Shown piece after piece: positions 1-64,000 of a stretch of DNA of 64,000 bases (position 1 is the first letter of the stretch; every line of letters begins with the position of its first letter). The DNA comes from Deltaproteobacteria bacterium. Its GTDB lineage: Bacteria; Desulfobacterota; Binatia; DP-6. The notes under the pieces are model-generated. The model was not told the DNA's origin. It searched no databases and saw nothing but the letters and a program-made list of their open reading frames with translations. The position numbers were made by a program, and so were the translations under genes. The stretch spans positions 1,931 through 65,930 of the forward strand of contig VBKJ01000129.1 in NCBI GenBank assembly GCA_005879795.1, given 5' to 3'.

Positions 1-219
1 GCTTCGAGTCGGGGAGTCGAGACGTCGGTTCGGCCAGCGGATAGGTTGAGTAGCAAGATCCCTGGCGCACATCGTCGATGCCTCGGACCGTGACTTCGAG
101 CGGCAGGTCGAAGTCACCGCCGAGATGGGTGCCGGCGAGGTGCCGCGCGAGGCACAATAGCCGACAGCGGTCGTCGATGTGCTATGTGATCCAGACGACC
201 GCACCAGGAACAGGAGGCG

Positions 220-444
220 TTGATGGCCAGGAAGAGGACAAAGGGCAAAGCGACGAAGAACGTCGCTCGGAAGAAGGTCACCAAGACTGTCAGTGCCAAC
301 CGCAGGACAGGGAAGGCCGCGATGCCGGGCCGGCCGGCTTCGGAGACCTCCCCTCCGAAGCCCGCGGTTCCGGGACCCGCCGAGTCGCCGGGAAGCATCG
401 ACCTCCTCCGCGGTTGGTCGCCGTCTCGTTACTCGACGCGCTGA
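220..444 (+). CDS. small lysine/arginine-rich basic protein (histone H1-like tail), hypothetical
   Basis: 74-aa ORF that is AAG-rich in a GC-rich background; GGAGG lies 6-8 nt upstream of the ATG; N-terminus KRTKGKATKNVARKKVTKT. Confidence 0.4.
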   Translation: MMARKRTKGKATKNVARKKVTKTVSANRRTGKAAMPGRPASETSPPKPAVPGPAESPGSIDLLRGWSPSRYSTR

Positions 445-552
445 TGCCAAATCGCATCGCACGAGCGCGGCCGCCGCGCGTGACGCCGGGCATCATCGGC
501 GGACGCGCGGCACGCGGTTGCAAAGCCGGCGGGAGGTTCCTATAGGCACGGG

Positions 553-1674
553 ATGCTCACGTGGCGGTCCGTGTCGCTCGTCGGCCCGACGGGCAGGCTG
601 CGCGCCCCGGGCCAGGTGGCCGCCGAGTGCGACGAGGAGGACGGTGGCCTCCTGCTCACCGGCCATCGCTTCGGCCAGGTGGTGCCGTACGCGCGGCTCC
701 TCTGCCACCATCTCGCGGCGCGCCCGCGTCCGTGGGCGGCGGAGAGCGAGATCCCCATCGCCCGCGAGCCCGGCCTCCTGCGGCTCGCGCGTCAGAGCGG
801 CTGCCGCGCGCTAGTGCTCGGCCCCGAGCCCGACCCGCTCGTGCGCGAGGCGGACGAGCCGCGCGCGCTCCGCGCCGCCGCTGCCGAGCTCCGGCGCATC
901 CGCCGCGCGGGGCTGCTCACGGTGGTGCACCTGACGCTCGGACGCGAGGGGGACGACGCCGGTGTCTTTGCGCGCGCGGTGTGGCTCTCGACCGCCGGGC
1001 GTGTCGCCTTCCCGCGGCTTGCGGCGCACGAGGGGGCGGGACCCATGAGCCCCGACGAGCTCGCGCGCGGCCTCGCCTGGGCCGTGCGGACCCTCCACGG
1101 CCATCGCGCGATCTGGCGGCGCACGGGCGTCGCCAGCGCCGGCCGCCGGGCGGCGCTGGTCGCCAACTACCGCCTGCGGCGCGCCATCGGGCGCGAGCCG
1201 ACAGGCGAGCCGACGCCGGCCATGCGCCTCGCGCGGGCGCTCGCCCGGCCGATCCGCATCCGCGAGCGGGTGCCCTTCGTGTCGACCCTGGTCGGAGCGG
1301 TGCAGGCGGGCGGCGTGCAGGTGCGGAGCGCCTGGCTGCGCGCGCGGGCGCGGCGCGACGACCCGCTCGCCGCGTTCGTGATCCGCCTCGAGGGCGCCAT
1401 CGACGCGCGCGCGGCGCGCAAGCTTGTCGCCCGCGTGCGCCGGATACTCGGCCGCACGCCCGAGCGCATCGTGATCGACCTGGGCGGCCTCGAGCTGGTG
1501 TCGCTGACCGTGCTCACGCACTTCCTCGAGGAGCACGCGAGCCGGCTCGCCTCGCTGCGCGGCCGGCTCGCGTTCCGCAACCTCCGGCCGGCTTTGGCCG
1601 CTCTGCGCCGCAACCTCCACGGCATGCTCCCCAACGCCGTGCTGCTCGAGCAGGCGCTGGAAGAGACGACCTGA
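553..1674 (+). CDS. hypothetical protein with C-terminal STAS-like segment
   Basis: 373-aa ORF; the C-terminal ~100 aa (ERIVIDLGGLELVSLTVLTHFL) resemble the SpoIIAA/STAS fold; start uncertain; the overlapping ORF 561..1724 looks like a GC artefact. Confidence 0.35.
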   Translation: MLTWRSVSLVGPTGRLRAPGQVAAECDEEDGGLLLTGHRFGQVVPYARLLCHHLAARPRPWAAESEIPIAREPGLLRLARQSGCRALVLGPEPDPLVREADEPRALRAAAAELRRIRRAGLLTVVHLTLGREGDDAGVFARAVWLSTAGRVAFPRLAAHEGAGPMSPDELARGLAWAVRTLHGHRAIWRRTGVASAGRRAALVANYRLRRAIGREPTGEPTPAMRLARALARPIRIRERVPFVSTLVGAVQAGGVQVRSAWLRARARRDDPLAAFVIRLEGAIDARAARKLVARVRRILGRTPERIVIDLGGLELVSLTVLTHFLEEHASRLASLRGRLAFRNLRPALAALRRNLHGMLPNAVLLEQALEETT

Positions 1675-1960
1675 CCCCTGCGGCGGCGTCGACTCGCGCG
1701 GAGGTCCTTCCCCTCGCCGCGTGAGGACGCCACGCAACGCGAGGGTATTTCCCGGCCCTGCCCCGGGGCCGGCAGCGTTCGGGACGAGCTGGTGGGCTGA
1801 AAAAAAGAGCGGCCGGATTGTAGCTTCTACACGTCGTGGAGTGGGGCACGCTGCTCATTCCCCGTCCATCCAGCCTCGCGGCGCGGTCCGCCGCTGGCAC
1901 TCGCATTGCAGTATACCAAGCGGCGCGCGCGGCGGCCCTGCCGAGCGGCATCGTTCTCCG

Positions 1961-2353
1961 ATGTCTGACAAGATTGCGGACCCCCTCCACGCTCGTCATC
2001 GCCGCCGCGTTCGCCGCACCTCCCGTCCTCGCCGCCCACGCGACATCGCTACCGAAGAACTCTCCCCCTCACGCTCTCGCGGCTTCGGCGGCGAGCCAGC
2101 GCGGCTCGACGAAGCGGCCATCGACTTCCTGCACAGCCGCGAGGAGCCGGACGGCGTCATCCACGCCCGCCCGCTGCCGTCCGGTTCCTCCTTGCGCATC
2201 ACCGACGGGTCGTGGCGCGCCATCGTCGAGCGCCGGGTCTCCGCCCGCGGGCGGGTGCTCGTCCTGCTCGACATCCCGCAGCGCCAGACGCGGGTGCAGA
2301 TGCCGGAGACCTGGGTCCGGGACGTCCCCCCTGCCTCGACGGCCCCGCCCTGA
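1961..2353 (+). CDS. hypothetical protein (weak call)
   Basis: ATG ORF with non-repetitive composition; no homology recognised; no clear RBS. Confidence 0.2.
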   Translation: MSDKIADPLHARHRRRVRRTSRPRRPRDIATEELSPSRSRGFGGEPARLDEAAIDFLHSREEPDGVIHARPLPSGSSLRITDGSWRAIVERRVSARGRVLVLLDIPQRQTRVQMPETWVRDVPPASTAPP

Positions 2354-2442
2354 CGGTCCCCACCCCTGTCCACGTCGGCATTCCTCATGCGTGTGGAGCT
2401 CATGGCCGTGCGAGAGACCCGGGCGGCTGCCGGGGCCCGCAC

Positions 2443-3210
2443 GTGAGCGGCCGCCGCGACGCGCGCCGCTCCGGGCCGGGCGCGGCCGGGCCGCCGCCGG
2501 AGAGCCAGGGCGCCGGTGCGTCCGCCCCCCCCGAGGTAACCATCCACCTGACGCAGCCGGGCGCAGGCACCGGCCCGGTTGCTCCGGGCCGGGCCGCTGC
2601 GGACGCACCGAGCATCCACCCGACCGCGATCATCGAGCCGGGGGTCACGATCGGCGCCCGCTCGGCGATCCGGGAGGGTGTGCACGTGTGCGGGCCGTCC
2701 GTCATCGGCCGCGACTGCGTCCTCGGCGAGCAGACCTACGTTGCCCACGACGTGACGATCGGCGACGGCGTGAAGACCAACGGGCGCGTCTACGTCTGCA
2801 CCGCGGTCATGATCGAGGACCTCGTGATGATCTCCGTCGGTGTGATCTTCAGCAACGAGCGCTACCCGCGCGCCTTCGACGAGCACAGGCGGCTCGCCCC
2901 GTCGGGCCCGCCGGCGCCCACGCCCAGGATCGTGGTGCGTACCGGAGCGACGATCGGCGCGGGCGCGCTGATCGGCCCCGGGATCGAGATCGGCGCCTAC
3001 GCCATGGTCGGCATGGGGGCGGTGGCGACGCGCGACGTGCTGCCGCACGCGCTGGTCGTCGGGTCACCGGCCCGGGTGGCGGGCTGGGTGTGCGTGTGCG
3101 GGACGCCGCTCGGGGGCGTGGCGGTCGCCCCCCCCGCGCAGTGTTCGCGCTGCGGCCGCCGCTACACGGTCACCTACGGGTCGCGCGGGCGCGTCCTCTC
3201 CCCGCTCTGA
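2443..3210 (+). CDS. left-handed beta-helix sugar N-acetyltransferase (QdtC/WxcM/PglD-like hexapeptide transferase) with C-terminal CxxC..CxxC tail
   Basis: Hexapeptide repeats IHPTAIIEPGVTIGARSAI...VIFSNERYPRA; C-terminal CVCGTPLGG...CSRCGRRY; start ambiguous (GTG 2443 or ATG 2212; no canonical start right before IHPTAII). Confidence 0.6.
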   Translation: MSGRRDARRSGPGAAGPPPESQGAGASAPPEVTIHLTQPGAGTGPVAPGRAAADAPSIHPTAIIEPGVTIGARSAIREGVHVCGPSVIGRDCVLGEQTYVAHDVTIGDGVKTNGRVYVCTAVMIEDLVMISVGVIFSNERYPRAFDEHRRLAPSGPPAPTPRIVVRTGATIGAGALIGPGIEIGAYAMVGMGAVATRDVLPHALVVGSPARVAGWVCVCGTPLGGVAVAPPAQCSRCGRRYTVTYGSRGRVLSPL

Positions 3211-3260
3211 CGTGAGGTCGACGCCGCGGGCTGGCTCCTCCGACCATGGCCGCCGCCGTG

Positions 3261-3755
3261 TCACTCCCTCGCGAGCAGCGTGCGGGCTCGGCGCATGAGC
3301 ATGCGCTCGTTCTCGAACGTGGCCGCGCGCTCCGCTTCGTCGAGCGAGAACCAGCGCACGGCGTCCATCTCCCGGTCGCGGTCGCCGAAGCGCCCGCCAC
3401 GGCGTCGCATGAGAAAGAAGCGCACGCGCTTCCAGACGCGCACCACGCGCCCCCCGGCGTCGCGCCGCGCGAACCAATAGGTGATGTCGCCCAGCCGCGC
3501 CTCGGCCTCGGCCTCGAGCCCGGTCTCCTCGCGCACCTCCCGCACCGCCGCCTCCTCCGACGACTCGCCCGGCTCGATGTGCCCCTTGGGGATGGTCCAC
3601 ACGAGGGCCCCGCTCTCCGGGTGGCGCCGCGCGGCGAGAACCACCGCCAGCGCGCCCGCGCGGCGCTGGTAGACGAGACCGCCGGCCGAGAACTCGCGCT
3701 CGAGCGGCGGCCGCGCCGCCTTCAGACGTCGCGGGCGGTCGACTCGGCGAGCCAT
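3261..3755 (-). CDS. NUDIX hydrolase
   Basis: NUDIX box GHIEPGESSEEAAVREVREETG; only the C-terminal 164 aa of the 443-aa track ORF is credible. Confidence 0.75.
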   Translation of the reverse strand: MARRVDRPRRLKAARPPLEREFSAGGLVYQRRAGALAVVLAARRHPESGALVWTIPKGHIEPGESSEEAAVREVREETGLEAEAEARLGDITYWFARRDAGGRVVRVWKRVRFFLMRRRGGRFGDRDREMDAVRWFSLDEAERAATFENERMLMRRARTLLARE

Positions 3756-4054
3756 GCGAGGTAGGTGCCCGACCCGGCCGACACCCCGAGCGCGAGCACC
3801 TCCGGCACCTGGTAGGCGTGCAGCGCGCGCACCCGGGCGTCGAGCGCGGGCACGTCCGCCGCGCGCGCCTTCACGAGGAGCAGGTGCTCGGCGGCCTCCT
3901 CGACGGCGCCCCCCCACCGGTACACGGAGCGGATCGGGCCGATCAGGTTGGCGCACGCGGCGAGCCGTTCCTCGACCAGCGCGCGCCCGATGCGCGCCGC
4001 CTCCTCGGCCTCGGCGGCGGTTACCAATACCACGACGAAGTCCTCCGGCTTCAT
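3722..4054 (-). CDS. cutA: divalent-cation tolerance protein CutA
   Basis: 110 aa MKPEDFVVVLVTAAEAEEAARIGRALVEERLAACANLIGPIRSVYRWGG...; matches the CutA1 family; overlaps the NUDIX start by ~34 nt. Confidence 0.8.
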   Translation of the reverse strand: MKPEDFVVVLVTAAEAEEAARIGRALVEERLAACANLIGPIRSVYRWGGAVEEAAEHLLLVKARAADVPALDARVRALHAYQVPEVLALGVSAGSGTYLAWLAESTARDV

Positions 4055-4086
4055 TGGTCCTCCCCCTATCAGGTTCGTCCCCCCAT

Positions 4087-5187
4087 CTAGGTCCCTCCCC
4101 TTCGCTCCCTCCCGCCCGCCGCCGCAGCCGCGGGGCGCAGGCGCGCCAGGATCGCGTCGTAATCGAGCGGGGGCGCCTCGCCCGCCGCGGCCCGGCCGGC
4201 CCGCATCCGCCGGCGACGCCGCAGCCGGCCGAGGGCGCCGAGCACGCGGCGCCAACGCGCCCGCGGTCCATCCGCCGGCGGCAGCACGCCCGTGGCCCGG
4301 AGCCGGGTGCCGAGGGCGCCCGCCGCGGCGGGCTCGAGGAAACCGCGGCGGACGAGGTCACCGAGCGAGTTCTCGAGCCCGCGCGCCGTGTAGCCCGCGC
4401 CCTCGAGCAGCACGCGGCCGACGCGCGCCACGTCCTCCGCACCGAGGTACCCCTCGGCGCCGAGCACGGCGGCGGTCTGGAAGTAGTTGAAGGTGGGCAC
4501 CACGCGCGGCCCGAAGAGGCGGAAGGTTGCGGGCGGCGAGCGGCGCTCGAGGTTGATGAAGATGCGCGCCACGCGCTCACCGCCCGCCGCACGCCCGGCG
4601 AGCGCCAGGATCTCGTCGGCGAGGCCCGGGTCGACGCGGATGCGGCGCAGGAGGGGCTCCAGGCGCGCGGGCGCGAGGCGGGCCGCTAGCACGTCCGCGT
4701 AGAGCGAGTAGATGAGCGAGTCGAGCTCCCAGTCGTCGCCGAAGAGGAGCTCCGCCGCCCCGGGCGGCGCCGCGAGCCGGCCGCGCAGGAGCTCGGCCAG
4801 CTTGAAGCCCACGTGCTCGCGCAGGTTGCGGAGCTTGCCGCGCCTCAAGTGCGCGAGCTGATCCTTGAACACGATCCCGTCGTACGGCACCCCGTCGAGC
4901 GCGAGCTTCTTCCGGACGGCCGCGCCGATCTGCGGCGGGCTCGCCGACACGAAGTAGACGAGCGCCTTCCGCCCGTGCCGCTCGGCCGCGGCCTTGAGCG
5001 CCCGGATGAGCTCGGCCACGCCCGGGACCTCGACCTTGTCCTCGGCGCGCTCGAAGGCCGTGCGCAGGAGCGAGCGCAGCGAGTCGAACTCGCTCCGGAG
5101 ATAGGTCTTGTCGAGGTCCCAGCGGCAGAGGAGCGGGGCGCCGGACGCGGGCGGCGCCGCCCCCGGACGAGCGCGCCGGATCCTCAT
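4087..5187 (-). CDS. App1/lipin-like (DUF2183-type) HAD phosphatase, putative phosphatidate phosphatase
   Basis: DxDxT motif CRWDLDKTYL near the N-terminus; downstream of and co-oriented with plsX; ATG is 1-3 nt after the plsX stop. Confidence 0.55.
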   Translation of the reverse strand: MRIRRARPGAAPPASGAPLLCRWDLDKTYLRSEFDSLRSLLRTAFERAEDKVEVPGVAELIRALKAAAERHGRKALVYFVSASPPQIGAAVRKKLALDGVPYDGIVFKDQLAHLRRGKLRNLREHVGFKLAELLRGRLAAPPGAAELLFGDDWELDSLIYSLYADVLAARLAPARLEPLLRRIRVDPGLADEILALAGRAAGGERVARIFINLERRSPPATFRLFGPRVVPTFNYFQTAAVLGAEGYLGAEDVARVGRVLLEGAGYTARGLENSLGDLVRRGFLEPAAAGALGTRLRATGVLPPADGPRARWRRVLGALGRLRRRRRMRAGRAAAGEAPPLDYDAILARLRPAAAAAGGRERRGGT

Positions 5188-6203
5188 CGCGCCGCCGCCA
5201 GCGCGTCGGCGATCTCGCGCGGCACGTGGTCGCGCACCGCCTTGGCCGCCACCTTGACCGCGTTCGCGACGGCGCGCGCGCCCGAGCGCCCGCGGCACTT
5301 GATGAAGACGTGCTCGAAGCCCAGGATCGGCGAGCCGCCGTACTGCGTGTAGTCGGTGAGCGCCCGCGCGCGCTCGCTGCCGCGCGAGAGGAGGCGGAGG
5401 CCGAGCCGCCACGCCACCCGCCGTTCGCCGGCCCGGCCGGTGACGTCGTAGAGCACCTCGGAGACGCCCTCGATGAGCTTCAAGGCGACGTTGCCGAGCA
5501 GGCCCTCGCACACGATCACGTCGGCGCGCCCACGCACCAGGTCGTTGCCCTCGACGTTGCCGACGAAGTTGACCACCGGGAGCTGGCGCAGGCGGCGGTG
5601 CGCTTCGACCAGCACCTCGCCTCCCTTCATCTCCTCGCTCCCCATGTTCATGTTGAGGAGGCCGATCGCGGGGCTCGCGACCTTGGAGACGCGGCGCGCG
5701 TAGACGCTCCCCATGAGCGCGAAGTGCACCAGCTCCTCCGCCTCGCACCGCACCGTGGCGCCCACGTCGAGGAGGAGCGCCAGCGGGTCCTGGCCGCCGT
5801 GCTCGCGCTGGCGCGGGTAGACGCTCGCCAGCGCCGCGCGCCGGACGCCCCGCAGGAGGCGGAAGTGCCTGGCGCAGGCGAGCACGCAGGCGCCGGTGTT
5901 GCCCGCCGAGACGAGGGCCTGGGCCCGCCCCTCGGCGACGGCGCGCACGCCCACCACCAGCGAGGCGTCGCGCCGCTTGACCGCCTGGCGCGGCTCATCG
6001 GCCATGCCGATCGCGTCGGTCGCGTGCAGGATGGCGATGTGCTCGGGGTTGTAGGAGACCCCCTCGAGCACGCTCTGGATGCGGCGCTCGTCGCCCACCA
6101 GCAGGCACTCGATGTCGGTCGCGAGCGAGACCTGGGCGACGCCCTTCACGACCTCGTCCGGCGCGTGGTCGCCGCCCATGGCGTCGACGGCGATGGTGGG
6201 CAC
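5184..6203 (-). CDS. plsX: phosphate acyltransferase PlsX
   Basis: Full-length match to PlsX (MPTIAVDAMGGDHAPDEVVKG...). Confidence 0.9.
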   Translation of the reverse strand: MPTIAVDAMGGDHAPDEVVKGVAQVSLATDIECLLVGDERRIQSVLEGVSYNPEHIAILHATDAIGMADEPRQAVKRRDASLVVGVRAVAEGRAQALVSAGNTGACVLACARHFRLLRGVRRAALASVYPRQREHGGQDPLALLLDVGATVRCEAEELVHFALMGSVYARRVSKVASPAIGLLNMNMGSEEMKGGEVLVEAHRRLRQLPVVNFVGNVEGNDLVRGRADVIVCEGLLGNVALKLIEGVSEVLYDVTGRAGERRVAWRLGLRLLSRGSERARALTDYTQYGGSPILGFEHVFIKCRGRSGARAVANAVKVAAKAVRDHVPREIADALAAAR

Positions 6204-6204
6204 G

Positions 6205-6450
6205 CTAGGAGCGCTCCCGCGCCAGGCACGCGCGCAGCGCGGCCGGATCGACGCGCGCCGTGAACGCCTTCCGTCCGTTGATCGCCAGCACCGGGACCTC
6301 GTCTCCGTACGCGGCCGCGAGGGTCGGATCCGTGTCGACGTCGACCAGCTCGAGGGCGAGCGGGACGTCGCGCGCGACTCGCTCTACGACGGCGCGCATC
6401 TCGTGGCAGAGCGGGCACTCGGCCCGGGTGTAGAGCGTGAGCTGGATCAT
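6205..6450 (-). CDS. glutaredoxin-like thioredoxin-fold protein (DUF836-like)
   Basis: 81 aa MIQLTLYTRAECPLCHEM... with a CPLC redox motif. Confidence 0.6.
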   Translation of the reverse strand: MIQLTLYTRAECPLCHEMRAVVERVARDVPLALELVDVDTDPTLAAAYGDEVPVLAINGRKAFTARVDPAALRACLARERS

Positions 6451-6527
6451 CCGCGCCGGTTGACACCCCGCGGCCCCTCCAGTACAGACGATGGCTTCGC
6501 GCGGCAAGAGTGCGCGTCCATCCGCCC

Positions 6528-6839
6528 ATGGCCTACGCCGTCATTCGTACCGGAGGAAAGCAGTACCGCGTGGCAGCCGGCGACGTGCTGCGCGTCGAGC
6601 GGCTGGCGGGTGAGGTGGGCGCGCCGGTCGAGTTCACCGAGGTGCTGCTCACCGCCGGCGACGGGGCGGTGCGCGTCGGCACCCCGCTGGTCGAGGGCGT
6701 GTGCGTGCGCGCCCAGATCCTCGCGCAGGGGCGCGCGCGGAAGATCCTCGTCTTCAAGAAGAAGCGGCGGAAGAACTACCGCCGGCGCCGCGGCCACCGG
6801 CAGTCGATCACGACGGTGCGCGTGACGGAGATCGCGTAA
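6528..6839 (+). CDS. rplU: 50S ribosomal protein L21
   Basis: [15 protein letters not shown]... is the canonical bL21 N-terminus. Confidence 0.95.
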
Positions 6840-7102
6840 TGGCGCACAAGAAGGGTCAGGGCAGCACCCGCAACGGGCGCGACAGCGCCGGGCAGCGGCG
6901 CGGGGTCAAGATCTTCGCCGGCCAGCGCGTGTGGGCCGGCAACATCCTCGTCCGTCAGTGCGGTACGCGCGTGCACCCGGGGCCGAACGTGGGCATGGGG
7001 CGGGACTTCACGCTCTTCGCGCTCTGCGACGGCACCGTGCTCTACGAGCGGCTCGGCAAGGACCGGCGCCGGGCGCGCATCGTCCCGGCGTCGCAGGCCT
7101 GA
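6839..7102 (+). CDS. rpmA: 50S ribosomal protein L27
   Basis: [28 protein letters not shown]... is the canonical bL27 N-terminus; the start overlaps the rplU stop. Confidence 0.95.
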
Positions 7103-7149
7103 GCCCGCGCTCCAGGCACCCTTCGTTTCTGCGGCCGTCCCGGCCTGCG

Positions 7150-7269
7150 CTACCTTCGCTTCCTGCTGCCCTTGACGCGCTTGTGACCGGACTTGCGTTC
7201 CTGCTTCTTGCGCGCCTTGTGCTTGAGCGAAGCGCGGAGGCGGGCGGTCTTCCTCGTCTTCTGGGCCAT
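7150..7269 (-). CDS. 39-aa highly basic small protein (MAQKTRKTARLRASLKHKARKKQERKSGHKRVKGSRKRR)
   Basis: ATG preceded by a GGAGG Shine-Dalgarno sequence at a spacing of 8 nt; extreme K/R content in a GC-rich genome; not in the ORF track, so hand-translated. Confidence 0.4.
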   Translation of the reverse strand: MAQKTRKTARLRASLKHKARKKQERKSGHKRVKGSRKRR

Positions 7270-7343
7270 CCTGCTCGCCTCCTACTTGCGGCTGCTGGAA
7301 TTGTCCACTGATGGTGAGCCCGCGCGTGGCGACATGCGCCTCC

Positions 7344-7634
7344 TCAGGAACGGGAGCCGCCGCGACCGCGAGCCGCCCGCCGGCGCTCCTTCGCCGCGGC
7401 CTCCCGCTGCTGTCGTGCCGACTCGGCCGCAGTCGGCGATCGACGCTCCTCGGCCCAGGCATCACGGTGCCGGAGCATGGGAACGTGCGCGTCCCAGCAG
7501 GCGACCGAGCAGAAGGCCAGTGCCGTGCGCGGGCGGTTACAGGTCGAGACGTTGCACGCCCAGTACGTACTGACGAACGGCAGCTCCTTCTTGCAGGTGG
7601 AGCAGCGTTTCCAGAACGACCCCTCAGGACCCAT
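7344..7634 (-). CDS. zinc-ribbon protein with basic C-terminal tail, hypothetical
   Basis: 96 aa; CSTCKK...CNVSTC...CSVAC gives three or four Cys pairs, then a KR-rich tail; ~70 nt downstream of the 2OG oxygenase on the same strand. Confidence 0.45.
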   Translation of the reverse strand: MGPEGSFWKRCSTCKKELPFVSTYWACNVSTCNRPRTALAFCSVACWDAHVPMLRHRDAWAEERRSPTAAESARQQREAAAKERRRAARGRGGSRS

Positions 7635-7703
7635 CCCGATCCCCCGCCGATGCGTGCACGCGTGACGCCTAGGACGCCTCGGGGGCGGAGGTCAAGGGTG
7701 TCC

Positions 7704-8440
7704 TCACTCGGCGTCGTGGAAGATGATGCCGAGGCTCAGGCGCTCGCCGGCGGTCACCCGGCTGACGCCGTGGCGCACCGTCACGCGGTAGGTGCCGCGC
7801 GCGCCCGCCACCGGCCGGTGGCGGTTCGGGAAGATGACCGCCTCGCCGCGCTCGAGGACGACGACCTCGGCGCGCGACTGCGCGCGCGGCCGCTGCTCGA
7901 CGAGCAGGAGCTCGCCACCCGCGTAGTCCCTGCCCCGGCGGCCGAGCACGCAGGTGAGCTGGAGCGGAAAGGCGAGCGCGCCGTAGAGGTCCTGGTGCAG
8001 GCAGTTGTAGCCGCCGGCCGTGTAGCGGAGGAGGAGCGGGGTGGGCCGTGTCTGCCCGTGGGCCGCGCAGCGCGCGAGATAGGCGCCGAGGTCGGGCGGA
8101 AAACGCTCCGCTACGTCCATCGCTTCCATCCAGCGGTTGGCGATGGGCGCCAGGTGCCGGTAGAGATGAGCGCGCAGCGTCGCGACCAGCGGCGGCAGCG
8201 GCGCGGCGAAGTACTTATACTCGCCCACGCCGAAGCGCAGGCGCGCCATGTCGATGCGGCTCCGGAAGCGGCGCTCGTCGGCCCACAGGCGGCCGAGGGC
8301 GGTGCACTCCCCGGCGTCGAGCAGCGCGGGCGTGGTCGCGCAGCCGCGTTCGTCGAGGCTCCGCGCGATCGCCTCCCAGTCGAGACGCGCGAGCCGCTCC
8401 TGGATGGACCGCCGGGCGATGCCCCGACCCTCGCGCGCCG
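7704..8440 (-). CDS. 2-oxoglutarate/Fe(II)-dependent oxygenase (prolyl-4-hydroxylase-like superfamily)
   Basis: YKYF...GGYNCLHQDLYG (HxD)...RVTVRHGVSRV (distal His/Arg); N-terminus near LDWEAIARSLDERG; no in-frame ATG/GTG/TTG between 8385 and 8470, so the start is undefined. Confidence 0.65.
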
Positions 8441-8501
8441 GCCGGGCGGCGTCAAGGCGCGGCTCCTGGCATCGGCGCGCGCACGGCGCTAAGTCTCGCC
8501 C

Positions 8502-9713
8502 GTGGCCCACGCGGTGATCGTCGGCGCCGGCCCGGCCGGCGCTTCGCTCGCCTACCTCCTCGCCCGCCGCGGCGTCGGCGTGACGCTCCTCGAGCGGCAG
8601 ACCGACTTCGCACGCGAGTTCCGAGGCGAGGGGCTCATGCCGAGCGGCGTCGAGGCCCTGCGCGCGATGGGCCTCGGCGCCGCGCTCGACGCCCTCCCCC
8701 AGACCCACATCCAGGCGGTCGAGATCTTCCGCGGCAGCCGCCGGCTCGTCCGCATCGAGCCGCGGGACCTGGGCGCGCCGGGGCCGCGCATCGTCTCCCA
8801 GCCCGCGCTCCTCGAGATGCTGGTGGCGGAGGCCGCACGCTTCCCGAGCTTCCGGCTCGAGCGCGGGGTCACGGTGCGCGACCTCGTCCGCGAGGCCGAG
8901 CGCGTGGCCGGCGTGCGGGCCGACACCCCCGCGGGCAGCCGCGAGGTGCGCGGCGACCTCGTGATCGGGACCGACGGCCGCGCCTCCGTCCTGCGCGCGC
9001 GCGCCGGCCTGCGCGCGCGGCACGCCGAGCAGGCGTTCGACGTCGTCTGGTGCAAGGTTCCCCAGCCGGCCTTCCTCGACCGCGGCACCGCGCGCGCCTA
9101 CCTCGGCCACCGCCACTTCGCCCTCCTCTTCCCCTCCTACGACGGCCGCCTCCAGATCGGCTGGATCATCGACAAGGGCTCGTTCGGCGATCTCCGCCGC
9201 CGCGGCATCGAGGGCTGGATCGCGGAGATGGCGCGCCACGTCTCGCCCGACCTGGCCGCGCATCTGCGCGCCGTGGGGGGCGCCATCACGCATCCCTTCC
9301 TCCTCGACGTCGTCTGCGACCGGCTCGAGCGCTGGTGGCTCCCGGGGCTTCTCCTCCTCGGCGACGCGGCCCATCCCATGTCGCCGGTCGGCGCCCAGGG
9401 CATCAACATCGCTCTGCGCGACGCGCTGGTGGCCGCGAACCACCTCGGCCCGGCGCTGGCCGGCGGCGCGGCGCCCGCCGCGCTCGACGCGGCCGCGGGG
9501 CGCGTGGCGGCGGAGCGGGAGCCCGAGGTGGCCGAGATCCAGCGCCTGCAGCAGGGCCCGCCGCGGCTCCTCTTCGGCCCCGCGTGGCGGAGCGATCTCC
9601 TCCTGGGCGCGCTCCTCCCGCTGCTCGCCCGCCTGGGGATCGTGACGCGCGTCGCCGGCTCGGTCTTCCGCCGCTTCGCCAACGGCGTCACCACCGTGCG
9701 GCTGGCGGCGTAG
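8502..9713 (+). CDS. FAD-dependent monooxygenase (UbiH/Coq6-type)
   Basis: GTG start; MAHAVIVGAGPAGASLAYLLARRG Rossmann motif; GDAAHPMSPVGAQGIN motif. Confidence 0.8.
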   Translation: MAHAVIVGAGPAGASLAYLLARRGVGVTLLERQTDFAREFRGEGLMPSGVEALRAMGLGAALDALPQTHIQAVEIFRGSRRLVRIEPRDLGAPGPRIVSQPALLEMLVAEAARFPSFRLERGVTVRDLVREAERVAGVRADTPAGSREVRGDLVIGTDGRASVLRARAGLRARHAEQAFDVVWCKVPQPAFLDRGTARAYLGHRHFALLFPSYDGRLQIGWIIDKGSFGDLRRRGIEGWIAEMARHVSPDLAAHLRAVGGAITHPFLLDVVCDRLERWWLPGLLLLGDAAHPMSPVGAQGINIALRDALVAANHLGPALAGGAAPAALDAAAGRVAAEREPEVAEIQRLQQGPPRLLFGPAWRSDLLLGALLPLLARLGIVTRVAGSVFRRFANGVTTVRLAA

Positions 9714-12907
<3,194 letters not shown>

Positions 12908-12982
12908 GCGGGCGGGAGGCGCGCCCCGGCCGTGGCGCAGGAGGTGGCACCATTCCGCCACCTCCGTTAGAGTACCACGGCG

Positions 12983-14245
12983 ATGCAGGCGATCGAGGCC
13001 GCACGCATGGTGGACGCGCTCTCGGGTGACGCGCGCGGCGCCGCGCGCGTGCTCGCCGGCGCGTCCAGGGCGGCCAAGGACGCCGCGCTGCGCGGCGCCG
13101 CGGCGCGGCTGCGCCGCGACGACCCCGCGATCCTCTGCGCCAACGCGGACGACGTCGCCCGCGCGCGCGCCGCAGGCGAGAGCGCGGCCTTCGTCGATCG
13201 CCTGACGCTCACGCCGGCGCGCATCGACGCCATGGCGCGCGGCCTCGAGGAGATCGCCGCCCTCCCCGACCCCGTCGGCGAGACGATCGCCGCCTGGCGG
13301 CGGCCGAACGGGCTCGAGATCGCGCAGGTGCGCGTGCCGATCGGCGTCGTGCTCTCGATCTACGAGTCGCGCCCGAACGTGACCGCCGACTCGGCGGCCC
13401 TCTGTCTCAAGACAGCCAACGCCGCGCTCCTGAAGGGCGGCTCCGAGGCGCAGGCGACGAACCGCGCGATCGCGGCGGCGGTTCGCGCCGAGGTCGAGGC
13501 CGCCGGGCTGCCCGGCGCGGCCGTGCAGCTGGTCGAGGGCGGACGCGAGGTGACGCGCGGGCTGCTCAAACGCGACGACCGTATCGACGTCGTCATCGCG
13601 CGGGGCGGCGAGACGCTCAAGCACACGATCCTCGAGGAGAGCCGCATCCCGGTGATCAAGCACTTCGAGGGCATCTGCCACCTCTACGTGGACGAGAGCG
13701 CCGACCTCGCCATGGCCGAGCGCATCTGTCTCAACGCGAAGGTCGAGCGGCCGAGCGTGTGCAACGCGATCGAGAACCTGCTCGTGCACGAGGCGGTCGC
13801 GCCGCGCTTCCTGCCGCGCATCGCGGCGGCGCTCCGCGCCCGCAGCTGCGAGCTCCGCGGCGACGCGGCGAGCCGCGCCATCGTCGCCGACCTGAAACCC
13901 GCCACCGACGCCGACTGGGACACCGAGTACCTGGACCTGATCCTGAGCGTCGCGCTCGTGCCCTCGCTCGACGCCGCCCTCGCCTTCATCGCGCGCCACT
14001 CGACGGGCCTCGCCGAGGCGATCGTCACCGAGGACTACCGCGTCGCGCGCCGCTTCCTCGCCGAGGTCGACGCCGCGGCGGTGTTCGTGAACGCCTCCAC
14101 CCGCTTCACCGACGGCTACGAGTTCGGCTTCGGGGCCGAGGTCGGCATCAGCACGAACCGCCTGCACGCGCGCGGGCCGATGGGCCTGCGCGAGCTCACC
14201 ACCTACAAGTACCAGGTGCAGGGCAGCGGCCAGATCCGCGCGTGA
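12983..14245 (+). CDS. proA: gamma-glutamyl phosphate reductase
   Basis: Full-length ProA match (aldehyde dehydrogenase fold, catalytic Cys in ...VCNAIENLLVHE...). Confidence 0.95.
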   Translation: MQAIEAARMVDALSGDARGAARVLAGASRAAKDAALRGAAARLRRDDPAILCANADDVARARAAGESAAFVDRLTLTPARIDAMARGLEEIAALPDPVGETIAAWRRPNGLEIAQVRVPIGVVLSIYESRPNVTADSAALCLKTANAALLKGGSEAQATNRAIAAAVRAEVEAAGLPGAAVQLVEGGREVTRGLLKRDDRIDVVIARGGETLKHTILEESRIPVIKHFEGICHLYVDESADLAMAERICLNAKVERPSVCNAIENLLVHEAVAPRFLPRIAAALRARSCELRGDAASRAIVADLKPATDADWDTEYLDLILSVALVPSLDAALAFIARHSTGLAEAIVTEDYRVARRFLAEVDAAAVFVNASTRFTDGYEFGFGAEVGISTNRLHARGPMGLRELTTYKYQVQGSGQIRA

Positions 14246-14907
14246 GCGGCATCGGCATCTTCGGCGGGACGTTCGACCCGATCCATCTCGGGCACCTGCG
14301 CGCCGCGGAGGAGGTGCGCGAGGCGGAGCGCCTGGACGAGATGTGGCTCGTCCCCGCCGCGCTCCCCCCCCACAAGGAGGGCGAGGCGCTCGCCGGGGCG
14401 GCCGATCGGCTCCGCATGGTCGAGCTCGCCGTGGCCGGCGTGCCCGGCTTCCGCGTTTCGCGCCTCGAGCTCGATCGGCCCGGCCCGTCGTACTCGGTCG
14501 ACACGCTGCGCGCGGTGCGCGCCCAGGTGGGCGCACCGTCGCGGCTCGTCTTCGCACTCGGCCTCGATGCGTTTCGCGACTTCCACCTCTGGAAGGAGCA
14601 CGCGGCGCTGTTCGCGCTCGCCGACGTCATCGTCGTGACGCGCCCGCCCGCGCCGGCCCGCCTCACCGCGGATGAAATTCCTCTTGCGGCTCGGGAGGCC
14701 TTCTGGTACGACTCGGGCAGTGGGGTTTTCCACCACCAGTCGGGGCGCGTGCTGAGGCTTCAGCACATCACGGCCCTCGACATCTCGGCGGCCAGGATCC
14801 GCGCCAACGTCGCCGCCGGCCGCTCGATCCGCTTCCTGGTGCCGCCGCTGGTCGAGGCGTACATCGCCGAGCACCGGCTCTACCGCGAGGAGGACGCCCG
14901 GCGTTGA
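14242..14907 (+). CDS. nadD: nicotinate-nucleotide adenylyltransferase
   Basis: GIFGGTFDPIHLGHL (the T/HxGH motif); GTG start overlaps the proA stop. Confidence 0.9.
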   Translation: MSGIGIFGGTFDPIHLGHLRAAEEVREAERLDEMWLVPAALPPHKEGEALAGAADRLRMVELAVAGVPGFRVSRLELDRPGPSYSVDTLRAVRAQVGAPSRLVFALGLDAFRDFHLWKEHAALFALADVIVVTRPPAPARLTADEIPLAAREAFWYDSGSGVFHHQSGRVLRLQHITALDISAARIRANVAAGRSIRFLVPPLVEAYIAEHRLYREEDARR

Positions 14908-15305
14908 CCCGTCTCGGCGGCTGGGAGCAGGCGCTCGAGTGCACCCGCGCCGCTCTCGACCACAAGGCCTACGACCTCGTGGTGCTCGAGACCGGCCGGC
15001 TCACGTCGATCGCGGACTACTTCGTCATCTGCAGCGGCCGTTCGGACACCCAGGTGCAGGCGATCGCGCAGGCGGTCGAGGAGCACCTGGGCAGCCTCGG
15101 CGAGCGCCCGCTGTCGGTCGAGGGGCTGCCGCACGCGCAGTGGGTGCTGATGGATTACGGCGACGTCGTGGTCCACGTCTTCTACGTGCCGGTGCGGAGA
15201 TTCTACGACCTCGAGCGCTTGTGGATGCGTGCGCCGCGCGTCGAGTTGCCCGAGCCCTTCCAGAGCCAGGCGCGCAGCCAGAAGACCGGCACCGAAGGGC
15301 GCTGA
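14904..15305 (+). CDS. rsfS: ribosomal silencing factor RsfS (Iojap)
   Basis: 133 aa; KAYDLVVLETGRLTSIADYFVICSGRSDTQVQAIA matches the Iojap family; TTG start overlaps the nadD stop. Confidence 0.85.
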   Translation: MTRLGGWEQALECTRAALDHKAYDLVVLETGRLTSIADYFVICSGRSDTQVQAIAQAVEEHLGSLGERPLSVEGLPHAQWVLMDYGDVVVHVFYVPVRRFYDLERLWMRAPRVELPEPFQSQARSQKTGTEGR

Positions 15306-15318
15306 CGGCGCGCCGTTC

Positions 15319-16623
15319 ATGACGCGCTGGCTCTGGGCGCTGGTCGGCGCGGTGGTGGTCCTCGGCGCCGGCTACTTCGCCTTCCTGAATCCCGACGGGG
15401 TCGAGCTCCATCTCACGCCCGCGCGCACGGCGAACCTGCCGCTCGCGGCGGCACTCCTGGGCGCCTTTGCGGCTGGTGGCGCGCTCGTCGGCTCGTTCGC
15501 CGGCGTGCGCGCCGGTGCGCGCGGCTGGCGGCGGTGGCGCACGGCGCAGCGGGCGCGGCGCGAGGCGCGGCGCGCGGCCGTGGTGGCGCGCGCGCAGCAC
15601 CTGGTGTGGGCGGGCGACTACCGGACGGCGCGCGGCGAGCTCCTGCGCGCCGAGGGCGGCGCCGTCCCGAGCGACGCAAGCCGCCTGGCACTCCTGGCCG
15701 AGGCCCATCTCTACGACGACGACCCCGCCGGCGCGCGGAGGCTCCTCGAAGAAGGGCTCCAGCAGGCCGGGCCGGAGCCGCGGCTGCTCGCGCTCCTCGC
15801 AGAGGCGGCCGAGCGCATGGGCGACCTCGGCGCGGCAGCCGACGCGCTCGAGCGCACGCGGGCCGCCCATCCCGAGAGCCCGCGCCTCGCACGCCGGCTG
15901 CGCGACGTCCACACGGCCGCAGGCCGCTGGTCCGAGGCCCTCGCCGTGCAGGGCGAGATCCTGCTCCGCGTCCGCGACCCGGCCACGCTCGCGCGCGAGG
16001 AGCAGGTGCTGCGCGGGCTCCGCTACCAGGCGGCGCTGGCCGAGCCCGAGCCGCGGCGGGCGGCACGGCTCTGCCTCGCCATCGCGCGCGAGGATCCGGG
16101 CTTCGTGCCCGCGTCGGTAAGCGCCGGCGACCTCTTCGAGCGCGCGGGCCGCCGCTTCACGGCGCGACGGGTGTGGGAGCGCGGCGCGCGGCGGCGGGCG
16201 GCGGTGGTCCTGCTCGAGCGCCTCGAGCGTCTGAACACGAGCGAGGGGAAGCCCGAGCGTACGACGCGGCTCTACCGGCGCCTCGGGCGGCGCCATCCGG
16301 AGAGCGCGGCCGTCGCGCTCCTCTTCGCGCGCCATCTGATTGCGCAGGGCAGGCTCGATGAGGCCGAAGCGGCGCTGAACACGCTCCCCGCCGCCGCCGC
16401 GGGCCATCGCCTCGTGCACGTCCTCTGGGCCGAGGCGCACCGGCAGCGGGGCAACTCGAGCCTCGCGGCCGAGACCTACGCGCGCGCCTTCGGCGCCGAC
16501 CTGGGCCTGGTGGCGCCGTTCCGCTGCGCCGCCTGCCGGCGCGAGGCGGCGACATGGAGCGGCTACTGCGAGGAGTGCAAGCGCTGGGGGACGTTCGAGG
16601 CAGAGGTGGAGCAGGCTTCTTGA
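15319..16623 (+). CDS. lapB: LapB/YciM-like LPS assembly regulator (N-terminal TM, TPR repeats, C-terminal rubredoxin-like CxxC-CxxC)
   Basis: N-terminal hydrophobic helix, Ala/Leu-rich TPR body, and C-terminal CAACRREAATWSGYCEECKRWG. Confidence 0.65.
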   Translation: MTRWLWALVGAVVVLGAGYFAFLNPDGVELHLTPARTANLPLAAALLGAFAAGGALVGSFAGVRAGARGWRRWRTAQRARREARRAAVVARAQHLVWAGDYRTARGELLRAEGGAVPSDASRLALLAEAHLYDDDPAGARRLLEEGLQQAGPEPRLLALLAEAAERMGDLGAAADALERTRAAHPESPRLARRLRDVHTAAGRWSEALAVQGEILLRVRDPATLAREEQVLRGLRYQAALAEPEPRRAARLCLAIAREDPGFVPASVSAGDLFERAGRRFTARRVWERGARRRAAVVLLERLERLNTSEGKPERTTRLYRRLGRRHPESAAVALLFARHLIAQGRLDEAEAALNTLPAAAAGHRLVHVLWAEAHRQRGNSSLAAETYARAFGADLGLVAPFRCAACRREAATWSGYCEECKRWGTFEAEVEQAS

Positions 16624-16655
16624 CCCAGCCGTGCGCGCGTTCCATGGTCGCGCGC

Positions 16656-17363
16656 ATGGCCAGGCTCACGCTGATCGAGCTCTATCCCTCGCCGTGGTCG
16701 GAGCGCCTGCGCTGGGCCCTCGAGTGGAAGCGGGTGCCGTACGCGCGGCGGGCGTACCAGCCGCTCGCGGGCGAGGAGGAGCTGCGCCGTGCCACGGGGC
16801 TCTCGACCGTGCCGGTGCTGCTCGCCGACGGCGAGGTGATCGGCGACTCCGACGCCGCGCTCGAGTGGCTGGAGACACACCACCCGTCGCCCGCGCTCGT
16901 GCCCGAGGACCCGCGGCTGCGCGCGCAGGTGCGCGCGTGGGAGGTCGCGGCGACGGAGACCCTGGCGCCCGCAGCCCGGCTGGTCATGATCGGGCGCTGG
17001 AAGGCGCGCGGCATGCAGCCCTTCGCAGACCACTTCGCGGCCAAGTACGGGTGGTCGGAGGCGGAGGAGGCCCGCACGGAGCGGCTCCTCAGCGCGCTCA
17101 TCGCCGATCTCGCGCGCGCGGTCGCCTCGTCGCCGTACCTCGTGGGCGAGGGGTTCACGCGCGCGGACCTGACCGTGGCGTGCATGGTGGCGGGCGTGAT
17201 CGGCATCCCGCCCGACGAGCTCTTCGCGCTCGAGGAGAGCATGCGCGCGATGTTCGGGGTGCTGCCCGAGGAAGACCCTGCGGTCGCACCGCTGCGGGCC
17301 TGGCGGGACGGGATCTACCGGCGGCACCGGGGTGGACGGGTCACGCCGGACGCGGGTGCGTGA
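16656..17363 (+). CDS. glutathione S-transferase
   Basis: N-terminal thioredoxin-like GST domain (LYPSPWSERLRWALEWKRVPY...STVPVL) and C-terminal helical domain. Confidence 0.7.
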   Translation: MARLTLIELYPSPWSERLRWALEWKRVPYARRAYQPLAGEEELRRATGLSTVPVLLADGEVIGDSDAALEWLETHHPSPALVPEDPRLRAQVRAWEVAATETLAPAARLVMIGRWKARGMQPFADHFAAKYGWSEAEEARTERLLSALIADLARAVASSPYLVGEGFTRADLTVACMVAGVIGIPPDELFALEESMRAMFGVLPEEDPAVAPLRAWRDGIYRRHRGGRVTPDAGA

Positions 17364-17379
17364 CGCGGCGGCCACGGTT

Positions 17380-18557
17380 TCATCCCACCGTCGCTTTCCC
17401 CCCGAACAGATGCGCATGCATCTCCGCCAAGCTCGCCAGATCGTGCACGTCCCGCGCGAAGTTCGGCACCTGCACCACCGGCACGGCGCGCGGGAGGCCG
17501 GCACGGAACATCTCCAGGCGGAGCGACTCGCCGCGCGCCAGCGCCTGGTAGTCGACGAAGTTCGCCGCCAGCTCGGCCGCCTCGCCGGTCGCGCCACCGA
17601 GCGCCCTCGCGACGGCGCGCGCCACCTGTTCCGCGTCCTCGGGCCCGAGCTCGCCGCGGCGCGCGCCGCGACCCGCGGGCCGGTACTCGCGGTGGACCCG
17701 GTTGAAGACGACGCCCTTGAGGGGCATGTGCAGCTCGGCCATCTTCGTCGACAGGTACTCGGCGTCGCCGAGGACCTGCTCCTCGGGGCCCGTCACCAGC
17801 ACGAAAGCGGTCTCCGCGCCGCGCAGCACCTTGTAGGCGCGCTCGACACGCGGCTGAAAATTCTCGAAGAGGCCGCTCATGCTGGTGAAGAAATCGGAGA
17901 TCTCCGCCAGCGCCGACATGCCGGTCGCCTGCTCGAGGCGGCGGAGGAGGAAGCCGGCCGTCCGGTTCATGGCGCGGAGCGCCGACCAGCCGGCCGAGAA
18001 GTACGGGCGCACGAACCACCTGACGACCTTGCGGTCGAGGAAGTCGCCGATCCGCGTTGGCGCCTCCAGGAAGTCGAGCGCGTGGCGCGTGGGCGGTGTG
18101 TCGACCACGATGAGATCGTAGGCGCCGTTCTCGGCCAGCACGCAGAGCTGCTCGATCGCCATGTACTCCTGCGAGCCGGCGAAGGTCTGCGAGAGGTGCT
18201 GATAGAAGGGGTTGGCGAGGATGCGGGCGCGCGCCTCCGCCGGCGCGTGGCGCTCGACGAGCGCGTCCCACGCGCCCTTCTGGTCGAGCATCATCGCGGC
18301 GAGGCTCCCGCGCGGCGCCCCGAGCCCCTGCGCGGTGAAGTAGGTGGCGGGGATCTCGCGCGCGTCGTGGCCGAGCGTCTCGACGCCGAGCGAGCTCGCG
18401 AGCCGGCGCGCGGGGTCGATCGTGATCACCACCGCCCGGCGTCCCGCGAGCGCGCCCCAGAGCGCGATGGAGGCGGCGACGGTCGTCTTCCCCACCCCGC
18501 CGCTCCCGGCCGAGATGACGATCTGGTGCCGCTCGACCAGCTCGCGCAGCGTCACGA
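17380..18557 (-). CDS. ArsA/Get3-family P-loop ATPase (second of tandem pair)
   Basis: IVISAGSGGVGKTTVAASIAL deviant Walker A; DTPPTRHALDFL; only the C-terminal ~392 aa of the 1166-aa track ORF is credible; putative GTG start overlaps the upstream stop. Confidence 0.7.
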
Positions 18558-19514
18558 CGACCTCGAGCGCCGGCGCGCGGCGGGCTCCGCGCGTCCCGCC
18601 ATCCCGGCCTCCAGCAGGCGCGCCGTCTGCTCCAGCTCCGCGCACCCGAACTCCTCGACGAACAGGAAGGGCAGCTCGATGAGCGGCGCGTCGCCGATGC
18701 CGGCGTGCAGGCGGGCCAGGTTGGCGGCGTTGATGTCGGACCAGCCGCTCTCCTCGGCGGCCCGCTCGGCAACGCAGTGAAGAAGCGCGCGTTCGGCGCT
18801 CGGCTCCATCCGGGCGGCGGCGTGCAGGCGCTCGACGGAGGCCGGATCGAAGCGCCGGCGGTGCAGGCGGTTCACGATCACGTGGCCGAGCGGGAGGCCG
18901 AGCGCGCCCGTGAGCTGCGCGCGCATCTCGAGCGTTTCGATGACCGGCATCTCCTCGGCGAGCGTCACCAGGTGCACCGCGGTCGCGCGCGGGTCGCGCA
19001 GGAGGTTGGTGATCTTCGTCGCCTCGCGCTGCACCAGGCCGGCGCCGAAGGTCTCGCGCGCCGCCTGCGGCATGCGGAGGTACTGGAGGCTGTGGCCGGT
19101 CGCCGGCGCATCCACCACGATCGCGTCCCACGCCGGCCGCCCGCCCTCCGTGCGCGTCGCCTCGTACCAGATCTTCCCGACCGTCATCAGCTCCTTCAAC
19201 CCGGGCGCGGCGGCGACGAAGTACTGGTATATCTTGCTCTGCAAGACGGTGGCGAGCAGGCGCTTCACCGGGATGACGAGGTTCAGGTACTCCTCGAGCG
19301 CGGCCCGCCCGTCGACGTGGAGCACGTGCAGGCCGGCGCGCACCTCCGGGCCGAGCAGACCCGCGAGCCGCCCCCCCGGCTCCATCTCGACCCCCAGCGT
19401 GCGCCGCCCCCGGCGCGCGAGCGTGAGCGCGAGGGCCGCCGCAACGGTCGTCTTCCCCACCCCGCCCTTGCCGACGACGAAGTGCAGCCGGCGCTCGAGG
19501 AGCGAGGCCGGCAT
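18552..19514 (-). CDS. ArsA/Get3-family P-loop ATPase (first of tandem pair)
   Basis: HFVVGKGGVGKTTVAAALAL; DAPATGHSLQYL; start overlaps the fabF stop. Confidence 0.8.
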   Translation of the reverse strand: MPASLLERRLHFVVGKGGVGKTTVAAALALTLARRGRRTLGVEMEPGGRLAGLLGPEVRAGLHVLHVDGRAALEEYLNLVIPVKRLLATVLQSKIYQYFVAAAPGLKELMTVGKIWYEATRTEGGRPAWDAIVVDAPATGHSLQYLRMPQAARETFGAGLVQREATKITNLLRDPRATAVHLVTLAEEMPVIETLEMRAQLTGALGLPLGHVIVNRLHRRRFDPASVERLHAAARMEPSAERALLHCVAERAAEESGWSDINAANLARLHAGIGDAPLIELPFLFVEEFGCAELEQTARLLEAGMAGRAEPAARRRSRSS

Positions 19515-19517
19515 GGG

Positions 19518-20780
19518 CTACGAGTCGACGCGCCGGAAGGCGAGCACGGCGTTGGTGCCGCCGAACCCGAAGGAGTTGGAGAGCGCAGTGTCGACGCGAG
19601 CCGGCCGGGCCTCGCGCGCGACATAGTCCAGGTCGCAGGCCTTGTCCGGCTCCTCCAGGTTGATGGTCGGCGGCAGAACGCCGCGGGCGAGCGTGAGCAC
19701 GGTGTAGGCCGCCTCGACCGTGCCCGCCGCGCCGAGGAGATGGCCGGTCATCGACTTGGTCGAGCTGATCGCGAGGCGCGCCGCGTGCGGCCCGAACACG
19801 CGCTTCACGGCCAGCGTCTCCGCCTCGTCGTTGAAGGGCGTGCCGGTGCCGTGGGCGTTGATGTAGCCGATCGCGCCGGGCTCGATGCCGGCGTCGTCGA
19901 GGCAGCGGCCCATGCACTCGGCCGCGCCCACGCCCTCGGGCGCGGGCTGCGTCATGTGATACGCATCGCAGGTGGCGCCGTAGCCGATGAGCTCGGCGTA
20001 GACGCGCGCCCCCCGCCGGCGCGCATGCTCGACCTCCTCGAGGACGAGGACGCCCGCGCCCTCCGCGATCACGAAGCCGTCGCGCCGGGCATCGAAGGGA
20101 CGGCTCGCGCGCTCGGGTTCGTCGTTGAAGTTGGTGGCGAGCGCGCGCATGGCGCTGAAGCCGCCCACACCGAGGACGCAGATGGGCGCCTCCGCGCCGC
20201 CCGCGAGCATGACGTCCTGGCGGCCGTCGCGGATCAGCACCAGCGCCTCGCCGATCGCGTGCGCGCCCGAGGCGCAGGCGCTGGTGGTGGCGTAGTTCGG
20301 ACCGCGCGCGCCGTAGCGCATGGCGATCTGCCCCGAGGCCATGTTCGGGATGATGCGCGGGATCAGGAAGGGCGAGATGCGGCGCCCGGCCTGCGCGGTC
20401 AGGTTGAGATAGGCCTCCTCGACGCTCGCGATGCCGCCGATCCCGACGCCCACGATGACGCCCGTCCGCTCGGGCGCGGCGAGCGGTAGCGGCAGGCTCG
20501 CGTCCTGCACGGCCAACTCGGCGGCGCCGACGGCGTACTGGATGAAGATGTCCATCTTCTTCAAGTCCCTGCGCTCGATGAAGCGCTCGGGCTCGAAGTC
20601 GCGCACCTCGCCGGCGATCCGGGCCGGGAGGGGCGAAGCGTCGAAGCGGGTGATCTTGCCGATCCCGGAGCGGCCCGCGACCAGGCTCTCCCAGTTCGGC
20701 TCGGTGCCGGTGCCGAGCGGGGTCACGAGGCCGAGCCCCGTCACCACCACGCGGCGGCGTGTGCCGTTCGCAGCGCTCAA
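19518..20780 (-). CDS. fabF: 3-oxoacyl-ACP synthase II (KAS II)
   Basis: Full-length KAS match with the Cys-His-His triad context; a TTG start at 20780 gives the canonical [18 protein letters not shown]-terminus. Confidence 0.9.
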
Positions 20781-20891
20781 GGGGCGCCATGCTAGCGCCG
20801 GGTGCGGGGGAGTCAAGGTCGCCTTCTAGGTGGGATGGCTTGTCAACGGGAACACGCGCGCGCATCGTGGCCCATGACACGGGAGGGTGCG

Positions 20892-21869
20892 ATGGTCGGG
20901 ATGCCGGTATCGCGTCGCGGCTTCATCAAGGGCGTGGGCGCGGTGGCAGCTGCGAGCATGCTTCGGGTGCGCGGCGGCGGCGCCGAGCAGGTGCGTGCGG
21001 CGGCTCCCGGCGCGGCGCGGATACGCTTCGGCGTGCAGCCGAGGCCCGAACAAACGACGTACGACGACATCCTGCGTTGCTGGCAGACGTGCGACGAGCT
21101 CGGCTTCGACTCGGCGTTCACGTTCGATCATTTCATGCCCATCGACGGGAAGCCCGGTCCCTGCCTGGAGGGCTGGACGCTCCTCTCCGCCCTCGCCGCG
21201 CAGACGAAGCACGTGAAGGTTGGCGTGCTCGTGACCGGCAACACCTATCGGTACCCGGCGGTGCTCGCCAAGATGGCGGCCACCGTCGATCAGGTGAGCC
21301 ACGGACGCTTGATCCTGGGTATGGGCGCCGCCTGGTTCGCGGCCGAGCACACCGCCTACGGCATCCCGTTTTACAGCAAGGGCGAGCGAGCCCGCCGCCT
21401 GGTCGAGTCGGTGCAGGTGGTGAAGGCGCTCTTCACCCAGGACAGGGCGACGTTCACGGGCAAGTACTACCAACTGAAGGACGCTCCATTTGACCCCAAG
21501 CCGGTGCAGCGCCCGCATCCGCCGATCCTGATCGGCGGGATGGGTCCGAAGGTCGTCCTGCCACTGGTCGCTCGACATGCGGACATCTGGAACTTCTTCG
21601 CACCCGACGACCCCGCGCAGGCAAACGAGACCATCGCCCGCTTCGACGCCCTCTGCCAGAAGGTCGGCCGGAACCCGGCCGAGGTCGAGAAACAGACGAC
21701 GCTGCACCCGAAAGAGATCGCGGGCCGGCCGGCGAAGGAGGTGCAGGGCCGCGTCCGGGCGCTGGCGGCCGTGGGCGTCCGGCACTTCGTGGTCTCGCTG
21801 CCCGCGCCCTACGACATGGCCATGCTGCGCGCCTTCGCGAAGGATGTCATGCCGGCGCTGCGCGACTAG
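20892..21869 (+). CDS. Tat-signal LLM-class (luciferase-like, F420/flavin-dependent) oxidoreductase
   Basis: Twin-arginine motif SRRGFIKGVGAVAAASML followed by a luciferase-like monooxygenase fold. Confidence 0.75.
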   Translation: MVGMPVSRRGFIKGVGAVAAASMLRVRGGGAEQVRAAAPGAARIRFGVQPRPEQTTYDDILRCWQTCDELGFDSAFTFDHFMPIDGKPGPCLEGWTLLSALAAQTKHVKVGVLVTGNTYRYPAVLAKMAATVDQVSHGRLILGMGAAWFAAEHTAYGIPFYSKGERARRLVESVQVVKALFTQDRATFTGKYYQLKDAPFDPKPVQRPHPPILIGGMGPKVVLPLVARHADIWNFFAPDDPAQANETIARFDALCQKVGRNPAEVEKQTTLHPKEIAGRPAKEVQGRVRALAAVGVRHFVVSLPAPYDMAMLRAFAKDVMPALRD

Positions 21870-21928
21870 CAGGCGTAGGTGTCGTCCAGGCGTGGGCGTG
21901 GGCGTCGTCGGGCGTCAGCCCTCTCACA

Positions 21929-22711
21929 CTAGCGCGCGAGCAGCCCCACGCCCGACGTCCACAGCGCGACGTACGCAACCGTCGTCACCGCCAGCACGGC
22001 CCCGGCCAGCGCGTCCGCCGGGCCGGCCCGCGCCCGCAGGTACGTCGTGCGCGGGCGTCCCGAGTTGAAGCCGCGCAGCTCGAGCGCCATCGCCATGCGA
22101 TCGGCGCGGCGCAGCGCGCCGATCAGGACCGGCACCAGGATCGGCACGAAGCGCCGGAGCCGGGCGACGATCCCGCCCCGGCCGAGCTCGAGCCCGCGGC
22201 AGCGCTGCGCCTGCACGACGGCGAGCGCGGCGTCGAAGAAGACCGGCACCAGCCGGAAGGCGAGCGTCAGCGTGAAGCCGACGATGTACGGTAGGCCCAG
22301 GCGACCGAGCGCGTAGGCCACCTCCTCGACGCGCGTGGTGGTGAGGAAGAGGATGCCCGCGGCGAGGAAGGTGTCGAGACGGATCGCGGTCGAGAGCCCG
22401 TAGAGGAAGCCCGCCCGGGTCGCCCCGAAGCGGCCGCCGTAGAAGAGCGTCCACACCACGAGCGAGGAGACGAACACCAGGACGAACATCACGCGCAGCC
22501 GCCGGACGTTGGGGAACCCGCCCGCCGGCACGAGCAGCGCCGCGATGGCCGCCGCGAGGGGGGCCAGGGCGAGCGGGCGATCGACGACGAAGGCGGCCAC
22601 GATGAACGCGGCGAGCCCGGCCACCTTGGTCACCGGGTGCAGGCGATGGAGCCGGCTCGCCGCCGGCACGTAGAGGGTCAGGGGCACGGCGCCTGTCTCC
22701 CCGGCATCCAC
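21929..22711 (-). CDS. ecfT: ECF transporter transmembrane T component (EcfT/CbiQ)
   Basis: Multi-TM protein with the family pattern ...ALELRGF... Confidence 0.85.
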   Translation of the reverse strand: MDAGETGAVPLTLYVPAASRLHRLHPVTKVAGLAAFIVAAFVVDRPLALAPLAAAIAALLVPAGGFPNVRRLRVMFVLVFVSSLVVWTLFYGGRFGATRAGFLYGLSTAIRLDTFLAAGILFLTTTRVEEVAYALGRLGLPYIVGFTLTLAFRLVPVFFDAALAVVQAQRCRGLELGRGGIVARLRRFVPILVPVLIGALRRADRMAMALELRGFNSGRPRTTYLRARAGPADALAGAVLAVTTVAYVALWTSGVGLLAR

Positions 22712-24360
22712 GACACCAGCTCCGCGACCGAGAGCGGGGTACAGCCGAGGAGCCGCCCGAGCCGGGTCACGTCGGGGGCGCGAAACGCGGCCGCGGCGAG
22801 CAGCTCGTCGTCGGCGAAGAACTGCCGCGGCGGCCCGTCGTAGCGCAGCCGCCCGCCCGCGAGCAGCACGACGCGCTCGGCGTACTCGGCGATCACCCAG
22901 GGCGTGTGCGTGATGATGACGATCGTCTGCCCGGCGGCGTGGCGCGCGCGGAGGAGCGCCATCATCTTCTGCTGCTCGACGAAGTCGAGGCCCGTCGTCG
23001 GCTCGTCGAGGACGAGGACGTCGGGGCGCAGCGCCAGGACGGCGGCCACCGCGAGCCGCTGCCGCACGCCCTTGTCGAGCAGGAAGGGGTCGGCGTCGCG
23101 CTCGTCGAGGCCGACGGCAGCGAGGGCCTCGGCGACCCGCACCTCCACCTCGGCCGGGTCGAGCCCCAGGTTACGCGGCCCGAAGGCGACCTCCTCCTCG
23201 ACCGTGGCCGCGAAGAGCTGGTGGTCGGGGTCCTGGAAGACGTAGCCCACACGCTGGGCGAGCTCCTCGAGGGCGAGGCCGCGCACGTCGTGGCCCTCGA
23301 GCCGCACGGCGCCCTCGCTGGGCACGAGGAGGCCGTTCAGGTGCTTCGCCAGCGTCGTCTTGCCCGAGCCGTTGCGGCCGACGAGCGCCAGGAACTCGCC
23401 CGGCCGGATGGCGAGGCTCACCTCGGCGAGCGCCGCGTGCCCTCCCGGGTAGCGATGCCCGAGCCCGCACACGTCGATCAGCGGCGGGCGCAGGGGCCGG
23501 GGCGGCGGGAGGAAGCGTGGCGGCTTCGGGGTGGCGCCCGCCGCACGCAGGCGCTCCGCCGCCGTCTCCACGTCGAGCGGCGGGGCGGGAAGCCCGAGCG
23601 CCGCGAGCACGCAGCAGGTGTCCGGCGCCCGGATGCCGGCTGCGGCGCACGCCTCCACGTCGGCGAGCAGCTCGCGCGGCGCCCCGCGCCCGACCACCCG
23701 GCCCTCGCTCAGGACGAGGAGCAGGTCGGCGCCCGCGGCCGCCGCGGTGTCGTGCTCGATCACGACGAGCGTCAACCCGTCGCCCCGGAGGCCCGCCAGC
23801 GTGCGCAGGACCTCGGCGCGGCCGACGGGGTCCAGGTCGGTCGTCGGCTCGTCGAGCACCATGACCGGTGGGCGGAGCGCCAGCAGCCCGGCGATCGCAA
23901 GGCGCTGCTTCTCGCCGCCCGAGAGCGTCGTCGGGTCACGTCCCTCGAAGCCCGCGAGCCCGACGGTCGCGAGCGCACGCGCGACGCGCTCCGGCATCTC
24001 GGCCGGCGGGACGGCGGTGTGCTCGAGCCCGAACACGACCTCCTGGGTCACGTCGGTCGAGAAGAGCTGCGCCTCGAAGTCCTGGAACACCATGCCGATC
24101 GTGCCGGCGAGCTCGCCGACGCGCCGCCCGTGGATGGGCTCGCCCAGGAGGCGGACGTCGCCGGTCACCTCGGCGGGCACGAAGCACGGCACGAGGCGCG
24201 TGAGACACCGCGCCAGCGTGGACTTGCCGGCGCCGCTGGCGCCCATGACGACGGCGAGCGCGCCGGGCGGGAGCTCGAGATCGAGGCCGGCGAGCGCCGG
24301 CCGCGCGGTGCCCGGGTAGGCGCAGCCGAGCCCGCGCACCGCGACCGCGGCGTCGCTCAC
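22678..24360 (-). CDS. fused ECF transporter ATPase EcfA1-EcfA2 (two ABC domains)
   Basis: Two Walker A motifs (GASGAGKST, GRNGSGKTT), two LSGG signatures and two Walker B motifs; GTG start overlaps the stop of the S component. Confidence 0.85.
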   Translation of the reverse strand: MSDAAVAVRGLGCAYPGTARPALAGLDLELPPGALAVVMGASGAGKSTLARCLTRLVPCFVPAEVTGDVRLLGEPIHGRRVGELAGTIGMVFQDFEAQLFSTDVTQEVVFGLEHTAVPPAEMPERVARALATVGLAGFEGRDPTTLSGGEKQRLAIAGLLALRPPVMVLDEPTTDLDPVGRAEVLRTLAGLRGDGLTLVVIEHDTAAAAGADLLLVLSEGRVVGRGAPRELLADVEACAAAGIRAPDTCCVLAALGLPAPPLDVETAAERLRAAGATPKPPRFLPPPRPLRPPLIDVCGLGHRYPGGHAALAEVSLAIRPGEFLALVGRNGSGKTTLAKHLNGLLVPSEGAVRLEGHDVRGLALEELAQRVGYVFQDPDHQLFAATVEEEVAFGPRNLGLDPAEVEVRVAEALAAVGLDERDADPFLLDKGVRQRLAVAAVLALRPDVLVLDEPTTGLDFVEQQKMMALLRARHAAGQTIVIITHTPWVIAEYAERVVLLAGGRLRYDGPPRQFFADDELLAAAAFRAPDVTRLGRLLGCTPLSVAELVSWMPGRQAPCP

Positions 24361-25142
24361 AAGAGCGCCAGGCCCGCGACCGCCAGCCCGAGCAACGGGA
24401 CGAGCCCGAGGCCCACCTCGAACGCGCCGGTGGCGGTCCGGTACGGCGCCCAGGGCGCGAGCCACCGTCCGCTCGCGATCAGCTCGCCCGCCGCGAAGGC
24501 GGCGGCCGTGCCGGCCACCACGAGCGTCACGCCGAGGGCCACGCGCCAGTGGGGCAGCGCCGCTCGCGGCCCGAGCAGGTCGCGGTAGAGGAGCCGGGCG
24601 CGGCGGATGCGCGGGTAGAGGACGGCGAGCAGGAAGGGCGCGAGGACGAGCGCGACCCCCAGGTTGTTCACGAGCACGAGCGTCCCGAGCACCGTGAAGG
24701 GATGGAAGCCGAGCGCCTGGAGCCCCCAGCCCACGACCGTGGCGCAGAGGGTGGCGGCGAGGGCGATCACGAGGAGGAGCCCGACCCAGCTCCCGACGCT
24801 GCGCGGCACCGGCTCGGCGTCGGTCATCGCCTCCCACACGAGGTAGGGCACGAGGCCATAGAGGAAGTTCGCCCAGAAGCCGAAGAGGTCGCCCGGCCCG
24901 AGCCCGCCGAAGAAGTCGCCGATCAGGTTGCCGAAGGCCGAGCCCCAGGCAGCCGCCGGACCGAAGAGGAAGGAGCAGACGACCGGGACCGCGTTCGCCG
25001 GCCGGAACTCCGTGATGCCGGGGATGAGGGCCACCACCTTGAACGGGATCAGGATGGCCGCGTAGAGCGCCGCCGAGATGGCGGTCAGGACGACCATCCG
25101 GGTGTTGCTCCACATGGCGAAGAGCTCCCGCATTTTTTCCAC
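24357..25142 (-). CDS. ECF transporter substrate-specific S component (substrate unknown)
   Basis: Small polytopic membrane protein immediately upstream of the A and T components; GTG start at 25142 (alternative ATG at 25113). Confidence 0.6.
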   Translation of the reverse strand: MEKMRELFAMWSNTRMVVLTAISAALYAAILIPFKVVALIPGITEFRPANAVPVVCSFLFGPAAAWGSAFGNLIGDFFGGLGPGDLFGFWANFLYGLVPYLVWEAMTDAEPVPRSVGSWVGLLLVIALAATLCATVVGWGLQALGFHPFTVLGTLVLVNNLGVALVLAPFLLAVLYPRIRRARLLYRDLLGPRAALPHWRVALGVTLVVAGTAAAFAAGELIASGRWLAPWAPYRTATGAFEVGLGLVPLLGLAVAGLALL

Positions 25143-25162
25143 TTCACGGCGACCGCGGCTGC

Positions 25163-25189
25163 GTTATACTCGCCCCGGAGGCAGGTCAA
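25163..25189 (-). promoter_or_regulatory. sigma70-like promoter for the ECF S-A-T operon
   Basis: On the minus strand: TTGACC, then ~15-16 nt, then TATAAC, ending ~13 nt upstream of the GTG. Confidence 0.4.
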
Positions 25190-25218
25190 GCTTGCGCACC
25201 TCACAGAGACGATACCTG

Positions 25219-25761
25219 GTGCGCGTCGAGCTCGTCGCGAGCGGGGTGCTGCTCGGCCTCGCGGCCCTGTGGAGCGCACTCCGCGGCCTGCACCTCGCCG
25301 CCGCCCTCCAGCCGTCGCTCGGCGCGCTCGCCGTCGGTGCCACGTGCGGGCTCGCCCTCACCGCGAGCCTGCCGCTCGTCACCGCGCCCTGGGCGCATCG
25401 CATGCTCCTGCTGCGCGGGCTGCGCCGCGCCTGGGACTCGCTCGAGACGGACCTCGGGCCGAGCCTCGGCGCGCGCGAGGTGCTGGTCCTGGCCCTCGGC
25501 TCGGCGATCTCGGAGGAGGTGTTCTTCCGGGGCGTCCTCCAGCGCGAGCTGGGGATCGTCGCGGCGAGCGCGGCCTTTGGGCTCCTCCACCCGCTCGGCA
25601 TCGCCTACGTGCTGTGGGCCGCCGGCGTGGGCGCCGGGCTGGGCGCGCTCTTCGCGCTGACCGGGAGCCTGGCGGCACCCGCCGCCGCGCACGGCGTCTA
25701 CAACCTGCTGGCGCTCGTCTACCTCAGGCGGCGCTCCAACCCGCGCGAGGAGAGCCTGTGA
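25219..25761 (+). CDS. CPBP family intramembrane metalloprotease (CAAX protease-like)
   Basis: EEVFFRG motif and LLHPL...HGVYN motif in a polytopic membrane context; start uncertain. Confidence 0.6.
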   Translation: MRVELVASGVLLGLAALWSALRGLHLAAALQPSLGALAVGATCGLALTASLPLVTAPWAHRMLLLRGLRRAWDSLETDLGPSLGAREVLVLALGSAISEEVFFRGVLQRELGIVAASAAFGLLHPLGIAYVLWAAGVGAGLGALFALTGSLAAPAAAHGVYNLLALVYLRRRSNPREESL

Positions 25762-26315
25762 AGCGGGCGCTCGTCCCGCTCGCGCCCGGCTTCGAGGAGA
25801 TCGAGGCGATCACCATCGTCGACGTGCTCCGCCGCGCGGGCGTCACGGTCGACGTCGCCGGGACGGAGCCGGGACCGATCACCGGCTCGCACGGCATCAC
25901 CGTCGCGCCCGACCGGACGCTCGCCGGCATCGACGCGGGCGCCTACGACCTGGTCGCGCTGCCCGGGGGCATGCCGGGCACCCTCCACCTGCGTGCGCAC
26001 CCGGAGGTGCGACGGATCGTGCGCGACCTCGCCGAGCGCGGGCGCTACACGACCGCGATCTGCGCCGCCCCGACCGTGCTCGCCGCGGCCGGTGTGACCG
26101 CGGGGCGCGCGCTGACCAGCCACCCCTCGGTCGCTCGGGAGCTCGCGGGGGCGGCCTACCGGGAGGATGCGGTGGTCGCCGACGGGCCCGTCATCACGAG
26201 CCGCGGCGCGGGGACGGCGATGGAGTTCGCGCTCACCCTGGTCGAGACGCTGGTCGACCGCGCGACCGCAGAGCGGCTGCGCCAGCACATGGTGGTGCCG
26301 GCAGCCTCGCGTTGA
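25758..26315 (+). CDS. DJ-1/PfpI family protein
   Basis: VALPGGMPGT...AICAAP nucleophile-elbow Cys; GTG start overlaps the upstream stop. Confidence 0.8.
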   Translation: MKRALVPLAPGFEEIEAITIVDVLRRAGVTVDVAGTEPGPITGSHGITVAPDRTLAGIDAGAYDLVALPGGMPGTLHLRAHPEVRRIVRDLAERGRYTTAICAAPTVLAAAGVTAGRALTSHPSVARELAGAAYREDAVVADGPVITSRGAGTAMEFALTLVETLVDRATAERLRQHMVVPAASR

Positions 26316-26354
26316 ATTGACTGCGGGAAACGCTTCCAGTAGCGTCCCGCCACC

Positions 26355-27224
26355 ATGCCGCGCCGCCTGATCGGCGCGCTCGCCGTCGCGCTCGTCGCGC
26401 TCGGGTGCGCCGGCAAGAAACCGGTCATCCCGCCCGAGAAACTCTGGGGCGAGGCGGAGGACGCTTTCAACATCGAGGCGTACGAGCTCGCCGTCGACCG
26501 CTACAAGAAGCTCCTCGACCAGCACCCCTTCGACCAGCACGCCGAGGAGGCGGAGCTGAAGATCGCGCTCTCGTACTACAAGGCACAGCGCTGGGCCGAG
26601 GCGATCGCTGCCTTCGGCGACTTCGAGCGCATGCACCCGACCAGCACGGAGCTGGCCGCGGTCGAGTACCACCTCGGCATGGCGTACCTCGCCCAGGCGA
26701 GCACCAGCGATCGCGACCAGCAGTCGCATGCCAACGCGCTCACCTACTTCCGCAACCTGACCGACCGCTTCCCGCTGAGCCCGTGGGCGGAGAAGGCGCG
26801 GCTCCGGGTGCGCGAGTGCCGCGAGGCGCTCGCCAAGCACGAGGCGGACGTCGCGGCCTACTACTTGAAGATCGGCAACCTGAAGGCCGCCGAGGCGCGG
26901 CTCCAGGGGCTCCTCACCGACTACCCGGAGACCGACGCCGCCGCCCAGTGCCTGTACGCCTTCGCCCAGGTGTACGCGGCCCGCAACGAGGCCGAGGGCG
27001 CGACCCTCGCGCTCGCCACCCTGGCGCGCCACCACCCCGACGGCCCGCTCGGGCGCGAGGCCAGGGAGCGCCTCGGCGCCGCCGTCTCGCTCGACGGCGA
27101 CGACCCCATGAACCTCCTGATCGCCCACATCGTGCACATGCGCACCGAGGCCGACCGCCAGAAGCTCCCGAACACGGTCTCGGCCTACCCCGACATCACC
27201 GGCGCCACCCCGCCCACGCCGTAG
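26355..27224 (+). CDS. bamD: outer membrane protein assembly factor BamD (lipoprotein, TPR)
   Basis: Lipobox LGCAG; TPR repeats; matches the BamD/YfiO family. Confidence 0.8.
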   Translation: MPRRLIGALAVALVALGCAGKKPVIPPEKLWGEAEDAFNIEAYELAVDRYKKLLDQHPFDQHAEEAELKIALSYYKAQRWAEAIAAFGDFERMHPTSTELAAVEYHLGMAYLAQASTSDRDQQSHANALTYFRNLTDRFPLSPWAEKARLRVRECREALAKHEADVAAYYLKIGNLKAAEARLQGLLTDYPETDAAAQCLYAFAQVYAARNEAEGATLALATLARHHPDGPLGREARERLGAAVSLDGDDPMNLLIAHIVHMRTEADRQKLPNTVSAYPDITGATPPTP

Positions 27225-27228
27225 CGCG

Positions 27229-27257
27229 CATTGACACAAGCGCGCCTTTCGGGTTAG
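27229..27257 (+). promoter_or_regulatory. candidate sigma70 promoter of the riboswitch operon
   Basis: TTGACA, then a 17-nt spacer, then TTAGCT, ~30 nt upstream of the riboswitch P1. Confidence 0.35.
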
Positions 27258-27284
27258 CTCCGCTCCGAGAGAAACGACAAAACA

Positions 27285-27400
27285 TTGCCTTATCCAGAGT
27301 GGCTGAGGGCCCGGCCCGGCGACGCCACAGCAACCGGTCCTGAAACGGACGCTGGTGCTAATTCCGACGCTGCCCGCGCGGGCGGCGAAAGATAAGGTTC
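27285..27400 (+). ncRNA. SAM-I (S-box) riboswitch aptamer
   Basis: P1 CUUAUC...GAUAAG; conserved GAGGGcccGGCCCggcGAcGCCacaGCAACC, GGUGCUAAUUCC and GAAAGAUAAGG blocks in canonical order. Confidence 0.9.
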
Positions 27401-27410
27401 GCACGCTGGT

Positions 27411-27446
27411 GAGCCCCTCTTCCTGCTGGAGAGGGGCTTTTTTATT
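27411..27446 (+). terminator. intrinsic terminator (riboswitch expression platform)
   Basis: GAGCCCCUCUUCC-ugcugg-AGAGGGGCU hairpin followed by UUUUUUAUU, 5 nt before the first ATG. Confidence 0.85.
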
Positions 27447-27450
27447 GCGC

Positions 27451-28167
27451 ATGTCGACGACGAGCGAAGAAAGGATTTCCCGCGGGCGCGTCCTCGTGAT
27501 CGGCGTCGGCGGCCTCGGTGCGCCCGCCGCGACGGCGCTCGCCGCCGCGGGCGTGGGGACGGTCGGGCTCATCGATCCCGACACGGTCGAGGTCTCGAAC
27601 CTCCACCGCCAGCCGCTCTACACGAGCGCGGACGTCGGCCGGGCGAAGGTCGAGGTCGCGGCCGAGCGGCTCGGCGCGCTCGCGCCGGCGCTCCGCGTCG
27701 AGACGTGGCGCGCGCGCTTCGGCCCGGCGGACGCCCATCTGCTGCGCGGCTTCGACGTCGTCCTCGACGGCACGGACACCATCGCCGCCAAGTTCGTCGT
27801 GAACGACGCCGCGGTGGCGGCGGGCGTGCCGCTCGTCCACGCGGGCGTGCTCGGCTTCCGCGCGCAGCTCCTGACCGTGCTGCCGGGACGAAGCGCGTGC
27901 TACCGCTGCGTCTTCGAGGAGGCGCCGCCGGCGGGCGATGTGCCGTCCTGCCAGGAGGCCGGCGTGCTCGGGCCGGTCGCCGCGCTCGCGGGCGCGCTCG
28001 AGGCGGCCGAGGCGATCCGCCTCCTCGCCGGCGAGCCCCCCGCCTGGGCGAACGCGCTCCTCGCCATCGACACGCAGGCGGGGAGCTGGCGCACCGTGCC
28101 GGTCGCTCCGAGTCCGCGCTGCCCGGCGTGCGTGCCCCGCGCCGCCGAAAGGAGTCACGCCCCATGA
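27451..28167 (+). CDS. E1-like adenylyltransferase (MoeB/ThiF family), N-terminally short
   Basis: VLVIGVGGLGAPAATALAAAGVG nucleotide loop; CYRC...CPAC zinc motif; lacks the usual N-terminal RYSRQ helix. Confidence 0.8.
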   Translation: MSTTSEERISRGRVLVIGVGGLGAPAATALAAAGVGTVGLIDPDTVEVSNLHRQPLYTSADVGRAKVEVAAERLGALAPALRVETWRARFGPADAHLLRGFDVVLDGTDTIAAKFVVNDAAVAAGVPLVHAGVLGFRAQLLTVLPGRSACYRCVFEEAPPAGDVPSCQEAGVLGPVAALAGALEAAEAIRLLAGEPPAWANALLAIDTQAGSWRTVPVAPSPRCPACVPRAAERSHAP

Positions 28168-29417
28168 GCTACGTGAAGGGTCTCCGCTGCCGCGAGTGCG
28201 GCGCCGAGACGCCGATCGCGCCGTTGCACGTGTGCGAGACGTGCTTCGGCCCGTTCGAGGTCCAGTACGACTACGCCGCCATCCGCCGCGCGCTGACCCG
28301 CGAGAAGATCGCCGCCCGCCCGCGCAACCTCTGGCGCTACCGCGAGCTCCTGCCGATCGAGGGCGAGCCGCGCGTCGGGCTCCACTCGGGCATGACGCCG
28401 CTGGTGCGCGCGGACCGGCTGGCCGCCGTGCTCGGCGTGAAGGAGCTCTGGGTCAAGGACGACTCGGTCAACCACCCGACCTTCTCCTACAAGGACCGAG
28501 TCGTCTCGGTCGCGATCTCGAAGGCGATCGAGTTCGGCTTCGAGACCGTGTCGTGCGCCTCGACCGGCAACCTCGCCAACTCCGTCTCGGCGCACGCGGC
28601 GCGCGCCGCCCTCGCCTGCTACATCTTCATCCCCGACGACCTCGAGCAGGGCAAGGTGATCGGGTCCACCATCTACGGCCCGCGCACCATCGCCGTGCGC
28701 GGCACCTACGACGACGTGAACCGGCTGTGCAGCGAGGTGGCGGACAAGTACGGCTGGGCCTTCGTCAACATCAACGTGCGTCCGTACTACACGGAGGGCG
28801 CCAAGACCTACGGCTTCGAGATCGCGGAGCAGCTCGGCTGGCGGCTCCCGAGGCACATCGTGGTCCCGACCGCGGGCGGCACGATCCTGCCCAAGGTCGC
28901 CAAGGCGTTCCGCGAGCTGCGCGACCTCGGCCTGGTCGAGGGCGATTTCAAGATCTACACGGCGCAGGCGGCGGGCTGCGCCCCCGTCGTGCACGCGCTC
29001 CACAAGGGCGCGGAGCTCATCGCCCCCGTGAAGCCGCAGACGATCGCCAAGTCCATCGCCATCGGCAACCCGGCCGACGGCTTCTACGTGCTCAAGGCCG
29101 TGCGCGAGTCGGGCGGCTGGGGCGAAGCGGTGACCGACGAGGAGATCGTGGCCGGCATCCGGCTCCTCGCCCGCACCGAGGGGATCTTCACCGAGCCCGC
29201 GGGCGGCACGACGGTCGCGGTCACCAAGAAGCTGATCGAACAGGGGAGGATCCCCCGTGATGAGTCGATCGTCGTGAGCATCACGGGCAACGGCTACAAG
29301 ACGCTCGAGGCGGTGCTCGACACGGTCGAGCAGCCGTTCCGCATCCCGGCCCGCCTCGCCGACTTCGACGAGCTGCACGCTCGCCTGAACGCCGCCCGCG
29401 CGGCGAGCGCCGTCTGA
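28164..29417 (+). CDS. threonine-synthase-like PLP enzyme (MetM-like candidate homocysteine synthase) with N-terminal zinc ribbon
   Basis: N-terminal CRECG...CETC; PLP lysine in FSYKDR; GGAG RBS; ATG overlaps the upstream stop (ATGA). Confidence 0.85.
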   Translation: MSYVKGLRCRECGAETPIAPLHVCETCFGPFEVQYDYAAIRRALTREKIAARPRNLWRYRELLPIEGEPRVGLHSGMTPLVRADRLAAVLGVKELWVKDDSVNHPTFSYKDRVVSVAISKAIEFGFETVSCASTGNLANSVSAHAARAALACYIFIPDDLEQGKVIGSTIYGPRTIAVRGTYDDVNRLCSEVADKYGWAFVNINVRPYYTEGAKTYGFEIAEQLGWRLPRHIVVPTAGGTILPKVAKAFRELRDLGLVEGDFKIYTAQAAGCAPVVHALHKGAELIAPVKPQTIAKSIAIGNPADGFYVLKAVRESGGWGEAVTDEEIVAGIRLLARTEGIFTEPAGGTTVAVTKKLIEQGRIPRDESIVVSITGNGYKTLEAVLDTVEQPFRIPARLADFDELHARLNAARAASAV

Positions 29418-29445
29418 CTAGCAACGGGAAGGAGGAACCGTCATC

Positions 29446-29721
29446 ATGGTCCAGGTCAAGGTACCAACGCCGCTCCGCAAGTACACGGGGGGCGCCGGGG
29501 GGATCGAGGCGCAGGGGGCGACGGTGGCCGCGCTCGTGGACGATCTCGAGCGGCGCTACCCGGGGCTGAAGGAGCGCATCTGTGACGAGTCGGGACAGGT
29601 GCGGCGCTTCGTGAACATCTTCGTCAACGGCGAGGACATCCGCTTCCTCGCGCACCTCGACACGCCCCTCAAGGCGGGGGACGAGCTGTCGATCGTCCCG
29701 GCGATCGCCGGAGGCCGCTAG
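29446..29721 (+). CDS. MoaD/ThiS/CysO-like sulfur-carrier protein ending in Gly-Gly-Arg
   Basis: 91 aa with a beta-grasp pattern; C-terminus ...SIVPAIAGGR. Confidence 0.7.
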   Translation: MVQVKVPTPLRKYTGGAGGIEAQGATVAALVDDLERRYPGLKERICDESGQVRRFVNIFVNGEDIRFLAHLDTPLKAGDELSIVPAIAGGR

Positions 29722-29734
29722 CCGCGGCCCTCCT

Positions 29735-30721
29735 GTGCTCTCCGCGCGCGCCGTCCTTGCCCGTCCGACCTCGCCCGCCGCGGGGCCGCTCGCCGTGCCC
29801 TCCGCGCTCCAGCTGGTCGGCAACACGCCGCTGGTCGAGATCCGGCGCGCGCGGGACGGCGTGGCGCCGGGGGTGCGCATCCTCGGCAAGCTCGAGGGCT
29901 TCAACCCCGGCGGCTCGGTGAAGGACCGCCCCGCCCTCAAGATGATCGAGGACGGGCTCGCGCGCGGGCGGCTCGTGCCCGGGAAGACGATCCTCGACTC
30001 CACCTCGGGCAACACCGGCATCGCGCTCGCCATGGTGGGCGCCGCGCTCGGCTACCCGGTCGAGCTGGTGATGCCGGGCAACGTGAGCAAGGAGCGCAAG
30101 CAGGTGGTGGCCGCCTTCGGCGCCAAGGCGATCTTCTCGGACCCGCTCGAGGGCTCCGACGGGGCGATCCGCCTCTGCCGTCAGATACTGGCCGAGAACC
30201 CCGACCGCTACTTCAAGCCCGACCAGTACAACAACGAGGCGAACTCGCTCGCCCACTACGAGACCACGGGCCCCGAGATCTGGCGCCAGACCGCCGGCGC
30301 CATCACGCACTTCGTCGCCACCATCGGCACCGGCGGGACGATCATGGGGACGGGGCGCCATTTGAAGGAGCAGAACCGGAGCGTCCAGGTGATCGCCGCC
30401 GAGCCCGCCGACGCCTTCCACGGCATCGAGGGGCTCAAACACATGGCGTCCTCGATCGTACCCGGCATCTATCACGAGGAGGCGCTCGACCGGAAGCTCG
30501 GGATCGACACCGAGGACGCCTACAACATGGTCTACCGCCTCGGCCGCGAGGAGGGCCTGCTGCTCGGGCAGTCGAGCGGCGCGGCGCACGTGGCAGCGCT
30601 CGAGGTGGCGCGCGCACTCCGCGAGGGGACGGTGGTCGTCCTCTACCCCGACTTCGGCGACCGCTACCTCTCGACCAACCTGTGGGTCGGCTGGCAGAAG
30701 CTGGGAGGGACGACGCCATGA
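29735..30721 (+). CDS. cysM: cysteine synthase B-like PLP enzyme (CysM/CysK family)
   Basis: PLP lysine in GGSVKDR; GTGGT loop; full-length match. Confidence 0.85.
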   Translation: MLSARAVLARPTSPAAGPLAVPSALQLVGNTPLVEIRRARDGVAPGVRILGKLEGFNPGGSVKDRPALKMIEDGLARGRLVPGKTILDSTSGNTGIALAMVGAALGYPVELVMPGNVSKERKQVVAAFGAKAIFSDPLEGSDGAIRLCRQILAENPDRYFKPDQYNNEANSLAHYETTGPEIWRQTAGAITHFVATIGTGGTIMGTGRHLKEQNRSVQVIAAEPADAFHGIEGLKHMASSIVPGIYHEEALDRKLGIDTEDAYNMVYRLGREEGLLLGQSSGAAHVAALEVARALREGTVVVLYPDFGDRYLSTNLWVGWQKLGGTTP

Positions 30722-31002
30722 AGCGGCCGCCGCCACGCCTCGCCAAGGCGGAGCCCGCGCCGGTCGCGCGCGGGAAGTTCTACCTCACCTACCCGAAGAA
30801 GCTCGTGAAGGAGCCGCTCATCTACCAGATGAGCCGGAAGTTCGACCTGGTGTTCAACGTGCGCAGCGCGAGCGTCAGCGAGGAGATCGGCATCATCGCC
30901 CTCGAGCTCGACGGCCGGCAGGGGGAGATCGACGCCGCCGTCGAGTGGTTCCGCGCCCAGGGCGTCACCGTCGAGCCGATCGAGAAGAACGTCATCGAGT
31001 GA
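30718..31002 (+). CDS. stand-alone NIL-domain protein (MetN C-terminal-like ferredoxin fold)
   Basis: 94 aa; ...LIYQMSRKFDLVFNVRSASVSEEIGIIALELDG... is the pattern of the NIL domain; ATG overlaps the cysM stop. Confidence 0.55.
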   Translation: MKRPPPRLAKAEPAPVARGKFYLTYPKKLVKEPLIYQMSRKFDLVFNVRSASVSEEIGIIALELDGRQGEIDAAVEWFRAQGVTVEPIEKNVIE

Positions 31003-31004
31003 TG

Positions 31005-31628
31005 CTGACCGAGGCGCAGATCGAGCGCTACAGCCGCCAGATCGTGCTGCCCGAGGTGGGCGGGGGCGGGCAGGAGCGGCTGCTCGCGGCGCGCGTCGTG
31101 CTGGCCGGTGACGGGCCGGCGGCGGAGGCGGCCGCCACCTTCCTCGGCCGCGCGGGTGTGGGCGCGCTGCACCTCCAGGCGAGCGCCGGCGCGCTGTCCG
31201 AGCTGTCGCCCGACTGCCAGGTGAGCCGCCACGCGGGCCTCGAGGAAGCGCCTGCGGCCGGCGTCGTCGTCGACCTGACGCCAGACACCGCGTTGAGCGC
31301 CGTGCTCGCCCGCCGGGCACAGGCGGGGCGGCCGTGCGTGCTCGGCGCCCTCAGCGGAGCGATGATCTTCGTCTTGACGCTGGTCGGGCGGCCGTGCGTC
31401 GCCTGCCTCGGCTCGGAGCGCCTGGAAACGCGCCGCGCCGCCCGCGGGCCGCTCGCCGCGCCGGCGCTGCTCGGGCTCGGTGCGCTGGCGGCGAACGAGG
31501 CGCTTCGCGTCCTGCTCCTGCCTCCGGCCCGCGGCCGCCTGGTCAGCCTCGGGCTCGAGAGCGCCATCGTGAGCGCGGTCGAGGTGAGGTCCACCGCCGG
31601 CTGCGCCTTCTGCGGCGGCCGCCCGTGA
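31005..31628 (+). CDS. E1-like paralog with RYSRQI N-terminus but a degenerate nucleotide-binding loop
   Basis: MLTEAQIERYSRQIVLP...; Gly-rich loop replaced by VVLAGDGPAAEAA; CVAC...CAFC zinc motif retained. Confidence 0.6.
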   Translation: MTEAQIERYSRQIVLPEVGGGGQERLLAARVVLAGDGPAAEAAATFLGRAGVGALHLQASAGALSELSPDCQVSRHAGLEEAPAAGVVVDLTPDTALSAVLARRAQAGRPCVLGALSGAMIFVLTLVGRPCVACLGSERLETRRAARGPLAAPALLGLGALAANEALRVLLLPPARGRLVSLGLESAIVSAVEVRSTAGCAFCGGRP

Positions 31629-32806
31629 CCCACCCCGCGCACTGGAAGCCCGAGCTCGCCGCGCGCGGGGTGCGCCTCGACGCGAGCGCGGCGCGCCTGG
31701 GCGCCGGTGACACGGCGCGCCCCCTCGAGCTCGCCCTGCTCGACGACGTCCGCGTCGGCGTCCCGATCGACGAGCGCTCCCCATTCGTCCTCTTCGCCGA
31801 CAGCGCCCGGCACTTCCTCGTGCGCCGCGATCCGGGCGGGGCCGAGAGCGCGCGCGTCGAGGTGCGGCCCATCCCGCGGCCCGGCTTCTACGAGCGCCGC
31901 ACGAGCCGCGGCACGCCCATGGCGCGGATCGCCACCGTGCGCGGCAGCCACCTGCTCGTGAACCCGAGCAGCGCGTGCGGCTTCAGCGTGCGCGGCACGC
32001 CGTGCCGCTTCTGTGTCGAGGGTGCGCGCGTCTCCGCCGAGCGCGACGCGGTCCCGGTGGCCGACGTCCTCGAGGTCGTGCGCGCCGCGTTCGACGAGGG
32101 CGCGTGCGAGCTGGTGTACTTCAACACCAGCCACTTCGAGAGCGAGGACGGCGGCATCGCCTTCCTCGCCCCCTACATCGAGGCGGTGCGCCGGCACTTC
32201 GACACGCTGATCGCGACCCAGGTCCATCCGCCCCGCGCGACCCACTGGATCGACGAGACCTACGCCATGGGGGTCGACGCGCTCAGCTACAACCTCGAGA
32301 TCTTCGACCCCGACGTGTTGAACCGCCACTGCATCGGGCGCGCACGCTACATCGGGCGCGAGCGCTACCTCGAGTCCCTGGCGCACGCCGCCAGGGTGTT
32401 CCCGAGCGGCACGGTGTGGAGCGACCTGGTGCTCGGCCTCGAGCCCGCGGACTCGACGATCGCCGGCATCGACGCGCTGGTCGAGATGGGGGTGGTGCCG
32501 GTGGCCGCCCTCCTGCGGGGCGAGCACCCGCTGCCCGCGCCGGCCGACGTGGCGCCCCTGCTCGCGCACCTCTACCGCGCCGTCAAGCGCCGCGGCATCA
32601 ACATGGGCTGGGTGCGCGACCTGGCGCTCGGCATCACGCCCCTCGAGGCGCGTCACTTCGCCGGCGACGGCGCCCGCCTCGCGGTGACCGTCCAGCAGCT
32701 CACCCGCTCGCGCCTGGGCGCGCTCGCGGCGCGCGGCCTCGCCCGCTTCCGCCGCCGCCTGCGCGTGCGCAAGGTGAGCGAGTCGTTCGACGCCGCGCAC
32801 CTGTAG
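31625..32806 (+). CDS. putative Fe-S (radical-SAM-like?) TIM-barrel enzyme with an atypical Cx8Cx2C motif
   Basis: SSACGFSVRGTPCRFCVEG near the N-terminus of a ~390-aa alpha/beta protein; GTG overlaps the upstream stop; family not recognised. Confidence 0.45.
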   Translation: MTHPAHWKPELAARGVRLDASAARLGAGDTARPLELALLDDVRVGVPIDERSPFVLFADSARHFLVRRDPGGAESARVEVRPIPRPGFYERRTSRGTPMARIATVRGSHLLVNPSSACGFSVRGTPCRFCVEGARVSAERDAVPVADVLEVVRAAFDEGACELVYFNTSHFESEDGGIAFLAPYIEAVRRHFDTLIATQVHPPRATHWIDETYAMGVDALSYNLEIFDPDVLNRHCIGRARYIGRERYLESLAHAARVFPSGTVWSDLVLGLEPADSTIAGIDALVEMGVVPVAALLRGEHPLPAPADVAPLLAHLYRAVKRRGINMGWVRDLALGITPLEARHFAGDGARLAVTVQQLTRSRLGALAARGLARFRRRLRVRKVSESFDAAHL

Positions 32807-34281
32807 TGGCTCGCCCGCAAGAGCGGCAGCACGCGCCGGCCGACGTCGTCATCGACACCCGGCCGCTGTGGCGCATCCTCGCCGAGCGCACCTACCGGCC
32901 GGTCGTGCTGGCGATGGGGCTCCTCGGCTTCCTCGCGCTACGCGCCATGGCGCCGCCCGCCGGTCTCTCGGCCGCCGGGCAGAGCGCGCTCGCCATCTTC
33001 GCCCTCTGCCTCGTCTACTGGGTGACGAACGTCATCCCGCTCATGGTGACGAGCCTGCTCGCCATGGTGCTCCTGCCGACCACGGGTGCGCTGCCCGCCC
33101 GGGACACCTACGCGCTCTTCGGCAACGAGGCGGTCTTCTTCATCCTGGGCGCCTTCATCCTCGCCGCCTCGCTCATGAAGTGCGGGCTCTCGACCCGGAT
33201 CGCGATCGCCGTGCTGCGCCGCTTCGGCCACACGCCGCGCGCGCTCCTCCTCTCGCTCTTCCTGATGAACGCCTTCATGGCGTTCTTCATGTCGGAGCAC
33301 GCGGTCGCCGCCATGACCTTCCCGATCACGGTCGAGATCGCGCGCGTGCTCCGCCTGCCGCGCCAGCAGAGCAACTACGGGCGCGCCCTCTTCCTCGCCA
33401 TGGCGTGGGGCACGCAGATCGGCGGCATCGCGACCCTCCTCGGCGGCGGACGGGCGCCGCTCGCGCTCGGCATGCTGCGCGACTTCAACGGCCAGACCTA
33501 CAGCTTCGCCCAGTGGACGCTCGCCGCCTGGCCGCTGGTGGCGGTGCTGCTGGCGGTGGGCTGGCAGGTGATCGTGCGCTTCTTCCCGATCGACATCACC
33601 TCCGTGCGCGACGCCGACGTCGTCATCGCGGAGAAGGCGCTCCGCCTGGGACGGCCCTCGGGCAAGGAGAAGTCGATCGCCCTGGTGATGCTCGGCACCC
33701 TCGCCGCCTGGATCGTCGGGGGCGAGGAGTTCGGGCTCGCCACCATCGCGCTCGGCGCGGTGGTGCTCCTCTTCGTCCTGGACCTCCTCAGCTGGCGCGA
33801 CATCGAGCAGTACGTGAACTGGGGCGTGCTCCTCATGTACGGCGGCGCGATCGCGCTCGGCTCGGCCCTCAACCGCTCGGGGGCCTCGACCTTCATCGCG
33901 AGCGTCACCGTGAGCCGCTGGGCGCACAGCCCGCTGGCCGTCGTCGCCATGATCTCCGCCCTGGGCATCCTGCTGACCGAAGCGATGAGCCACTCGGCGG
34001 TGGTCGCGCTGCTCATGCCGGTGGCCCTCGGCATCGCGGCGCAGTTCGGGATCGATCCGCGCGTCATGGCGCCGGCGGTGGCGCTGCCCGCGGGGCTCGC
34101 CTTCACGCTGCCCGTCGGCACGCCCGGGAACGCGATCGCGTACTCGTCGGGCTATCTCCGCCTGCGCGACATGCTCGTGCCGGGCTCGGTCATGGTGGTG
34201 ATCGCGTGGGCAGCGTTCAACCTGGTGGCGCGGTACTACTGGCCGCTGATCGGGCTCACGCTCGCCGCGCCGCGGCCGTGA
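32806..34281 (+). CDS. DASS/SLC13-family anion:Na+ symporter (sulfate/thiosulfate/dicarboxylate-type)
   Basis: Polytopic protein with duplicated halves and conserved SNT-like motifs (TNVIPLMVTS, TLPVGTPGNAIAY); start uncertain (GTG 32806 or ATG ~32913). Confidence 0.75.
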   Translation: MARPQERQHAPADVVIDTRPLWRILAERTYRPVVLAMGLLGFLALRAMAPPAGLSAAGQSALAIFALCLVYWVTNVIPLMVTSLLAMVLLPTTGALPARDTYALFGNEAVFFILGAFILAASLMKCGLSTRIAIAVLRRFGHTPRALLLSLFLMNAFMAFFMSEHAVAAMTFPITVEIARVLRLPRQQSNYGRALFLAMAWGTQIGGIATLLGGGRAPLALGMLRDFNGQTYSFAQWTLAAWPLVAVLLAVGWQVIVRFFPIDITSVRDADVVIAEKALRLGRPSGKEKSIALVMLGTLAAWIVGGEEFGLATIALGAVVLLFVLDLLSWRDIEQYVNWGVLLMYGGAIALGSALNRSGASTFIASVTVSRWAHSPLAVVAMISALGILLTEAMSHSAVVALLMPVALGIAAQFGIDPRVMAPAVALPAGLAFTLPVGTPGNAIAYSSGYLRLRDMLVPGSVMVVIAWAAFNLVARYYWPLIGLTLAAPRP

Positions 34282-34336
34282 AGTTGCCTCGCCCCTTCGA
34301 CCACCACTCGCCTCTCAGCCTGGTTTGTCGCTACGA

Positions 34337-34353
34337 TCTATATCGGGTATAGA
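34337..34353. promoter_or_regulatory. perfect inverted repeat TCTATA-tcggg-TATAGA, candidate VapB operator/-10 region
   Basis: Palindrome 15 nt upstream of the vapB ATG; AbrB/MazE-type antitoxins autoregulate at such sites. Confidence 0.4.
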
Positions 34354-34367
34354 CTTGCGGTGAGCGC

Positions 34368-34604
34368 ATGAGCACGAGAGCGAAGCTGTTCTGGAACGGA
34401 CGCAGCCAGGCGGTCAGGCTGCCGAAGGAGTTCCGCTTCAGCGGCGACGAGGTCCTCATCCGCCGGGCGAACGACAAGGTGATCCTCGAGCCCGTTCACA
34501 AGGGCTGGGACGATACCTTCTGGGCCTGCTTCGGTAAGCTCTCGGACGACGTCGAGCGGACCGAGTTCGTGGCGAGCGAGCGCCGCGAGGATGCCTTCCC
34601 CTGA
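34368..34604 (+). CDS. vapB: VapB antitoxin (AbrB/SpoVT-MazE fold)
   Basis: 78 aa with a swapped-hairpin N-terminus (AKLFWNGRSQAVRLPKEFRF); overlaps vapC. Confidence 0.8.
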   Translation: MSTRAKLFWNGRSQAVRLPKEFRFSGDEVLIRRANDKVILEPVHKGWDDTFWACFGKLSDDVERTEFVASERREDAFP

Positions 34605-35002
34605 GGTACCTGCTCGACACCAACATCTGCATCTACGCCCTGAAGCGCCGGCCGCCCGAGGTTCTGAGTCGGCTCGAGCGCCTCACGCCCGCCGACGTCG
34701 CCGTGAGCGCCGTGACCGCGGCCGAGCTCAGGTTCGGGGCGAGCAAGAGCTCCGCTCCGGAGCGGAATCATCGCGTGCTCGACGTCTTCCTCGGGCACAT
34801 CAACGTGCTCGCCTTCGACGTCGATGCCGCGACGAGCTATGGACGGGTGCGCGCCCATCTCGAGCGACGGGGGCGTCCGATCGGCGCGATGGACACGCTG
34901 ATCGCCGCCCACGCGCTCTCCCTCGGGGCGACGCTCGTCTCGAACAACGTCCGTGAGTTCAAACGGGTCCCGAGATTGCGGTGCGAGAACTGGGTCAGTT
35001 AG
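34601..35002 (+). CDS. vapC: VapC PIN-domain toxin (apparent CTG start)
   Basis: [13 protein letters not shown]...TAAEL...[13 protein letters not shown] are the PIN acidic residues; no in-frame ATG/GTG/TTG upstream of the catalytic Asp; CTG at 34601 overlaps the vapB TGA. Confidence 0.7.
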
Positions 35003-35036
35003 CCCGAACGGCCCGACATCCGAGAAAGGATCCTCG

Positions 35037-36296
35037 ATGCCCGATCTGATCCCTCCCCACGGCGGCCTGACCGAGCCCGTCTCCCTGACCGTCCCCGCGC
35101 ACGAGGTGGAGCGGTTCCGGGCGGAGGCGGCGCGCCTCGCCAGGGTGCCGGTCTCCGACTCCGACCTCTCGAGCGTCTATCGCTTCGGCGACGGCGGGCT
35201 CTCCCCGCTCACCGGCCCGATGGACGCGGCCACCTACCAGCGCGTCCTCGACGAGTGCGTGATCGAGCGCGGCGGCCGGCTCTACGCCTGGACGATCCCG
35301 ATCGCGCTGCCCGTGACGGCGGAGCTGGCGCGGAAGCTCGGGCGCGGAGAGACCGTCGCGCTGACCAACAGCGCCGGCGCCGTGGTCGCGACCCTCGCCA
35401 TCAGCGACGTCTACCCGTGGGACAAGGCGAAGTACCTGCGCAGCGTCTACGGCACCGAGCGCACCGACCATCCCGGCGCCGACATGGTGCTCAAGGGCGA
35501 CGCCGACAGGACGCACCTCCTCGGCGGCCGGCTGCGCGTGCTCCCGCAGCCGACGCACCCCGCGTTCGGGAGGTACGTGCTCACGCCGCGCGAGGTGCGC
35601 CGCCTGCTCGCCGCCAGGGGCTGGGACCGCGTGGTCGCCTTCCAGACCCGCAATCCGCTCCACCGCGCGCACGAGTATGCGCTCGTCTACGGGCTCGAGA
35701 CCCTGCTCCGGGCCGGGCACGACGCGGGCGCGGCTCTCAACCCCCTCATCGGCGAGACCAAGGGCGACGACGTGCACGCCGACGTGCGCATGCGGACCTA
35801 CGAGGCGCTCATCGAGACGCGCGCCCTCGGCGAGGGCGACAGCGATCCCACGCTCTGGGGGCCGCGCGGCGAGTCGGTGCCCGACCGGGTCATCCTCCTC
35901 GGCCTCGACATCAAGATGTTCTACGCCGGCCCGAAGGAGGCGGTGATGCACGGCATATACCGGCAGAACTTCGGCTTCACCGACCTGGTCGTCGGCCGCA
36001 AGCACGCGGATGCGCCCTTCCACGACGGCACGCCCATCTGGGGCGACTTCGACGCGCAGGAGGTCTTCGGCTCGCTCCGGGGCGACCTCGGGATCAAGCC
36101 CGTCAAGGTCGGCTTCGCCGCCTACTACGAGTCGGTCGGGCGCGTCGACCTGATGGACAACCATCCCGGCGAGAAGCCGCTCACCATCTCCGGCAAGGAC
36201 GTGCGCAGGGCGCTCCTCGAGGGCCGCGAGGTGGACCCGCGCATCATGCGGCCGAGCACGGCGCGGATCCTCGCGGCGGCGATGACCGGGGGCTGA
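35037..36296 (+). CDS. sat: sulfate adenylyltransferase (ATP sulfurylase)
   Basis: [11 protein letters not shown] and GRKHAD motifs; full-length match. Confidence 0.9.
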
Positions 36297-36303
36297 CCGC
36301 CGC

Positions 36304-36597
36304 TCAGCGCGCCCCGAACGGGTGCAGCTCGACCGTCACCCCGAACACCTCGACCAGGAGCAGGTAGAGCGCGAGGAGCGCGGTGAGCAGCGCGCCGAGC
36401 GCCACCACCGCGACGCCCGAGAGCATGAGGAAGGTGATGAGTGCGCCCACCGTCACCGCCGGGGCGAGGAAGGTCGGGCGGTTGAAGGGCGCGATGGGCC
36501 GCAGGAGCGAGAGGACGCCCTCCCCGCGCACCTCGGCACCGAACGCCTCCGCCACGTTCCAGAGCTGATTTCCGATCTCCTCGACCCAGGTTCCCAT
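36304..36597 (-). CDS. small membrane protein, hypothetical
   Basis: 97 aa with two hydrophobic helices. Confidence 0.35.
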   Translation of the reverse strand: MGTWVEEIGNQLWNVAEAFGAEVRGEGVLSLLRPIAPFNRPTFLAPAVTVGALITFLMLSGVAVVALGALLTALLALYLLLVEVFGVTVELHPFGAR

Positions 36598-36598
36598 C

Positions 36599-37050
36599 TC
36601 AGTCCTCCGCGCGCAGCATGATGATGAGCGCCCCCTCGGCGGCGCGCCGGTCCTGATCGACGCCGAAGAGCATCACGCCGCGGTTCTGGAGGCGCACGCG
36701 CGTGTCCACCAGCGCCCGTGAGCCGTCCGTCAGCTTGACCTGCATCACCACCGCCTGGTCGCGCATCCCCTTGGGCAGCACGTGCAAGAGCCGCCCGCCC
36801 GGGAGCGCGAACTCCTCGCTCGTCTCCCACGCGCACCGGCGCCGCTCCTCGCGCACGATCTGGAACGAGCGATAGCCCACGAGACGCCGGAGGCGCGGGC
36901 GGAGGTCGACGAGCTGCGCATCCGAAGGCCCGCGCTCGCTCGCGCGCACCGTCGTGATCTGCACCTCGAGCGCGAGCGCGCGCGCCACCGCGAGCAGGAC
37001 GAGCGCCCCCGCGGCAAGACCGAGCGCGACGGGGCACGCCTCGCGCGTCA
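36599..37050 (-). CDS. hypothetical membrane-anchored protein downstream of the anti-sigma factor
   Basis: Putative GTG start; one TM (ALGLAAGALVLLAVA) then a soluble domain. Confidence 0.35.
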
Positions 37051-37530
37051 CTGACCCGCCTGGTCGCCGTCCGCGCTCACCATGATGAGCGTCGTGCCGT
37101 TCTTGCGCTCGCGGCGAAGCTCGAAGTGGCCGCTCGAGTCGATGCGCTCGATCACCGCCTGGTTCGGGCGCGGCCGGGCCGCGAGGCGCGGGGGCTCGGG
37201 CCCCGGGCTGCGCAGCCAGACGAGGGCGGTCGCCGCGGCGGCGAGCGCGACCCCCCACGCGGGCGCGGTGCGCAGCCGTCGGCGCCACGCGGCGCGGGCA
37301 TCGTGGCGGTCGATGCCCGCGCTCACCGCCGGCCACACGCGCGAGAGGTCGAGCGCCTCCGCCTCCGTCAGGCCGCGCTCGACCGCCTCGCGCAGCGCCG
37401 TGAGCTCGTGCACCGCCGTGTCGCAGGTGCTGCAGCCGCCCGCGTGGCGGGCAACCGCGAGCAGCACGGCTGCGGGCAGCTCGGCGTCGACGAAGGCATC
37501 GAGCAACCCGGCAACCTCGCCGCACGTCAT
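37048..37530 (-). CDS. zinc-binding anti-sigma factor (HxxxCxxC, ChrR/RsrA-like) with C-terminal TM
   Basis: MTCGEV...ARHAGGCSTCDT; a TM helix ~100 aa in; immediately downstream of the ECF sigma gene. Confidence 0.6.
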   Translation of the reverse strand: MTCGEVAGLLDAFVDAELPAAVLLAVARHAGGCSTCDTAVHELTALREAVERGLTEAEALDLSRVWPAVSAGIDRHDARAAWRRRLRTAPAWGVALAAAATALVWLRSPGPEPPRLAARPRPNQAVIERIDSSGHFELRRERKNGTTLIMVSADGDQAGQ

Positions 37531-37544
37531 CACCGGTGCGATCC

Positions 37545-38105
37545 TCACAGGAGCTCCCGGAGACGCCGCTGGAGCTGGCGGCGCGCGTAGTGGAGACGGC
37601 TCATCACCGTCCCCTTGGGACACTCGAGAACCTGGCTGATCTCCGCGTAGGAGAGCCCCTCCAACTCGCGCAGGAGTATGACCGCTCGGTGATCGGGGGT
37701 CAAATCTTGGATGGCCGCGCGCACCCGGCGGGCGATCTCGGCATCGCGCGCCCGCGCGAAGGGCTCGTCAGGGTGGGGGCCGTCGGCGCGGGCCGACGGG
37801 GCGTCCTCCTCGGCGTCGAGGCCGATCTGCGGCCCCTTGGCAGCTCGCCGCTGGTGGTCCACGCACAGGTTGTAGGCGATGCGGTACACCCAGGTGTAGA
37901 AGGCGGCGTCTCCCTTGAAGCGGTCGAGGCTCTGGTAGGCTTTCGTGAACGTTTCCTGCACGATGTCGAGGGCGTCTTCGCGGCTGCGCAGCATGCCGAG
38001 CGCCAGCGCGGCGATCTTGCGCTGGTAGCGCTCGACCAGCTCGCGGAAGGCGTCGTGGTCACCCGTCCGCGCGCGCTGGACGAGCTCCCAGTCGCTAGGA
38101 GCCAC
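37545..38105 (-). CDS. ECF (sigma-24-type) RNA polymerase sigma factor
   Basis: Sigma-70 regions 2 and 4 (DIVQETFTKAY...; LSYAEISQVLECPKGTVMSRLHYAR). Confidence 0.9.
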   Translation of the reverse strand: MAPSDWELVQRARTGDHDAFRELVERYQRKIAALALGMLRSREDALDIVQETFTKAYQSLDRFKGDAAFYTWVYRIAYNLCVDHQRRAAKGPQIGLDAEEDAPSARADGPHPDEPFARARDAEIARRVRAAIQDLTPDHRAVILLRELEGLSYAEISQVLECPKGTVMSRLHYARRQLQRRLRELL

Positions 38106-38183
38106 GGAACGCTCGTGCCAGATAGGACGGGCCGCCGCCCGGGCTATTCAGCCGCCGGGCGCGGCGGGGCACCGCGGGCGGCG

Positions 38184-40781
38184 TCAATGGGCCTCCGCCC
38201 AGGTGGCGCCGTGGCGCACGTCCACCTCGAGCGGGACCCGCAGAGGGTAGACGTGCTCCATGGCCTCCCGCACGGCCGACTCGACGGCAGCGAGCCGATC
38301 CGCGGGGACCTCCAGCACGAGCTCGTCATGCACTTGGAGGAGCAGGCGGGCCCCGCCCCCCGCGGCTGCGAGGCGACGCCGGACCTCCAGCATGGCGAGC
38401 TTGATCAGGTCGGCGGCCGAGCCCTGGATGGGGGTGTTGGTGGCCGCCCGCTCGGCGAACTGCCGCACGGCGGGGTCGCGGGCCCCGAGCTCGGGGAGGT
38501 AGCGACGCCGCCCGAGGACCGTGGTCACGTAGCCCCGCGCGCGCGCCTCCGCGACGGTCGAGTCGATGAAGGCCCGCACGCCGGGGTAGCGGCCGAGGTA
38601 GCGATCGATGTACGCCGCGGCCTCGGCCTGGGAGACGCCGATCTCGCGCGCCGCCCGCGCCGCCCCCATCCCGTAGACGATGCCGTAGTTCATGACCTTG
38701 GCGAGCCGCCGGCCCTCGGCCGGCGGGCGGTCCGCGAACACCTCGGCGGCCGTGCGCGCGTGGATGTCCTCGCCCGCCGCAAAGGCGTCGATGAGGGCCC
38801 GGTCTCCGGAGAGGTGCGCCAGGACGCGCAGCTCGATCTGCGAGTAGTCCGCCGACACGAGCCGGTGGCCCGGCGCGGCGACGAAGGCCGCGCGGATGCG
38901 GCGCCCTTCCTCGCTGCGGATCGGGATGTTCTGGAGGTTCGGGTCGGAGCTCGAGAGCCGCCCGGTCGCGGCCACGGTCTGGTTGAACGAGGTGTGGAGG
39001 CGGCCGGTCGCGGGATCGACCAAGGCGGGGAGCGCGTCGACGTAGGTCGACTTGAGCTTGGCGAGCGCACGGTACTCGAGGACCTTGGCGGGCAGCGGGT
39101 GCTGCTCGGCGAGGCGGGTGAGCACGTCCACGTCGGTCGAGAGCCCGGTCTTCCCCCGGCGCACGCCGCGGGGCGAGATGCCGAGGCGCTCGAAGAGCAC
39201 CGTGCGGAGCTGTGGCGGCGAGTTGACGTTGAACTCGGAGCCGGCGAGCGCGTAGATCTCCGCCATCAGGCGCCCGAGCGCCGCGCCGAGCTCGGCCGAC
39301 AGCGCCCCGAGCGCCGCGACGTCGATCCGGATGCCGGCCAGCTCCATCTCGGCCAGCACCTCGGCGAGCGGCATCTCGAGCTCGTAGAAGAGCCGCTCCA
39401 TCGCGTGCGCCCGCAGGCGCTCCTCGAGGAGCGGTCTCAGCGCGTGCGCCGCGCCGGCGGCGCGGCAGGCGGCGAGCGTCGGGTCGGCGCCGTCGTCGCG
39501 CCCCACGCCCAAGAGCTCCTCGGCGAGCGCGGCGATCCCGTGCTCGGCGCGCGAGGGATTCAGGCAGTACGAGGCCAGCGCGATGTCGAAGCCGGGGCCC
39601 GCGAGCGCGACGCCGCGGCGGGCGAGCGCCACGCGGAGCGCCTTCAGGTCGGCGCCGAGCTTGGTGACGGCGAGGTCGCCCACGAGCGGGGCGAGCGCCG
39701 CCAGCGCGCCCGGTGCGTCGGGCTCGGCGATCACGACGACCGGGCCGCTCGGCCCCGCGAGCGCGAGCGCCTCGAGCCGGGCACCCACCGGGACGATGGC
39801 AACCGCGCCCGCCGCGGCGAGGGCTCCGAGCGCGGTGCGCACCTCCTCGGGCCGCCGCAGGGTCGTGTGCTCGACCTCCGGCACCGCGCCGCTCGGCGCG
39901 AGCTCGCGCAGGAGCGAGGTGAACTCGAGCTCGGCGAAGAGCGGGCGGAGCTTCTCCGTGTCCGGGCCCTGCCAGCGGAGCCGTTCCAGGTCGAGCGCGA
40001 CGGGCAGGTCACGGCGAATGGTCGCGAGCTGCTTCGAGAGCCGCGCCGTCTCCGCCTCGCGCGCGAGCGCCTCGCGGATCTTCTTCGCGCCGCGGAGGCC
40101 GGTGCGCTCGACCGCGTCCAGGTGGGCGAGGATCTCCTCCACCGGCCCCACCTCCCGCACCAGCGTCGCCGCCGTCTTCTCGCCGATGCCGCGCACGCCC
40201 GGGATGTCGTCGATGGGGTCGCCCATCAGCCCGAGCACGTCGGGCACGAGCGCCGGCTCGACCCCGAAGCGCTCGCGCACCTCGGCCGGGCCGCAGCGGC
40301 GGTCGCGCATGGTGTCGAGCCAGGTGGTCCGCTCGTCGACCAGCTGCATCAGGTCCTTGTCGCCGGTCACGATCACGGTCTCGACGCCGGCCTGGCTCGC
40401 CTGGCGGGCGAGCGTCCCGATCACATCGTCGGCCTCGACCCCGGGCACCTCGACCACCGGGAGGCGGAGCGCCTCGACCACCTTGCGCACGTAGCCCATC
40501 TGCGGGCGGAGCTCGTCGGGCACGGGCGCGCGCGAGGTCTTGTAGCCGGCGTAGAGCTGGTCGCGGAAGGTCTCGCCCGGCAGGTCGAAGACCACCGCCA
40601 GGTACCGCGGCCCCTCCTCGCGCAGGAGCTTGGCGACCATGTTGGTGAAGCCGTAGACGGCGTTGGTCGGGACCCCGCGCGAGGTCCCGAGGCTCGGGAT
40701 CGCGTGGAAGGCGCGATAGACGTACCCGCTGCCGTCGATCAGGTAGAGGCGCGGCCGGAGAGCCGGCGAGGCCGATCCCAT
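38184..40781 (-). CDS. polA: DNA polymerase I
   Basis: 5'-3' exonuclease, 3'-5' exonuclease and polymerase domains (DYSQIELR, QVHDELVLE). Confidence 0.95.
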   Translation of the reverse strand: MGSASPALRPRLYLIDGSGYVYRAFHAIPSLGTSRGVPTNAVYGFTNMVAKLLREEGPRYLAVVFDLPGETFRDQLYAGYKTSRAPVPDELRPQMGYVRKVVEALRLPVVEVPGVEADDVIGTLARQASQAGVETVIVTGDKDLMQLVDERTTWLDTMRDRRCGPAEVRERFGVEPALVPDVLGLMGDPIDDIPGVRGIGEKTAATLVREVGPVEEILAHLDAVERTGLRGAKKIREALAREAETARLSKQLATIRRDLPVALDLERLRWQGPDTEKLRPLFAELEFTSLLRELAPSGAVPEVEHTTLRRPEEVRTALGALAAAGAVAIVPVGARLEALALAGPSGPVVVIAEPDAPGALAALAPLVGDLAVTKLGADLKALRVALARRGVALAGPGFDIALASYCLNPSRAEHGIAALAEELLGVGRDDGADPTLAACRAAGAAHALRPLLEERLRAHAMERLFYELEMPLAEVLAEMELAGIRIDVAALGALSAELGAALGRLMAEIYALAGSEFNVNSPPQLRTVLFERLGISPRGVRRGKTGLSTDVDVLTRLAEQHPLPAKVLEYRALAKLKSTYVDALPALVDPATGRLHTSFNQTVAATGRLSSSDPNLQNIPIRSEEGRRIRAAFVAAPGHRLVSADYSQIELRVLAHLSGDRALIDAFAAGEDIHARTAAEVFADRPPAEGRRLAKVMNYGIVYGMGAARAAREIGVSQAEAAAYIDRYLGRYPGVRAFIDSTVAEARARGYVTTVLGRRRYLPELGARDPAVRQFAERAATNTPIQGSAADLIKLAMLEVRRRLAAAGGGARLLLQVHDELVLEVPADRLAAVESAVREAMEHVYPLRVPLEVDVRHGATWAEAH

Positions 40782-40910
40782 GTGCCGCGCCCGGACGCTA
40801 GCAGAGGGGTCCGGGCGAGTCCAACCAGCACACCGACTTGCAATCGCGCCGGGCCGTCGCTACATACGCCGGTCGAATTTCTCGGCTGCCTCCGGAGTCC
40901 AAGACCGATC

Positions 40911-41658
40911 GATGATCGAGGTCGCGAACCTGAGCAAGCGCTACGGCGAGCTGGCCGCGGTGCGCGACGCCTCGTTCACGGCGCCCGCCGGGCAGATCCT
41001 GGGCTTCCTCGGCCCCAACGGCGCGGGCAAGACCACCACCATGCGCATCATCACCGGCTTCCTGCCCGCCACCAGCGGCACGGTCCGGGTCGAGGGTTTC
41101 GACGTCTTCACCCACTCGAGCGAGGTCCGCCGCCGCATCGGCTACCTGCCCGAGAGCCCGCCCCTCTACAACGACATGACGGTGGCCGGCTACCTGCGCT
41201 TCGTCGCCAGGCTGAAGGGCATGGCGCGCGCCGACCTCGCCGGCGCGCTCGATCGGGTGCTCGAGACCTGCGGCCTCGTGGGCGTGCGCGACCGGCTCCT
41301 CGGCCATCTCTCCAAGGGGTTCCGGCAGCGGGTCGGGCTCGCCCAGGCCCTCATCCACGACCCGCCGGTCCTGATCCTCGATGAGCCCACCCTCGGCCTC
41401 GACCCCAGGCAGATCATCGAGATCCGGAGCCTCATCAAGACGCTCGGCGGCAAGCGCACCGTCGTCCTCTCGACCCACATCCTGCCCGAGGTGTCGCAGG
41501 TCTGTGACAAGGTGGTCATCATCAACGACGGCCGCATCGTGGTCGAGGATCAGCTCGCGAACCTGACCCGCGGGCGGACGCTCGAGGACGTCTTCCTCGA
41601 GGCCATCTCGCGCGACACGGGCGACGGCCCGGGCGCCGCGGCCGCCACGGACGCGTGA
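40911..41658 (+). CDS. ABC transporter ATP-binding protein (GldA-like, ABC-2 type)
   Basis: Walker A GPNGAGKTT; LSKGFRQR signature; Walker B ILDEPT. Confidence 0.85.
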
Positions 41659-42434
41659 GCATGCGCAACGTCCTAACCATCGCCGGGCGGGAGCTGCGCT
41701 CGTACTTCTCCTCGCCGGTCGCCTACGTGCTCCTCGCCGCCTACCTGGCGCTCGCCGGCTACTTCTTCTTCGCGCTCCTCTCCGCCTTCAACCAGACCCT
41801 GCAGATCTACAGCATGATGCGCAACCCGGAGATGCTCACGCGCTTCAACCTGAACCAGATGGTCGTGGTCCCGCTCCTCCACAACATGTCGGTGCTGCTC
41901 ATCTTCATCGTGCCCGCGATCAGCATGCGGATGTTCCCCGAGGAGAAGCGTTCGGGCACCTACGAGCTTCTCCTCACCTCGCCGGTGCGCGTCGGCGAGA
42001 TCGTGCTCGGCAAGTTCCTGGGCGGGCTCGCGCTGGTGCTCCTCATGGTGGCGCTCTCGGGGCTGTTCGGGCTCCTGCTCGTCCGCTACGGCAACCCCGA
42101 GGTGCCGATGATGCTGTCGGGCTACCTCGGCCTCGCGCTCATGGCGACGGTGTTCCTGGCCGTCGGGACGCTCGTCTCGTCGTTCACCGACAACGTGGTC
42201 ATCGCCTACGTGGGCGCCCTCTTCGCGCTCCTCGTCCTCTACACGATCGGCTGGCTCGGCGAGACGACGCAGGGCGCGGCGGGGCGGATCGTGCGCTACG
42301 CCTCGATCACCGAGCACTTCGGCGAGCTCACCAAGGGGATCGTCGACACGAAGGACCTGGTCTACTTCGCCACCCTCCTGCTGATCGGCCTCTTCCTGTC
42401 GCTGCGCTCGGTCGAGTCCGTGCGCTGGAGGTAG
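41655..42434 (+). CDS. ABC-2 family permease (GldF-like)
   Basis: Six-TM permease; start overlaps the ATPase stop. Confidence 0.8.
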   Translation: MSMRNVLTIAGRELRSYFSSPVAYVLLAAYLALAGYFFFALLSAFNQTLQIYSMMRNPEMLTRFNLNQMVVVPLLHNMSVLLIFIVPAISMRMFPEEKRSGTYELLLTSPVRVGEIVLGKFLGGLALVLLMVALSGLFGLLLVRYGNPEVPMMLSGYLGLALMATVFLAVGTLVSSFTDNVVIAYVGALFALLVLYTIGWLGETTQGAAGRIVRYASITEHFGELTKGIVDTKDLVYFATLLLIGLFLSLRSVESVRWR

Positions 42435-42436
42435 CG

Positions 42437-44023
42437 GTGCGCCGCTCGGGCTCGCTCTTCGGCCTCCTCGGCCTCCTCTTTCTCGCCTTCGGCTTCGCGG
42501 GGGCCTTCGTCATCGAGCGGCCCCTGCACGACCCCTACGTCGTGGTGAACCTGATCGCGGGCGCGGGGCTCCTCGTCGCCTACGTGTCCTTCGGGCTCGA
42601 GGAATTCCGCAGCCTCCTCGGCCAGCGCTCGACGCGCTACGGCGCCGGCGCGCTCGTCTACACGCTCCTCTTCGTCCTGCTGGTCGGGGGTGGCAACTAC
42701 ATCTCCGCGCGCCGTCACCATCGCTGGGACCTGACCGAGGCGGGCATCTACACCCTCGCGCCGCAATCGAAGAAGGTGGTCGAGGCCCTCAAGGAGGACC
42801 TCGCCATGACCGGCTTCGTCGAGGGCGGGCAGGACCCGCAGGTCCAGAGCCTGCTCGAGAGCTACCAGTACGCCGCCCCGAGCCACGTGAAGTTCCGGCT
42901 CATCGACCCGGACAAGGAGCCCGCGCTGGTCGAGCAGATGAAGATCACGGCGCTGCGCAGCGTGCATCTCCAGTACGGCAAGGAGTCGTTCGTGGTCGCC
43001 AACCCCACCGAGGAGACGGTCACCAACGGCATCATCCGCGTCTCCGGTACGACGAAGAAGCTCGTCTACTTCGCCGAGGGCGACGGCGAGGCGGACATCG
43101 CGAACCAGGAGGACCCCAAGGGCTACGCCAGCGCGAAGCTCGCCCTCGAGCAGGAGAACTACGAGGTGAAGCCGCTCGTGCTGCCCTCGGCCGAGCAGAT
43201 CCCCGACGACGCGAGCGCGCTCGTGATCGCCGGGATGCAGCGGCCGCTCAGCGAGCACGAGGTGCAGATCCTCGACGCGTACCTGAAGCGCGGCGGGCAC
43301 CTGCTCGCGCTCGTCGGCCCACGCCAGGGCGACGAGCGGGTGCCCAAGCTGCTCGCCGACTGGGGCGCCAAGCTCGGCAACGACATCGTGATCGACCAGG
43401 TGGTGCGTCTCTTCCAGGGCCCCACGCTCGGCGTCCAGCCGATCACGAAGACCTACGGCACGCACCCCATCACGCAGAACTTCCGCGACTACACCGTCTA
43501 CCCGCAGACCCGCACCGTCGAGCCCGACTCGGCCGGCAAGAAGGGCCTCACGGCCACGGCGCTGGTGAAGACGAGCGCGTCGAGCTGGGCGGAGACGAAG
43601 GTCGACCAGGTCTTCAGCCAGAACCCGACCGCGTCGCTCGATCCCGAGGACCGCAAGGGCCCGCTCAGCGTCGCGGTCGCGGTGGAGGCCAAGCTGCACG
43701 ACCTGGGGATCACGCCGCCCCCGGCACCGGAAGGGAAGAAGGCTCCCGAGGAGGCGCGGCTCGTCGTCTTCGGCACGCCCATGTTCGCCAACAACCAGCA
43801 GCTCGCCGAGGCGCGGCTCAACGGCGACCTCTTCCTGAACGCCATCGGCTGGCTCGTCGGCCAGGAGGAGCTGGTTGCGATCCGCAGCCGCACCGTGCGC
43901 GCCTCGCGTGCCGAGCTGACCCGGGACCAGGCCGTGCAGGTCTTCTACCTCTCCGTGCTCATCGTCCCGCAGCTCATGATCGCGACCGGCATCGCCGTGT
44001 GGTGGCGCCGGAAGTCCCGGTGA
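42437..44023 (+). CDS. GldG-like ABC-transport auxiliary protein
   Basis: N- and C-terminal TM segments around a large periplasmic domain; GldG family pattern. Confidence 0.7.
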   Translation: MRRSGSLFGLLGLLFLAFGFAGAFVIERPLHDPYVVVNLIAGAGLLVAYVSFGLEEFRSLLGQRSTRYGAGALVYTLLFVLLVGGGNYISARRHHRWDLTEAGIYTLAPQSKKVVEALKEDLAMTGFVEGGQDPQVQSLLESYQYAAPSHVKFRLIDPDKEPALVEQMKITALRSVHLQYGKESFVVANPTEETVTNGIIRVSGTTKKLVYFAEGDGEADIANQEDPKGYASAKLALEQENYEVKPLVLPSAEQIPDDASALVIAGMQRPLSEHEVQILDAYLKRGGHLLALVGPRQGDERVPKLLADWGAKLGNDIVIDQVVRLFQGPTLGVQPITKTYGTHPITQNFRDYTVYPQTRTVEPDSAGKKGLTATALVKTSASSWAETKVDQVFSQNPTASLDPEDRKGPLSVAVAVEAKLHDLGITPPPAPEGKKAPEEARLVVFGTPMFANNQQLAEARLNGDLFLNAIGWLVGQEELVAIRSRTVRASRAELTRDQAVQVFYLSVLIVPQLMIATGIAVWWRRKSR

Positions 44024-45468
44024 TCCGCCGCATCCTCATCCTCCTGGTCCTGGTCGCCGCGCTCGGCATCTACCTCTACGTCTACGAGCTCCCCGAGGCT
44101 GCGCGCGAGGGGAAGAAGGCGAAGCTGCTCGGCGTCGACAAGGACGCCGTCACCGGCCTCGTCCTCGCCTATCCGGACCGCGAGCTCGAGCTCAGGAAGG
44201 ACGACAAGGGCTGGCGGCTCGTCCGGCCCGCCGAGGCGCCCGCCGACGACACGGTGGTGGGGGGTGTCCTTTCGACGCTCGCCGACGCTGAGGTGCAGAA
44301 GACGCTCGACCAGCTGCCGGCGAACCTGGCCGACTTCGGTCTCGACAAGCCGACCGTCACGGTCAAGCTCACGCTCAAGGACGGCTCGCAGCCGCCGCCC
44401 CTCGTGGTCGGCAAGAACACCGCCATCGGCGCCAAGGCCTACGTGCGCAAGGACGACGAGCCGAAGCTCTACCTCACCACCTCGGCGCTCGGCTACGGCC
44501 TCAACAAGCAGGCCAAGGACCTGCGCGACAAGGCGATCCTCGCCTTCAAGGACGAGGACGTGAGCCGGGTCGAGATCAGGGCGGAGAACGGCGACACCGT
44601 GACGCTCGTCCGCAAGGACAAGGAGTCGTGGACGGTGGAGCCGGGCGACCACCCCGGCGACACGACCGAGGTGCGCTCGTACCTCTCTTCGCTGCGTTCG
44701 ACGCGCGCGGTCGACTTCCCGGACGATCACCCGGACGACCTCGGCAAGTACGGGCTCGCCGCGCCCCGGCTCGCCGTCACGGTGACGACCGGCACGGACG
44801 GCGCCGCGAGCCAGGCGCTCCTGGTCGGAGGCGAGACGACCCAGGGCACGCAGAAGCAGATCTACGCCAAGCGCGGCGACCAGCCGACGGTGTACGCCCT
44901 GGGCGACTGGACGTTCCGCACCCTCGCCAAGCCGCCGAGCCAGTTCCGCGACAAGACCGTGCTCGGCTTCGACCCAACGCGCGTCGGCAAGCTCGCGTTC
45001 GAGCGGAAGGACGGGGGCCCGCTCAGGCTCGCGCGCGGCGAGGGCAAGTGGGCGCTCGAGGGCGCGGAGGGGAAGAAGCCCAAGGACTCAGCGATCGCGA
45101 CCCTCCTGGACGACCTCCGCGACCTCCGCGGCGCCGACATCGCCGCCGAGCCGGCGAAGGACCTGGCCGCCTGGGGGCTCGACCACCCCGACCTCCGCAT
45201 CACCCTCACCGACAAGGAGGGGCAGCCGATCGGCACCGTCCTCGCCGCCAAGCACGAGGGCAAGGCGTACGTCATGCGCGCCGGGAGCGAGACCGTCTTC
45301 GAGGCGCGCGACTACATGTACGCGCGCCTCGACAAGCAGCCGAAGGACCTGGTCGAGGAGCCGGGGGCGGCAGTCGAGGGCGGGACGGCGACCACGACGA
45401 CCGAGCCGCCCCCGCCCGAGCCGGGCGAGGCGGACGAGGGCGACGACGCCGACGACGGCGCCGACTAG
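44020..45468 (+). CDS. DUF4340-domain protein with acidic C-terminal tail
   Basis: GTG overlaps the gldG-like stop; N-terminal TM; tail EPPPPEPGEADEGDDADDGAD. Confidence 0.55.
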   Translation: MIRRILILLVLVAALGIYLYVYELPEAAREGKKAKLLGVDKDAVTGLVLAYPDRELELRKDDKGWRLVRPAEAPADDTVVGGVLSTLADAEVQKTLDQLPANLADFGLDKPTVTVKLTLKDGSQPPPLVVGKNTAIGAKAYVRKDDEPKLYLTTSALGYGLNKQAKDLRDKAILAFKDEDVSRVEIRAENGDTVTLVRKDKESWTVEPGDHPGDTTEVRSYLSSLRSTRAVDFPDDHPDDLGKYGLAAPRLAVTVTTGTDGAASQALLVGGETTQGTQKQIYAKRGDQPTVYALGDWTFRTLAKPPSQFRDKTVLGFDPTRVGKLAFERKDGGPLRLARGEGKWALEGAEGKKPKDSAIATLLDDLRDLRGADIAAEPAKDLAAWGLDHPDLRITLTDKEGQPIGTVLAAKHEGKAYVMRAGSETVFEARDYMYARLDKQPKDLVEEPGAAVEGGTATTTTEPPPPEPGEADEGDDADDGAD

Positions 45469-45508
45469 CCGGGCGGTCTCGAACAGCTCTTCAGCGCCGG
45501 CCCCCTGC

Positions 45509-46474
45509 CTACAGCTCTCGAAGCGCGGCGAGCAGCGCGTCGATCTCCGCGTCCGTCCCCACCGTGATGCGGAGCGCGTCGTGCGCGCCCGGCACGGCGA
45601 AGTGGCGGACGAGGATATCACGCGCCGCCAGCGCGCGGGCGACCGGGCCCAGGTCCACTCCCGGTCGCCGCGCGAAGACGAAGTTCGCCTCGGACGGCGG
45701 CACGCGGAAGCCCAGGCGCGCGAGCCCCGTGCTGAGCCGCGCGCGCGTCGCCTTGATGCGGGCGATGTTGGCCCGCATCGCCGGGAGGTCGCCGAGCGCC
45801 GCCTCGCCCGCCGCCTGCGAGAGGCGGCTCAGGTTGTACGAGTCCTTCACGGTGCGCAGCCCGGCCAGCAGCTCCGGGTGGCCGAAGGCGAGCCCGACCC
45901 GCAGCCCGGCCAGCGAGAAGGACTTGGAGAGCGTGCGCAGCACGAGCACGTTCGCGAGCCGGCCGACGAGCCCGAGCGCGTGCTCGCGGGCGAAGTCGAC
46001 GTACGCCTCGTCGACGACGAGGATGCCGGGCAGCGCGCGCGCCAGCGCCTCGACCGCGGCGACCGCCACCAGCGTCCCCGAGGGGGAGTTCGGGTTGCAG
46101 AGGAAGGTGACACGCGCGCGCGCGGCGGCGAGCGCGGGCGGGAGCGAGAAGTCCTCCGGCCAGGGTACGCGCACCGCCTCGCCCCCCTGCACGGCGACCA
46201 GCGTGCCGTAGAGGCTGTAGGTTGGCACCGGGAACGCGACGCGCTCACCCGGATCGATGGTCGCGCGCAGGAGGAGGGCGAGCAGCTCGTCCGAGCCGTT
46301 GCCGGCCAGGATGTGGTCGGCCGGCACGCCGTACACCTCCGCCGCCCGCGTGCGCAGCGCGCGCGCCTCGGGGTCGGGGTAGAGGCGGACGGTCGCGTTC
46401 GCCTCCCGCCCGAGCGTCTCGAGCACGCGCGGCGAGGGCGGGTACGGGTTCTCGTTGGTGTTGAGCTTGATCAC
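45509..46474 (-). CDS. hisC: histidinol-phosphate aminotransferase (coding region probably extends to a CTG at ~46561)
   Basis: KLNTNENPYPPSP...; PLP lysine in TLSKSF; the conserved N-terminal LRPAVRSAAPYVPGE segment lies in frame upstream of the first GTG. Confidence 0.85.
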   Translation of the reverse strand: MIKLNTNENPYPPSPRVLETLGREANATVRLYPDPEARALRTRAAEVYGVPADHILAGNGSDELLALLLRATIDPGERVAFPVPTYSLYGTLVAVQGGEAVRVPWPEDFSLPPALAAARARVTFLCNPNSPSGTLVAVAAVEALARALPGILVVDEAYVDFAREHALGLVGRLANVLVLRTLSKSFSLAGLRVGLAFGHPELLAGLRTVKDSYNLSRLSQAAGEAALGDLPAMRANIARIKATRARLSTGLARLGFRVPPSEANFVFARRPGVDLGPVARALAARDILVRHFAVPGAHDALRITVGTDAEIDALLAALREL

Positions 46475-46562
46475 CCGACGGCCAGGGCCGGGCTGCTCGC
46501 CGGGGACGTAGGGGGCGGCGCTCCGGACGGCCGGTCGGAGCCAGTCGGCGGGGCCGGCCAGG

Positions 46563-47018
46563 CTACTTCACCGCTTTGATCTGGCGCCCTGCCGCCTTCG
46601 TCCGCGCCTCCTGGAGCCGCGGCTCCGGTGACTCGCCGCCCAGATGGCGGTCGACGATCTCGACCGCCTGCCGCTCGCGATCGGGGAGCGCCGTCAGCAC
46701 GTCGACCAGCTTCGTCCAGCGCTCGCGATCGGCGCCGGCGAGCTCGTAGAGGCGCATGGCGCCGTCGACGTCCTTGCGCTTCAGGCACGCGTCGGCGGCG
46801 GCGAGCATGCGCTCGCGCGGGAGCGGCACGCCGCCCAGCTCGCACACGCGCACGGCATCGGGGATGCGGTGCCGCTCGAGCAGCCGCTCCGCGAGCTGCG
46901 TCCAGTCCGCCGCCGTGACCAGCTCCGCGTTGCGCACGAAGAGCCGCATGGCCGCGTCCAGGAACGACCGCTCCAGATAGCGGCGCCCGACGAGCACTTC
47001 GGACTCACTGGCAGGCAT
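46563..47018 (-). CDS. hypothetical protein
   Basis: 151-aa ORF with ordinary composition; no homology recognised. Confidence 0.35.
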   Translation of the reverse strand: MPASESEVLVGRRYLERSFLDAAMRLFVRNAELVTAADWTQLAERLLERHRIPDAVRVCELGGVPLPRERMLAAADACLKRKDVDGAMRLYELAGADRERWTKLVDVLTALPDRERQAVEIVDRHLGGESPEPRLQEARTKAAGRQIKAVK

Positions 47019-47216
47019 CGATGGGCAGTCTCCTCAGCTCCAAAAACCAGCACTCCGCCACCGAAACAGCTTAACCGACGCTCCCCGGCCATTGCAACCG
47101 GCGCGGCGCCCGACGACCACAAAGCACCTGCATGATCCGAGGGTTGCAGGGGCGACCCGGTGCACGCCGCCCCTCAAGAACGTCGCCCGCGCTGCCGATA
47201 ACCCCCCCACGACCCG

Positions 47217-47474
47217 ATGCCGACCCGCCTCAACATCACGTACAGCGCCTACCGCGAGCTGGAGAGCATCCCACAGAGCCCGCTGCGCGACATCGGGGAG
47301 GCCATCATCGGGCTCGCCGATGATCCCCACCCACCGGGGTCCTCGCTGCTGAAGGGGATCGGCGGCTGCTACTACATCGCCATCGACGACTACTACATCC
47401 TCTACCACGTCGACGCGGAGGACGGGCTCACGGTGCTCGGCGTCCTCCACGGCCCGTACCACCCGCTGCATTGA
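47217..47474 (+). CDS. RelE/ParE-family toxin-like protein (no adjacent antitoxin seen)
   Basis: 85 aa; the C-terminal YYIAIDDYYILYHVDAEDGLTVLGVLHG resembles the RelE/ParE core. Confidence 0.5.
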   Translation: MPTRLNITYSAYRELESIPQSPLRDIGEAIIGLADDPHPPGSSLLKGIGGCYYIAIDDYYILYHVDAEDGLTVLGVLHGPYHPLH

Positions 47475-47520
47475 TTGCGACTTCCCGAGGCGCCGGTGGC
47501 GGCGGTAGACTCCTCGGCCC

Positions 47521-50187
47521 GTGCACCGCCCCGCGCTCTCCCTCGTCCTGACGCTCGCCCTCACCCCGCCGGCCGCGGCCACGCCCGTGCGCATGTTCGC
47601 CGTCGGCCACAAGGTCCGCACCGCCGACGCCACCACCTACGCGAGCTTCCACGACAAGATGGCGGCGCTCATGGACGCCGGCTTCCCGGGCCGCGTGACG
47701 CTCGTGCAGGCGGGCGTCGACGACGTCGCGAGCCACCTCTTCCCCACCGACCCCGCGGCACCCCAGAACGCGCTCGTCGTCTTGCCCGAGGAGACCGGCC
47801 TGGTCGCCGCTCTGACCGGCAGCCGCGGCACGGCGGCGCGTGCGCAGACGACGGCGACCGACGCAATCCTGGCCCTCTTCGGACCGTACAGCGCGCCGTA
47901 CGGCTACTACAGGACCAGGTATCCCGGGCAGCCGGCCGTCCGGACCCTGGTGCTCGCCCTCACCGACACCCTGTACCGGGGCTTCTACGAGACCTTCCGC
48001 GAGCTCGCGATGACGCACGGCATCTACCTCGCGGCGTCGTTCAACGCGGCGCCCGCGCGCCGGGTGGAGGAGGCGACGGAGCCCGCGCTGGTCGCCCTGC
48101 TGCGCGACCCCGACGAGCCCTCCCGCACCTACGCCTACGAGGCCGTGTCGCCCTTCCCCCACAACACGACGCTCGTCTTCGCGCCCGACGGCGAGGTGCT
48201 GGTGCCCGACGGCAACGGCGGGACGCTCGAGAGCCCGTCGGCGACCGGCGGCGTCATTCGGGGCTCGACCAACAAGGCGTATCTCACGCCGATCGAGGAG
48301 CCGCCGCCCGGCAACCAGGCCGGCCTCTCGCTCGCCTTCGGCCCCGTGCGCGACATGGAGGTGCTCGACACGCCCGCCGGCCGGCTCGCGATCGTCATCT
48401 CCAAGGACGCCTGGATGGTCGACGTGAACGACCGCTTCCTCGCCAAGGGCGCGAACGTCGTCCTCCAGCCCGAGGCGTTCAGCGAGTGGGCGTACGCCGA
48501 CACGCCGTGGCAGCCCGACATCTTCAAGGAGGGCGGCTTCGCGAACCTCGAGAAGAACGTGCCCTGGGTGGCGAATGTCGACGCGAGCATTACCGGCAAC
48601 CTCTTCGACGACGTGACCTTCGACGGGCAGAGCGCGGTGCTCGGACGCAAGCAGAAGACGAGCCCCGGCCCGCTCGGCCCGAACAACGCCTGGATCGGGC
48701 AGAACCCCGACACCGGCTTCCGCACCCTCGCGCCGTGGATCGCGCCCGATCCCGGGATCGCGAACCCTGCGCTCACGCGCGCCGAGCGGCGCGCGATGCT
48801 CGCCGCGGACGGCGCGAAGCTGCTACCGGGCTCGGGCGTGGCGTGCGGCGGGTCGCTCGACGCGGGCGCGTGCGAGAACGGCTACCGCGAGGCGGTCGTG
48901 TTCGCCGACATCGACGTGCCGACGGGCGCCACCACCGCGCCCGTCGATCCCGTCCGCGCCCCACCTCCGCGCTTCGAAGCCGCCGTGCGCGCGAGCGGCG
49001 ACGAGCCGGTGCCCGTGGCGCAGCATGCGCCGCGCGTCGCCGCGCACGGGGTGCGTGTCTACGTCGTCTGGCACGAGGCGAGCGCCGGGCTCGAGAACGT
49101 CTTCCTCGCCGTCAGCCGCGACCGGGGCCGGACCTTCGCGGCCCCCATCCACGTGAGTGGCAACCCGGCCGGGACGGTCGCCGAGCTGAACCCGGCGATC
49201 GCGGTGGGCGGCCGCCGGGTGTTCGTGGCGTGGCAGGAGTTCGCCGCCGGGCGCAACGACGATGCCGGGCGCATCGAGCTCGCGCGCTTCGACGGGCGCG
49301 GCAACAAGCTCGGGCCCGACGTGCGCGTCGACGACCACGACGGCGTCGGCAAGTGGGTCCCCGCGATCGCGCTCGTCGGCAAGGACCCGGTCGTCGCCTG
49401 GGTCGACGAGCGCGACGGGGGCTTCGAGGGCGAGCCGGTCGAGCACGTCTACAGCGCACGCGGGCACGGCGGCGGGACGACGTTCGATCCCGCCGTGCGC
49501 GTCGACGCCGGCCCGGCGGATCCCCTCGCCGCCCACCTCGACAACAAGTGGGGCCCGGCGCTCGCCGCCGTCGGCACCGCCGTCTACGCGGCGTGGGCCG
49601 ACTTCCGCAACTACAACTGGGACATCTTCCTCGCGCGCAGCGACGATGGTGGCATGACCTGGGGTGCGAACGCCGAGGTCGACGACTTCGCCGACTTCGA
49701 ACGCCTGGACGAGCGGCCCTCGGTCGCCGTCTCCCGCCGCGGCCCGCTGCACGTCGTCTGGACCGATCTGCGCGCGCGCGAGCCCGACACGAACATCTTC
49801 TACGCGCGCAGCGACGACCACGGCACGACCTTCACCCCGAACCGCCAGCTCGACGACTCCAAGACGGGCTTCGACGTCGACCACGACACGCCCACGAACC
49901 AGTGGCACCCGAGCCTCGCCGCCGACTGCCGGGCGCTCTTCGTCGCCTGGCAGGACGATCGCCTCGGCAACGACGACGTCTTCTTCACCACCAGCTTCGA
50001 CGGCGGCGCGACGTTCGCGCCCGCCGAGCGCGTGGACGACACGGGCGCGGGCGCGAGCGAGCAGAGCCGGCCGAGCCTCGCGCTCGCGCGGAGGGGCAAC
50101 CGGCGGCTATGTTACGTGGTGTGGGAGGACGACCGCAATGGGACGAGCGACATCTATCTGGCGCGGCGGGCGTGCGCGGGGCCGTAG
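47521..50187 (+). CDS. secreted two-domain protein: N-terminal nitrilase/CN-hydrolase-like domain (Cys replaced by Ser) plus C-terminal BNR/Asp-box repeat domain
   Basis: Signal peptide; LVVLPEE (Glu motif), ...NKAYL... (Lys motif) and AIVISKDAW at the position of the nitrilase nucleophile; at least five SxDxGxTW/F Asp-boxes. Confidence 0.6.
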   Translation: MHRPALSLVLTLALTPPAAATPVRMFAVGHKVRTADATTYASFHDKMAALMDAGFPGRVTLVQAGVDDVASHLFPTDPAAPQNALVVLPEETGLVAALTGSRGTAARAQTTATDAILALFGPYSAPYGYYRTRYPGQPAVRTLVLALTDTLYRGFYETFRELAMTHGIYLAASFNAAPARRVEEATEPALVALLRDPDEPSRTYAYEAVSPFPHNTTLVFAPDGEVLVPDGNGGTLESPSATGGVIRGSTNKAYLTPIEEPPPGNQAGLSLAFGPVRDMEVLDTPAGRLAIVISKDAWMVDVNDRFLAKGANVVLQPEAFSEWAYADTPWQPDIFKEGGFANLEKNVPWVANVDASITGNLFDDVTFDGQSAVLGRKQKTSPGPLGPNNAWIGQNPDTGFRTLAPWIAPDPGIANPALTRAERRAMLAADGAKLLPGSGVACGGSLDAGACENGYREAVVFADIDVPTGATTAPVDPVRAPPPRFEAAVRASGDEPVPVAQHAPRVAAHGVRVYVVWHEASAGLENVFLAVSRDRGRTFAAPIHVSGNPAGTVAELNPAIAVGGRRVFVAWQEFAAGRNDDAGRIELARFDGRGNKLGPDVRVDDHDGVGKWVPAIALVGKDPVVAWVDERDGGFEGEPVEHVYSARGHGGGTTFDPAVRVDAGPADPLAAHLDNKWGPALAAVGTAVYAAWADFRNYNWDIFLARSDDGGMTWGANAEVDDFADFERLDERPSVAVSRRGPLHVVWTDLRAREPDTNIFYARSDDHGTTFTPNRQLDDSKTGFDVDHDTPTNQWHPSLAADCRALFVAWQDDRLGNDDVFFTTSFDGGATFAPAERVDDTGAGASEQSRPSLALARRGNRRLCYVVWEDDRNGTSDIYLARRACAGP

Positions 50188-50258
50188 GCGCAGGCGAGCA
50201 GGTCACCGCGGGTAGCGTGAGCTGCGGCTACCGCCGAGCAGCGGCGCCTCCCGCCTAG

Positions 50259-50700
50259 CTAGCGCCCCCGGTGGTCCTGCGGCGGCTGCCCGGGCGGAGC
50301 GTCGGCTGCGCCGCCGAGGAAGGCGTAGTCGACCTCGACCGGGCCCACCCGGCCTTCGCTCTTCATCACCGCCGCGCCCCTCGTGTAGCTGATCGTGAGC
50401 CTGTCGGGCCCCGACCACGCGACCGAGACGACGGGCCGACCCTGGAACGAGTGCTTGCCCGCTCCAATGGTGAAGACGTTGCCGCTCTCGCGCGGGGGTC
50501 GCGCGTCCGCGGGCACGAGCGAGACCTGGATGGTGGCCGCGATCATGCAGTCCCGCTCGAAGATGACCGCCTTCGCATTCCCCCCGGGAGCGACGGACTC
50601 GCGCAGCACGTGGTTCGCGCACGGCGGGCGGCCGACGCTCGTGGTGGAGCAGCCCGCGAGCAACGCGAGCACGGCGGACGTGGTCGCGCGCCTCACTGCA
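50259..50700 (-). CDS. small lipoprotein, hypothetical
   Basis: LALLAGCSTT lipobox; ~145 aa. Confidence 0.3.
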
Positions 50701-51442
50701 CCACGATGCCGCCGTCCACCCGCAGCACCGCCCCCGTGATCCACCTGGCCTCGTCCGAGGCGAGGAACAGCGCCGCCCGCGCCACGTCGTCGATCTCGCC
50801 CACCCGCCCGAGCGGGATGAACGACGCGGTCATCGCCCGCCCCTCGGGCGTGCCGAGGAAGGGCCGGTTCAGGTCCGTCGGCACCGGCCCGGGCGCGATG
50901 CAGTTGGCGCGCACGTTGGCCGCGCCGTACTCCGACGCGAGGTAGTACGTCAGCGTCACCAGCCCTCCCTTCGCCACCGCATAGTCCGCGATCCCCGTCG
51001 GCGACGCCTGGAACGCGCCGTGTGACGAGACGTTGACGATCACCCCGCCGCCCCGCCGCACGAGGTGCGGCAAGGCGTGTTTCGCACACAGGAAGGGGCC
51101 GCGCAAGTTGACGGCGATCGTCCGGTCCCAATCCTCGGCCCGGAGGTCGGCGATCCTTCGCCCGTAGGCGATGATTGCCGCGTTGTTGTAAAGCACGTCG
51201 AGGCCGCCGAAGGCGGCGACGGTAGCGTCCATCGCGGCCGCCACCTCCTCCTCGCGCGCCACGTCGCAGTGGAAGAAGCGCCCGCCGACCGCGGCCGCGA
51301 CGCGGGCGCCCGGGTCGTCGAGCACGTCGAGCACCGCGACGCGCGCGCCCTCGGCGGCGAAGAGGCGCGCCACGCCCTCGCCCTGCCCCTTCGCCCCGCC
51401 GGTCACGACGGCGACCTTGCCCGCGAGCCGCCCGGCCATCTC
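50693..51442 (-). CDS. SDR-family oxidoreductase
   Basis: TGGAKGQG; NNAAI; YxxxK in YAVAKGG. Confidence 0.8.
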   Translation of the reverse strand, partial: EMAGRLAGKVAVVTGGAKGQGEGVARLFAAEGARVAVLDVLDDPGARVAAAVGGRFFHCDVAREEEVAAAMDATVAAFGGLDVLYNNAAIIAYGRRIADLRAEDWDRTIAVNLRGPFLCAKHALPHLVRRGGGVIVNVSSHGAFQASPTGIADYAVAKGGLVTLTYYLASEYGAANVRANCIAPGPVPTDLNRPFLGTPEGRAMTASFIPLGRVGEIDDVARAALFLASDEARWITGAVLRVDGGIVVQ

Positions 51443-51911
51443 AGCCCTCCCACCCCTCGTAGGGGAGGAGCGCCAGGCTCGGCATCTGCACGATCTCGAT
51501 CGGAAAGCCGTCGGGGTCGCGCACGACACAGCATTCGACGCCGCTCGCAAGGACGGCACGCGTCCCGTCCACCATCTCCACGCCCTGCGAGCGGAGCTCG
51601 CTCAGGGCCTCGTCCAGACTCAGGACGTAGAAGCTCAGGTGCGAGTGGCCGATCTCGTTCGAGCGCCGCGGCCGCACGCTGCGCTCGGGCGGCGGGTCGC
51701 TGAAGCCGATCAGCTCGATGCGCATGCCATCGCGCCGCATGAAGACGCCCTTGAACCGGGCGCGCGGCAGACCCATCACGCGCGCCGTCGCCGCGTCGTC
51801 GAAATCGAATTCGGCCACCACCTCGAAGCCGAGCACGTCGGTGTAGAAGCGGCGCGAGCGCGCGAGGTCCGAGACGCAGTGGGAGTAGTGGAGGAGGCGC
51901 GCGTTCCTCAT
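51441..51911 (-). CDS. VOC/glyoxalase-family protein
   Basis: Paired beta-alpha-beta-beta-beta modules (HYSHCVSDLARSRRFYTDVLGF...). Confidence 0.7.
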   Translation of the reverse strand: MRNARLLHYSHCVSDLARSRRFYTDVLGFEVVAEFDFDDAATARVMGLPRARFKGVFMRRDGMRIELIGFSDPPPERSVRPRRSNEIGHSHLSFYVLSLDEALSELRSQGVEMVDGTRAVLASGVECCVVRDPDGFPIEIVQMPSLALLPYEGWEG

Positions 51912-53020
51912 GCCGGGAGCCCGTAGAGCCGTGCCGCGTTCCCGCCCCGCACCTTCTCACGCGCCGCGGGCGGGAGCCGGGCGAGCTGCTCCTCCAGCTC
52001 GCGCACGACGCCGGGATAGGTCGCGTCCAGGTGCGGGTAGTCCGAGGCCCACACGATGCGGTCCTCGCCGATCACGGGGGCGAGCAGCGGGAGCGTCGTC
52101 TCGTCGGGATCGAAGGAGATGTAGCACTGGCGCTTGAAGTACTCGCTCGGCCGGAGCCCGAGCTCGGGCGCCATCCAGCCGTAGACGTGCGCGAAGTGGT
52201 CGAAGCGGTCGAACCAGTGCGCGAGCCAGCCGCCGCCCGCCTCGAGCACGGCGACGGTGAGCCGCGGGTGGCGCTCGAGGACGCCGCCGCACACGAGGTG
52301 CGAGAAGCCGATCAGGTCGTCGATGAAAAAGATCGACGGGTGGCCCATGATGGGGGCGTCGAGCCGGAGGCCCTGGAGCGCGCCGGGGAGATCGCCCGCG
52401 CCCGAGGGATGGAGGCCGACGGGCACGCCCGCCTCGGCGATTGCGGCCCAGAGCGGGTCGAAGCAGCGGTCGTGGAGGGCGCGGCCGCGGCACGGGTTCG
52501 GGCGCACGAAGACGCCGCGCATGCCGAGCTCCCCCACGGCGCGGCGCACCTCGCGCACGGCCGCGCCCACGTCCTGCAGCGGCAGGCCGGCGATGCCGAT
52601 CAGCCGACGCGGGTCCGTGCGGCAGTAGTCGGCGAGCCAGTCGTTGTAGACGCGGCAGCACGCCTCGGCGAGCGCCGCGTCCTCGATCGCCTCCAGGAAG
52701 AGCCCCACTGACGGGTAGAGGACCGCGACGTCGATGCCCTCGCGGTCCATGTCGCGGAGCCGCTGGCGCGGATCCGTCCCGCCCGGCATGAGCTCCGCGT
52801 AGCGCACGCCCTTGCCCACGTCCTCGAACGGACGCCCGGCCATACCGACGCCGACGATGCCCACCGGCAGGAGGAGCCGCTCCTCCGCCCACACCTGCTC
52901 CTGCTCGGTCTCCGCGTCCCAGCGGATGTGGAAGCCGCGCGCGCTGAACCGCGGCGGCAGCTCGCGCTCCCACAGGTCCGCCGGCTCGATCACGTGGCCG
53001 TCGGCATCGACCGTCGCCAT
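51908..53020 (-). CDS. amidohydrolase-2 family metal-dependent hydrolase/decarboxylase
   Basis: DADGHVIEP; HP...; DYPH motifs of the ACMSD-like family. Confidence 0.8.
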   Translation of the reverse strand: MATVDADGHVIEPADLWERELPPRFSARGFHIRWDAETEQEQVWAEERLLLPVGIVGVGMAGRPFEDVGKGVRYAELMPGGTDPRQRLRDMDREGIDVAVLYPSVGLFLEAIEDAALAEACCRVYNDWLADYCRTDPRRLIGIAGLPLQDVGAAVREVRRAVGELGMRGVFVRPNPCRGRALHDRCFDPLWAAIAEAGVPVGLHPSGAGDLPGALQGLRLDAPIMGHPSIFFIDDLIGFSHLVCGGVLERHPRLTVAVLEAGGGWLAHWFDRFDHFAHVYGWMAPELGLRPSEYFKRQCYISFDPDETTLPLLAPVIGEDRIVWASDYPHLDATYPGVVRELEEQLARLPPAAREKVRGGNAARLYGLPA

Positions 53021-53021
53021 C

Positions 53022-53828
53022 TCACACCCCGATCATGTAACCGCCGTCGGCGGAGAGCACCTGCCCGGTAATACCGCCGGCAGCGGGCGAGGCCAGGAAG
53101 GCAGCGAGCGGCGCCACCTCCTCGGGCTCGAGGATGCGCTTCTGCGCGGCCAGGCTCTCGGCGTGCGCCTTCGCCTCCTCCGCGGTGCGGCCCGTCATCA
53201 GGCCCACGATGCTCCAGTCGACGAGGCGCGTGTTGGTCCAGCCGGGGCGGAGGAGGTTCACGGTCACGCCGCGCGTCCCGACCTCCATGGCGAGCGCGCG
53301 CGTGAAGCCGACGAGACCGTGCTTCGCCGCCGTGTATGCCGAGAGCCCCGAGGCGCCGACCAGCGAGTAGCCGGAGCCGACGTTGATGATGCGCCCGTAG
53401 CCCTGGCGGAGCATCGGCCCGAGCGCCGCCTTGGCGGCCCAGTAGCAGCTCGTCAGGTTGAGGACGAGGGTCGCGTCCCAGGAGGGGTCGTCGTGGGTCT
53501 CGACCCAGAGGCCGCGCGGATCGCCGGTCAGGACGACCGGGCCGCCCGCGTTGTTCACCAGCACGTCGAGGCGGCCGAGCTCGCGCGCCGCGCGCTCGAC
53601 GGCGGCCATCACCCGCGCGTGCTGGAGCATGTCGGTCGGGAGGGCGAGCGCGCGCCGGCCGCGGGCGCGGAGCACGCGGCACACCTCGTCCAGCTCGTCG
53701 GTGCTGCGCGCCGCGACCGCGACGTCGGCCCCGGCGGCGCCCAGCGCGAGCGCGATCGCGCGCCCGATGCCGCGCCCGCCGCCGGTCACGAGCGCGACGC
53801 GGCCGGCGAGGCTCGTGCCCTCCGACAT
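53022..53828 (-). CDS. SDR-family oxidoreductase
   Basis: TGGGRGIGRA; NNAG; YxxxK in YTAAKHG. Confidence 0.85.
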   Translation of the reverse strand: MSEGTSLAGRVALVTGGGRGIGRAIALALGAAGADVAVAARSTDELDEVCRVLRARGRRALALPTDMLQHARVMAAVERAARELGRLDVLVNNAGGPVVLTGDPRGLWVETHDDPSWDATLVLNLTSCYWAAKAALGPMLRQGYGRIINVGSGYSLVGASGLSAYTAAKHGLVGFTRALAMEVGTRGVTVNLLRPGWTNTRLVDWSIVGLMTGRTAEEAKAHAESLAAQKRILEPEEVAPLAAFLASPAAGGITGQVLSADGGYMIGV

Positions 53829-53861
53829 GCGCGCCTGTCTACGGCCGGCGTGCGCGCGCCG

Positions 53862-55285
53862 TCAAGGCGTCCCGAGGCCGCGCCGGCCCGTCCGCCGGCG
53901 CTCCTGCCGCTCGCGCGCCCGCTCGCGCACCAGGGGCTCCAGCTCCGCGATCGCCCGCTCGACCTCGGCCTGCCGCGCGCTGCCCGGCGTGACCAGGCGG
54001 TCGGTGTGCTGGAACTGGCTGAGCGCCTGCTCGAGCTCGCCGCGCAGCCGCGAGGCGAGCGCCAGGTGGTAGAAGCCCTCGGCCTCGTCGCCCTTGCGCC
54101 CGAGGGCGATGCCGGTCAGGCGCTGTGCCTCGTCGGAGTCGGGGTCGAGGCCGAGCGCGCGCTGGAACTCGGTGAGCGCGGCCGGGCTGTCCCCGGCGTC
54201 GTTGAGCGCCTTGCCGAGCTGGGTGTGCGCGAAGGCATCGTCGGGATGCCGGGCGAGGTGGCGCTCGAGCGCCTCGCGCGCCTTGGCCGGCTCCTTGAGC
54301 GCCACGTACACGCTCCCGAGCGGACGATCGACGCGACCACCGACGCCCCCGAGGTCACGGCACTTCTCGAGCGCCCCGCGCGCTGCCTCGAGCTGGCCGA
54401 CGGTCTGGTAGACGCGTCCGAGGAGGAGCTGCCGCTCGGCGTCGTCCGGCTTCTCCTCGGCGAGCCGGCGATAGCGAGGGATGACCACGTCGGGCGGGTC
54501 CGCGATCGCGCGCGCCACCGCCTGGGTCTCCGCCAGCTCGGCGGACCCGGCGGGGCGGCCGGCGGGAGTCTTGAGCCTCTGCGCGTTGATGGTGGTCTCG
54601 ACGTGCGAGACGCGGTCCTCGGTCACCGGGTGCGTCAGCATGTACGCCGGCACCCCGGCCGGGTTGATGCGCTGCTCGGTGAGCAGGGTCTTGAAGAACG
54701 AGCCCATCGCGTGCGGGTCGTAGCCGGCCTGGCTCGCGTAGCGGAGCCCCAGGTAGTCGGCCTCCTGCTCGAACTCGCGCGAGAACTTGAGCTGCGCGGT
54801 CTCCGCCGCGGCGATCCCGGCGGCGCCGGCGACCGGGTTGACGGCCGAGAGGAGGAGGCCGAGCAGCGCGGCCGCCGACCACACCTGCCCCTTCTCCTGC
54901 TGGCGCACGATGTGGTGCCCGCTCACGTGGCCCATCTCGTGTCCGAGCACGCCCGCCAGCTCGTCGTCGTTGGCGACCCGCGCGAGGAGACCCGAGAAGA
55001 TGAACACGTAGCCGCCCGGGACGGCGAAGGCGTTCAGCACCGGGGACTGGACGACGTAGAAGCGGTAGTCGAACTCCTGCGCCCCGAGCGTCTTCACCAG
55101 CCGAGCACCGATACGCCCGACGTACTCGGTGACGGCGGGGTCCTCGACCAGCGGGAGCTCGGAGCGCGCGGCGAGGAAGAAACGCCGGCCGAGCTCGCTC
55201 TCGCCGCCCTCGCCGGCCGCGACCTGGCCCGCGAGCGCCATGGCAACGCCGAGCGCCGCCGCGAGGGTGGAGCCCCGGCGCCTCA
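53862..55285 (-). CDS. M48 peptidase with C-terminal TPR domain (BepA/YfgC-like)
   Basis: Signal peptide; HEMGHVSGHH zinc motif; TPR repeats at the C-terminus. Confidence 0.8.
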
Positions 55286-56263
55286 TCGCCGTGCGAGCCC
55301 CCGCGCCACGTCCTGCGCGAAGTACGTGATGATGATGTCGGCGCCCGCGCGGCGGATGGCCACCAGGCTCTCCTCGACCACGCGCGCCTCGTCGATCCAG
55401 CCGCGCTCCGCCGCGGCCTTCACCATCGCGTACTCCCCGCTCACCTGGTAGGCGGCGACCGGGTACCCGAAGCGCTCCTTCACGCGGCGCACGACGTCGA
55501 GACAGGGGAGCGCGGGCTTCACCATGACGATGTCGGCGCCCTCCTCGATGTCGAGCGCCACCTCGCGCAGCGCCTCCTCGGCGTTCGCGGGGTCCATCTG
55601 GTAGGAGCGCCGATCGCCGAACTGCGGCGCCGACTCGGCTGCGTCGCGGAACGGGCCGTAGAAGGCGGAGGCGAACTTGGCCGCGTAGGCCATGATCGGG
55701 AGGTGAGCGAAGCCCGCCGCGTCGAGGGCCGTGCGGATCGCCCCCACGCGGCCGTCCATCATGTCGGAGGGCGCGATCACGTCCGCCCCGGCCCGCGCGT
55801 GCGCGAGCGCTTCGGCCGCGAGCAGCTCGAGGGTCGGATCGTTGTCGACCTCGCCGTCCTTCACCACGCCGCAGTGGCCGTGGTCGGTGTACTCGCAGAG
55901 GCAGACGTCGGTCACGAGGACGAGCCCCGGCGCCGCCTCGCGGATGGCCCCGAGCGCGCGCGGGATGATGCCGCCCGGATCGGTGGCGCCGCTGCCGCGC
56001 GCGTCCTTCCGCTCCGGCACGCCGAAGAGGATGACGGCCGGCACGCCCAGGTCCCCGAGGCGCCGGCATTCCTCGGCCGCGCGATCGACCGAGCGCTGCG
56101 CGATGCCCGGCATCGACCCGACCGGCTTCTCGACCCCACGGCCGGGAACGACGAAGAGCGGCTGCACGAGCTGCGCCGCGTCGACGTGCGTCTCCCGTAC
56201 CAGGCGGCGGAGCGCCTCAGTCCGGCGCAGCCGCCGGGGGCGGTAGGCGGGAAAGCGGCTCAT
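55283..56263 (-). CDS. hemB: porphobilinogen synthase
   Basis: Full-length HemB match with the active-site Lys context ([11 protein letters not shown]). Confidence 0.95.
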
Positions 56264-56475
56264 GACGGAGCCCGCATTAAAGCATCGGAGCGCGGCCTCT
56301 GGAAACGGCCCCGCCGGCCATCATGGCCTCGCCTCAGCGACGCGGCCCTGGTACGAGAGGTCCTTCATCGAGCGCCCTCAGGATGGCGCAGTGCGACGTG
56401 GGGCTCATCCGCTGTGCGTTCACCTGCAACCAGTTTGTATGCCGGTGAGGACCTCGCCATCGAGTCTCACGCCCG

Positions 56476-58026
56476 CTACGCCGCCGCGTCCCTGCCGAAG
56501 TGCCGGGCGAGGGCTGCGGCCAGCGCGGCGGCCGTGTAGGCGGCCGGCATCACGTCGACACGCAGGCCGAGGTCCCGCGCCGTCGCGGCCGTCACCGGAC
56601 CGATGCAGGCGACCGCCGGGCCGCCGTCGCCGGCAAGGCGCGCCGCCGCCGGCCGGCCGAGCAGCTCGACGAAGTTCCTGACCGTGGAGCTGCTCGTGAA
56701 GGTGACGGCATCGACGGCTCCCGCCTCGAGCGCCGCCGTGAGGCCGGCCACGTCCGCCTCGCCCGGGGGCACGGCGCGGTACGCGACCACCTCGTCGACC
56801 CGCGCGCCGCGCGCGCGGAGCGCTTCGGGGAGGACCGGGCGCGCGCCCGCGGCCCGCGGGAGGAGGACGCGGCGGCCACGCATGTCCTCGTCCGCGAGCG
56901 CCGCGACCAGCCCCTCGGCGCGGTAGTCCTCGGCCGCCACCGCGACGCGCAGGAGGCGGCGCTCGAGCTGGGCCGCGGTCTCGGGCCCGATGGCGGCGAG
57001 GCGCACCGGCTCGAGCTCGCGTACGTCGCGCCGCGCGGCGGCGAAGCGCGTGAAGAACGCCTCGACGCCGTTGGCGCTGGTGAACACGATCCAGTCGTAG
57101 CCGCCCGCCGCCGCCACCGCGCGCTCGAGGGGCGCGGGATCGGCCGGCGGCACGATCGCGATGGTCGGGAACGGGATCACCTCCGCCCCCTCGGCTTCCA
57201 GCAGGTCCGCCAGCGCGCCCGCCTGCGCGCGCGGCCGGGTCACGACGACGCGCCGGCCGAAGAGCGGGCGCTCCTCGAACCAGGCGATCCGCTCGCGGAG
57301 CGTGACCACGCTCCCGACGACGACGACCCCCGGGGCCACGAGCCCCGCCGCGCGCACGCGCGCGGCCAGCGTCGCCGCGCTCGCGACCACGGTCGCCTGT
57401 GCGCCCGTCGTGCCGCTCTGAATCGCGGCGGCCGGGGTGTCGGGGGGGAGCCCGTGCGCGATGAGCGCCGCCATGATCGCGGGCATCTGCCGCATGCCCA
57501 TGAGGAAGACGAGCGTGCCGCCGTGGCGCGCGAGCGTCTCCCAGGGCAGCGCGGGCGGCACCACCTCGTCGCCCACGCGCGCCTGGTGCCCGGTCGCGAT
57601 GGTGACCAGCGAGGCATGGTCGCGGTGCGTGAGCGGGATGCCGGCGTAGGCCGGCACCGCGAAGGCGGACGACACGCCGGGGACGATCTCGAACGGTACG
57701 CCCGCGCGGCGCAGCGCCTCCGCCTCCTCGCCGCCGCGGCCGAGAAGGAAGGGATCCCCGTTCTTCAAGCGCACAACGGTCTTGCCGGCGCGCGCGCGCT
57801 CGACCAGCAGCGCTTCGACCGCCGCCTGGCTCGGCCGGTCGGAGTCGTCGTGCGAGCGGCCAAGGGCGACCACCTCCACCCCGGGGCGGACGAGCTCGAG
57901 CAGGCGCGGGCCGACCAGGCGGTCGTGCACGACCACGTCGGCACTGGCCAGGCAGCGCTCACCGCGCCGGGTGAGGAGGCCCGGATCGCCCGGCCCGGCC
58001 CCCACCAGGTACACGCGCCCGGTCAT
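56476..58026 (-). CDS. cobA-hemD: fused uroporphyrinogen-III C-methyltransferase / uroporphyrinogen-III synthase
   Basis: N-terminal VYLVGAGPGDPGLLT (SUMT), C-terminal HemD-like half. Confidence 0.9.
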   Translation of the reverse strand: MTGRVYLVGAGPGDPGLLTRRGERCLASADVVVHDRLVGPRLLELVRPGVEVVALGRSHDDSDRPSQAAVEALLVERARAGKTVVRLKNGDPFLLGRGGEEAEALRRAGVPFEIVPGVSSAFAVPAYAGIPLTHRDHASLVTIATGHQARVGDEVVPPALPWETLARHGGTLVFLMGMRQMPAIMAALIAHGLPPDTPAAAIQSGTTGAQATVVASAATLAARVRAAGLVAPGVVVVGSVVTLRERIAWFEERPLFGRRVVVTRPRAQAGALADLLEAEGAEVIPFPTIAIVPPADPAPLERAVAAAGGYDWIVFTSANGVEAFFTRFAAARRDVRELEPVRLAAIGPETAAQLERRLLRVAVAAEDYRAEGLVAALADEDMRGRRVLLPRAAGARPVLPEALRARGARVDEVVAYRAVPPGEADVAGLTAALEAGAVDAVTFTSSSTVRNFVELLGRPAAARLAGDGGPAVACIGPVTAATARDLGLRVDVMPAAYTAAALAAALARHFGRDAAA

Positions 58027-58922
58027 CCTTCGAGGATTCCGCGCGCGCCGGCCGCGAGCAAGCGCTCCGCGAGGGCCCGGCCGAGCGCCTCCGCCTCCGC
58101 GGCGGGAGCGCTGTCCGCGTCCTCGAGCCAGTGCTGCCCTTCCCGGTCGGTCACCAGGGCGCGGAGCGCGACCTGCCCATCGGCCACGGTGGCATGCGCC
58201 GCGAGCGGCGTGTTGCAGTCGCCGCCGATGGCGAGGAGGAACGCGCGCTCGGCCGCCACCGCCGTCGCCGCCGCCGGGTCCTCCACCGCGGCCAGGAGCG
58301 CGCGCGTTGCGGGCGCGTCGGCCCGGCACTCGAGGGCGAGGGCGCCCTGCCCGACCGGGGGCAGGAACTCCTCCGGCGCGAGCGCGAGCGCCGCCGGCTC
58401 GGCGATGCCGAGGCGCTCGAGCCCGGCGGCGGCGAGGATGAGCGCGTCGACGGCGCCCTCGCGCCAGCGGCGGAGCCGGGTGTCGACGTTGCCGCGGAGC
58501 GGCGTCACGACCACGTCCCGCCGGCGCGCGAGGAGCTGCGCCCGACGGCGGACGCTCGCGGTGCCGACGCGTGCGCCGGAGGGAAGCTCGCGCAGGCCGC
58601 CCGCGCCGATCAACACGTCGTGCGCCGCGGCGCGCGCGGGCACGGCCCCGACCACCAGGCCGGCGGGCAGGCGCGCCGGCAGGTCCTTCATCGAGTGGAC
58701 GCCGACGTCTATCTCGCCCGCGAGGAGCGCCTCCTCGATCTCCTTCACGAAGAGGCCCTTCCTCCCGCCCGGCCCCTGCGGCGCGCGCGCGCCGCGGTCG
58801 CCGGTGGTGCGGATGTGGACCGTCTCGACGCGGAGGCCGGGATGTCGGCGCACGAGCCCGTCGTGCACCAGCGCCGCCTGCGCGCGCGCGAGGGCGCTCC
58901 CGCGCGTGCCGAGGCGCAGCAC
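58023..58922 (-). CDS. hemC: hydroxymethylbilane synthase
   Basis: MLRLGTRGSALARAQA...; full-length. Confidence 0.9.
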   Translation of the reverse strand: MLRLGTRGSALARAQAALVHDGLVRRHPGLRVETVHIRTTGDRGARAPQGPGGRKGLFVKEIEEALLAGEIDVGVHSMKDLPARLPAGLVVGAVPARAAAHDVLIGAGGLRELPSGARVGTASVRRRAQLLARRRDVVVTPLRGNVDTRLRRWREGAVDALILAAAGLERLGIAEPAALALAPEEFLPPVGQGALALECRADAPATRALLAAVEDPAAATAVAAERAFLLAIGGDCNTPLAAHATVADGQVALRALVTDREGQHWLEDADSAPAAEAEALGRALAERLLAAGARGILEG

Positions 58923-58926
58923 GCCG

Positions 58927-60228
58927 CTATGCGTCCTCGTCGTCGGGATCGACCTCCTCGGTGCCGAGGCGGAAGAGGCGGCGCGCCGCCTCGACGTAGA
59001 ACGCCTCGGCCGGGTCGGCGCGGTGGCGGCGGAGCGCAGTCAGCGGGGCGTGCAGGACCTTGTTGACGATCGCCTGCGTCAAGCGCTCGATCGCCTCGCG
59101 CTGCTGCGGGTCGACCGCGCCGAGCCCCGCCAGGCCGCGCTCGACCTCGCGCCGGCGAATCACCTCCACCCGCTCGCGCAGCGCGACGATGGTGGGCACG
59201 ACGTCGAGGCTCGTGAACCAGCGCCAGAAGGCCTCGACCTCGGCGTCCACGATGGTCTCCGCCTTGTCGGCCTCGCGCGCGCGGGCGCCGCGGTTCCGGG
59301 CGACCACACCCTCCAGGTCGTCGATGTCGTAGAGGTAGACGTTGTCGAGCTGGTTCGCGGCCGGGTCGAGGGCGCGCGGCACCGCCAGGTCGATCAGGAA
59401 CATCGGGCGGTGGCGGCGTTCGCGCATCGCTTCCTCGACCGCCGGGCGCGTGAGCAGGAACTCCCCGCCGCTCGCCGCCGCGATGACCAGGTCGGCGAGG
59501 GGCAGATAGCGTGGCAGGCGATCCCAGGGCACGGGCGTGGCGCCCAGCGCGCGCGCCACATCGATCGCCCGGTCGAAGGTGCGGTTCGCCACCATCACCG
59601 AGCCCACGCCCTGGGCGAGGAGCTGGCGCGCCGTGAGCTCGCCCATCGTGCCGGCGCCGAGGAGGAGCGCGCTCTTGTCGGCCAGCCGGTCGAAGATGAC
59701 GCGCGACAGCTCGACCGCGGCCGAGCCGATCGAGACGGCCTTCTCGGCGATGCGGGTCTCGCGCCGGATGCGCTTGGCGACCGAGAACGACCGGTGGAAG
59801 CAGCGATGGAGGATCTGCCCCGAGGCGCCGGCGGCCGCCGCGACCGCGTAGTGCTCCTTCAGCTGGCCCAGGATCTGTGGCTCACCCACCACCATCGAGT
59901 CGAGGCTGGCGGCAACGCGGAAGAGGTGGCGCACGGCCTCGCGGTCGGTGTGGGTATAGAGGTGCCCGGCGAGCGCGCCCTCGGGCACGTCGTGCTCGCG
60001 CGCGAGGAAGCCGGGCAGCGCGGCACCGATCGCCGCGGGATCGGCTCCGCAGGCCAGCACCTCGACCCGGTTGCAGGTGGAGAGGATGGCGCCCTCGGCC
60101 ACACCCTCGACCGCCATCAGCCGGCCGAGCGAGGGCTCGAGGCGCCCGTTCGCGAACGCGACGCGCTCGCGCACCTCGACCGGCGCAGTGCGGTGGTTGA
60201 GCCCGACCAGGACGATGCCGCGCTCCAT
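58927..60228 (-). CDS. hemA: glutamyl-tRNA reductase
   Basis: LSTCNRVE active-site Cys; NADPH-binding region; full-length. Confidence 0.9.
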   Translation of the reverse strand: MERGIVLVGLNHRTAPVEVRERVAFANGRLEPSLGRLMAVEGVAEGAILSTCNRVEVLACGADPAAIGAALPGFLAREHDVPEGALAGHLYTHTDREAVRHLFRVAASLDSMVVGEPQILGQLKEHYAVAAAAGASGQILHRCFHRSFSVAKRIRRETRIAEKAVSIGSAAVELSRVIFDRLADKSALLLGAGTMGELTARQLLAQGVGSVMVANRTFDRAIDVARALGATPVPWDRLPRYLPLADLVIAAASGGEFLLTRPAVEEAMRERRHRPMFLIDLAVPRALDPAANQLDNVYLYDIDDLEGVVARNRGARAREADKAETIVDAEVEAFWRWFTSLDVVPTIVALRERVEVIRRREVERGLAGLGAVDPQQREAIERLTQAIVNKVLHAPLTALRRHRADPAEAFYVEAARRLFRLGTEEVDPDDEDA

Positions 60229-60231
60229 GGC

Positions 60232-61050
60232 TCAGAACGCCTTGCCGTGGTTCCCGAGCGCGAGCACGTTCACTCCCACCAGCGAGAGCACGATCACCGC
60301 AAACCCCGCGATGGTGAGCGTCGCCGCCCAGCGCCCGCGCCAGCCGGCGGTCATCCGTCCCTGGAGAAGCACCACGTAGATGCCCCAGGTGACGAGCGAG
60401 AAGACGAGCTTCGGGTCCGAGGACCAGAACCGGCCCCATGCCGTGTGCGCCCACACGATGCCGCTCACGATGCCGAGCGTGAGGAGGATGAGCCCCCACA
60501 CCAGGCAGCGATAGTTGACCCGGTCGAGGGTTTCGAGCGAAGGCAGGTAGCGGAGCGCCGCGGGTGCTCGGCGCGCCTTCAGCCGCCGCTCCTGCACCAG
60601 GTAGAGGAGGCTCGCGCTGAAGGCGAGCGCGAAAACCGCGTCGCCCAGGACGGAGAGCACGACGTGGATCGGCAGCCAGGCGCTGTCGAGCACGGGCGGG
60701 AGCGGGCGGGCACCGCGGTAGACCGCGTCGGCCGCGAGCGTCAGCCCGAAGGCGAGCGGGCTCACCACCGCACCGAGCGCGACCAGCGGGCGGCGGAGCT
60801 GCACGACCAGGAACACCGCCATCAGGAGGAGCCCCAGGAACGAGAGCGCCTCGTCGAAGGTGGCGACCGCCATGTATCCGGCAGTCCACGAGCGCACGGC
60901 GATGGAGAGCCCGTGCGCGACGAAGCCGGCCCACAGGAGCCGCGGCAGGAGGGTGCGGGGCAGGTCCCGGCGGACCGCGATGCCGACCAGCGCCGCCAGC
61001 GTGCCGGCGAGGTAGAGGGCGACCGCGAGGCGCAGGCACCCGAGCTCCAT
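60232..61050 (-). CDS. cytochrome c assembly-family membrane protein (CcsA/HemX-like)
   Basis: Eight-TM protein with a Trp-rich WxxxW-like segment (VWAHTAWGRFWSSDPK). Confidence 0.65.
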   Translation of the reverse strand: MELGCLRLAVALYLAGTLAALVGIAVRRDLPRTLLPRLLWAGFVAHGLSIAVRSWTAGYMAVATFDEALSFLGLLLMAVFLVVQLRRPLVALGAVVSPLAFGLTLAADAVYRGARPLPPVLDSAWLPIHVVLSVLGDAVFALAFSASLLYLVQERRLKARRAPAALRYLPSLETLDRVNYRCLVWGLILLTLGIVSGIVWAHTAWGRFWSSDPKLVFSLVTWGIYVVLLQGRMTAGWRGRWAATLTIAGFAVIVLSLVGVNVLALGNHGKAF

Positions 61051-61053
61051 CCC

Positions 61054-61698
61054 TCAGCCCTCCCCTCCGAGCGCGACACCGAGCCGCACGAGCGTGCACC
61101 CGGCGCCCGCCTCGCGGGCGAGGAGCGCGTCGACCTCCTGGGACCGCCCCTGGCGCACCAGCTCCAGGAGTGGCGAGGCGAGGAGCTTCCGCACCACCTC
61201 GGTGCGCGCCGGGTCGCCCGCGAGCGCGGCGCGCACGCCGCCCAGGATGGCGACGAAGGGCGCCCACTCCGGTCCGAGCCGCGCCTCGAGCTCGCGCCGG
61301 AGCCGCGCGGCCAGGCCGGGGCTTGCCCCGCCCGTCCCGATCGCGATCTGGAGGTCGCCGCGGCGGACGACGGCGGGTGCGATGAACGTGCACGCCTCGG
61401 GCACGTCGATCACGTTCAGCAGGACGCGCTCGCGCTGCGCCTCGTCGGTGAGCCGGCGGATCAGCTCCGGGTCGCGCGTCGAGGCGTAGGCCAGCACGGC
61501 GCCGGCCAGGTCGCCCGGCCGGTACTCGCGGTCGACGTGACGGATGCCGGCCAGATCGGCGCCGACCTCGGGCGCGACCACGGTGACCTCTGCGCCGGCT
61601 TCCGCGCACCCCCTCGCCTTGGCGACGGCCGGCGCATCACCGCCGACGATCACGCAGCGCCGGCCCTCGAGACGAAGGAAAACCGGGTGGGTGCGCAT
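61054..61698 (-). CDS. precorrin-2 dehydrogenase / sirohydrochlorin ferrochelatase (SirC/CysG N-domain-like)
   Basis: VIVGGDAPAVAKARGCAEAGAEV Rossmann segment; matches the family. Confidence 0.7.
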   Translation of the reverse strand: MRTHPVFLRLEGRRCVIVGGDAPAVAKARGCAEAGAEVTVVAPEVGADLAGIRHVDREYRPGDLAGAVLAYASTRDPELIRRLTDEAQRERVLLNVIDVPEACTFIAPAVVRRGDLQIAIGTGGASPGLAARLRRELEARLGPEWAPFVAILGGVRAALAGDPARTEVVRKLLASPLLELVRQGRSQEVDALLAREAGAGCTLVRLGVALGGEG

Positions 61699-61823
61699 CC
61701 GGCCGGGGATCGTACCAGATGCCCAAGGTCGCGGAAACGCGGGGCCACAGGCGCGGCCGGCTGCGGCGGGGTGCGGCCTTCCGGGCCTTCCGCCGGAACG
61801 CTGCGGCCGCCGGGGCGCGCTGC

Positions 61824-63248
61824 CTAGGCCGCGCTCTGGGCGCGGATCTTGAGGACCTGCCGGGAGCGGGGCTTGGCCTTCTTGCCGGGACGGTGGCTCT
61901 GGGCGCTCACTCTGTGCTTCTTTCCAGTGCGCGAGACCGTCTGGGCGCGGCGCACGCGGTAGGTGAGCATCGCGGAGCGGACCTGGCCACTCGCGGAGGC
62001 GGCGACCCGGACCGGGCGCGGCGACGCGCTGCCCGTCACGCGCTGCTCGGCGGCGAACTCCGCGAGCCGGCTCTGGAAGGCGGCGCCGGCGGACTCCGGG
62101 AGGCGAAGCTGGTAGCCGGCCGGGATCGGCCGGCGGCCGCTCACCACGAGCGTCGAGAGGGCCGGGTTCAGGCTCGCCAGCTGGGCGCGGCTGGTGCGCG
62201 CGAGCCGAGCCGCCGCCTCCATGCCGAGCGCGCGCTCGAGGCGCCGCTCGTGCACGCGCAGCGCCGGCTCCTCGGGCGCCTCGCCGAAGTACGTCTTGAA
62301 GTCGCGCTCCACGTCGAGCGCGGCCAGGAACTCGGCGTAGAAGTTCCGCGACGCGAAGCCGAACGCCTTGCCGCGGTAGTCGCGCACGATGGTCGCGATG
62401 TCCGTCGTGCCGACCTCGGCGACGGCGCGCGCCATCCCGTCGGGGCCGTGGTTGTAGGCGGTGATGGTGAGCGGCCAGGTGTCGAGCATGTCGTGCACGC
62501 GCACCAGGAAGCGGGCCGCGGCGCGCGTCGAGGAGATCGGATCGCGGCGCTCGTCGACCAGGTTGTCGACGCGCATGAAGAGCCGTCCGGTCCTGGGCAT
62601 GAACTGCCAGATGCCGGCCGCGCCCACCTTGGAGTATGCGCGGAGGTTGAAGCACGACTCGATGAGCGGGAGGCGGATGAGCTCGACCGGGAGGCCCGCC
62701 TCACGGAAGATGCGCTCCATCTCGGGGAAATAGCGGCGCGAGATGCGGATGCCCTCGGCGAAGCGCTCGCGCAGCCCGCGCTGGCTGTGCAGCCGCTTGT
62801 CGTCCGCGGCGGCGAGGAAACGATCCGGCGCCGGGTCGTCGGCCCAGAGGTCGTAGACCGCACGCTCCTCCGCGGTGAGCGACTCCGGGTGCGAGCCGAG
62901 GGCGTGGAGGCGGAGCAGCGTCGCCCGCAGCCGGTCCAGCTCGAGGTCGGTCTCGAAGCGCTCGAGGCTCGCGAGCTCGCCCTCGCCGAAGCCGTCGTCC
63001 AGGCGGGAGCGGAAGTCGAGGATCTTGTAGACCTTGTCGAGGCGGAGCGCGTCGTGCAGAACCACCTGGTGCGCCGAGTACTGGGTGAAGATGGCGCGCC
63101 AGAAGCGGACCTGCGGCTCCAGCTGCGCGGGGCGTGGGAAGAGGCTCGCGTGACGCGCGTCGGCGGTGAGCTCGGCTTCGGCGGCGCGAGCACCGGCGGG
63201 GGCCAGGGTGGTGAGCAACGTTGCTAGAAAAAGAGCACGTATCCGCAT
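61824..63248 (-). CDS. lytic transglycosylase (MltD-like SLT domain) with C-terminal LysM-like/basic tail
   Basis: Signal peptide; SLT core ...ESCFNLRAYSKVGAAGIWQFMPRTG...; YRVRRAQT LysM-like segment. Confidence 0.8.
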   Translation of the reverse strand: MRIRALFLATLLTTLAPAGARAAEAELTADARHASLFPRPAQLEPQVRFWRAIFTQYSAHQVVLHDALRLDKVYKILDFRSRLDDGFGEGELASLERFETDLELDRLRATLLRLHALGSHPESLTAEERAVYDLWADDPAPDRFLAAADDKRLHSQRGLRERFAEGIRISRRYFPEMERIFREAGLPVELIRLPLIESCFNLRAYSKVGAAGIWQFMPRTGRLFMRVDNLVDERRDPISSTRAAARFLVRVHDMLDTWPLTITAYNHGPDGMARAVAEVGTTDIATIVRDYRGKAFGFASRNFYAEFLAALDVERDFKTYFGEAPEEPALRVHERRLERALGMEAAARLARTSRAQLASLNPALSTLVVSGRRPIPAGYQLRLPESAGAAFQSRLAEFAAEQRVTGSASPRPVRVAASASGQVRSAMLTYRVRRAQTVSRTGKKHRVSAQSHRPGKKAKPRSRQVLKIRAQSAA

Positions 63249-63331
63249 TGGCTCCCCCGCCTTCTCCGCCCGTCCCCGGGTTCGCTGCACTCTCCGCACC
63301 CGGATGGTACCAGCCGTCTCGCACGGGAGTC

Positions 63332-64000
63332 AATCGCAAAAGGGGTCTGGCGGCCCTCGCGATGCTCTGGGTGACGCTGGTCGCCGCCTGCGGAGAGGCG
63401 CCCGTGCCGCCCACGGGCCTCGTCCTGGCGCTCCAGAGCGACCCGCAGAGTCTCGACCCGCGCTTCGGAACCGACGCGAACGCCTCCCGCCTGGCCGATC
63501 TGCTGCACGCGGCGCTCACCCGGCCCGACGCGGCCGCCCGCCGGCTCCCGGAGCTCGCCGAGAGGTGGGAAGTGCCCGATCCGCTGACGATTGTCTTCCA
63601 CCTGCGGCGCGATTTTCGCTTCGCCGACGGTGCGCCCGTGACGGCGGCCGACGTGCGGGCAACCTACCTCGCCGTGCTCGACCCTGCACTCGCCTCGCCG
63701 AAGCGCGCGGCACTTGCCATGCTGTCGTCGATCGAGGCACCTGATCCGGCGACGGTGGTGATGCACCTGCGCGAGCCCTTCGCGCCCTTCCTGGAGGCGA
63801 CCGGCCTCGGCGTCCTGCCCGCGGCCCGGGCCCGCGATGCGGGCGAGGTAGCGGTGGGAGCCGGCCCCTTCCGTGTCGTCCGGGCCGAGCGGGGGGAGCG
63901 GGTCGTGCTCGAGCCGAACCCGGGCTACCCCGGCGGCCCGCCCCGGCTCCATCCGCTCGTCGTCCGCATCGTGCCCGACGAGGTGGTGCGGGTGCTCGAG
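63332..64000 (+). CDS. ABC transporter substrate-binding protein, family 5 (peptide/nickel type), partial at window end
   Basis: Lipobox/signal region; SBP-5 N-terminal pattern (LVLALQSDPQSLDPRFGTDANASR...). Confidence 0.65.

Follow-up and report, generated by a model that had tools for sequence, protein, structure and literature searches.

The window, as we call the whole 64-kb stretch of DNA that was analysed, has a G+C content of 73.5%. On its + strand, a regulatory leader lies between bamD (26355-27224) and an operon of methionine and cysteine genes. A cmscan search of the window returned a single Rfam match above the gathering score, RF00162 (SAM, or SAM-I), at 27287-27398 of the + strand. 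The match scored 80.8 bits (E 1.9e-17), the gathering cut-off being 44.4 bits, and it covered model positions 1-108 of 108 without truncation. RF00162 was also the best family within clan CL00012, and the Rfam clan competition assigned the element to SAM-I rather than to SAM-IV or SAM-I/IV. The aptamer is a SAM-I (S-box) riboswitch.

The anatomy of the aptamer is complete. P1 pairs 27287-27294 with 27391-27398, P2a pairs 27299-27303 with 27324-27328, P2b pairs 27307-27309 with 27315-27317, P3 lies inside 27329-27359, and P4 pairs 27368-27375 with 27380-27387. The core blocks start at 27305 (GAGGG), 27313 (GGCCC), 27330 (GCAACC), 27354 (GGTGCTAATTCC) and 27387 (GAAAGATAAGG). In the cmscan alignment, AGAG, GGC-GAGGG, GGCCC, GA-GCC, GCAACC, GGUGC-AA-UCC and AGAUAAG all agree with the RF00162 consensus. 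The free-energy fold of the isolated 27287-27398 segment is the P1-P4 four-way junction with all four helices formed, and that of the longer RNA is the same junction plus the terminator hairpin described below. These results bear out what the original prediction had said of the aptamer. It had placed the SAM-I blocks in canonical order, and every motif that it quoted lies where it was said to lie, within a full-length RF00162 match. Of the two refutation tests it had named, the cmscan search gave the strong match reported above, and the P1 and P3 pairings both form in the free-energy fold. The P1 stem, which it had given as CUUAUC/GAUAAG, is likewise present (CTTATC from 27289, GATAAG from 27391), and both Rfam and the fold lengthen it to 8 bp. 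The candidate kink-turn in P2 has the UGA bulge and, in GGCGAC, the GA, with no variation among relatives at G19, A20, G35 or A36; its geometry is unreadable from sequence. The candidate positions of the pseudoknot between the P2 loop and J3/4 are near-invariant in relatives, so covariation is uninformative there.

The same aptamer was found by the covariance model at the same position, in the 5' leader on the sense strand, in 54 of 80 related loci. The other 26 have no riboswitch, with 4 of those contigs too short to tell. On contig Ga0209056_10029364 the leader matches that of the window letter for letter. For covariation, the 54 relatives were aligned to the model, and a control with slid partners was run alongside. 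Overall, 93.4% of the pair cells were paired, compared with 41-48% for the slid partners. Compensatory changes occurred at 17 of the 33 aptamer pairs, with P1, P2, P3 and P4 each represented, and none of 500 shuffles reached the observed covariation score. The SAM-I core nucleotides are unchanged across nine relatives from three phyla. A single match in 128 kb of searched strand, the rarity of T runs in this DNA and the covariation in relatives together exclude chance as an explanation for the riboswitch. Judged by its sequence, the 27287-27398 aptamer would be expected to bind SAM.

Twelve nucleotides past the aptamer, an intrinsic-terminator-like hairpin begins (27411-27446, + strand). It consists of a 5' arm (27411-27423), a loop (27424-27427), a 3' arm (27428-27439) and the tract UUUUUUAUU (27438-27446). 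The terminator scan called the hairpin 27411-27439 with 12 pairs, 7 of them G-C. Its folding energy is -21.7 kcal/mol (z -3.5), and 0 of 200 shuffles were as stable. The tract, TTTTTTATT, has six contiguous U and is U at eight of nine positions; T runs of at least 6 occur only twice on the + strand of the whole window, and this is one of them. Compensatory changes occur at 6 of the 12 stem pairs among 11 close relatives. When the window is added to the 54 loci, 45 of 55 homologous leaders have a U tract after a hairpin. The tract is kept in the nearest relatives of the window (L002, L003, L004, L006, L008 and L012), while four other close relatives (L005, L007, L009 and L010) keep the hairpin and have no U tract; L063 and L077 also have a hairpin beside the start codon and no U tract. 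The original prediction had described a GC-rich hairpin with a U7 tract ending 5 nt before the first ORF. The hairpin is there, but the run is of six U rather than seven, and 4 bases (27447-27450) separate the tract from the ATG at 27451, which is 52 nt from the end of the aptamer. The span of 27229-27446 given for the riboswitch holds from 27287 onward, whereas its first 58 nt (27229-27286) comprise a promoter-like element and the 5' leader.

Two further features of this region bear on how the hairpin might work. The linker between aptamer and hairpin carries the motif CGCACGCUGG (27400-27409, + strand), which is near-invariant in 70 distinct sequences of the subclade. Part of the linker, ACGCUGGUG at 27403, duplicates the 3' strand of P3 at 27349. 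The other feature is the purine-rich stretch GGAGAGGGG (27428-27436, + strand). On reading the sequence, nothing else ahead of the first gene resembles a Shine-Dalgarno sequence; the stretch belongs to the 3' arm of the hairpin, 14-19 nt ahead of the ATG, and no such sequence occurs between the U tract and the ATG. Among the relatives lacking the U tract, L007 and L009 have an equivalent purine-rich 3'-arm sequence 9-10 nt ahead of the ATG. We also considered an in-frame TTG at 27445 as the start codon, since it would have ideal spacing from GGAGAGGGG. This candidate was rejected: in L002 and L004 the TTG falls outside the reading frame, and it is the ATG that is conserved in frame in relatives.

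Upstream of the aptamer, a promoter-like element at 27231-27259 (+ strand) is composed of TTGACA (27231-27236), a 17-nt spacer and TTAGCT (27254-27259). Across the 11 closest relatives TTGACA never changes and GGTTAGCT hardly does, against variable flanks. A sigma-70 consensus scan called no promoter here, as the -10 hexamer is a poor one. Nevertheless, the conservation suggests that TTGACA-N17-TTAGCT acts as a promoter, and transcription would then start near 27267-27269.

The first gene behind the leader (27451-28167, + strand) encodes a 238-aa E1 adenylyltransferase of the ThiF/MoeB type (PF00899, E 6e-70). The protein scores under the equivalog cut-offs of MoeB, ThiF and MoeZ, far under in the case of MoeZ, and has no rhodanese domain. 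The operon E1 is therefore not of the MoeZ type with a rhodanese domain; such an E1 may be found elsewhere in the genome. The second gene (28164-29417, + strand) encodes a threonine-synthase-like, MetM-like PLP enzyme with an N-terminal Cys-rich ribbon (PF00291; NF006050, 324 bits), for which the NCBIfam name would be threonine synthase. A sequence search of the PDB with this protein returned canonical threonine synthases and serine dehydratases only, with no solved MetM among them. Its neighbour is a gene for a 91-aa sulfur carrier (29446-29721, + strand; PF02597, NF041918, TIGR01687) resembling ThiS, MoaD and SAMP, and likewise MetO and CysO. The carrier ends in AIAGG-R; those of relatives end in GG or in GG and one variable residue. 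The MetM-like gene is thus accompanied by a SAM riboswitch and by genes for an E1 and a sulfur carrier, and by analogy the 28164-29417 product is probably a homocysteine synthase of the MetM type, the two neighbouring genes having a MetM/MetO-type function.

The remaining genes of the operon extend this sulfur theme. A cysteine synthase of the CysM/CysK family (29735-30721, + strand) scores over the cut-off of TIGR01136 (353 bits) and, with 377.5 bits, slightly under the 394.2 bits set for TIGR01138 (cysM). It is followed on the + strand by a 94-aa NIL-domain protein (30718-31002; PF09383, E 1e-15), a degenerate ThiF-like ORF (31002-31628) that matches PF00899 over its N-terminal 58 aa only, and a variant radical SAM protein (about 31625-32806) with a score over the NF045502 cut-off (152 bits). 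The latter two ORFs overlap the frames of their neighbours, and the gene order is conserved in Binatia. Across three phyla, the NIL-domain gene travels with genes for MetM-like and MetO-like proteins. In Binatia, Tepidisphaerales and Latescibacterota, the gene directly behind the riboswitch is the MetM-like one or the E1 gene that comes before it. Farther downstream on the + strand lie a DASS Na+/sulfate symporter (about 32.89-34.28 kb, from 32893; PF00939), a MazE/AbrB-like ORF (34353-34604; PF04014) and an ATP sulfurylase (35037-36296; PF01747 and PF14306). Between 27446 and 36296 no convincing terminator was found, only three weak matches on the + strand, all inside coding sequence; whether the sulfur genes of 32893-36296 are co-transcribed with the operon is uncertain. 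The ORFs of the window contain no Mec/JAMM protease motif, though such a protease could be encoded elsewhere in the genome.

Taken together, these features point with good confidence to a SAM-I (S-box) riboswitch in the 5' leader of an operon that would make homocysteine and cysteine by way of a sulfur-carrier protein; the riboswitch would turn the operon off at high SAM. In the mechanism we propose, transcription would probably start about 20 nt 5' of P1, from TTGACA-N17-TTAGCT. At high SAM, the ligand would bind the four-way junction at 27287-27398 and lock P1, so that the downstream segment could fold into the 12-bp hairpin 27411-27439, with UUUUUUAUU behind it, and RNA polymerase would stop 4-10 nt ahead of the ATG of the first gene. 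In transcripts that read through, the sole Shine-Dalgarno-like sequence would still be buried in the terminator hairpin. At low SAM, an alternative pairing would take up the 5' arm of the hairpin, and the whole operon would be transcribed and translated. Most likely the invariant linker CGCACGCUGG takes part in that pairing, along with the P1 3' strand or a strand of P2. The attenuation reading fits a strong hairpin and U tract lying 12 nt past the aptamer and ahead of a methionine/cysteine operon. The original prediction of an OFF switch acting by attenuation is supported by the anatomy, by the prevalence of hairpin and U tract in homologous leaders and by the compensatory changes in the hairpin. 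Most likely, then, abundant SAM stops transcription of the operon, and the U tract would be the site of termination in vivo.

Which pairing would oppose the terminator is harder to read. In more distant relatives the 5' arm of the terminator carries CCUUAUC, a mimic of P1, which has been lost from that of the window. Because the 5' arm has no such mimic of the P1 5' strand, the classic antiterminator, in which the 3' strand of P1 pairs with the terminator 5' arm, is weak here. Folding of window transcripts that end before the 3' arm speaks for switching: in the best folds P1 is broken and the 5' arm has another partner (-53.8 and -59.6 kcal/mol, compared with -50.9 kcal/mol for the aptamer form), and in 44 of the 70 subclade sequences the best fold of the 3'-shortened transcript also breaks P1. 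The full-length RNA of the window, on the other hand, favours the aptamer with the terminator (-74.0 versus about -67.5 kcal/mol). A long-range pairing between a P2 strand and the linker plus terminator 5' arm is the free-energy minimum for 44 of the 70 shortened transcripts. It would join 27305-27309 to 27415-27419 and 27311-27315 to 27405-27409. For this pairing, 88% of the cells are compatible and compensatory changes number zero; among a larger set of metagenome sequences, P2-loop changes from C to A or G where the pairing would form are uncompensated. We retain the long-range pairing only as a hypothetical antiterminator. Two other candidates were rejected. A local antiterminator between the 3' side of P1 and the linker (AAGA/UCUU and GGUUCGC/GUGAGCC) has only 69% of its cells paired and lacks compensatory change, and several close relatives have a C-A mismatch there. 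A strand swap in P3 by the duplicated ACGCUGGUG would leave the terminator unoccluded and for that reason fails, on its own, to explain switching.

The position of GGAGAGGGG raises the alternative that the element acts on translation only. In that case 27411-27439 would be a helix through which SAM hides the Shine-Dalgarno-like sequence, and the U tract would terminate little or not at all. That the sole sequence of this kind sits in the 3' arm speaks for such a mode, as do the six relatives with a hairpin near the start codon and no U tract, and translational SAM-I platforms are common in high-G+C bacteria. However, the spacing of 14-19 nt to the ATG in the window is beyond the usual range, the U tract is kept in the nearest relatives and in 45 of 55 leaders, and a T6 run is very rare in DNA with a G+C content as high as this. 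We therefore consider control of translation alone unlikely. A hairpin such as those of L005, L007, L009 and L010, which have no U tract, can nevertheless work at the translation level. With a Shine-Dalgarno-like sequence in the 3' arm and these four relatives at hand, occlusion of the ribosome-binding site may act beside termination, and dual control of transcription and translation by the hairpin is possible.

Two other explanations would set aside SAM control altogether or change its nature, and we give each very little weight. The aptamer could be a relic in decay, and bamD could be the gene that the hairpin and U tract terminate, with the operon expressed independently of SAM. Indeed, bamD lies on the same strand and the terminator scan found only the riboswitch hairpin after it; moreover, the 26 loci without a riboswitch imply that the operon can do without one. 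Against a relic stand a full-length model match that scores almost double the gathering cut-off, a core in which every nucleotide is intact, and clear structural selection on the aptamer in relatives. A conserved promoter-like element also stands between bamD and the aptamer, and the hairpin follows P1 after 12 nt, like in S-box leaders. As for the SAM-I fold itself, it could in principle serve a related ligand such as SAH, or an ON switch. Nothing specific favours this idea, beyond the fact that a covariance-model score alone cannot reveal ligand specificity. It is opposed by the presence of all conserved SAM-I core positions, by target genes for homocysteine and cysteine, which are classic negatively regulated S-box targets, and by a terminator that is free to form in the P1-stabilised state, so that we hold it to be just as improbable as the relic. 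The preferred reading remains a SAM-responsive OFF switch.

The element is a further example of a well-known kind of riboswitch, its host being an uncultured Binatia bacterium from soil, and it adds little to riboswitch biology: a standard Rfam model detects it, and its anatomy is that expected of S-box leaders. Its value is modest. The riboswitch marks methionine/cysteine genes of Binatia, to our knowledge a phylum without a cultured member, as SAM-repressed: those of the cluster at 27.4-32.8 kb and possibly others as far as 36.3 kb. It supports renaming the 28164-29417 product, nominally a "threonine synthase", a homocysteine synthase of the MetM type, and it makes the NIL-domain, ThiF-like and radical SAM genes candidates for new parts of the pathway. 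The hairpins with and without a U tract across the family also form a natural series on the interconversion of transcriptional and translational platforms. A less likely possibility is that the platform of this Binatia subclade is atypical in two ways, with a hairpin that is both terminator and Shine-Dalgarno sequestor and an ON state in which the linker CGCACGCUGG and the 5' arm invade P2 in place of the classic pairing, and that the operon adds uncharacterised NIL-domain, degenerate ThiF-like and variant radical SAM parts to the thiocarboxylate-dependent making of homocysteine and cysteine.

Compared with known SAM-I/S-box leaders (RF00162), such as those of B. subtilis yitJ and metI and the Thermoanaerobacter tengcongensis metF aptamer, the element shares the P1-P4 junction, the core blocks, the place in a methionine/cysteine 5' leader, the terminator hairpin and U tract directly downstream, and the OFF logic. 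It differs in its host, an uncultured Binatia-type bacterium with 73.5% G+C in the window, in a terminator 5' arm that in this subclade has no mimic of the P1 5' strand, and in a terminator 3' arm that doubles as the sole Shine-Dalgarno-like sequence. In the translational SAM-I, SAM-IV and SAM-I/IV riboswitches of high-G+C bacteria and in the dual-acting lysC riboswitch of E. coli, the Shine-Dalgarno sequence is buried in a ligand-stabilised helix. A Shine-Dalgarno-like sequence inside a helix is found here too, and the four close relatives without a U tract appear to use that mode only. In the window, however, unlike in the translational SAM riboswitches, a full U tract follows the helix, and the aptamer is assigned to SAM-I by Rfam.

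Among sulfur-carrier systems, CysO-CysM-MoeZ-Mec of Mycobacterium tuberculosis carries out thiocarboxylate-dependent cysteine synthesis. This system and HcyS-HcyF-HcyD-MetY of Wolinella succinogenes resemble the present operon in clustering a GG-ended ThiS/MoaD-like carrier, sometimes capped by one residue, with an E1 and a PLP sulfhydrylase; we know of no SAM-I riboswitch control for either. The E1 here lacks the rhodanese domain of MoeZ in M. tuberculosis, and the homocysteine-forming enzyme is ThrC-like rather than MetY-like as in W. succinogenes. The closest parallel in regulation is Streptomyces, where SAM-riboswitch control of metM has already been described. S. albulus metM (GenBank BHXC01000007) is reported to have a SAM riboswitch upstream (PMC12172450, citing Hasebe et al. 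2024, Appl Environ Microbiol 90:e01247-24; bioRxiv 10.1101/2024.10.14.618325), and MetM with MetO converts O-phosphohomoserine and the carrier thiocarboxylate to homocysteine (PMC12172450; bioRxiv 10.1101/2024.10.14.618325). Threonine synthase is given as a common misannotation of MetM in the GapMind preprint (bioRxiv 10.1101/2024.10.14.618325). By these descriptions, both systems place a SAM riboswitch ahead of genes for a ThrC-like homocysteine synthase and a ThiS-like carrier, and share one pathway logic. In contrast to metM-metO of S. albulus, the window has no Mec/JAMM protease motif, the E1 gene comes first, and the operon adds cysM, the NIL-domain, degenerate ThiF-like and variant radical SAM genes, and then genes for sulfate uptake and activation.

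The SAM-I aptamer was the only match above gathering score when the 64 kb window was scanned on both strands with 4227 Rfam families. RF00162 (SAM riboswitch, S-box leader) matched 27287-27398 on the + strand with 80.8 bits (E 1.9e-17; gathering cut-off 44.4 bits) and spanned all 108 model positions (1-108) untruncated, in strong support of the family named in the original prediction. The conserved blocks that it had quoted lie where it placed them (GAGGG at 27305, GGCCC at 27313, GCAACC at 27330, GGTGCTAATTCC at 27354 and GAAAGATAAGG at 27387), and so do the two strands of P1, CTTATC at 27289 and GATAAG at 27391. Folding of the isolated 112 nt gave a junction with P1 (8 bp), P2, P3 and P4, so both P1 and P3 form as expected; with the flanks added, the free-energy minimum was the aptamer followed by a hairpin. 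The predicted interval of 27229-27446 does hold the riboswitch, while its first 58 nt (27229-27286) are a promoter-like element and leader.

The ThrC-like protein encoded downstream has very many metagenome relatives at 84-93% identity, and a genome scan with it returned 80 loci. The closest of these (at most 97% identity) belong to MAGs labelled Candidatus Binatia, 'Deltaproteobacteria' or Thermodesulfobacteriota, and those at 66-74% identity to Tepidisphaerales (Planctomycetota), including the cultured Fontivita pretiosa, and to Latescibacterota. Of 12 loci sampled, 8 had an Rfam match to RF00162 5' of the ThrC-like gene. A covariance model was then built from the sampled loci bearing RF00162 and run on the 80 loci and the window; aptamers were detected in 54 of the loci, and the window had one, all on the sense strand. 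Each lies directly 5' of the ThrC-like gene, or else, in Binatia, 5' of the preceding gene for E1, a ThiF/MoeB-type adenylyltransferase. Standard pairs occupied 93.4% of the pair cells in the alignment fitted to the model, compared with 41-48% when the partners were slid by 1-3 columns. Both-sided changes were seen at 17 of the 33 aptamer pairs, and no shuffle out of 500 scored as high for covariation. At the second position of P1, 32 sequences have C-G and 22 have U-A; the sequences of the P3 and P4 stems change freely with their pairing kept. By model score, by four helices with covariation, by core nucleotides and by genomic position, the sequence classes the element as a SAM-I riboswitch.

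The covariance model found no aptamer in 26 of the 80 loci (including L016, L018, L020, L029-L034, L038, L041-L045 and L049), of which four (L001, L013, L061 and L064) lie on contigs that end too near the gene to judge. In several aptamer-less Binatia, the gap between bamD and E1 is about 100-180 nt, which leaves no room for an aptamer. Since some loci carry the same operon without it, the riboswitch is common here and not obligatory; it was lost or never acquired in the aptamer-less lineages, where regulation must therefore differ. Five Binatia-type loci with 80% protein identity (L018, L020, L023, L025 and L034) are recorded as 'uncultured Enterobacteriaceae' or 'Klebsiella pneumoniae', and these labels are probably wrong. 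A metagenome contig of 5212 nt (L102, Ga0209056_10029364) has the same leader as the window from P2 through the first E1 codons, implying independent sampling of the window's organism or of one very close to it.

A linker of 12 nt separates the aptamer from a terminator-like hairpin and its U tract. The terminator scan located the hairpin at 27411-27439 (+), with 12 pairs and then a T-rich tail; its stability is -21.7 kcal/mol (z -3.5), reached by none of 200 dinucleotide shuffles. The tract, UUUUUUAUU, contains six contiguous U where seven had been predicted, and four bases, not five, lie between it and the ATG at 27451. T runs of at least six occur only twice on the + strand of the whole 73.5% G+C window, so the placement of T6 right behind a strong stem, 12 nt past a SAM aptamer, is not chance. 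Compensatory changes at 6 of the 12 pairs among the 11 closest relatives indicate that the hairpin is conserved. An aptamer followed by hairpin and U tract is present in 45 of 55 homologous leaders, the window counted, with L077 left out of an automated count of 46 because its hairpin sequesters the Shine-Dalgarno (SD) sequence. The full-length leader favours aptamer plus hairpin at -74.0 kcal/mol. Judged by stem, tail and conservation, the window has a bona fide terminator-like site. Far from it, the sole A7 run of the window (about 1800-1806; T7 on the - strand) lies inside GGGCTGAAAAAAAGAGCGGCC and might serve a - strand terminator as its U tract.

The stretch from the U tract to the ATG contains no SD sequence. 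A single SD-like sequence precedes the gene, GGAGAGGGG (27428-27436), which is the 3' arm of the terminator itself, 14-19 nt from the start codon. The homologous hairpin occurs without a U tract in four close relatives (L005, L007, L009 and L010), and in two of them, L007 and L009, the hairpin's 3' arm carries the purine-rich SD-like sequence 9-10 nt from the ATG, an arrangement resembled by L063 and L077 from Tepidisphaerales. Across these leaders, the same helix evidently sequesters the SD sequence in some lineages and acts as a terminator in others, and the window's hairpin probably both terminates and hides the ribosome-binding site. Termination would be its main effect; in read-through transcripts, the ribosome-binding site would be occluded by the hairpin. 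An in-frame TTG at 27445 would have ideal SD spacing but was rejected as the start, because relatives do not keep it in frame; this leaves ATG 27451. A consensus scan found no promoter. Conservation revealed a promoter-like element on the + strand, with TTGACA at 27231-27236, a 17-nt spacer and GGTTAGCT: in all 11 closest relatives TTGACA is invariant and GGTTAGCT nearly so, amid variable neighbouring sequence. This element is probably the promoter, which would leave a leader of about 20 nt ahead of P1, and it explains why the predicted interval began at 27229.

The classic S-box antiterminator design is present in distant relatives (L014, L015, L019, L035 and others), whose terminator 5' arm, CCUCUUCCUUAUC, mimics the P1 5' strand, so that two alternative partners are available to the P1 3' strand (GAUAAGG). 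In the window's subclade, by contrast, the 5' arm is GAGCCCCUCUUCC and the P1 mimicry is lost. A candidate local ON hairpin, in which the P1 3' strand and linker pair with the terminator 5' arm, was rejected with only 69% of cells paired. In a long-range candidate, the P2 strand (GAGGGCCCGGC...GCGA.GCC) pairs with the P1 end, linker and terminator 5' arm, and 88% of the cells are paired versus 33-48% when slid, a contrast inflated by the derivation of the pairing from the same sequences. It is the free-energy minimum for window transcripts ending at 27424 and 27430 (-53.8 and -59.6 kcal/mol, vs -50.9 for the P1 form) and in 44 of 70 distinct subclade sequences. The subclade alignment contained no compensatory change in this pairing, and P2-loop variants stay uncompensated in 61 further distinct metagenomic sequences. 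The linker motif CGCACGCUGG (27400-27409) is almost invariant across the 70 sequences, with surrounding loops and stems variable, and ACGCUGGUG is present twice, in the P3 3' strand (27349-27357) and in the linker (from 27403). Together these features point to an alternative pairing that is conserved, or to a pause or recognition element. The antiterminator of the window's subclade possibly invades P2. We consider it rather unlikely that the expression platform there is mechanistically atypical; if it were, riboswitch specialists would find this moderately interesting.

The riboswitch sits in a 226-nt intergenic region with 62% G+C, against 71-77% in the adjoining genes; real genes in this high-G+C DNA were chosen by codon-position G+C. 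All genes listed below lie on the + strand. Upstream is bamD (26355-27224), and E1 (27451-28167) is the first gene downstream. It is followed by a threonine-synthase-like PLP enzyme with a Cys-rich N-terminal ribbon (28164-29417), a ThiS/MoaD/SAMP-like carrier of 91 aa with the C-terminus AIAGG-R (29446-29721), a CysM-family cysteine synthase (29735-30721), a NIL-domain protein (30718-31002), a degenerate ThiF-like ORF whose first 58 aa only are matched by PF00899 (31002-31628) and a variant radical SAM protein (about 31625-32806; NF045502, 152 bits). Farther downstream are genes for a Na+/sulfate symporter and ATP sulfurylase, and between them an 83-aa MazE/AbrB-like (SpoVT-AbrB fold) ORF (34353-34604), which may encode a small DNA-binding regulator or antitoxin. 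The operon is tightly packed, with adjacent frames mostly overlapping or less than 30 nt apart, and the degenerate ThiF-like and radical SAM ORFs (31002-32806) are translationally coupled within it and kept in Binatia. From the riboswitch terminator to 36.3 kb, no convincing terminator was found, only three weak + strand matches, all within coding sequence. The Binatia gene order is conserved: bamD, SAM-I where present, E1, ThrC-like, carrier, CysM, NIL, ThiF-like, radical SAM, symporter and ATP sulfurylase.

NCBIfam names the ThrC-like enzyme threonine synthase, and its PDB relatives are canonical threonine synthases only. Among the 80 loci, 28 carriers end exactly in GG, and in about 22 the GG is followed by a single variable residue (R, A, L, N, H, G, E, M, Y, K or V); this extra residue implies C-terminal trimming before activation. 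No ORF with a JAMM/Mec motif was found in the 64 kb window. A small NIL-domain gene lies near the MetM-like (ThrC-like) and MetO-like (carrier) genes in Binatia, Tepidisphaerales (Planctomycetota) and Latescibacterota (the window at 30718-31002, L058, L062, L066, L067, L069-L071, L073, L074, L076-L080 and most Binatia loci). The NIL-domain protein may have an unrecognised role in the thiocarboxylate homocysteine pathway, as one of its components or as a regulator. No cultured representative of the host phylum is known. Least ordinary are the dual-purpose hairpin, the possibly P2-invading antiterminator with its invariant linker, and the NIL-domain, ThiF-like and radical SAM genes, which are uncharacterised and accompany the MetM-like and MetO-like pair.

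In the mycobacterial CysO/CysM system, a sulfur carrier feeds cysteine synthesis. The CysM gene adjoins the carrier gene in the window, which suggests by analogy that this carrier also supplies cysteine synthesis. SAM is the end product of the methionine branch, and repression by it would be classic S-box logic. As cited in PMC12172450 and bioRxiv 10.1101/2024.10.14.618325, a methionine route of Streptomyces albulus was described by Hasebe et al. (2024, Appl Environ Microbiol 90:e01247-24), in which MetM, a threonine-synthase homologue, converts O-phospho-L-homoserine to homocysteine with the thiocarboxylate of the sulfur-carrier protein MetO and with Mec and MoeZ as accessory enzymes. The same two citing sources place a SAM riboswitch upstream of metM and give threonine synthase as a frequent misannotation of MetM. 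In the window, E1, ThrC-like enzyme and GG-carrier follow a SAM-I riboswitch; this trio fits the same logic and, by this analogy, would match a MetM/MetO-type homocysteine route; SAM-riboswitch control of such an operon type is already known from Streptomyces.

Follow-up and report, generated by a model that had tools for sequence, protein, structure and literature searches.

The question raised by this locus is whether a single SAM-controlled operon may direct sulfur into both homocysteine and cysteine. The operon was found in a 64-kb stretch of DNA (64,000 nt, hereafter the window) of an uncultured Binatia soil bacterium and consists of eight genes, all on the plus strand, placed behind one SAM-I riboswitch in the order E1a, MetM-type ThrC homologue, CysO-type carrier, CysM, NIL-domain protein, E1b, CX8CX2C radical-SAM enzyme (rSAM) and DASS transporter. 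The aptamer (RF00162; 27287-27398, + strand) was identified by cmscan with 80.8 bits (gathering score 44.4; E = 1.9e-17) and a complete match to model positions 1-108, and is the sole one detected in the window by the Rfam scan. The expression platform contains an intrinsic terminator (27411-27448, +; terminator scan and sequence reading) with a 12-bp G+C-rich stem followed by a TTTTTTATT run, which stops 3 nt short of the ATG of E1a. The terminator scan of the operon itself yielded three or four weak matches, with stems of 5-7 bp and poor T tails; two of these overlap each other on the minus strand, and none of the matches resembled the leader terminator.

The genes are tightly packed. ATGA overlaps are present at the E1a/ThrC homologue and CysM/NIL junctions, a GTGA overlap at E1b/rSAM and a 1-nt overlap at rSAM/DASS, while the carrier gene is separated from its neighbors by gaps of 28 nt (upstream) and 13 nt (downstream). 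NIL and E1b overlap by 1 nt, or by a 4-nt GTGA if E1b starts at GTG 30999. The initial annotation, of one riboswitch ahead of eight co-oriented, translationally coupled genes, was thus confirmed by the Rfam match and these junctions, and we infer that all eight are co-transcribed. Its domain assignments were upheld for every gene by HMM searches (Pfam, NCBIfam); the functions of all eight products discussed below are those that we infer from sequence. Control of cysteine and sulfate genes by a SAM riboswitch has a precedent in the Bacillus S-box regulon.

The third gene (29446-29721, +) encodes a CysO-family sulfur-carrier protein ending in ...AIAGG-R (ThiS, 67.6 bits). It matched the PDB entries 4n6e_B (E = 5e-24) and M. 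tuberculosis CysO, 3dwg_C (E = 1e-22), the latter in agreement with the family originally proposed, and its orthologues end in AIAGG plus zero to four variable residues. The protein also matched the NCBIfam model SAMP1 (64.5 bits, cutoff 60). Upstream of it lies the gene of the ThrC homologue (28164-29417, +), a PALP-family protein with an N-terminal Cys4 ribbon, called "threonine synthase" by NCBIfam PRK08197 (324 bits, cutoff 303). This protein is 52.9% identical to the product of a Nonomuraea ThrC-like gene that has a SAM riboswitch on one side and a CysO-like gene on the other, and the two proteins have the Cys4 ribbon in common. It scored 379-387 bits against the riboswitch-linked actinobacterial homologue, compared to at most 213 bits against any solved ThrC, and the nearest solved structures lack the ribbon. 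The identity and the shared ribbon support its earlier classification as a MetM-type enzyme, and it is predicted to be a carrier-thiocarboxylate-dependent homocysteine synthase. The gene downstream of the carrier (29735-30721, +) encodes a PLP enzyme of the CysM cysteine synthase type (PALP; TIGR01136 cysKM, 353 bits, cutoff 344), which falls just under the cysM equivalog cutoff (TIGR01138, 377.5 bits vs. 394) and has its best PDB matches in Salmonella/E. coli CysM (246 bits) and M. tuberculosis CysM (212 bits). It is followed by a gene for a stand-alone NIL-domain protein of 94 aa (30718-31002, +; PF09383, 57.8 bits).

E1a (27451-28167, +) appears to be an active ThiF/MoeB-type adenylyltransferase (Pfam ThiF, 235 bits, profile positions 14-237). 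It is alignable to E. coli ThiF residues 23-244, and carries neither a rhodanese domain nor the N-terminal arginine-finger segment. The G-loop, the SNLxRQ Arg, the Lys and the TDN Asp are retained in all 40 E1a orthologues, the four Zn cysteines and the loop Cys in 37-40 of them, and the finger segment is missing from all 40. E1b (31002-31628, +) is a degenerate ThiF-like paralogue that scores against the ThiF profile only at positions 1-49. It retains the RYSRQ arginine-finger helix and CxxC Zn motifs, and its ATP-binding loop is gone: with phmmer, it aligns to ThiF residues 5-58 and 85-245, and ThiF 59-84 are skipped. Among 44 E1b orthologues, the finger Arg is present in 40, SNLxRQ is deleted in 42, the Lys is lost in 43 and the Asp is replaced in 40. 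Since the finger is always missing from E1a, whereas E1b possesses it and has had its ATP-binding residues lost, an asymmetric E1 pair is suggested. The complementarity of the two paralogues, noticed previously in single sequences, therefore holds across both sets of orthologues, and such complementary losses are new. It should be noted that the arginine finger works in trans in ThiF (R11) and MoeB (R14) and is reported to be non-essential in both (PMC13139853); E1a might therefore act alone.

Without exception, the E1b gene is located directly 5' of the rSAM gene (31625-32806, +; NF045502 variant_rSAM, 152.5 bits, cutoff 125). The rSAM protein had been described as an atypical Fe-S-like enzyme with a Cx8Cx2C TIM barrel. 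The motif was confirmed and is kept in the homologues; the label requires correction, as the fold is that of a genuine radical-SAM enzyme, accompanied by a beta-rich N-terminal domain and a basic C-terminal helix. Outside Binatia, members of this family adjoin the same carrier family as in the operon or lie directly 3' of a JAMM peptidase gene, and the neighbors in loci L057-L059 and L062-L065 are CysO-like carriers, JAMM, an E1b-like protein and TusA. One of these loci (L063) is a ThrC-like/carrier/CysM/rSAM cluster in a lineage possessing a JAMM gene. An independent Rrf2-Sat-rSAM-DASS cluster (L061) combines the rSAM with ATP sulfurylase (Sat) and DASS, with no carrier gene nearby. The consumer enzymes beside the carrier/JAMM/rSAM set vary by lineage (CysM, ThrC-like, PP-loop ATPase or none), the rSAM being constant, and neighborhood comparison revealed no candidate substrate-pathway genes conserved near it. 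This association of the rSAM family with CysO-type carriers, JAMM, Sat and DASS outside Binatia is new, and makes it probable that the enzyme is part of the machinery by which the carrier is charged or matured. JAB::rSAM and rSAM::DASS "fusions" were also observed; because the genes overlap, these could be frameshift artefacts.

The last gene (32806-34281, +) encodes a DASS-family anion transporter (TIGR00785, 267 bits, cutoff 198.6; Na_sulph_symp, 207 bits), which presumably imports sulfate or another inorganic sulfur anion. Its similarity is strongest to dicarboxylate transporters, and the PDB matches (VcINDY, 137 bits; SLC13A1, 98 bits) do not tell the substrates apart. Downstream are vapB (34368-34604, +; Pfam MazE_antitoxin), a PIN/vapC frame with a CTG start (34601-35002, +; Pfam PIN) and the Sat gene (35037-36296, +; Pfam PUA_2 and ATP-sulfurylase). 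The DASS-Sat spacing in the closest relatives is just 49-62 nt, and vapBC (34368-35002) is evidently a toxin-antitoxin insertion between these genes, lying outside the pathway. Judging from gene order, the ancestral unit ran on into ATP sulfurylase, as Sat is located 49-152 nt 3' of DASS in 10 loci and directly 3' of rSAM in five loci without DASS.

The composition of the operon had been described as unusual. Gene-neighborhood comparison showed that it is no one-off but a vertically inherited, conserved Binatia locus with defined variants: the same gene order occurs in ∼40 species-level genomes (species representatives), and the arrangement is therefore no chance juxtaposition. The constant core is E1a-carrier-CysM-E1b-rSAM, after which DASS and ATP sulfurylase usually come. 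The ThrC homologue, NIL and the riboswitch occur together in 26 loci (27 with L047, detected by tblastn), the ThrC homologue and riboswitch without NIL in five (four if L047 is so counted) and the ThrC homologue alone, without a riboswitch, in one (L036). None of the three is present in eight loci, all negative in the Rfam scan for the riboswitch. The riboswitch thus accompanies 31 of 32 ThrC homologues and is found in 0/8 loci lacking one (Fisher p = 1.2e-7, uncorrected for phylogeny). Aptamers homologous to that of the window are located 5' of E1a in 30 related loci, and a hairpin with a run of at least five T was found in 22 of the 31 loci bearing the riboswitch. NIL was identified in 27 loci (26 by hmmsearch, and L047), all with the ThrC homologue, being missing from five ThrC-positive and all eight ThrC-negative loci. 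This co-variation, and the restriction of NIL to loci with the ThrC homologue, support the view that the methionine branch is an addition to a CysO/CysM-type cysteine system.

On balance, we think it probable that the operon is the Binatia form of a protein-thiocarboxylate sulfur-assimilation operon, with one carrier for two PLP enzymes, operating as follows. At low SAM the riboswitch would form no terminator, and all eight genes would be transcribed. E1a would adenylate the carrier at its Gly-Gly end, most likely in an asymmetric dimer in which E1b gives the missing arginine-finger helix in trans, and the acyl-adenylate would be converted to a thiocarboxylate. The rSAM probably works on the C-terminal tail of the carrier, presented by E1b, and would occupy the position held by the JAMM peptidase in other lineages. 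The single carrier would then feed both PLP enzymes, the ThrC homologue forming homocysteine from O-phosphohomoserine, and CysM forming cysteine from O-phospho- or O-acetylserine. The NIL protein may assist the methionine branch or act as its sensor, and DASS with the downstream ATP sulfurylase would constitute the sulfate-supply side.

The initial annotation further suggested a complete module, which the parts list does not bear out. No peptidase for trimming the carrier (GG-R end) or for freeing Cys/Hcy adducts is encoded in the operon; the JAMM protease noted as missing from it is missing nearby as well, the motif (HxH...SxxD) being absent from all ORFs of the window. The M. tuberculosis and Streptomyces pathways are reported to need Mec. 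The cluster likewise encodes neither a rhodanese nor TusA nor a cysteine desulfurase, and Pfam scans of ∼38 ORFs from the window detected no reductase for APS or sulfite.

An operon making cysteine only, by a CysO/CysM-type route, seems unlikely. The ThrC homologue would then be an ordinary threonine synthase or other gamma-replacement enzyme placed here for regulation, with methionine derived from cysteine by transsulfuration, hence the SAM control. The above-cutoff PRK08197 call agrees with this, as do the nearest solved structures, which are true ThrC enzymes; however, the protein is far nearer to the riboswitch-linked actinobacterial homologue, the name threonine synthase is, according to GapMind, routinely given to MetM in error, and the riboswitch is found only alongside this gene, the eight CysM-only loci having none. 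It is possible, if rather doubtful, that the rSAM is itself a third thiocarboxylate consumer, a LipA/BioB-like C-H thiolating enzyme taking sulfur from the carrier rather than from an auxiliary cluster, with a thiolated metabolite or cofactor as product and E1b as its docking adaptor. The varying companions of a constant rSAM are a better fit to generic carrier handling than to one product, the lack of conserved substrate-pathway genes also speaks against such a role, and the carrier-less association with Sat and DASS in L061 would be left unexplained.

We consider it very improbable that the main role of the carrier is to modify proteins in a ubiquitin-like manner (sampylation/TtuB conjugation) after being charged by a eukaryote-like heterodimeric E1, the metabolic enzymes being secondary. 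The SAMP1 match, the asymmetry of the E1 pair and JAMM "deconjugase" genes in related clusters could be so explained, but CysO is the closest relative of the carrier, two PLP sulfhydrylase-type enzymes flank it, no E2 or E3 accompanies it, and the locus combines SAM-riboswitch control with adjoining sulfate genes.

The preferred reading, a shared carrier serving homocysteine and cysteine synthesis under one SAM-responsive switch, had been proposed as an undescribed combination, and our literature search found no paper describing it. The closest known system is the homocysteine pathway of Streptomyces albulus MetM/MetO (Hasebe et al. 2024, Appl Environ Microbiol 90:e01247-24, via 10.1101/2024.10.14.618325, PMC12172450). 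Its layout as reported corresponds to the Nonomuraea trio and resembles the window in having a SAM-I riboswitch, a ThrC homologue with an N-terminal Cys4 ribbon and then a 91-aa CysO-like carrier; the ThrC homologue and carrier of the window are 53% and 51% identical to their Nonomuraea counterparts. The actinobacterial unit has two genes and reportedly relies on proteins encoded at other sites, namely the E1-rhodanese fusion MoeZ and the JAMM peptidase Mec; in Nonomuraea, tblastn with the eight window proteins matched only the ThrC homologue and the carrier over 6 kb of flanking DNA on each side. In the window, by contrast, the ThrC homologue comes after an E1 gene, and CysM, NIL, E1b, rSAM and DASS lie downstream of the carrier.

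The carrier gene directly 5' of a CysM-type enzyme is shared with the cysteine pathway of M. tuberculosis, CysO-CysM-Mec (PDB 3dwg, 3dki), and with neighborhood classes 4c and 4d of Iyer, Burroughs and Aravind 2006 (PMC1779556), a survey with no mention of radical-SAM. The window differs in the lack of a JAMM gene in the operon, an E1 without a rhodanese domain, one extra carrier residue past GG, and the addition of E1b, rSAM and DASS. Class 4e of that survey (carrier, E1 without rhodanese, JAMM, SirA/TusA and sulfate-assimilation genes) and the HcyS/HcyF/HcyD/MetY system of Wolinella succinogenes (Krishnamoorthy and Begley 2011, cited in PMC5764234) are, as described there, similar to the window in the rhodanese-less E1, the C-terminally extended carrier, the ties to sulfate uptake and ATP sulfurylase, and homocysteine as product. 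Wolinella reportedly forms homocysteine through O-acetylhomoserine sulfhydrylase (MetY), whereas a ThrC homologue is predicted to do so here; PAPS or sulfite reductase, SirA and JAMM, reported for those clusters, are lacking in the window, where rSAM and E1b hold that part of the cluster.

The putative E1a/E1b heterodimer recalls yeast Tcd1-Tcd2 (PMC13139853) and eukaryotic SAE1-SAE2 and APPBP1-UBA3, in which one subunit retains all ATP and Mg residues and the other, degenerate, gives the N-terminal arginine finger. Unlike these, the Binatia pair is encoded by a bacterial sulfur-carrier operon, as two small genes, and its active subunit entirely lacks a finger segment of its own. The rSAM shares its variant Cys spacing and partial TIM-barrel fold with NF045502, the distant TIGR04043 (MSMEG_0568 of Nit1C clusters) and the uncharacterised CX8CX2C groups that form RadicalSAM.org megaclusters 4-6-x (PMC9477430), none of which has a member with a known reaction. 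Compared to these groups, the window enzyme comes from a small clade whose association is specifically with CysO-type carriers, JAMM, degenerate E1, Sat and DASS.

In the window, whose G+C content is 73.5%, the only Rfam family detected was a SAM-I aptamer (RF00162) at positions 27287-27398 of the plus strand, scoring 80.8 bits against a gathering score of 44.4 and aligning with model positions 1-108 of 108. Directly 3' of the aptamer, a terminator scan and reading of the sequence revealed a 12-bp G+C-rich hairpin with a T-run tail (TTTTTTATT, 27411-27448), which ends 3 nt before the ATG of g1 (27451). The presence of the aptamer and of a hairpin with a T-tail just before this start codon predicts that the leader is a SAM-responsive OFF switch acting by transcription termination. 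A comparable hairpin and T-run were found in the leaders of 22 of the 31 riboswitch-bearing homologous loci. Nine of the 31 (L005, L007-L012, L015 and L047; leaders at ~5650-5870) have no run of at least five T residues after the aptamer, and translational control or a different terminator may operate there.

Downstream of the leader lie eight genes, all on the plus strand, encoding a ThiF/MoeB-type adenylyltransferase (g1, E1a), a ThrC homologue (g2), a carrier (g3), CysM (g4), a NIL-domain protein (g5), a degenerate ThiF-like paralogue (g6, E1b), a radical-SAM (rSAM) protein (g7) and a DASS anion transporter (g8). At five junctions the neighbouring genes overlap by 1 or 4 nt (ATGA, ATGA, TGATG, GTGA and TAGTG), and at the remaining two they are separated by 28 nt (g2-g3) and 13 nt. 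The terminator scan of the operon gave no convincing candidate for an intra-operon terminator. The Rfam match, the plus-strand frames and the overlaps agree with the initial annotation, which had described one SAM riboswitch followed by eight coupled genes, and its domain assignments for all eight were confirmed by Pfam and NCBIfam searches.

For the conservation scan, rSAM homologues were aligned, and the alignment was used to search one genome per species. This yielded 54 loci, nearly all from Candidatus Binatia metagenome-assembled genomes. In the gene-neighbourhood comparison that the initial annotation had proposed, carried out with the eight proteins as queries in tblastn and iterated HMM searches, the order E1a, ThrC-like, carrier, CysM, NIL, E1b, rSAM, DASS recurred across genomes of Binatia species; the locus is conserved phylum-wide and not unique to the window. 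Synteny is also kept beyond the operon, which is preceded by QueT, Rce1-like, DJ-1 and BamD genes and followed by a sigma/anti-sigma pair and PolA. This wider synteny indicates that the cluster is an old, vertically inherited portion of these genomes, and the conservation of the locus argues that it is a real functional unit.

The composition of the locus was compared in the 40 loci (including the window) whose sequence covers the region upstream of E1a. The ThrC homologue, NIL and the riboswitch are all present in 26 loci (27 with L047, where NIL was detected by tblastn), while five (four without L047) carry the ThrC homologue and the riboswitch without NIL, one, L036 (4500-6900), carries the ThrC homologue alone, and eight have none of the three. 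The SAM riboswitch is therefore found in 31 of 32 loci with a ThrC homologue, compared to 0 of 8 without it at the Rfam gathering threshold (Fisher p = 1.2e-7, uncorrected for phylogeny). In L036 none was found even at E up to 0.1. NIL occurs in no locus lacking the ThrC homologue, and the core common to all is E1a-carrier-CysM-E1b-rSAM. Such variants are the pattern expected if a methionine-branch ThrC homologue was added to a cysteine-type carrier system. The g5 product matched the Pfam NIL family (PF09383) with 57.8 bits (gathering score 24), and homologue searches with NIL and with E1b returned orthologues from the same cluster type only. A NIL::E1b fusion (P0500; L067 1336-2238) was set aside as a probable sequencing-error artefact, since its contig also contains a split PALP gene.

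The co-variation also argues against g2 being a housekeeping threonine synthase, a label that MetM, the Streptomyces ThrC homologue, frequently receives by misannotation (GapMind). Matches of g2 to solved ThrC structures reach at most 213 bits, and the alignments begin at residue 52-58, as these structures lack its extra N-terminal Cys4 ribbon. The same ribbon is present in a Nonomuraea gerenzanensis homologue (53% identity; tblastn, annotated records), through which, rather than through S. albulus MetM itself, the likeness of g2 to the MetM clade is drawn. In that genome, a SAM riboswitch (68.7 bits), the ThrC-like gene and a gene for a carrier of 91 aa with 51% identity to g3 are consecutive, and in the 6 kb to each side tblastn with the eight window proteins detected no further member of the cluster. 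In the window, g3 starts 28 nt 3' of g2, under the same SAM riboswitch. A ThrC-like gene of a haloarchaeal plasmid (38% identity) was not considered further, there being no carrier gene close by.

The best solved relatives of g3, CysO of Amycolatopsis (4n6e_B, E = 5e-24) and of M. tuberculosis (3dwg_C, E = 1e-22), identify it as a CysO-family carrier. All its orthologues end in ...SIVPAIAGG plus 0-4 variable residues, with AIAGG invariant; the window protein has one extra residue, Arg. The g4 protein scored 353 bits with the cysKM subfamily model (cutoff 344) and 377.5 bits with the cysM equivalog (cutoff 394.2), and is slightly nearer to CysM of E. coli/Salmonella (246 bits) than to that of M. 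tuberculosis (212 bits). In M. tuberculosis CysM, O-phosphoserine is specified by residues of the Arg220 type.

To compare the two E1-like proteins, 40 E1a and 44 E1b sequences were aligned with ThiF. E1a (238 aa) comprises the ThiF domain alone and aligns with E. coli ThiF from residue 23 on, whereas E1b (208 aa) aligns with ThiF residues 5-58 and 85-245, skipping 59-84. All 40 E1a sequences keep the Gly-rich loop, the ATP-contacting Arg of SNLxRQ, the ATP Lys and the TDN Asp; the Zn cysteines are kept in 37-40 and the loop Cys in 39, while the RYxRQ arginine-finger segment is absent from all 40, even when the full stop-to-stop frame is included. In contrast, E1b has the finger Arg in 40/44 sequences and the second Arg in 44/44; its Gly-rich loop is degenerate, SNLxRQ is deleted in 42/44, the ATP Lys is lost in 43/44, the TDN Asp is replaced in 40/44, the first CxxC pair is kept in 36/44 and the cysteines of the second in 34 and 28 of 44, and the loop Cys is not conserved. 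Thus, g1 has the residue set of an active ThiF/MoeB E1 and g6 does not, and the finger arginine, missing from E1a and present in E1b, is distributed as in an asymmetric E1. ThiF Arg11 and MoeB Arg14 reach across to the ATP bound by the adjacent subunit, and in the yeast ThiF-family heterodimer Tcd1-Tcd2 the degenerate subunit donates such a finger (PMC13139853). That paper also reports, however, that neither ThiF nor MoeB depends on the finger. Given the complementary residues and this precedent, yet a dispensable finger, an E1a/E1b heterodimer is a well-motivated hypothesis, towards which we lean slightly. E1b may also act as an adaptor, instead of or besides donating a finger. A split bacterial E1 with a catalytic and a finger-donating subunit would offer a small model for the origin of eukaryotic heterodimeric E1s.

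The cluster motif of g7 is CX8CX2C (C118, C127, C130) and not the canonical CX3CX2C. It is conserved among homologues, as is C236, and the homologue alignment shows no second cluster of cysteines. The CX8CX2C spacing is a recognised variant, and groups that have it are listed as uncharacterised in RadicalSAM.org (PMC9477430). The protein scored 152.5 bits with NF045502 (cutoff 125) and 25.5 bits with PF04055, under the cutoff of 29.5. The alternative of a non-SAM Fe-S TIM-barrel enzyme was rejected on the strength of fold searches, which found a partial TIM-barrel rSAM fold and place g7 squarely among rSAM enzymes, together with conserved candidate motifs (DGG; S221/N223/E225; G271/E273). The g7 product is thus modelled as an rSAM-fold protein, and is predicted to use SAM. 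When 1.84 billion representative proteins were searched with a profile, only 169 matched at E <= 1e-30 and 951 at E <= 1e-10, which shows how small the family is.

The C-terminal residues ~355-393 of g7 form a strongly basic helix (...LARFRRRLRVRKVSESFD...), modelled with low confidence and kept even in distant homologues, which may anchor the protein to a membrane or to a partner. Two distant rSAM relatives, P0300 (residues 1-150) and P0298 (430-561), have a CX10CX2C motif and share a domain of ~130 aa with the motif ...FFYK.S....SRDR[YF]SYGA...GFDP, N-terminal in one protein and C-terminal in the other. The neighbours of the distant Nitrospinota rSAM homologues (L050-L054) are unrelated (MurC-like, HAD, PfkB) and gave no functional lead.

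Outside Binatia, at several loci, a JAMM (Prok-JAB) gene lies directly 5' of the rSAM gene with overlaps of 4-8 nt, and a CysO-like carrier is near. In L058 (1-3527), the order is TusA, CysO-like carrier, a 203-aa E1b-like protein matching ThiF profile positions 1-49 only, JAMM, rSAM and PP-loop ATPase, with 4-nt overlaps coupling the genes from the carrier through rSAM. L063 (5000-9272) has ThrC-like, carrier, CysM-like, JAMM and rSAM genes; L059 (964-3196) has carrier, JAMM, rSAM and a His_Phos_1 phosphatase-family gene; L057 (2-3007) has ThiF, carrier, JAMM::rSAM as a single ORF and a PHP-domain gene; and L062 (3-1762), L064 and L065 have the JAMM-rSAM pair. All carriers encoded there are of the same CysO-like subfamily, share 51-66% identity with g3 and have 1-5 residues after GG. 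L061 (2677-6808) carries an independent cluster, Rrf2-Sat-rSAM-DASS, with no carrier gene within its 6.8-kb contig. It should be noted that the fusions, the 575-aa JAB::rSAM ORF of L057 (P0265) and an 881-aa rSAM::DASS protein (P0315), are weak evidence, as they could be frameshift artefacts, the latter in view of the 1-nt overlap between rSAM and DASS in the window; we therefore relied on gene adjacency with 4-8-nt overlaps instead.

ATP sulfurylase (Sat) is encoded 49-152 nt downstream of DASS in ten loci, and directly downstream of rSAM in five loci without DASS. In the window, Sat is located at 35037-36296, and the interval between it and the DASS stop (34282-35036) contains an inserted vapB/PIN pair (34368-35002), with vapB at 34368-34604. 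The vapC frame opens at a CTG (34601) and so overlaps the vapB stop as 'CTGA' instead of the usual ATGA; use of the first canonical start, GTG at 34703, would truncate the PIN domain at its N-terminus, and the toxin may have a rare start codon or be inactivated. Some Binatia carry a universal-stress-protein gene 3' of DASS (L040 12697-15146; L019 12688-13194; L046 12674-13222), followed in L040 by a sulfatase gene, a further tie of the locus to sulfate scavenging. The g8 protein matched the DASS model TIGR00785 with 267 bits (cutoff 198.6). Its similarity to VcINDY (137 bits) and SLC13A1 (98 bits) in the PDB does not discriminate substrate, and the attempt to infer one from it was dropped.

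These neighbourhoods link the rSAM family with CysO-type carriers across several lineages. The 'consumer' enzymes differ among the loci and rSAM is constant; JAMM and E1-like domains both grip the Gly-Gly tail of ubiquitin-like proteins. Taken together, the tie to the carrier, the tail-gripping partners and the varying consumers make the carrier itself the most likely target of g7, which would take part in its charging or maturation. A role specifically in charging is a tentative assignment. The recurrent linkage with Sat and DASS points to sulfate-derived sulfur, and it is conceivable, if slightly more doubtful still, that g7 is an unrecognised CysO-tail enzyme which loads such sulfur onto the adenylated carrier, its substrate being presented by the degenerate E1-like adaptor or, elsewhere, by the JAMM domain. 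To our knowledge, all characterised thiocarboxylate systems use a rhodanese, TusA, cysteine-desulfurase or sulfite-reductase hand-off, which g7 would then replace. No rhodanese, TusA or cysteine desulfurase is encoded in the cluster, and no APS or sulfite reductase was found among the ~38 window ORFs scanned with Pfam. The JAMM motif (HxH...SxxD ORF) is likewise absent from the 64-kb window and none recurs in Binatia loci; the gene for such a peptidase may lie in another part of the genome. On this gene content, the operon is not shown to be the 'complete' module that had been suggested.

Literature searches yielded no description of the g1-g8 gene set, in line with the novelty that had been claimed for the combination. 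A 2006 survey of prokaryotic Ubl/E1/JAB neighbourhoods (Iyer, Burroughs and Aravind; PMC1779556) described carrier/E1/JAB clusters with cysteine synthase, and others with sulfate-assimilation genes and SirA, and mentions neither a radical-SAM partner nor a ThrC homologue. The initial reading of the operon as a SAM-repressed carrier-thiocarboxylate system for homocysteine and cysteine was judged the best available, and we consider the predicted pathway reasonably probable. The routes that make cysteine (M. tuberculosis) or homocysteine (Wolinella, Streptomyces) by way of protein thiocarboxylates were added to core metabolism only recently, and their annotation is still poor. The locus suggests that throughout a widespread uncultured soil phylum the same carrier serves both amino acids, controlled by a single SAM switch, in which case Binatia genomes wrongly called 'auxotrophic', and genes wrongly called 'threonine synthase', would be corrected. 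In several lineages its rSAM family is encoded alongside CysO-type carriers, JAMM peptidases, ATP sulfurylase and DASS transporters, and the set offers defined proteins for asking how sulfur reaches a carrier without rhodanese or cysteine desulfurase. Of most interest in the locus are the putative split E1 and the CX8CX2C radical-SAM enzyme that accompanies the carrier.

According to papers that cite Hasebe et al. (2024), Streptomyces MetM/MetO also requires MoeZ and the JAMM peptidase Mec. A MoeZ-type E1-rhodanese fusion and Mec belong to the MetM/MetO and CysO/CysM pathways, whereas the window operon has neither. The Binatia operon is a variant, conserved across the phylum, that combines these two already known systems. 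Its E1 pair, known from sequence, resembles yeast Tcd1-Tcd2 in joining an active subunit with a degenerate, finger-bearing one. The Nonomuraea trio of riboswitch, ThrC-like gene and carrier has the layout that Hasebe et al. (2024), as cited in those papers, reported for Streptomyces MetM/MetO, and g2 and g3 are its 53% and 51% identical relatives.

Follow-up and report, generated by a model that had tools for sequence, protein, structure and literature searches.

A sulfur carrier capped after Gly-Gly in a SAM-riboswitch operon of an uncultured soil Binatia bacterium: probably a precursor trimmed by a peptidase encoded elsewhere

How can a sulfur carrier enter its chemistry when its own gene places one more amino acid after the terminal Gly-Gly? 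In the MoeB-MoaD and ThiF-ThiS pairs, the carboxylate of the terminal glycine is adenylated, so that an extra residue blocks the reaction. The question is raised by a small gene in DNA of a Binatia bacterium, located in a window (i.e., the whole stretch that was analysed) of 64 kb. The gene and its 3' end are as follows.

29446..29721, + strand: sulfur-carrier ORF of 91 aa, CysO/MetO-type, in pro-form, with Pfam, NCBIfam and PDB matches
29710..29715, + strand: Gly-Gly codons at the carrier 3' end
29716..29718, + strand: codon of the cap Arg
29719..29721, + strand: stop codon TAG

The ORF starts with ATG, has an AGGAGG Shine-Dalgarno sequence 9 nt upstream, and its GC3 of 0.93 is typical of real genes in the 64-kb window. 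The Pfam family ThiS (PF02597) matches it with 1.4e-18 and 67.6 bits against a cutoff of 22.5, profile positions 1-76 lying on residues 4-90, and the NCBIfam model TIGR01687 moaD_arch reaches 59.4 bits against a cutoff of 49.5. Its closest solved relatives are the CysO structures 4n6e_B (5.1e-24) and 3dwg_C from M. tuberculosis (1.1e-22), aligned over residues 2-90. The protein ends in ...AIAGG-R (codons GGA GGC CGC TAG, i.e., Gly89-Gly90-Arg91-stop). In the PDB alignments the terminal Gly-Gly of both CysO chains falls on residues 89-90, and the PF02597 profile ends (76/76) at residue 90, which places Arg91 outside the C-terminus of the family. With Arg91 behind these residues, a free C-terminal Gly-Gly is absent from the primary translation product. 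The identical 91-aa protein was found in at least 46 blocks of public metagenome assemblies, including six independent JGI soil contigs (L085-L090; L numbers denote the loci compared). A sequence-only reading of this DNA had described a CysO/MoaD-type carrier with one Arg after Gly-Gly, and had allowed that re-sequencing might bring the stop directly behind the glycines; the first two points are borne out, and the stop position is reproducible.

Do the relatives carry the cap as well? The best 120 homologues, with at least 78% identity, include 114 full-length proteins, and every one of these 114 ends in Gly-Gly plus exactly one residue, none in Gly-Gly; the orthologues are thus not uniformly plain, an outcome that would have spoken against the sequence-only reading. 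The added residue is Arg in 93 of them, followed by Ala (7), Cys (5), Gln (3), Trp (2), Ser (2), Gly (1) and Leu (1). A wider set of 80 carriers, from 79 distinct related genome loci and the window itself (52-88% identity), is divided: 31 carry 1-12 further residues after Gly-Gly, in sequences unrelated to one another, 49 end plainly, and a neighbour-joining tree shows at least 12 gains or losses of the tail. In a set of 150 cluster representatives there are plain Gly-Gly ends and short tails, as well as tandem carriers and fusions of the carrier with NIL or with E1. The occurrence of tails, fusions and tandem carriers side by side suggests that a GG-directed endopeptidase is a general requirement of the carrier family. 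Judged by these comparisons, the cap behaves as a disposable, common feature, and in annotation a residue after Gly-Gly in such carriers may be taken as a normal part of a precursor, not as an error.

Another question is what the carrier is for. The operon is headed by a regulatory element.

27287..27398, + strand: SAM-I riboswitch aptamer (RF00162), a match at the Rfam gathering threshold
27411..27445, + strand: intrinsic-terminator-like hairpin and T-run, the riboswitch expression platform, behind the aptamer and ahead of the E1 start codon

The aptamer scores 80.8 bits in Rfam against a cutoff of 44.4 (E 1.9e-17, full model 1-108), and the hairpin has a 12-bp stem with 7 GC pairs, then TTTTTTAT. 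The element recurs in 10 of the 14 related loci tested, standing upstream of the operon in five from Binatia (L001, L002, L007, L009 and L012), and upstream of a gene similar to threonine synthase (ThrC-like) in four from Verrucomicrobia and one from a Planctomycete. The genes that accompany the carrier are these.

27451..28167, + strand: E1-like adenylyltransferase (ThiF/MoeB family), probable catalytic subunit; Pfam ThiF 4.8e-70
28164..29417, + strand: threonine-synthase-like PLP enzyme; Pfam PALP 3.4e-70, NCBIfam PRK08197 324 bits
29735..30721, + strand: CysM-like cysteine synthase (PLP), with NCBIfam and PDB matches, 14 nt downstream of the carrier
30718..31002, + strand: stand-alone NIL-domain protein; Pfam NIL 1e-15, PDB matches being MetN C-terminal domains
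30999..31628, + strand: degenerate E1-like protein (pseudo-E1), aligning to ThiF 6-60 and 87-247
31625..32806, + strand: variant radical-SAM protein (CX8CX2C); NCBIfam NF045502 variant_rSAM 152.5 bits against a cutoff of 125
32806..34281, + strand: DASS-family anion (sulfate-type) symporter; Pfam Na_sulph_symp 7.1e-61, TIGR00785 267 bits
35037..36296, + strand: sulfate adenylyltransferase Sat, an adjacent sulfur-assimilation gene; Pfam ATP-sulfurylase and PUA_2

The ThrC-like protein carries an N-terminal Cys4 zinc-ribbon extension, and solved threonine synthases align to it only from residue 52-58 onward. Its gene ends 28 nt upstream of the carrier gene and, in 65 of the 79 related loci, across several phyla, immediately precedes it; this synteny, under a SAM riboswitch, led us to reject CysM as the tightest partner of the carrier. 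We infer that the ThrC-like enzyme is a homocysteine synthase of the MetM type, and the pair of genes behind its riboswitch reads as a MetM/MetO-type homocysteine module. The CysM-like protein scores 377.5 bits with TIGR01138 cysM, just under the cutoff of 394.2, and 353 bits with TIGR01136 cysKM, above the cutoff; its best PDB matches are CysM/OASS-B enzymes (M. tuberculosis CysM 3dwg_A, 1.6e-61), and O-phosphoserine is its putative substrate. The MetM-like and the CysM-like enzyme apparently share one capped carrier. The NIL domain folds like the C-terminal, methionine-binding domain of MetN, and its gene adjoins the ThrC-like/carrier pair in many phyla; proteins fusing carrier and NIL also exist. 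The Sat gene is adjacent in related loci in either orientation. Neither an HcyD-type JAMM nor a MetY-type sulfhydrylase is present in the operon, the PLP enzymes of which are the ThrC-like and the CysM-like proteins. Collectively, the neighbouring genes and the riboswitch point to an operon that makes methionine and cysteine by way of a thiocarboxylate, in an uncultured soil Binatia bacterium.

The activating enzyme deserves a closer look. The E1 consists of 238 aa and of a ThiF domain alone, aligning to residues 23-244 only of E. coli ThiF, so that it is without the N-terminal Arg-finger helix; the start, 27451, falls behind the terminator and matches JGI gene calls of 238 aa. A rhodanese domain is absent too, and MoeZ models match the adenylation part only (NF005902, positions 35-262 of 392). 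The pseudo-E1 keeps an N-terminal 'ERYSRQI' Arg-finger helix and two CxxC pairs but no longer has a Gly-rich loop or the segment of the ATP site. Such degenerate genes co-occur with N-terminally truncated E1 genes in Binatia and in four Polyangia loci (L027-L030). From these features the E1 looks split, its Arg finger sitting on the degenerate partner. The enzyme is probably a heterodimer of a catalytic subunit and a pseudo-E1 that supplies the Arg finger, and, if confirmed, it would be a bacterial counterpart of the heterodimeric architecture of eukaryotic E1s. A literature search found no prior description of a split bacterial E1, which is not proof of novelty. Is this enzyme the cause of the tail, given that unusual adenylation chemistry had been suggested as one explanation? 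The E1 is indeed unusual in its split Arg finger; as an explanation of the tail the suggestion is not supported, because the split E1 also serves plain-GG carriers in Polyangia. The pseudo-E1 was likewise considered as a replacement for the JAMM peptidase, and was dropped, as the Polyangia operons contain both.

Where, then, is the peptidase? The motif H-x-H-x(5-14)-[ST]-x-x-D has no match in the coding frames of the 64 kb, and the two matches of a six-frame scan both lie in non-coding frames. A JAMM HMM built from 13 genuine JAMMs and run with --max on all six-frame ORFs of at least 50 aa found no match in the 64-kb window. Pfam, applied to 30 of the ~70 predicted window proteins (all operon genes plus those that could not be named by eye), returned no JAB, Prok-JAB or carboxypeptidase family. 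Further afield, no JAMM was found within 10 kb of the operon in any of the ~20 Binatia-type loci examined. Protein-database searches were seeded with JAMMs from the nearest JAMM-bearing operons; with the JAMM of the Polyangia locus L027, as with a four-sequence profile of that subtype, the best 120 matches were all Polyangia/Myxococcota-like, and none of the matches listed was attributable to Binatia.

The absence of a JAMM from the operon, claimed by the sequence-only reading, therefore extends to the whole window by motif, custom HMM and Pfam on 30 proteins. Its companion rule, that tailed carriers are paired with an operon JAMM, fails in this carrier family: among the 79 distinct related loci, a JAMM is missing from the locus of 28 of 30 tailed carriers, and 12 of the 14 JAMM-bearing loci have carriers ending in plain Gly-Gly. 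That reading is thus partly supported, standing on the carrier type, the Arg and the missing JAMM and falling on operon pairing and odd adenylation; its suggestion of a peptidase at a distance is still the best candidate explanation.

Within the loci that hold both CysM and E1, 18 of 19 tailed carriers are without a cis JAMM and 12 of 16 plain-GG carriers have one. The trend in these loci, confounded by clade, runs opposite to the simple expectation that a tail needs a JAMM, and a correlation of the tail with a cis JAMM was rejected.

Why JAMM adjacency does not track the tail may be understood from the known role of Mec+, which hydrolyses the CysO-cysteine adduct (PMC3227635): release of the amino-acid product calls for a JAMM in any case, with or without a tail. 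The homologous Polyangia operons (L027-L030) have a JAMM directly after CysM; L025 has one and its close relative L021 does not; in the Planctomycete locus L052, the carrier of which ends in GG-CCC, the JAMM is part of an adjoining unit that precedes the riboswitch. Gene positions of this kind suggest that the JAMM belongs to the carrier system but moves around between loci.

These data can be combined in one reading, which we consider probable although by no means assured: the carrier is a precursor in a SAM-controlled sulfur-amino-acid operon, and the peptidase that trims it, most likely a JAMM of the Mec type, is encoded elsewhere. At low SAM, the riboswitch would permit transcription of the operon. 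Arg91 would then be clipped, exposing Gly-Gly-COOH, and the operon E1, probably in its heterodimeric form, would adenylate Gly90; a sulfide or persulfide donor may convert the adenylate to the thiocarboxylate. From the latter the MetM-type enzyme, presumably with O-phosphohomoserine, would form homocysteine, and the CysM-like enzyme, with the carrier thiocarboxylate as its putative sulfur source, cysteine. Hydrolysis of the carrier-amino-acid adduct would release the product and regenerate the carrier. Both the clipping of the cap and this last hydrolysis would need a peptidase cutting exactly after Gly-Gly, which neither the operon nor the window encodes. The best candidate is a Mec/HcyD-type JAMM metalloprotease elsewhere in the genome, acting in trans. 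Such a distal enzyme is assumed, since the database matches listed are all Polyangia/Myxococcota-like and none could be assigned to Binatia. The ~20 Binatia-type loci without a cis JAMM, the company of tails with cis-JAMM absence and the E1 without a rhodanese domain also count against this reading. Action in trans has a precedent in D. radiodurans, where dr_0402 cleaves the MoaD-MoaE fusion DR2607 (PMC8832034).

Perhaps a peptidase of another kind does the work: a cytosolic carboxypeptidase, a housekeeping exopeptidase or an unrecognised Binatia hydrolase that removes the cap and possibly hydrolyses the adduct too. The tail of the closest clade, always a single residue, could be removed by an exopeptidase, and the lack of a JAMM in cis in any Binatia-type locus, the lack of Binatia among the listed matches and the association of tails with cis-JAMM absence all agree with the idea. 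However, an exopeptidase would explain neither the tails of 2-12 residues nor the domain fusions of the carrier family, and would not free the Cys/Hcy adduct, for which known systems need a GG-specific amidase (PMC3227635). The operon is not accompanied by any conserved carboxypeptidase or other plausible peptidase of the cytosol, and the peptidase-like genes of the window are poor candidates.

25219..25761: Rce1-like CPBP, membrane-bound
25758..26315: DJ-1/PfpI
53862..55286: M48, a secreted BepA-like protein

As maturases they were rejected for being membrane-bound, secreted or not conserved beside the operon of L001 and L002, where the Rce1-like and DJ-1/PfpI genes are absent from the equivalent position. 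We regard a non-JAMM peptidase as unlikely.

Could these Binatia, with their GG-X carriers, be without any JAMM, some other unrecognised peptidase or amidase clipping the cap and freeing Cys/Hcy alongside the bacterial heterodimeric E1? The enzyme might possibly be linked to the variant radical-SAM, NIL and pseudo-E1 genes. If true, a thiocarboxylate amino-acid pathway would be able to run without a JAMM; we consider this decidedly unlikely. The variant radical-SAM protein as the JAMM replacement is not supported: its gene is kept in the closest Binatia operons only and is absent from the JAMM-less Binatia loci L013-L023, NCBIfam places it in a radical-SAM family, and no PDB relative of it was found.

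Might the Arg simply be retained, with a split E1 that tolerates or uses GG-R, or with a carrier acting without a thiocarboxylate, e.g., by binding the PLP enzymes non-covalently or by regulating them? The atypical E1, with its missing Arg-finger helix and separate pseudo-E1, and the residue after Gly-Gly in 114 of 114 full-length close homologues (of the best 120) are in its favour. This is nevertheless very improbable: the blocked glycine carboxylate counts against it, in Polyangia the split E1 handles carriers that end in plain Gly-Gly, the remaining operon genes form a canonical thiocarboxylate toolkit, and the identity of the cap is not conserved, its eight different amino acids arguing against a chemical or recognition role.

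Slighter still is the chance that the carrier is mainly a ubiquitin-like protein modifier (SAMP/Urm1-like conjugation) and its cap the usual precursor tail. Such tails are typical of ubiquitin-like modifiers, and the NCBIfam SAMP1 model (NF041918) gives 64.5 bits, above its cutoff of 60. The gene context, however, is purely metabolic, the carrier lying between two PLP sulfhydrylase-type enzymes with a SAM riboswitch and with genes for sulfate uptake and activation; the nearest structures are CysO proteins, and the locus has no E2/E3-like or proteasome-related genes. Finally, that a sequencing or assembly error moved the stop codon, or that the gene is decaying, can be dismissed: no point in its support was found, and it is refuted by the ends of the 114 homologues and the recurrence of the identical protein in independent assemblies, with a strong Shine-Dalgarno sequence and normal codon bias besides.

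The locus would represent a compact, SAM-switched thiocarboxylate route in an uncultured soil phylum. To our knowledge, the routes that lead through protein thiocarboxylates to cysteine and methionine have so far been poorly charted in organisms other than actinomycetes and Wolinella. Beside such carriers, above all where a SAM riboswitch precedes them, genes annotated as 'threonine synthase' probably encode homocysteine synthases, and the missing peptidase marks a concrete gap in the carrier pathway.

How does this locus relate to systems already described? SAE1/UBA2 and NAE1/UBA3 are heterodimeric eukaryotic E1s. The Binatia E1 would resemble these, as well as Tcd1/Tcd2, in joining a catalytic ThiF-fold subunit to a degenerate paralogue that gives an N-terminal Arg finger in trans; in contrast to the eukaryotic enzymes, the pairing is deduced from sequence alone, i.e., from a bacterial sulfur-carrier operon in which a truncated E1 and a pseudo-E1 are encoded by separate genes. 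Arg11 of ThiF and Arg14 of MoeB act in trans, and yeast Tcd1-Tcd2 is a further case (PMC13139853).

The one-residue cap has a counterpart in Wolinella succinogenes. Its homocysteine pathway of HcyS, HcyD and HcyF, reportedly described by Krishnamoorthy and Begley in 2011, is said to use a carrier capped as HcyS-Ala; the cap, the synthesis of homocysteine and the link to sulfate/sulfite assimilation genes would thus be common to both systems. The Wolinella operon is said to contain the JAMM HcyD and a MetY-type O-acetylhomoserine sulfhydrylase, whereas that of Binatia has no JAMM and a ThrC-like enzyme.

GG-specific JAMMs encoded far from the substrate gene that expose the C-terminal Gly of a MoaD-family protein are found in DRJAMM of D. 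radiodurans (dr_0402, acting on DR2607) and the archaeal HvJAMM1, but what they cleave is MoaD-MoaE fusions or SAMP conjugates, which belong to molybdopterin metabolism, rather than a carrier for Met/Cys with a one-residue cap.

Closer in sequence is the CysO-CysM-Mec+ system of M. tuberculosis: the carrier shares ~45-50% identity with CysO along its whole length (3dwg_C, 1e-22), the CysM-like gene is immediately downstream, and by analogy the chemistry would again lead from a thiocarboxylate through a carrier-Cys adduct to its hydrolysis. CysO ends in Gly-Gly and the Binatia carrier in GG-R; mec is adjacent in M. tuberculosis and absent at the Binatia locus; MoeZ has the rhodanese domain that the Binatia E1 is without; and the Binatia carrier is tied more tightly to the ThrC-like enzyme than to CysM.

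A close parallel is MetM/MetO of Streptomyces albulus, a thiocarboxylate route to homocysteine. A preprint (bioRxiv 10.1101/2024.10.14.618325, citing Hasebe 2024) describes a ThrC homologue, a carrier that needs Mec for its maturation, and MoeZ; a SAM riboswitch lies upstream of metM (PMC12172450). Both systems set a small ThiS/MoaD-type carrier beside a threonine-synthase homologue with a SAM riboswitch upstream, a likeness in gene order and riboswitch. The S. albulus carrier precursor needs a Mec-type peptidase, and peptidase and E1 can be encoded away from metM-metO. The Binatia locus differs in its host, which is not an actinomycete, in having no Mec/JAMM located there, in an E1 without the rhodanese domain of MoeZ, and in an operon that gathers E1, CysM-like enzyme, NIL protein, pseudo-E1, variant radical-SAM protein and sulfate-type permease around the carrier.

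The carrier gene lies in an operon whose features, with a neighbouring gene pair, are the following.

25219..26315, +, Rce1-like protease and DJ-1/PfpI gene, upstream of a BamD-like gene
27287..27398, +, full-length SAM-I riboswitch RF00162 (80.8 bits, E 1.9e-17)
27411..27445, +, terminator (12-bp hairpin and T-run), immediately before the E1 start
27451..28167, +, E1 (ThiF/MoeB family)
28164..29417, +, threonine-synthase-like (ThrC-like) PLP enzyme with N-terminal Cys4 ribbon
29446..29721, +, sulfur carrier, 91 aa (Pfam ThiS, CysO-like)
29735..30721, +, CysM-like enzyme
30718..31002, +, NIL-domain protein
30999..31628, +, degenerate E1-like protein (pseudo-E1)
31625..32806, +, variant radical-SAM protein
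32806..34281, +, DASS permease
34368..35002, +, VapB/VapC pair (MazE-like antitoxin and PIN), apparent local insertion between permease and Sat
35037..36296, +, sulfate adenylyltransferase (Sat)

An AGGAGG ribosome-binding site precedes the ATG of the carrier ORF by 9 nt, and the codon bias (GC3 0.93, GC2 0.44) is like that of genuine genes in this 73% GC window. The product matches Pfam ThiS (PF02597; 1.4e-18), the profile ending at residue 90, and exceeds the cutoffs of the NCBIfam MoaD-family and SAMP1 models. The protein ends ...PAIAGG-R-TAG, encoded by GGA GGC CGC TAG (29710..29721). Among solved structures, the CysO proteins 4n6e_B (5e-24) and M. tuberculosis 3dwg_C (1e-22) are closest, and because their terminal GG aligns with residues 89-90, Arg91 is, on this alignment, a genuine one-residue extension, as the sequence-only reading had it. 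That reading might have failed in two ways, and neither is seen. There is no stop directly after GG: the identical 91-aa protein recurs in at least 46 blocks of public assemblies, and the same operon is present on six independent JGI soil contigs (L085-L090). Nor do orthologues uniformly end in GG: among the best 120 homologues (≥78% identity), all 114 full-length proteins have a single residue behind GG (R 93, A 7, C 5, Q 3, W 2, S 2, G 1, L 1), and none has a plain-GG ending. Sequencing error as the source of Arg91 is ruled out by this recurrence together with the 114/114 GG-X homologues.

How constant is such a tail across the carrier family? Among 80 carriers, from 79 distinct related loci (52-88% identity) and the window itself, 49 end in plain GG and 31 are tailed (R, A, S, W, E, N, TA, RG, RR, AA, DY, CCC, KDC, ARRA and a 12-mer), with at least 12 changes of tail state on an NJ tree. 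In a wider sample of 150 cluster representatives, 26 end in GG, 45 extend 1-3 residues beyond it and 22 extend 4-15, and some carry a NIL domain (proteins P0157, P0176, P0219, P0269) or an E1 (P0187, P0208, P0263) fused after GG, or are tandem carriers (P0121, P0150). Because the tail is labile in presence, length and sequence, and internal GG sites occur in the family, the simplest reading is that the cap is a disposable precursor piece, taken off by a GG-directed endopeptidase. Adenylation in MoeB-MoaD and ThiF-ThiS takes place at the carboxylate of the last Gly, so cap removal must precede it. Among individual loci, one on a complete Binatia chromosome (OZ241351.1; positions 10001..10300 of locus L017) has a carrier tail of 12 residues, GG-AFSPRLAAPETF, and its near kin L015 and L016 have plain GG ends; some Chloroflexi loci (L040, L047) have a second carrier, JAMM-linked and long-tailed.

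Which enzyme, then, would remove the cap? That no JAMM metalloprotease lies near the carrier is confirmed for the 64-kb window. A six-frame motif scan gave two matches only, both in non-coding frames; a custom HMM, built from 13 genuine JAMMs of related loci and run without filters on every ORF of at least 50 aa, matched nothing in the window, nor in any of the Binatia-type loci; and Pfam searches of the operon proteins and of 20 further window proteins not recognisable by eye detected neither JAB nor carboxypeptidase domains. When the nearest JAMMs served as queries for database searches, the matches listed were all Polyangia/Myxococcota-like proteins. The sole peptidase-like genes in the window encode the Rce1-like membrane protease, the DJ-1/PfpI protein and a secreted M48/TPR protein. 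The Rce1-like/DJ-1 pair and the VapBC pair look like local insertions, because both are kept in the same-species contigs L085-L089, yet in the Binatia relatives L001 and L002 the former is missing at the equivalent position and the latter between permease and Sat.

In related loci, genuine JAMM genes (NECCG...HSHx7SxxD, with PF14464 matches in Pfam on their database relatives) adjoin CysM or E1 in 15 cases. Four Polyangia operons with a JAMM otherwise parallel that of the window, in the order CysM-like, E1, ThrC-like, carrier, pseudo-E1, CysM, JAMM. The expectation that tailed carriers are normally paired with a nearby JAMM fails: across all 79 loci, 28 tailed carriers have none vs 2 with one, and plain GG occurs 12 times with a JAMM and 37 times without. 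Among loci with both CysM and E1, the tail comes without an in-locus JAMM in 18/19 (one has it) and plain GG with a JAMM in 12/16 (four lack it), the reverse of the expected pairing (Fisher p = 4e-5), in loci that are phylogenetically non-independent and confounded by clade structure. Adjacency that does not track the tail would be expected if the JAMM served throughout to hydrolyse adducts of carrier and amino acid, the role of Mec+ on CysO-cysteine (PMC3227635). JAMM placement also shifts: L025 has one and its relative L021 none, and in a Planctomycete locus (L052, carrier GG-CCC) it sits in a separate unit upstream of a riboswitch. In D. radiodurans, dr_0402 is a trans-acting JAMM that cuts the MoaD-MoaE fusion DR2607 (PMC8832034).

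We consider it fairly probable that the carrier is a pro-protein whose Arg cap, and later Cys/Hcy adducts, would be cut by a Mec-type JAMM whose gene lies in another part of the genome. A non-JAMM peptidase acting instead is possible but rather unlikely. A carrier left unprocessed, or with a role without thiocarboxylate, is improbable, as the residue behind GG varies and the same type of E1 serves relatives with plain GG; a role as a SAMP-like modifier is, if anything, more doubtful, and an artefact is hardly conceivable.

Could unusual adenylation chemistry, also proposed at first, account for the tail? In the catalytic E1, which covers residues 23-244 of E. coli ThiF in the alignment, GxGGLG, SNLhRQ and the two CxxC pairs are retained; the protein has no rhodanese domain and misses the N-terminal helix (Arg finger). 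It has no farther-upstream start because riboswitch and terminator fill that sequence; the longer ORF from 27355 was rejected accordingly. The pseudo-E1 (209 aa) aligns to ThiF 6-60 and 87-247, retains 'ERYSRQIVLPEVGGGGQERL' and the zinc cysteines, has a degenerate Gly-rich loop (LAGDGPAAEAAA) and lacks ThiF 61-86, the segment bearing the ATP-site motif. The equivalent N-terminal Arg (ThiF Arg11, MoeB Arg14) enters the ATP site of the partner subunit (PMC13139853). Where an E1 lacks the RYxRQ segment, a pseudo-E1 gene accompanies it in those Binatia and Polyangia (L027-L030) loci with enough sequence, and the partner proteins conserve the '[YWF][SA]RQ' arginine; no partner was detected at L060 and L074, and the RYxRQ-bearing E1s of Chloroflexi, Planctomycete, Caldisericum and Acidobacteria loci have no such partner. 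The E1 thus reads like a split pair, catalytic plus pseudo-subunit. Such a split leaves the cap unaccounted for, since those Polyangia that share it have carriers ending in plain GG, and unusual adenylation is not supported as the reason for the tail.

Since riboswitch and terminator lie immediately 5' of the E1 start, the entire operon is predicted to be SAM-regulated. Its gene order is kept in Candidatus Binatia MAGs (L001-L012), and a SAM-I riboswitch heads the operon in five further Binatia loci; in four Verrucomicrobia loci (one from Methylacidiphilum fumariolicum SolV) and one Planctomycete locus it lies directly 5' of the ThrC-like gene. That gene is immediately 5' of the carrier in 65/79 distinct loci (carriers 52-88% identity). 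Because solved threonine synthases align with the window enzyme only from residue 52-58, its zinc-ribbon extension marks a separate subfamily. The NIL domain has the fold of the MetN methionine-binding regulatory domain, which fits a methionine pathway; in many phyla the ThrC-like/carrier pair comes with a stand-alone NIL-domain protein. The variant radical-SAM protein (CX8CX2C; NCBIfam NF045502, 152.5 bits) found no relative in a PDB search, and its gene is kept within the operon of the closest Binatia relatives and absent from more distant ones. Elsewhere, at 55283..61581 (-), lies what we take by eye to be a tetrapyrrole cluster, presumably encoding porphobilinogen synthase, a uroporphyrinogen-III methyltransferase/synthase fusion, hydroxymethylbilane synthase, glutamyl-tRNA reductase, a CcsA-like protein and a siroheme-synthase-like N-terminal domain. 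Such a cluster might provide siroheme for sulfite reduction.

Since sulfur carriers with a cap and JAMMs that act in trans are both on record, known biology accounts for most of the finding as posed. The novelty lies in a Binatia SAM-riboswitch operon that groups MetM-like and CysM-like enzymes around a single capped carrier, has no cis-encoded JAMM, and adds an apparently split E1, a NIL protein and a variant radical-SAM protein. SAE1/UBA2 and NAE1/UBA3 are eukaryotic catalytic-plus-pseudo-subunit E1s; the putative two-subunit plan here would be similar. The closest parallel to the pathway is in Streptomyces albulus, where a thiocarboxylate methionine route uses the carrier MetO, the ThrC homologue MetM (frequently misannotated as threonine synthase) and the E1 MoeZ, with Mec needed for MetO maturation (bioRxiv 10.1101/2024.10.14.618325), and a SAM riboswitch lies 5' of metM (PMC12172450). 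The window locus likewise pairs a carrier with a ThrC-like gene, with a SAM riboswitch upstream, and by this analogy it would match such a route; here one carrier probably serves both enzymes, since its gene sits between the MetM-like and CysM-like genes.
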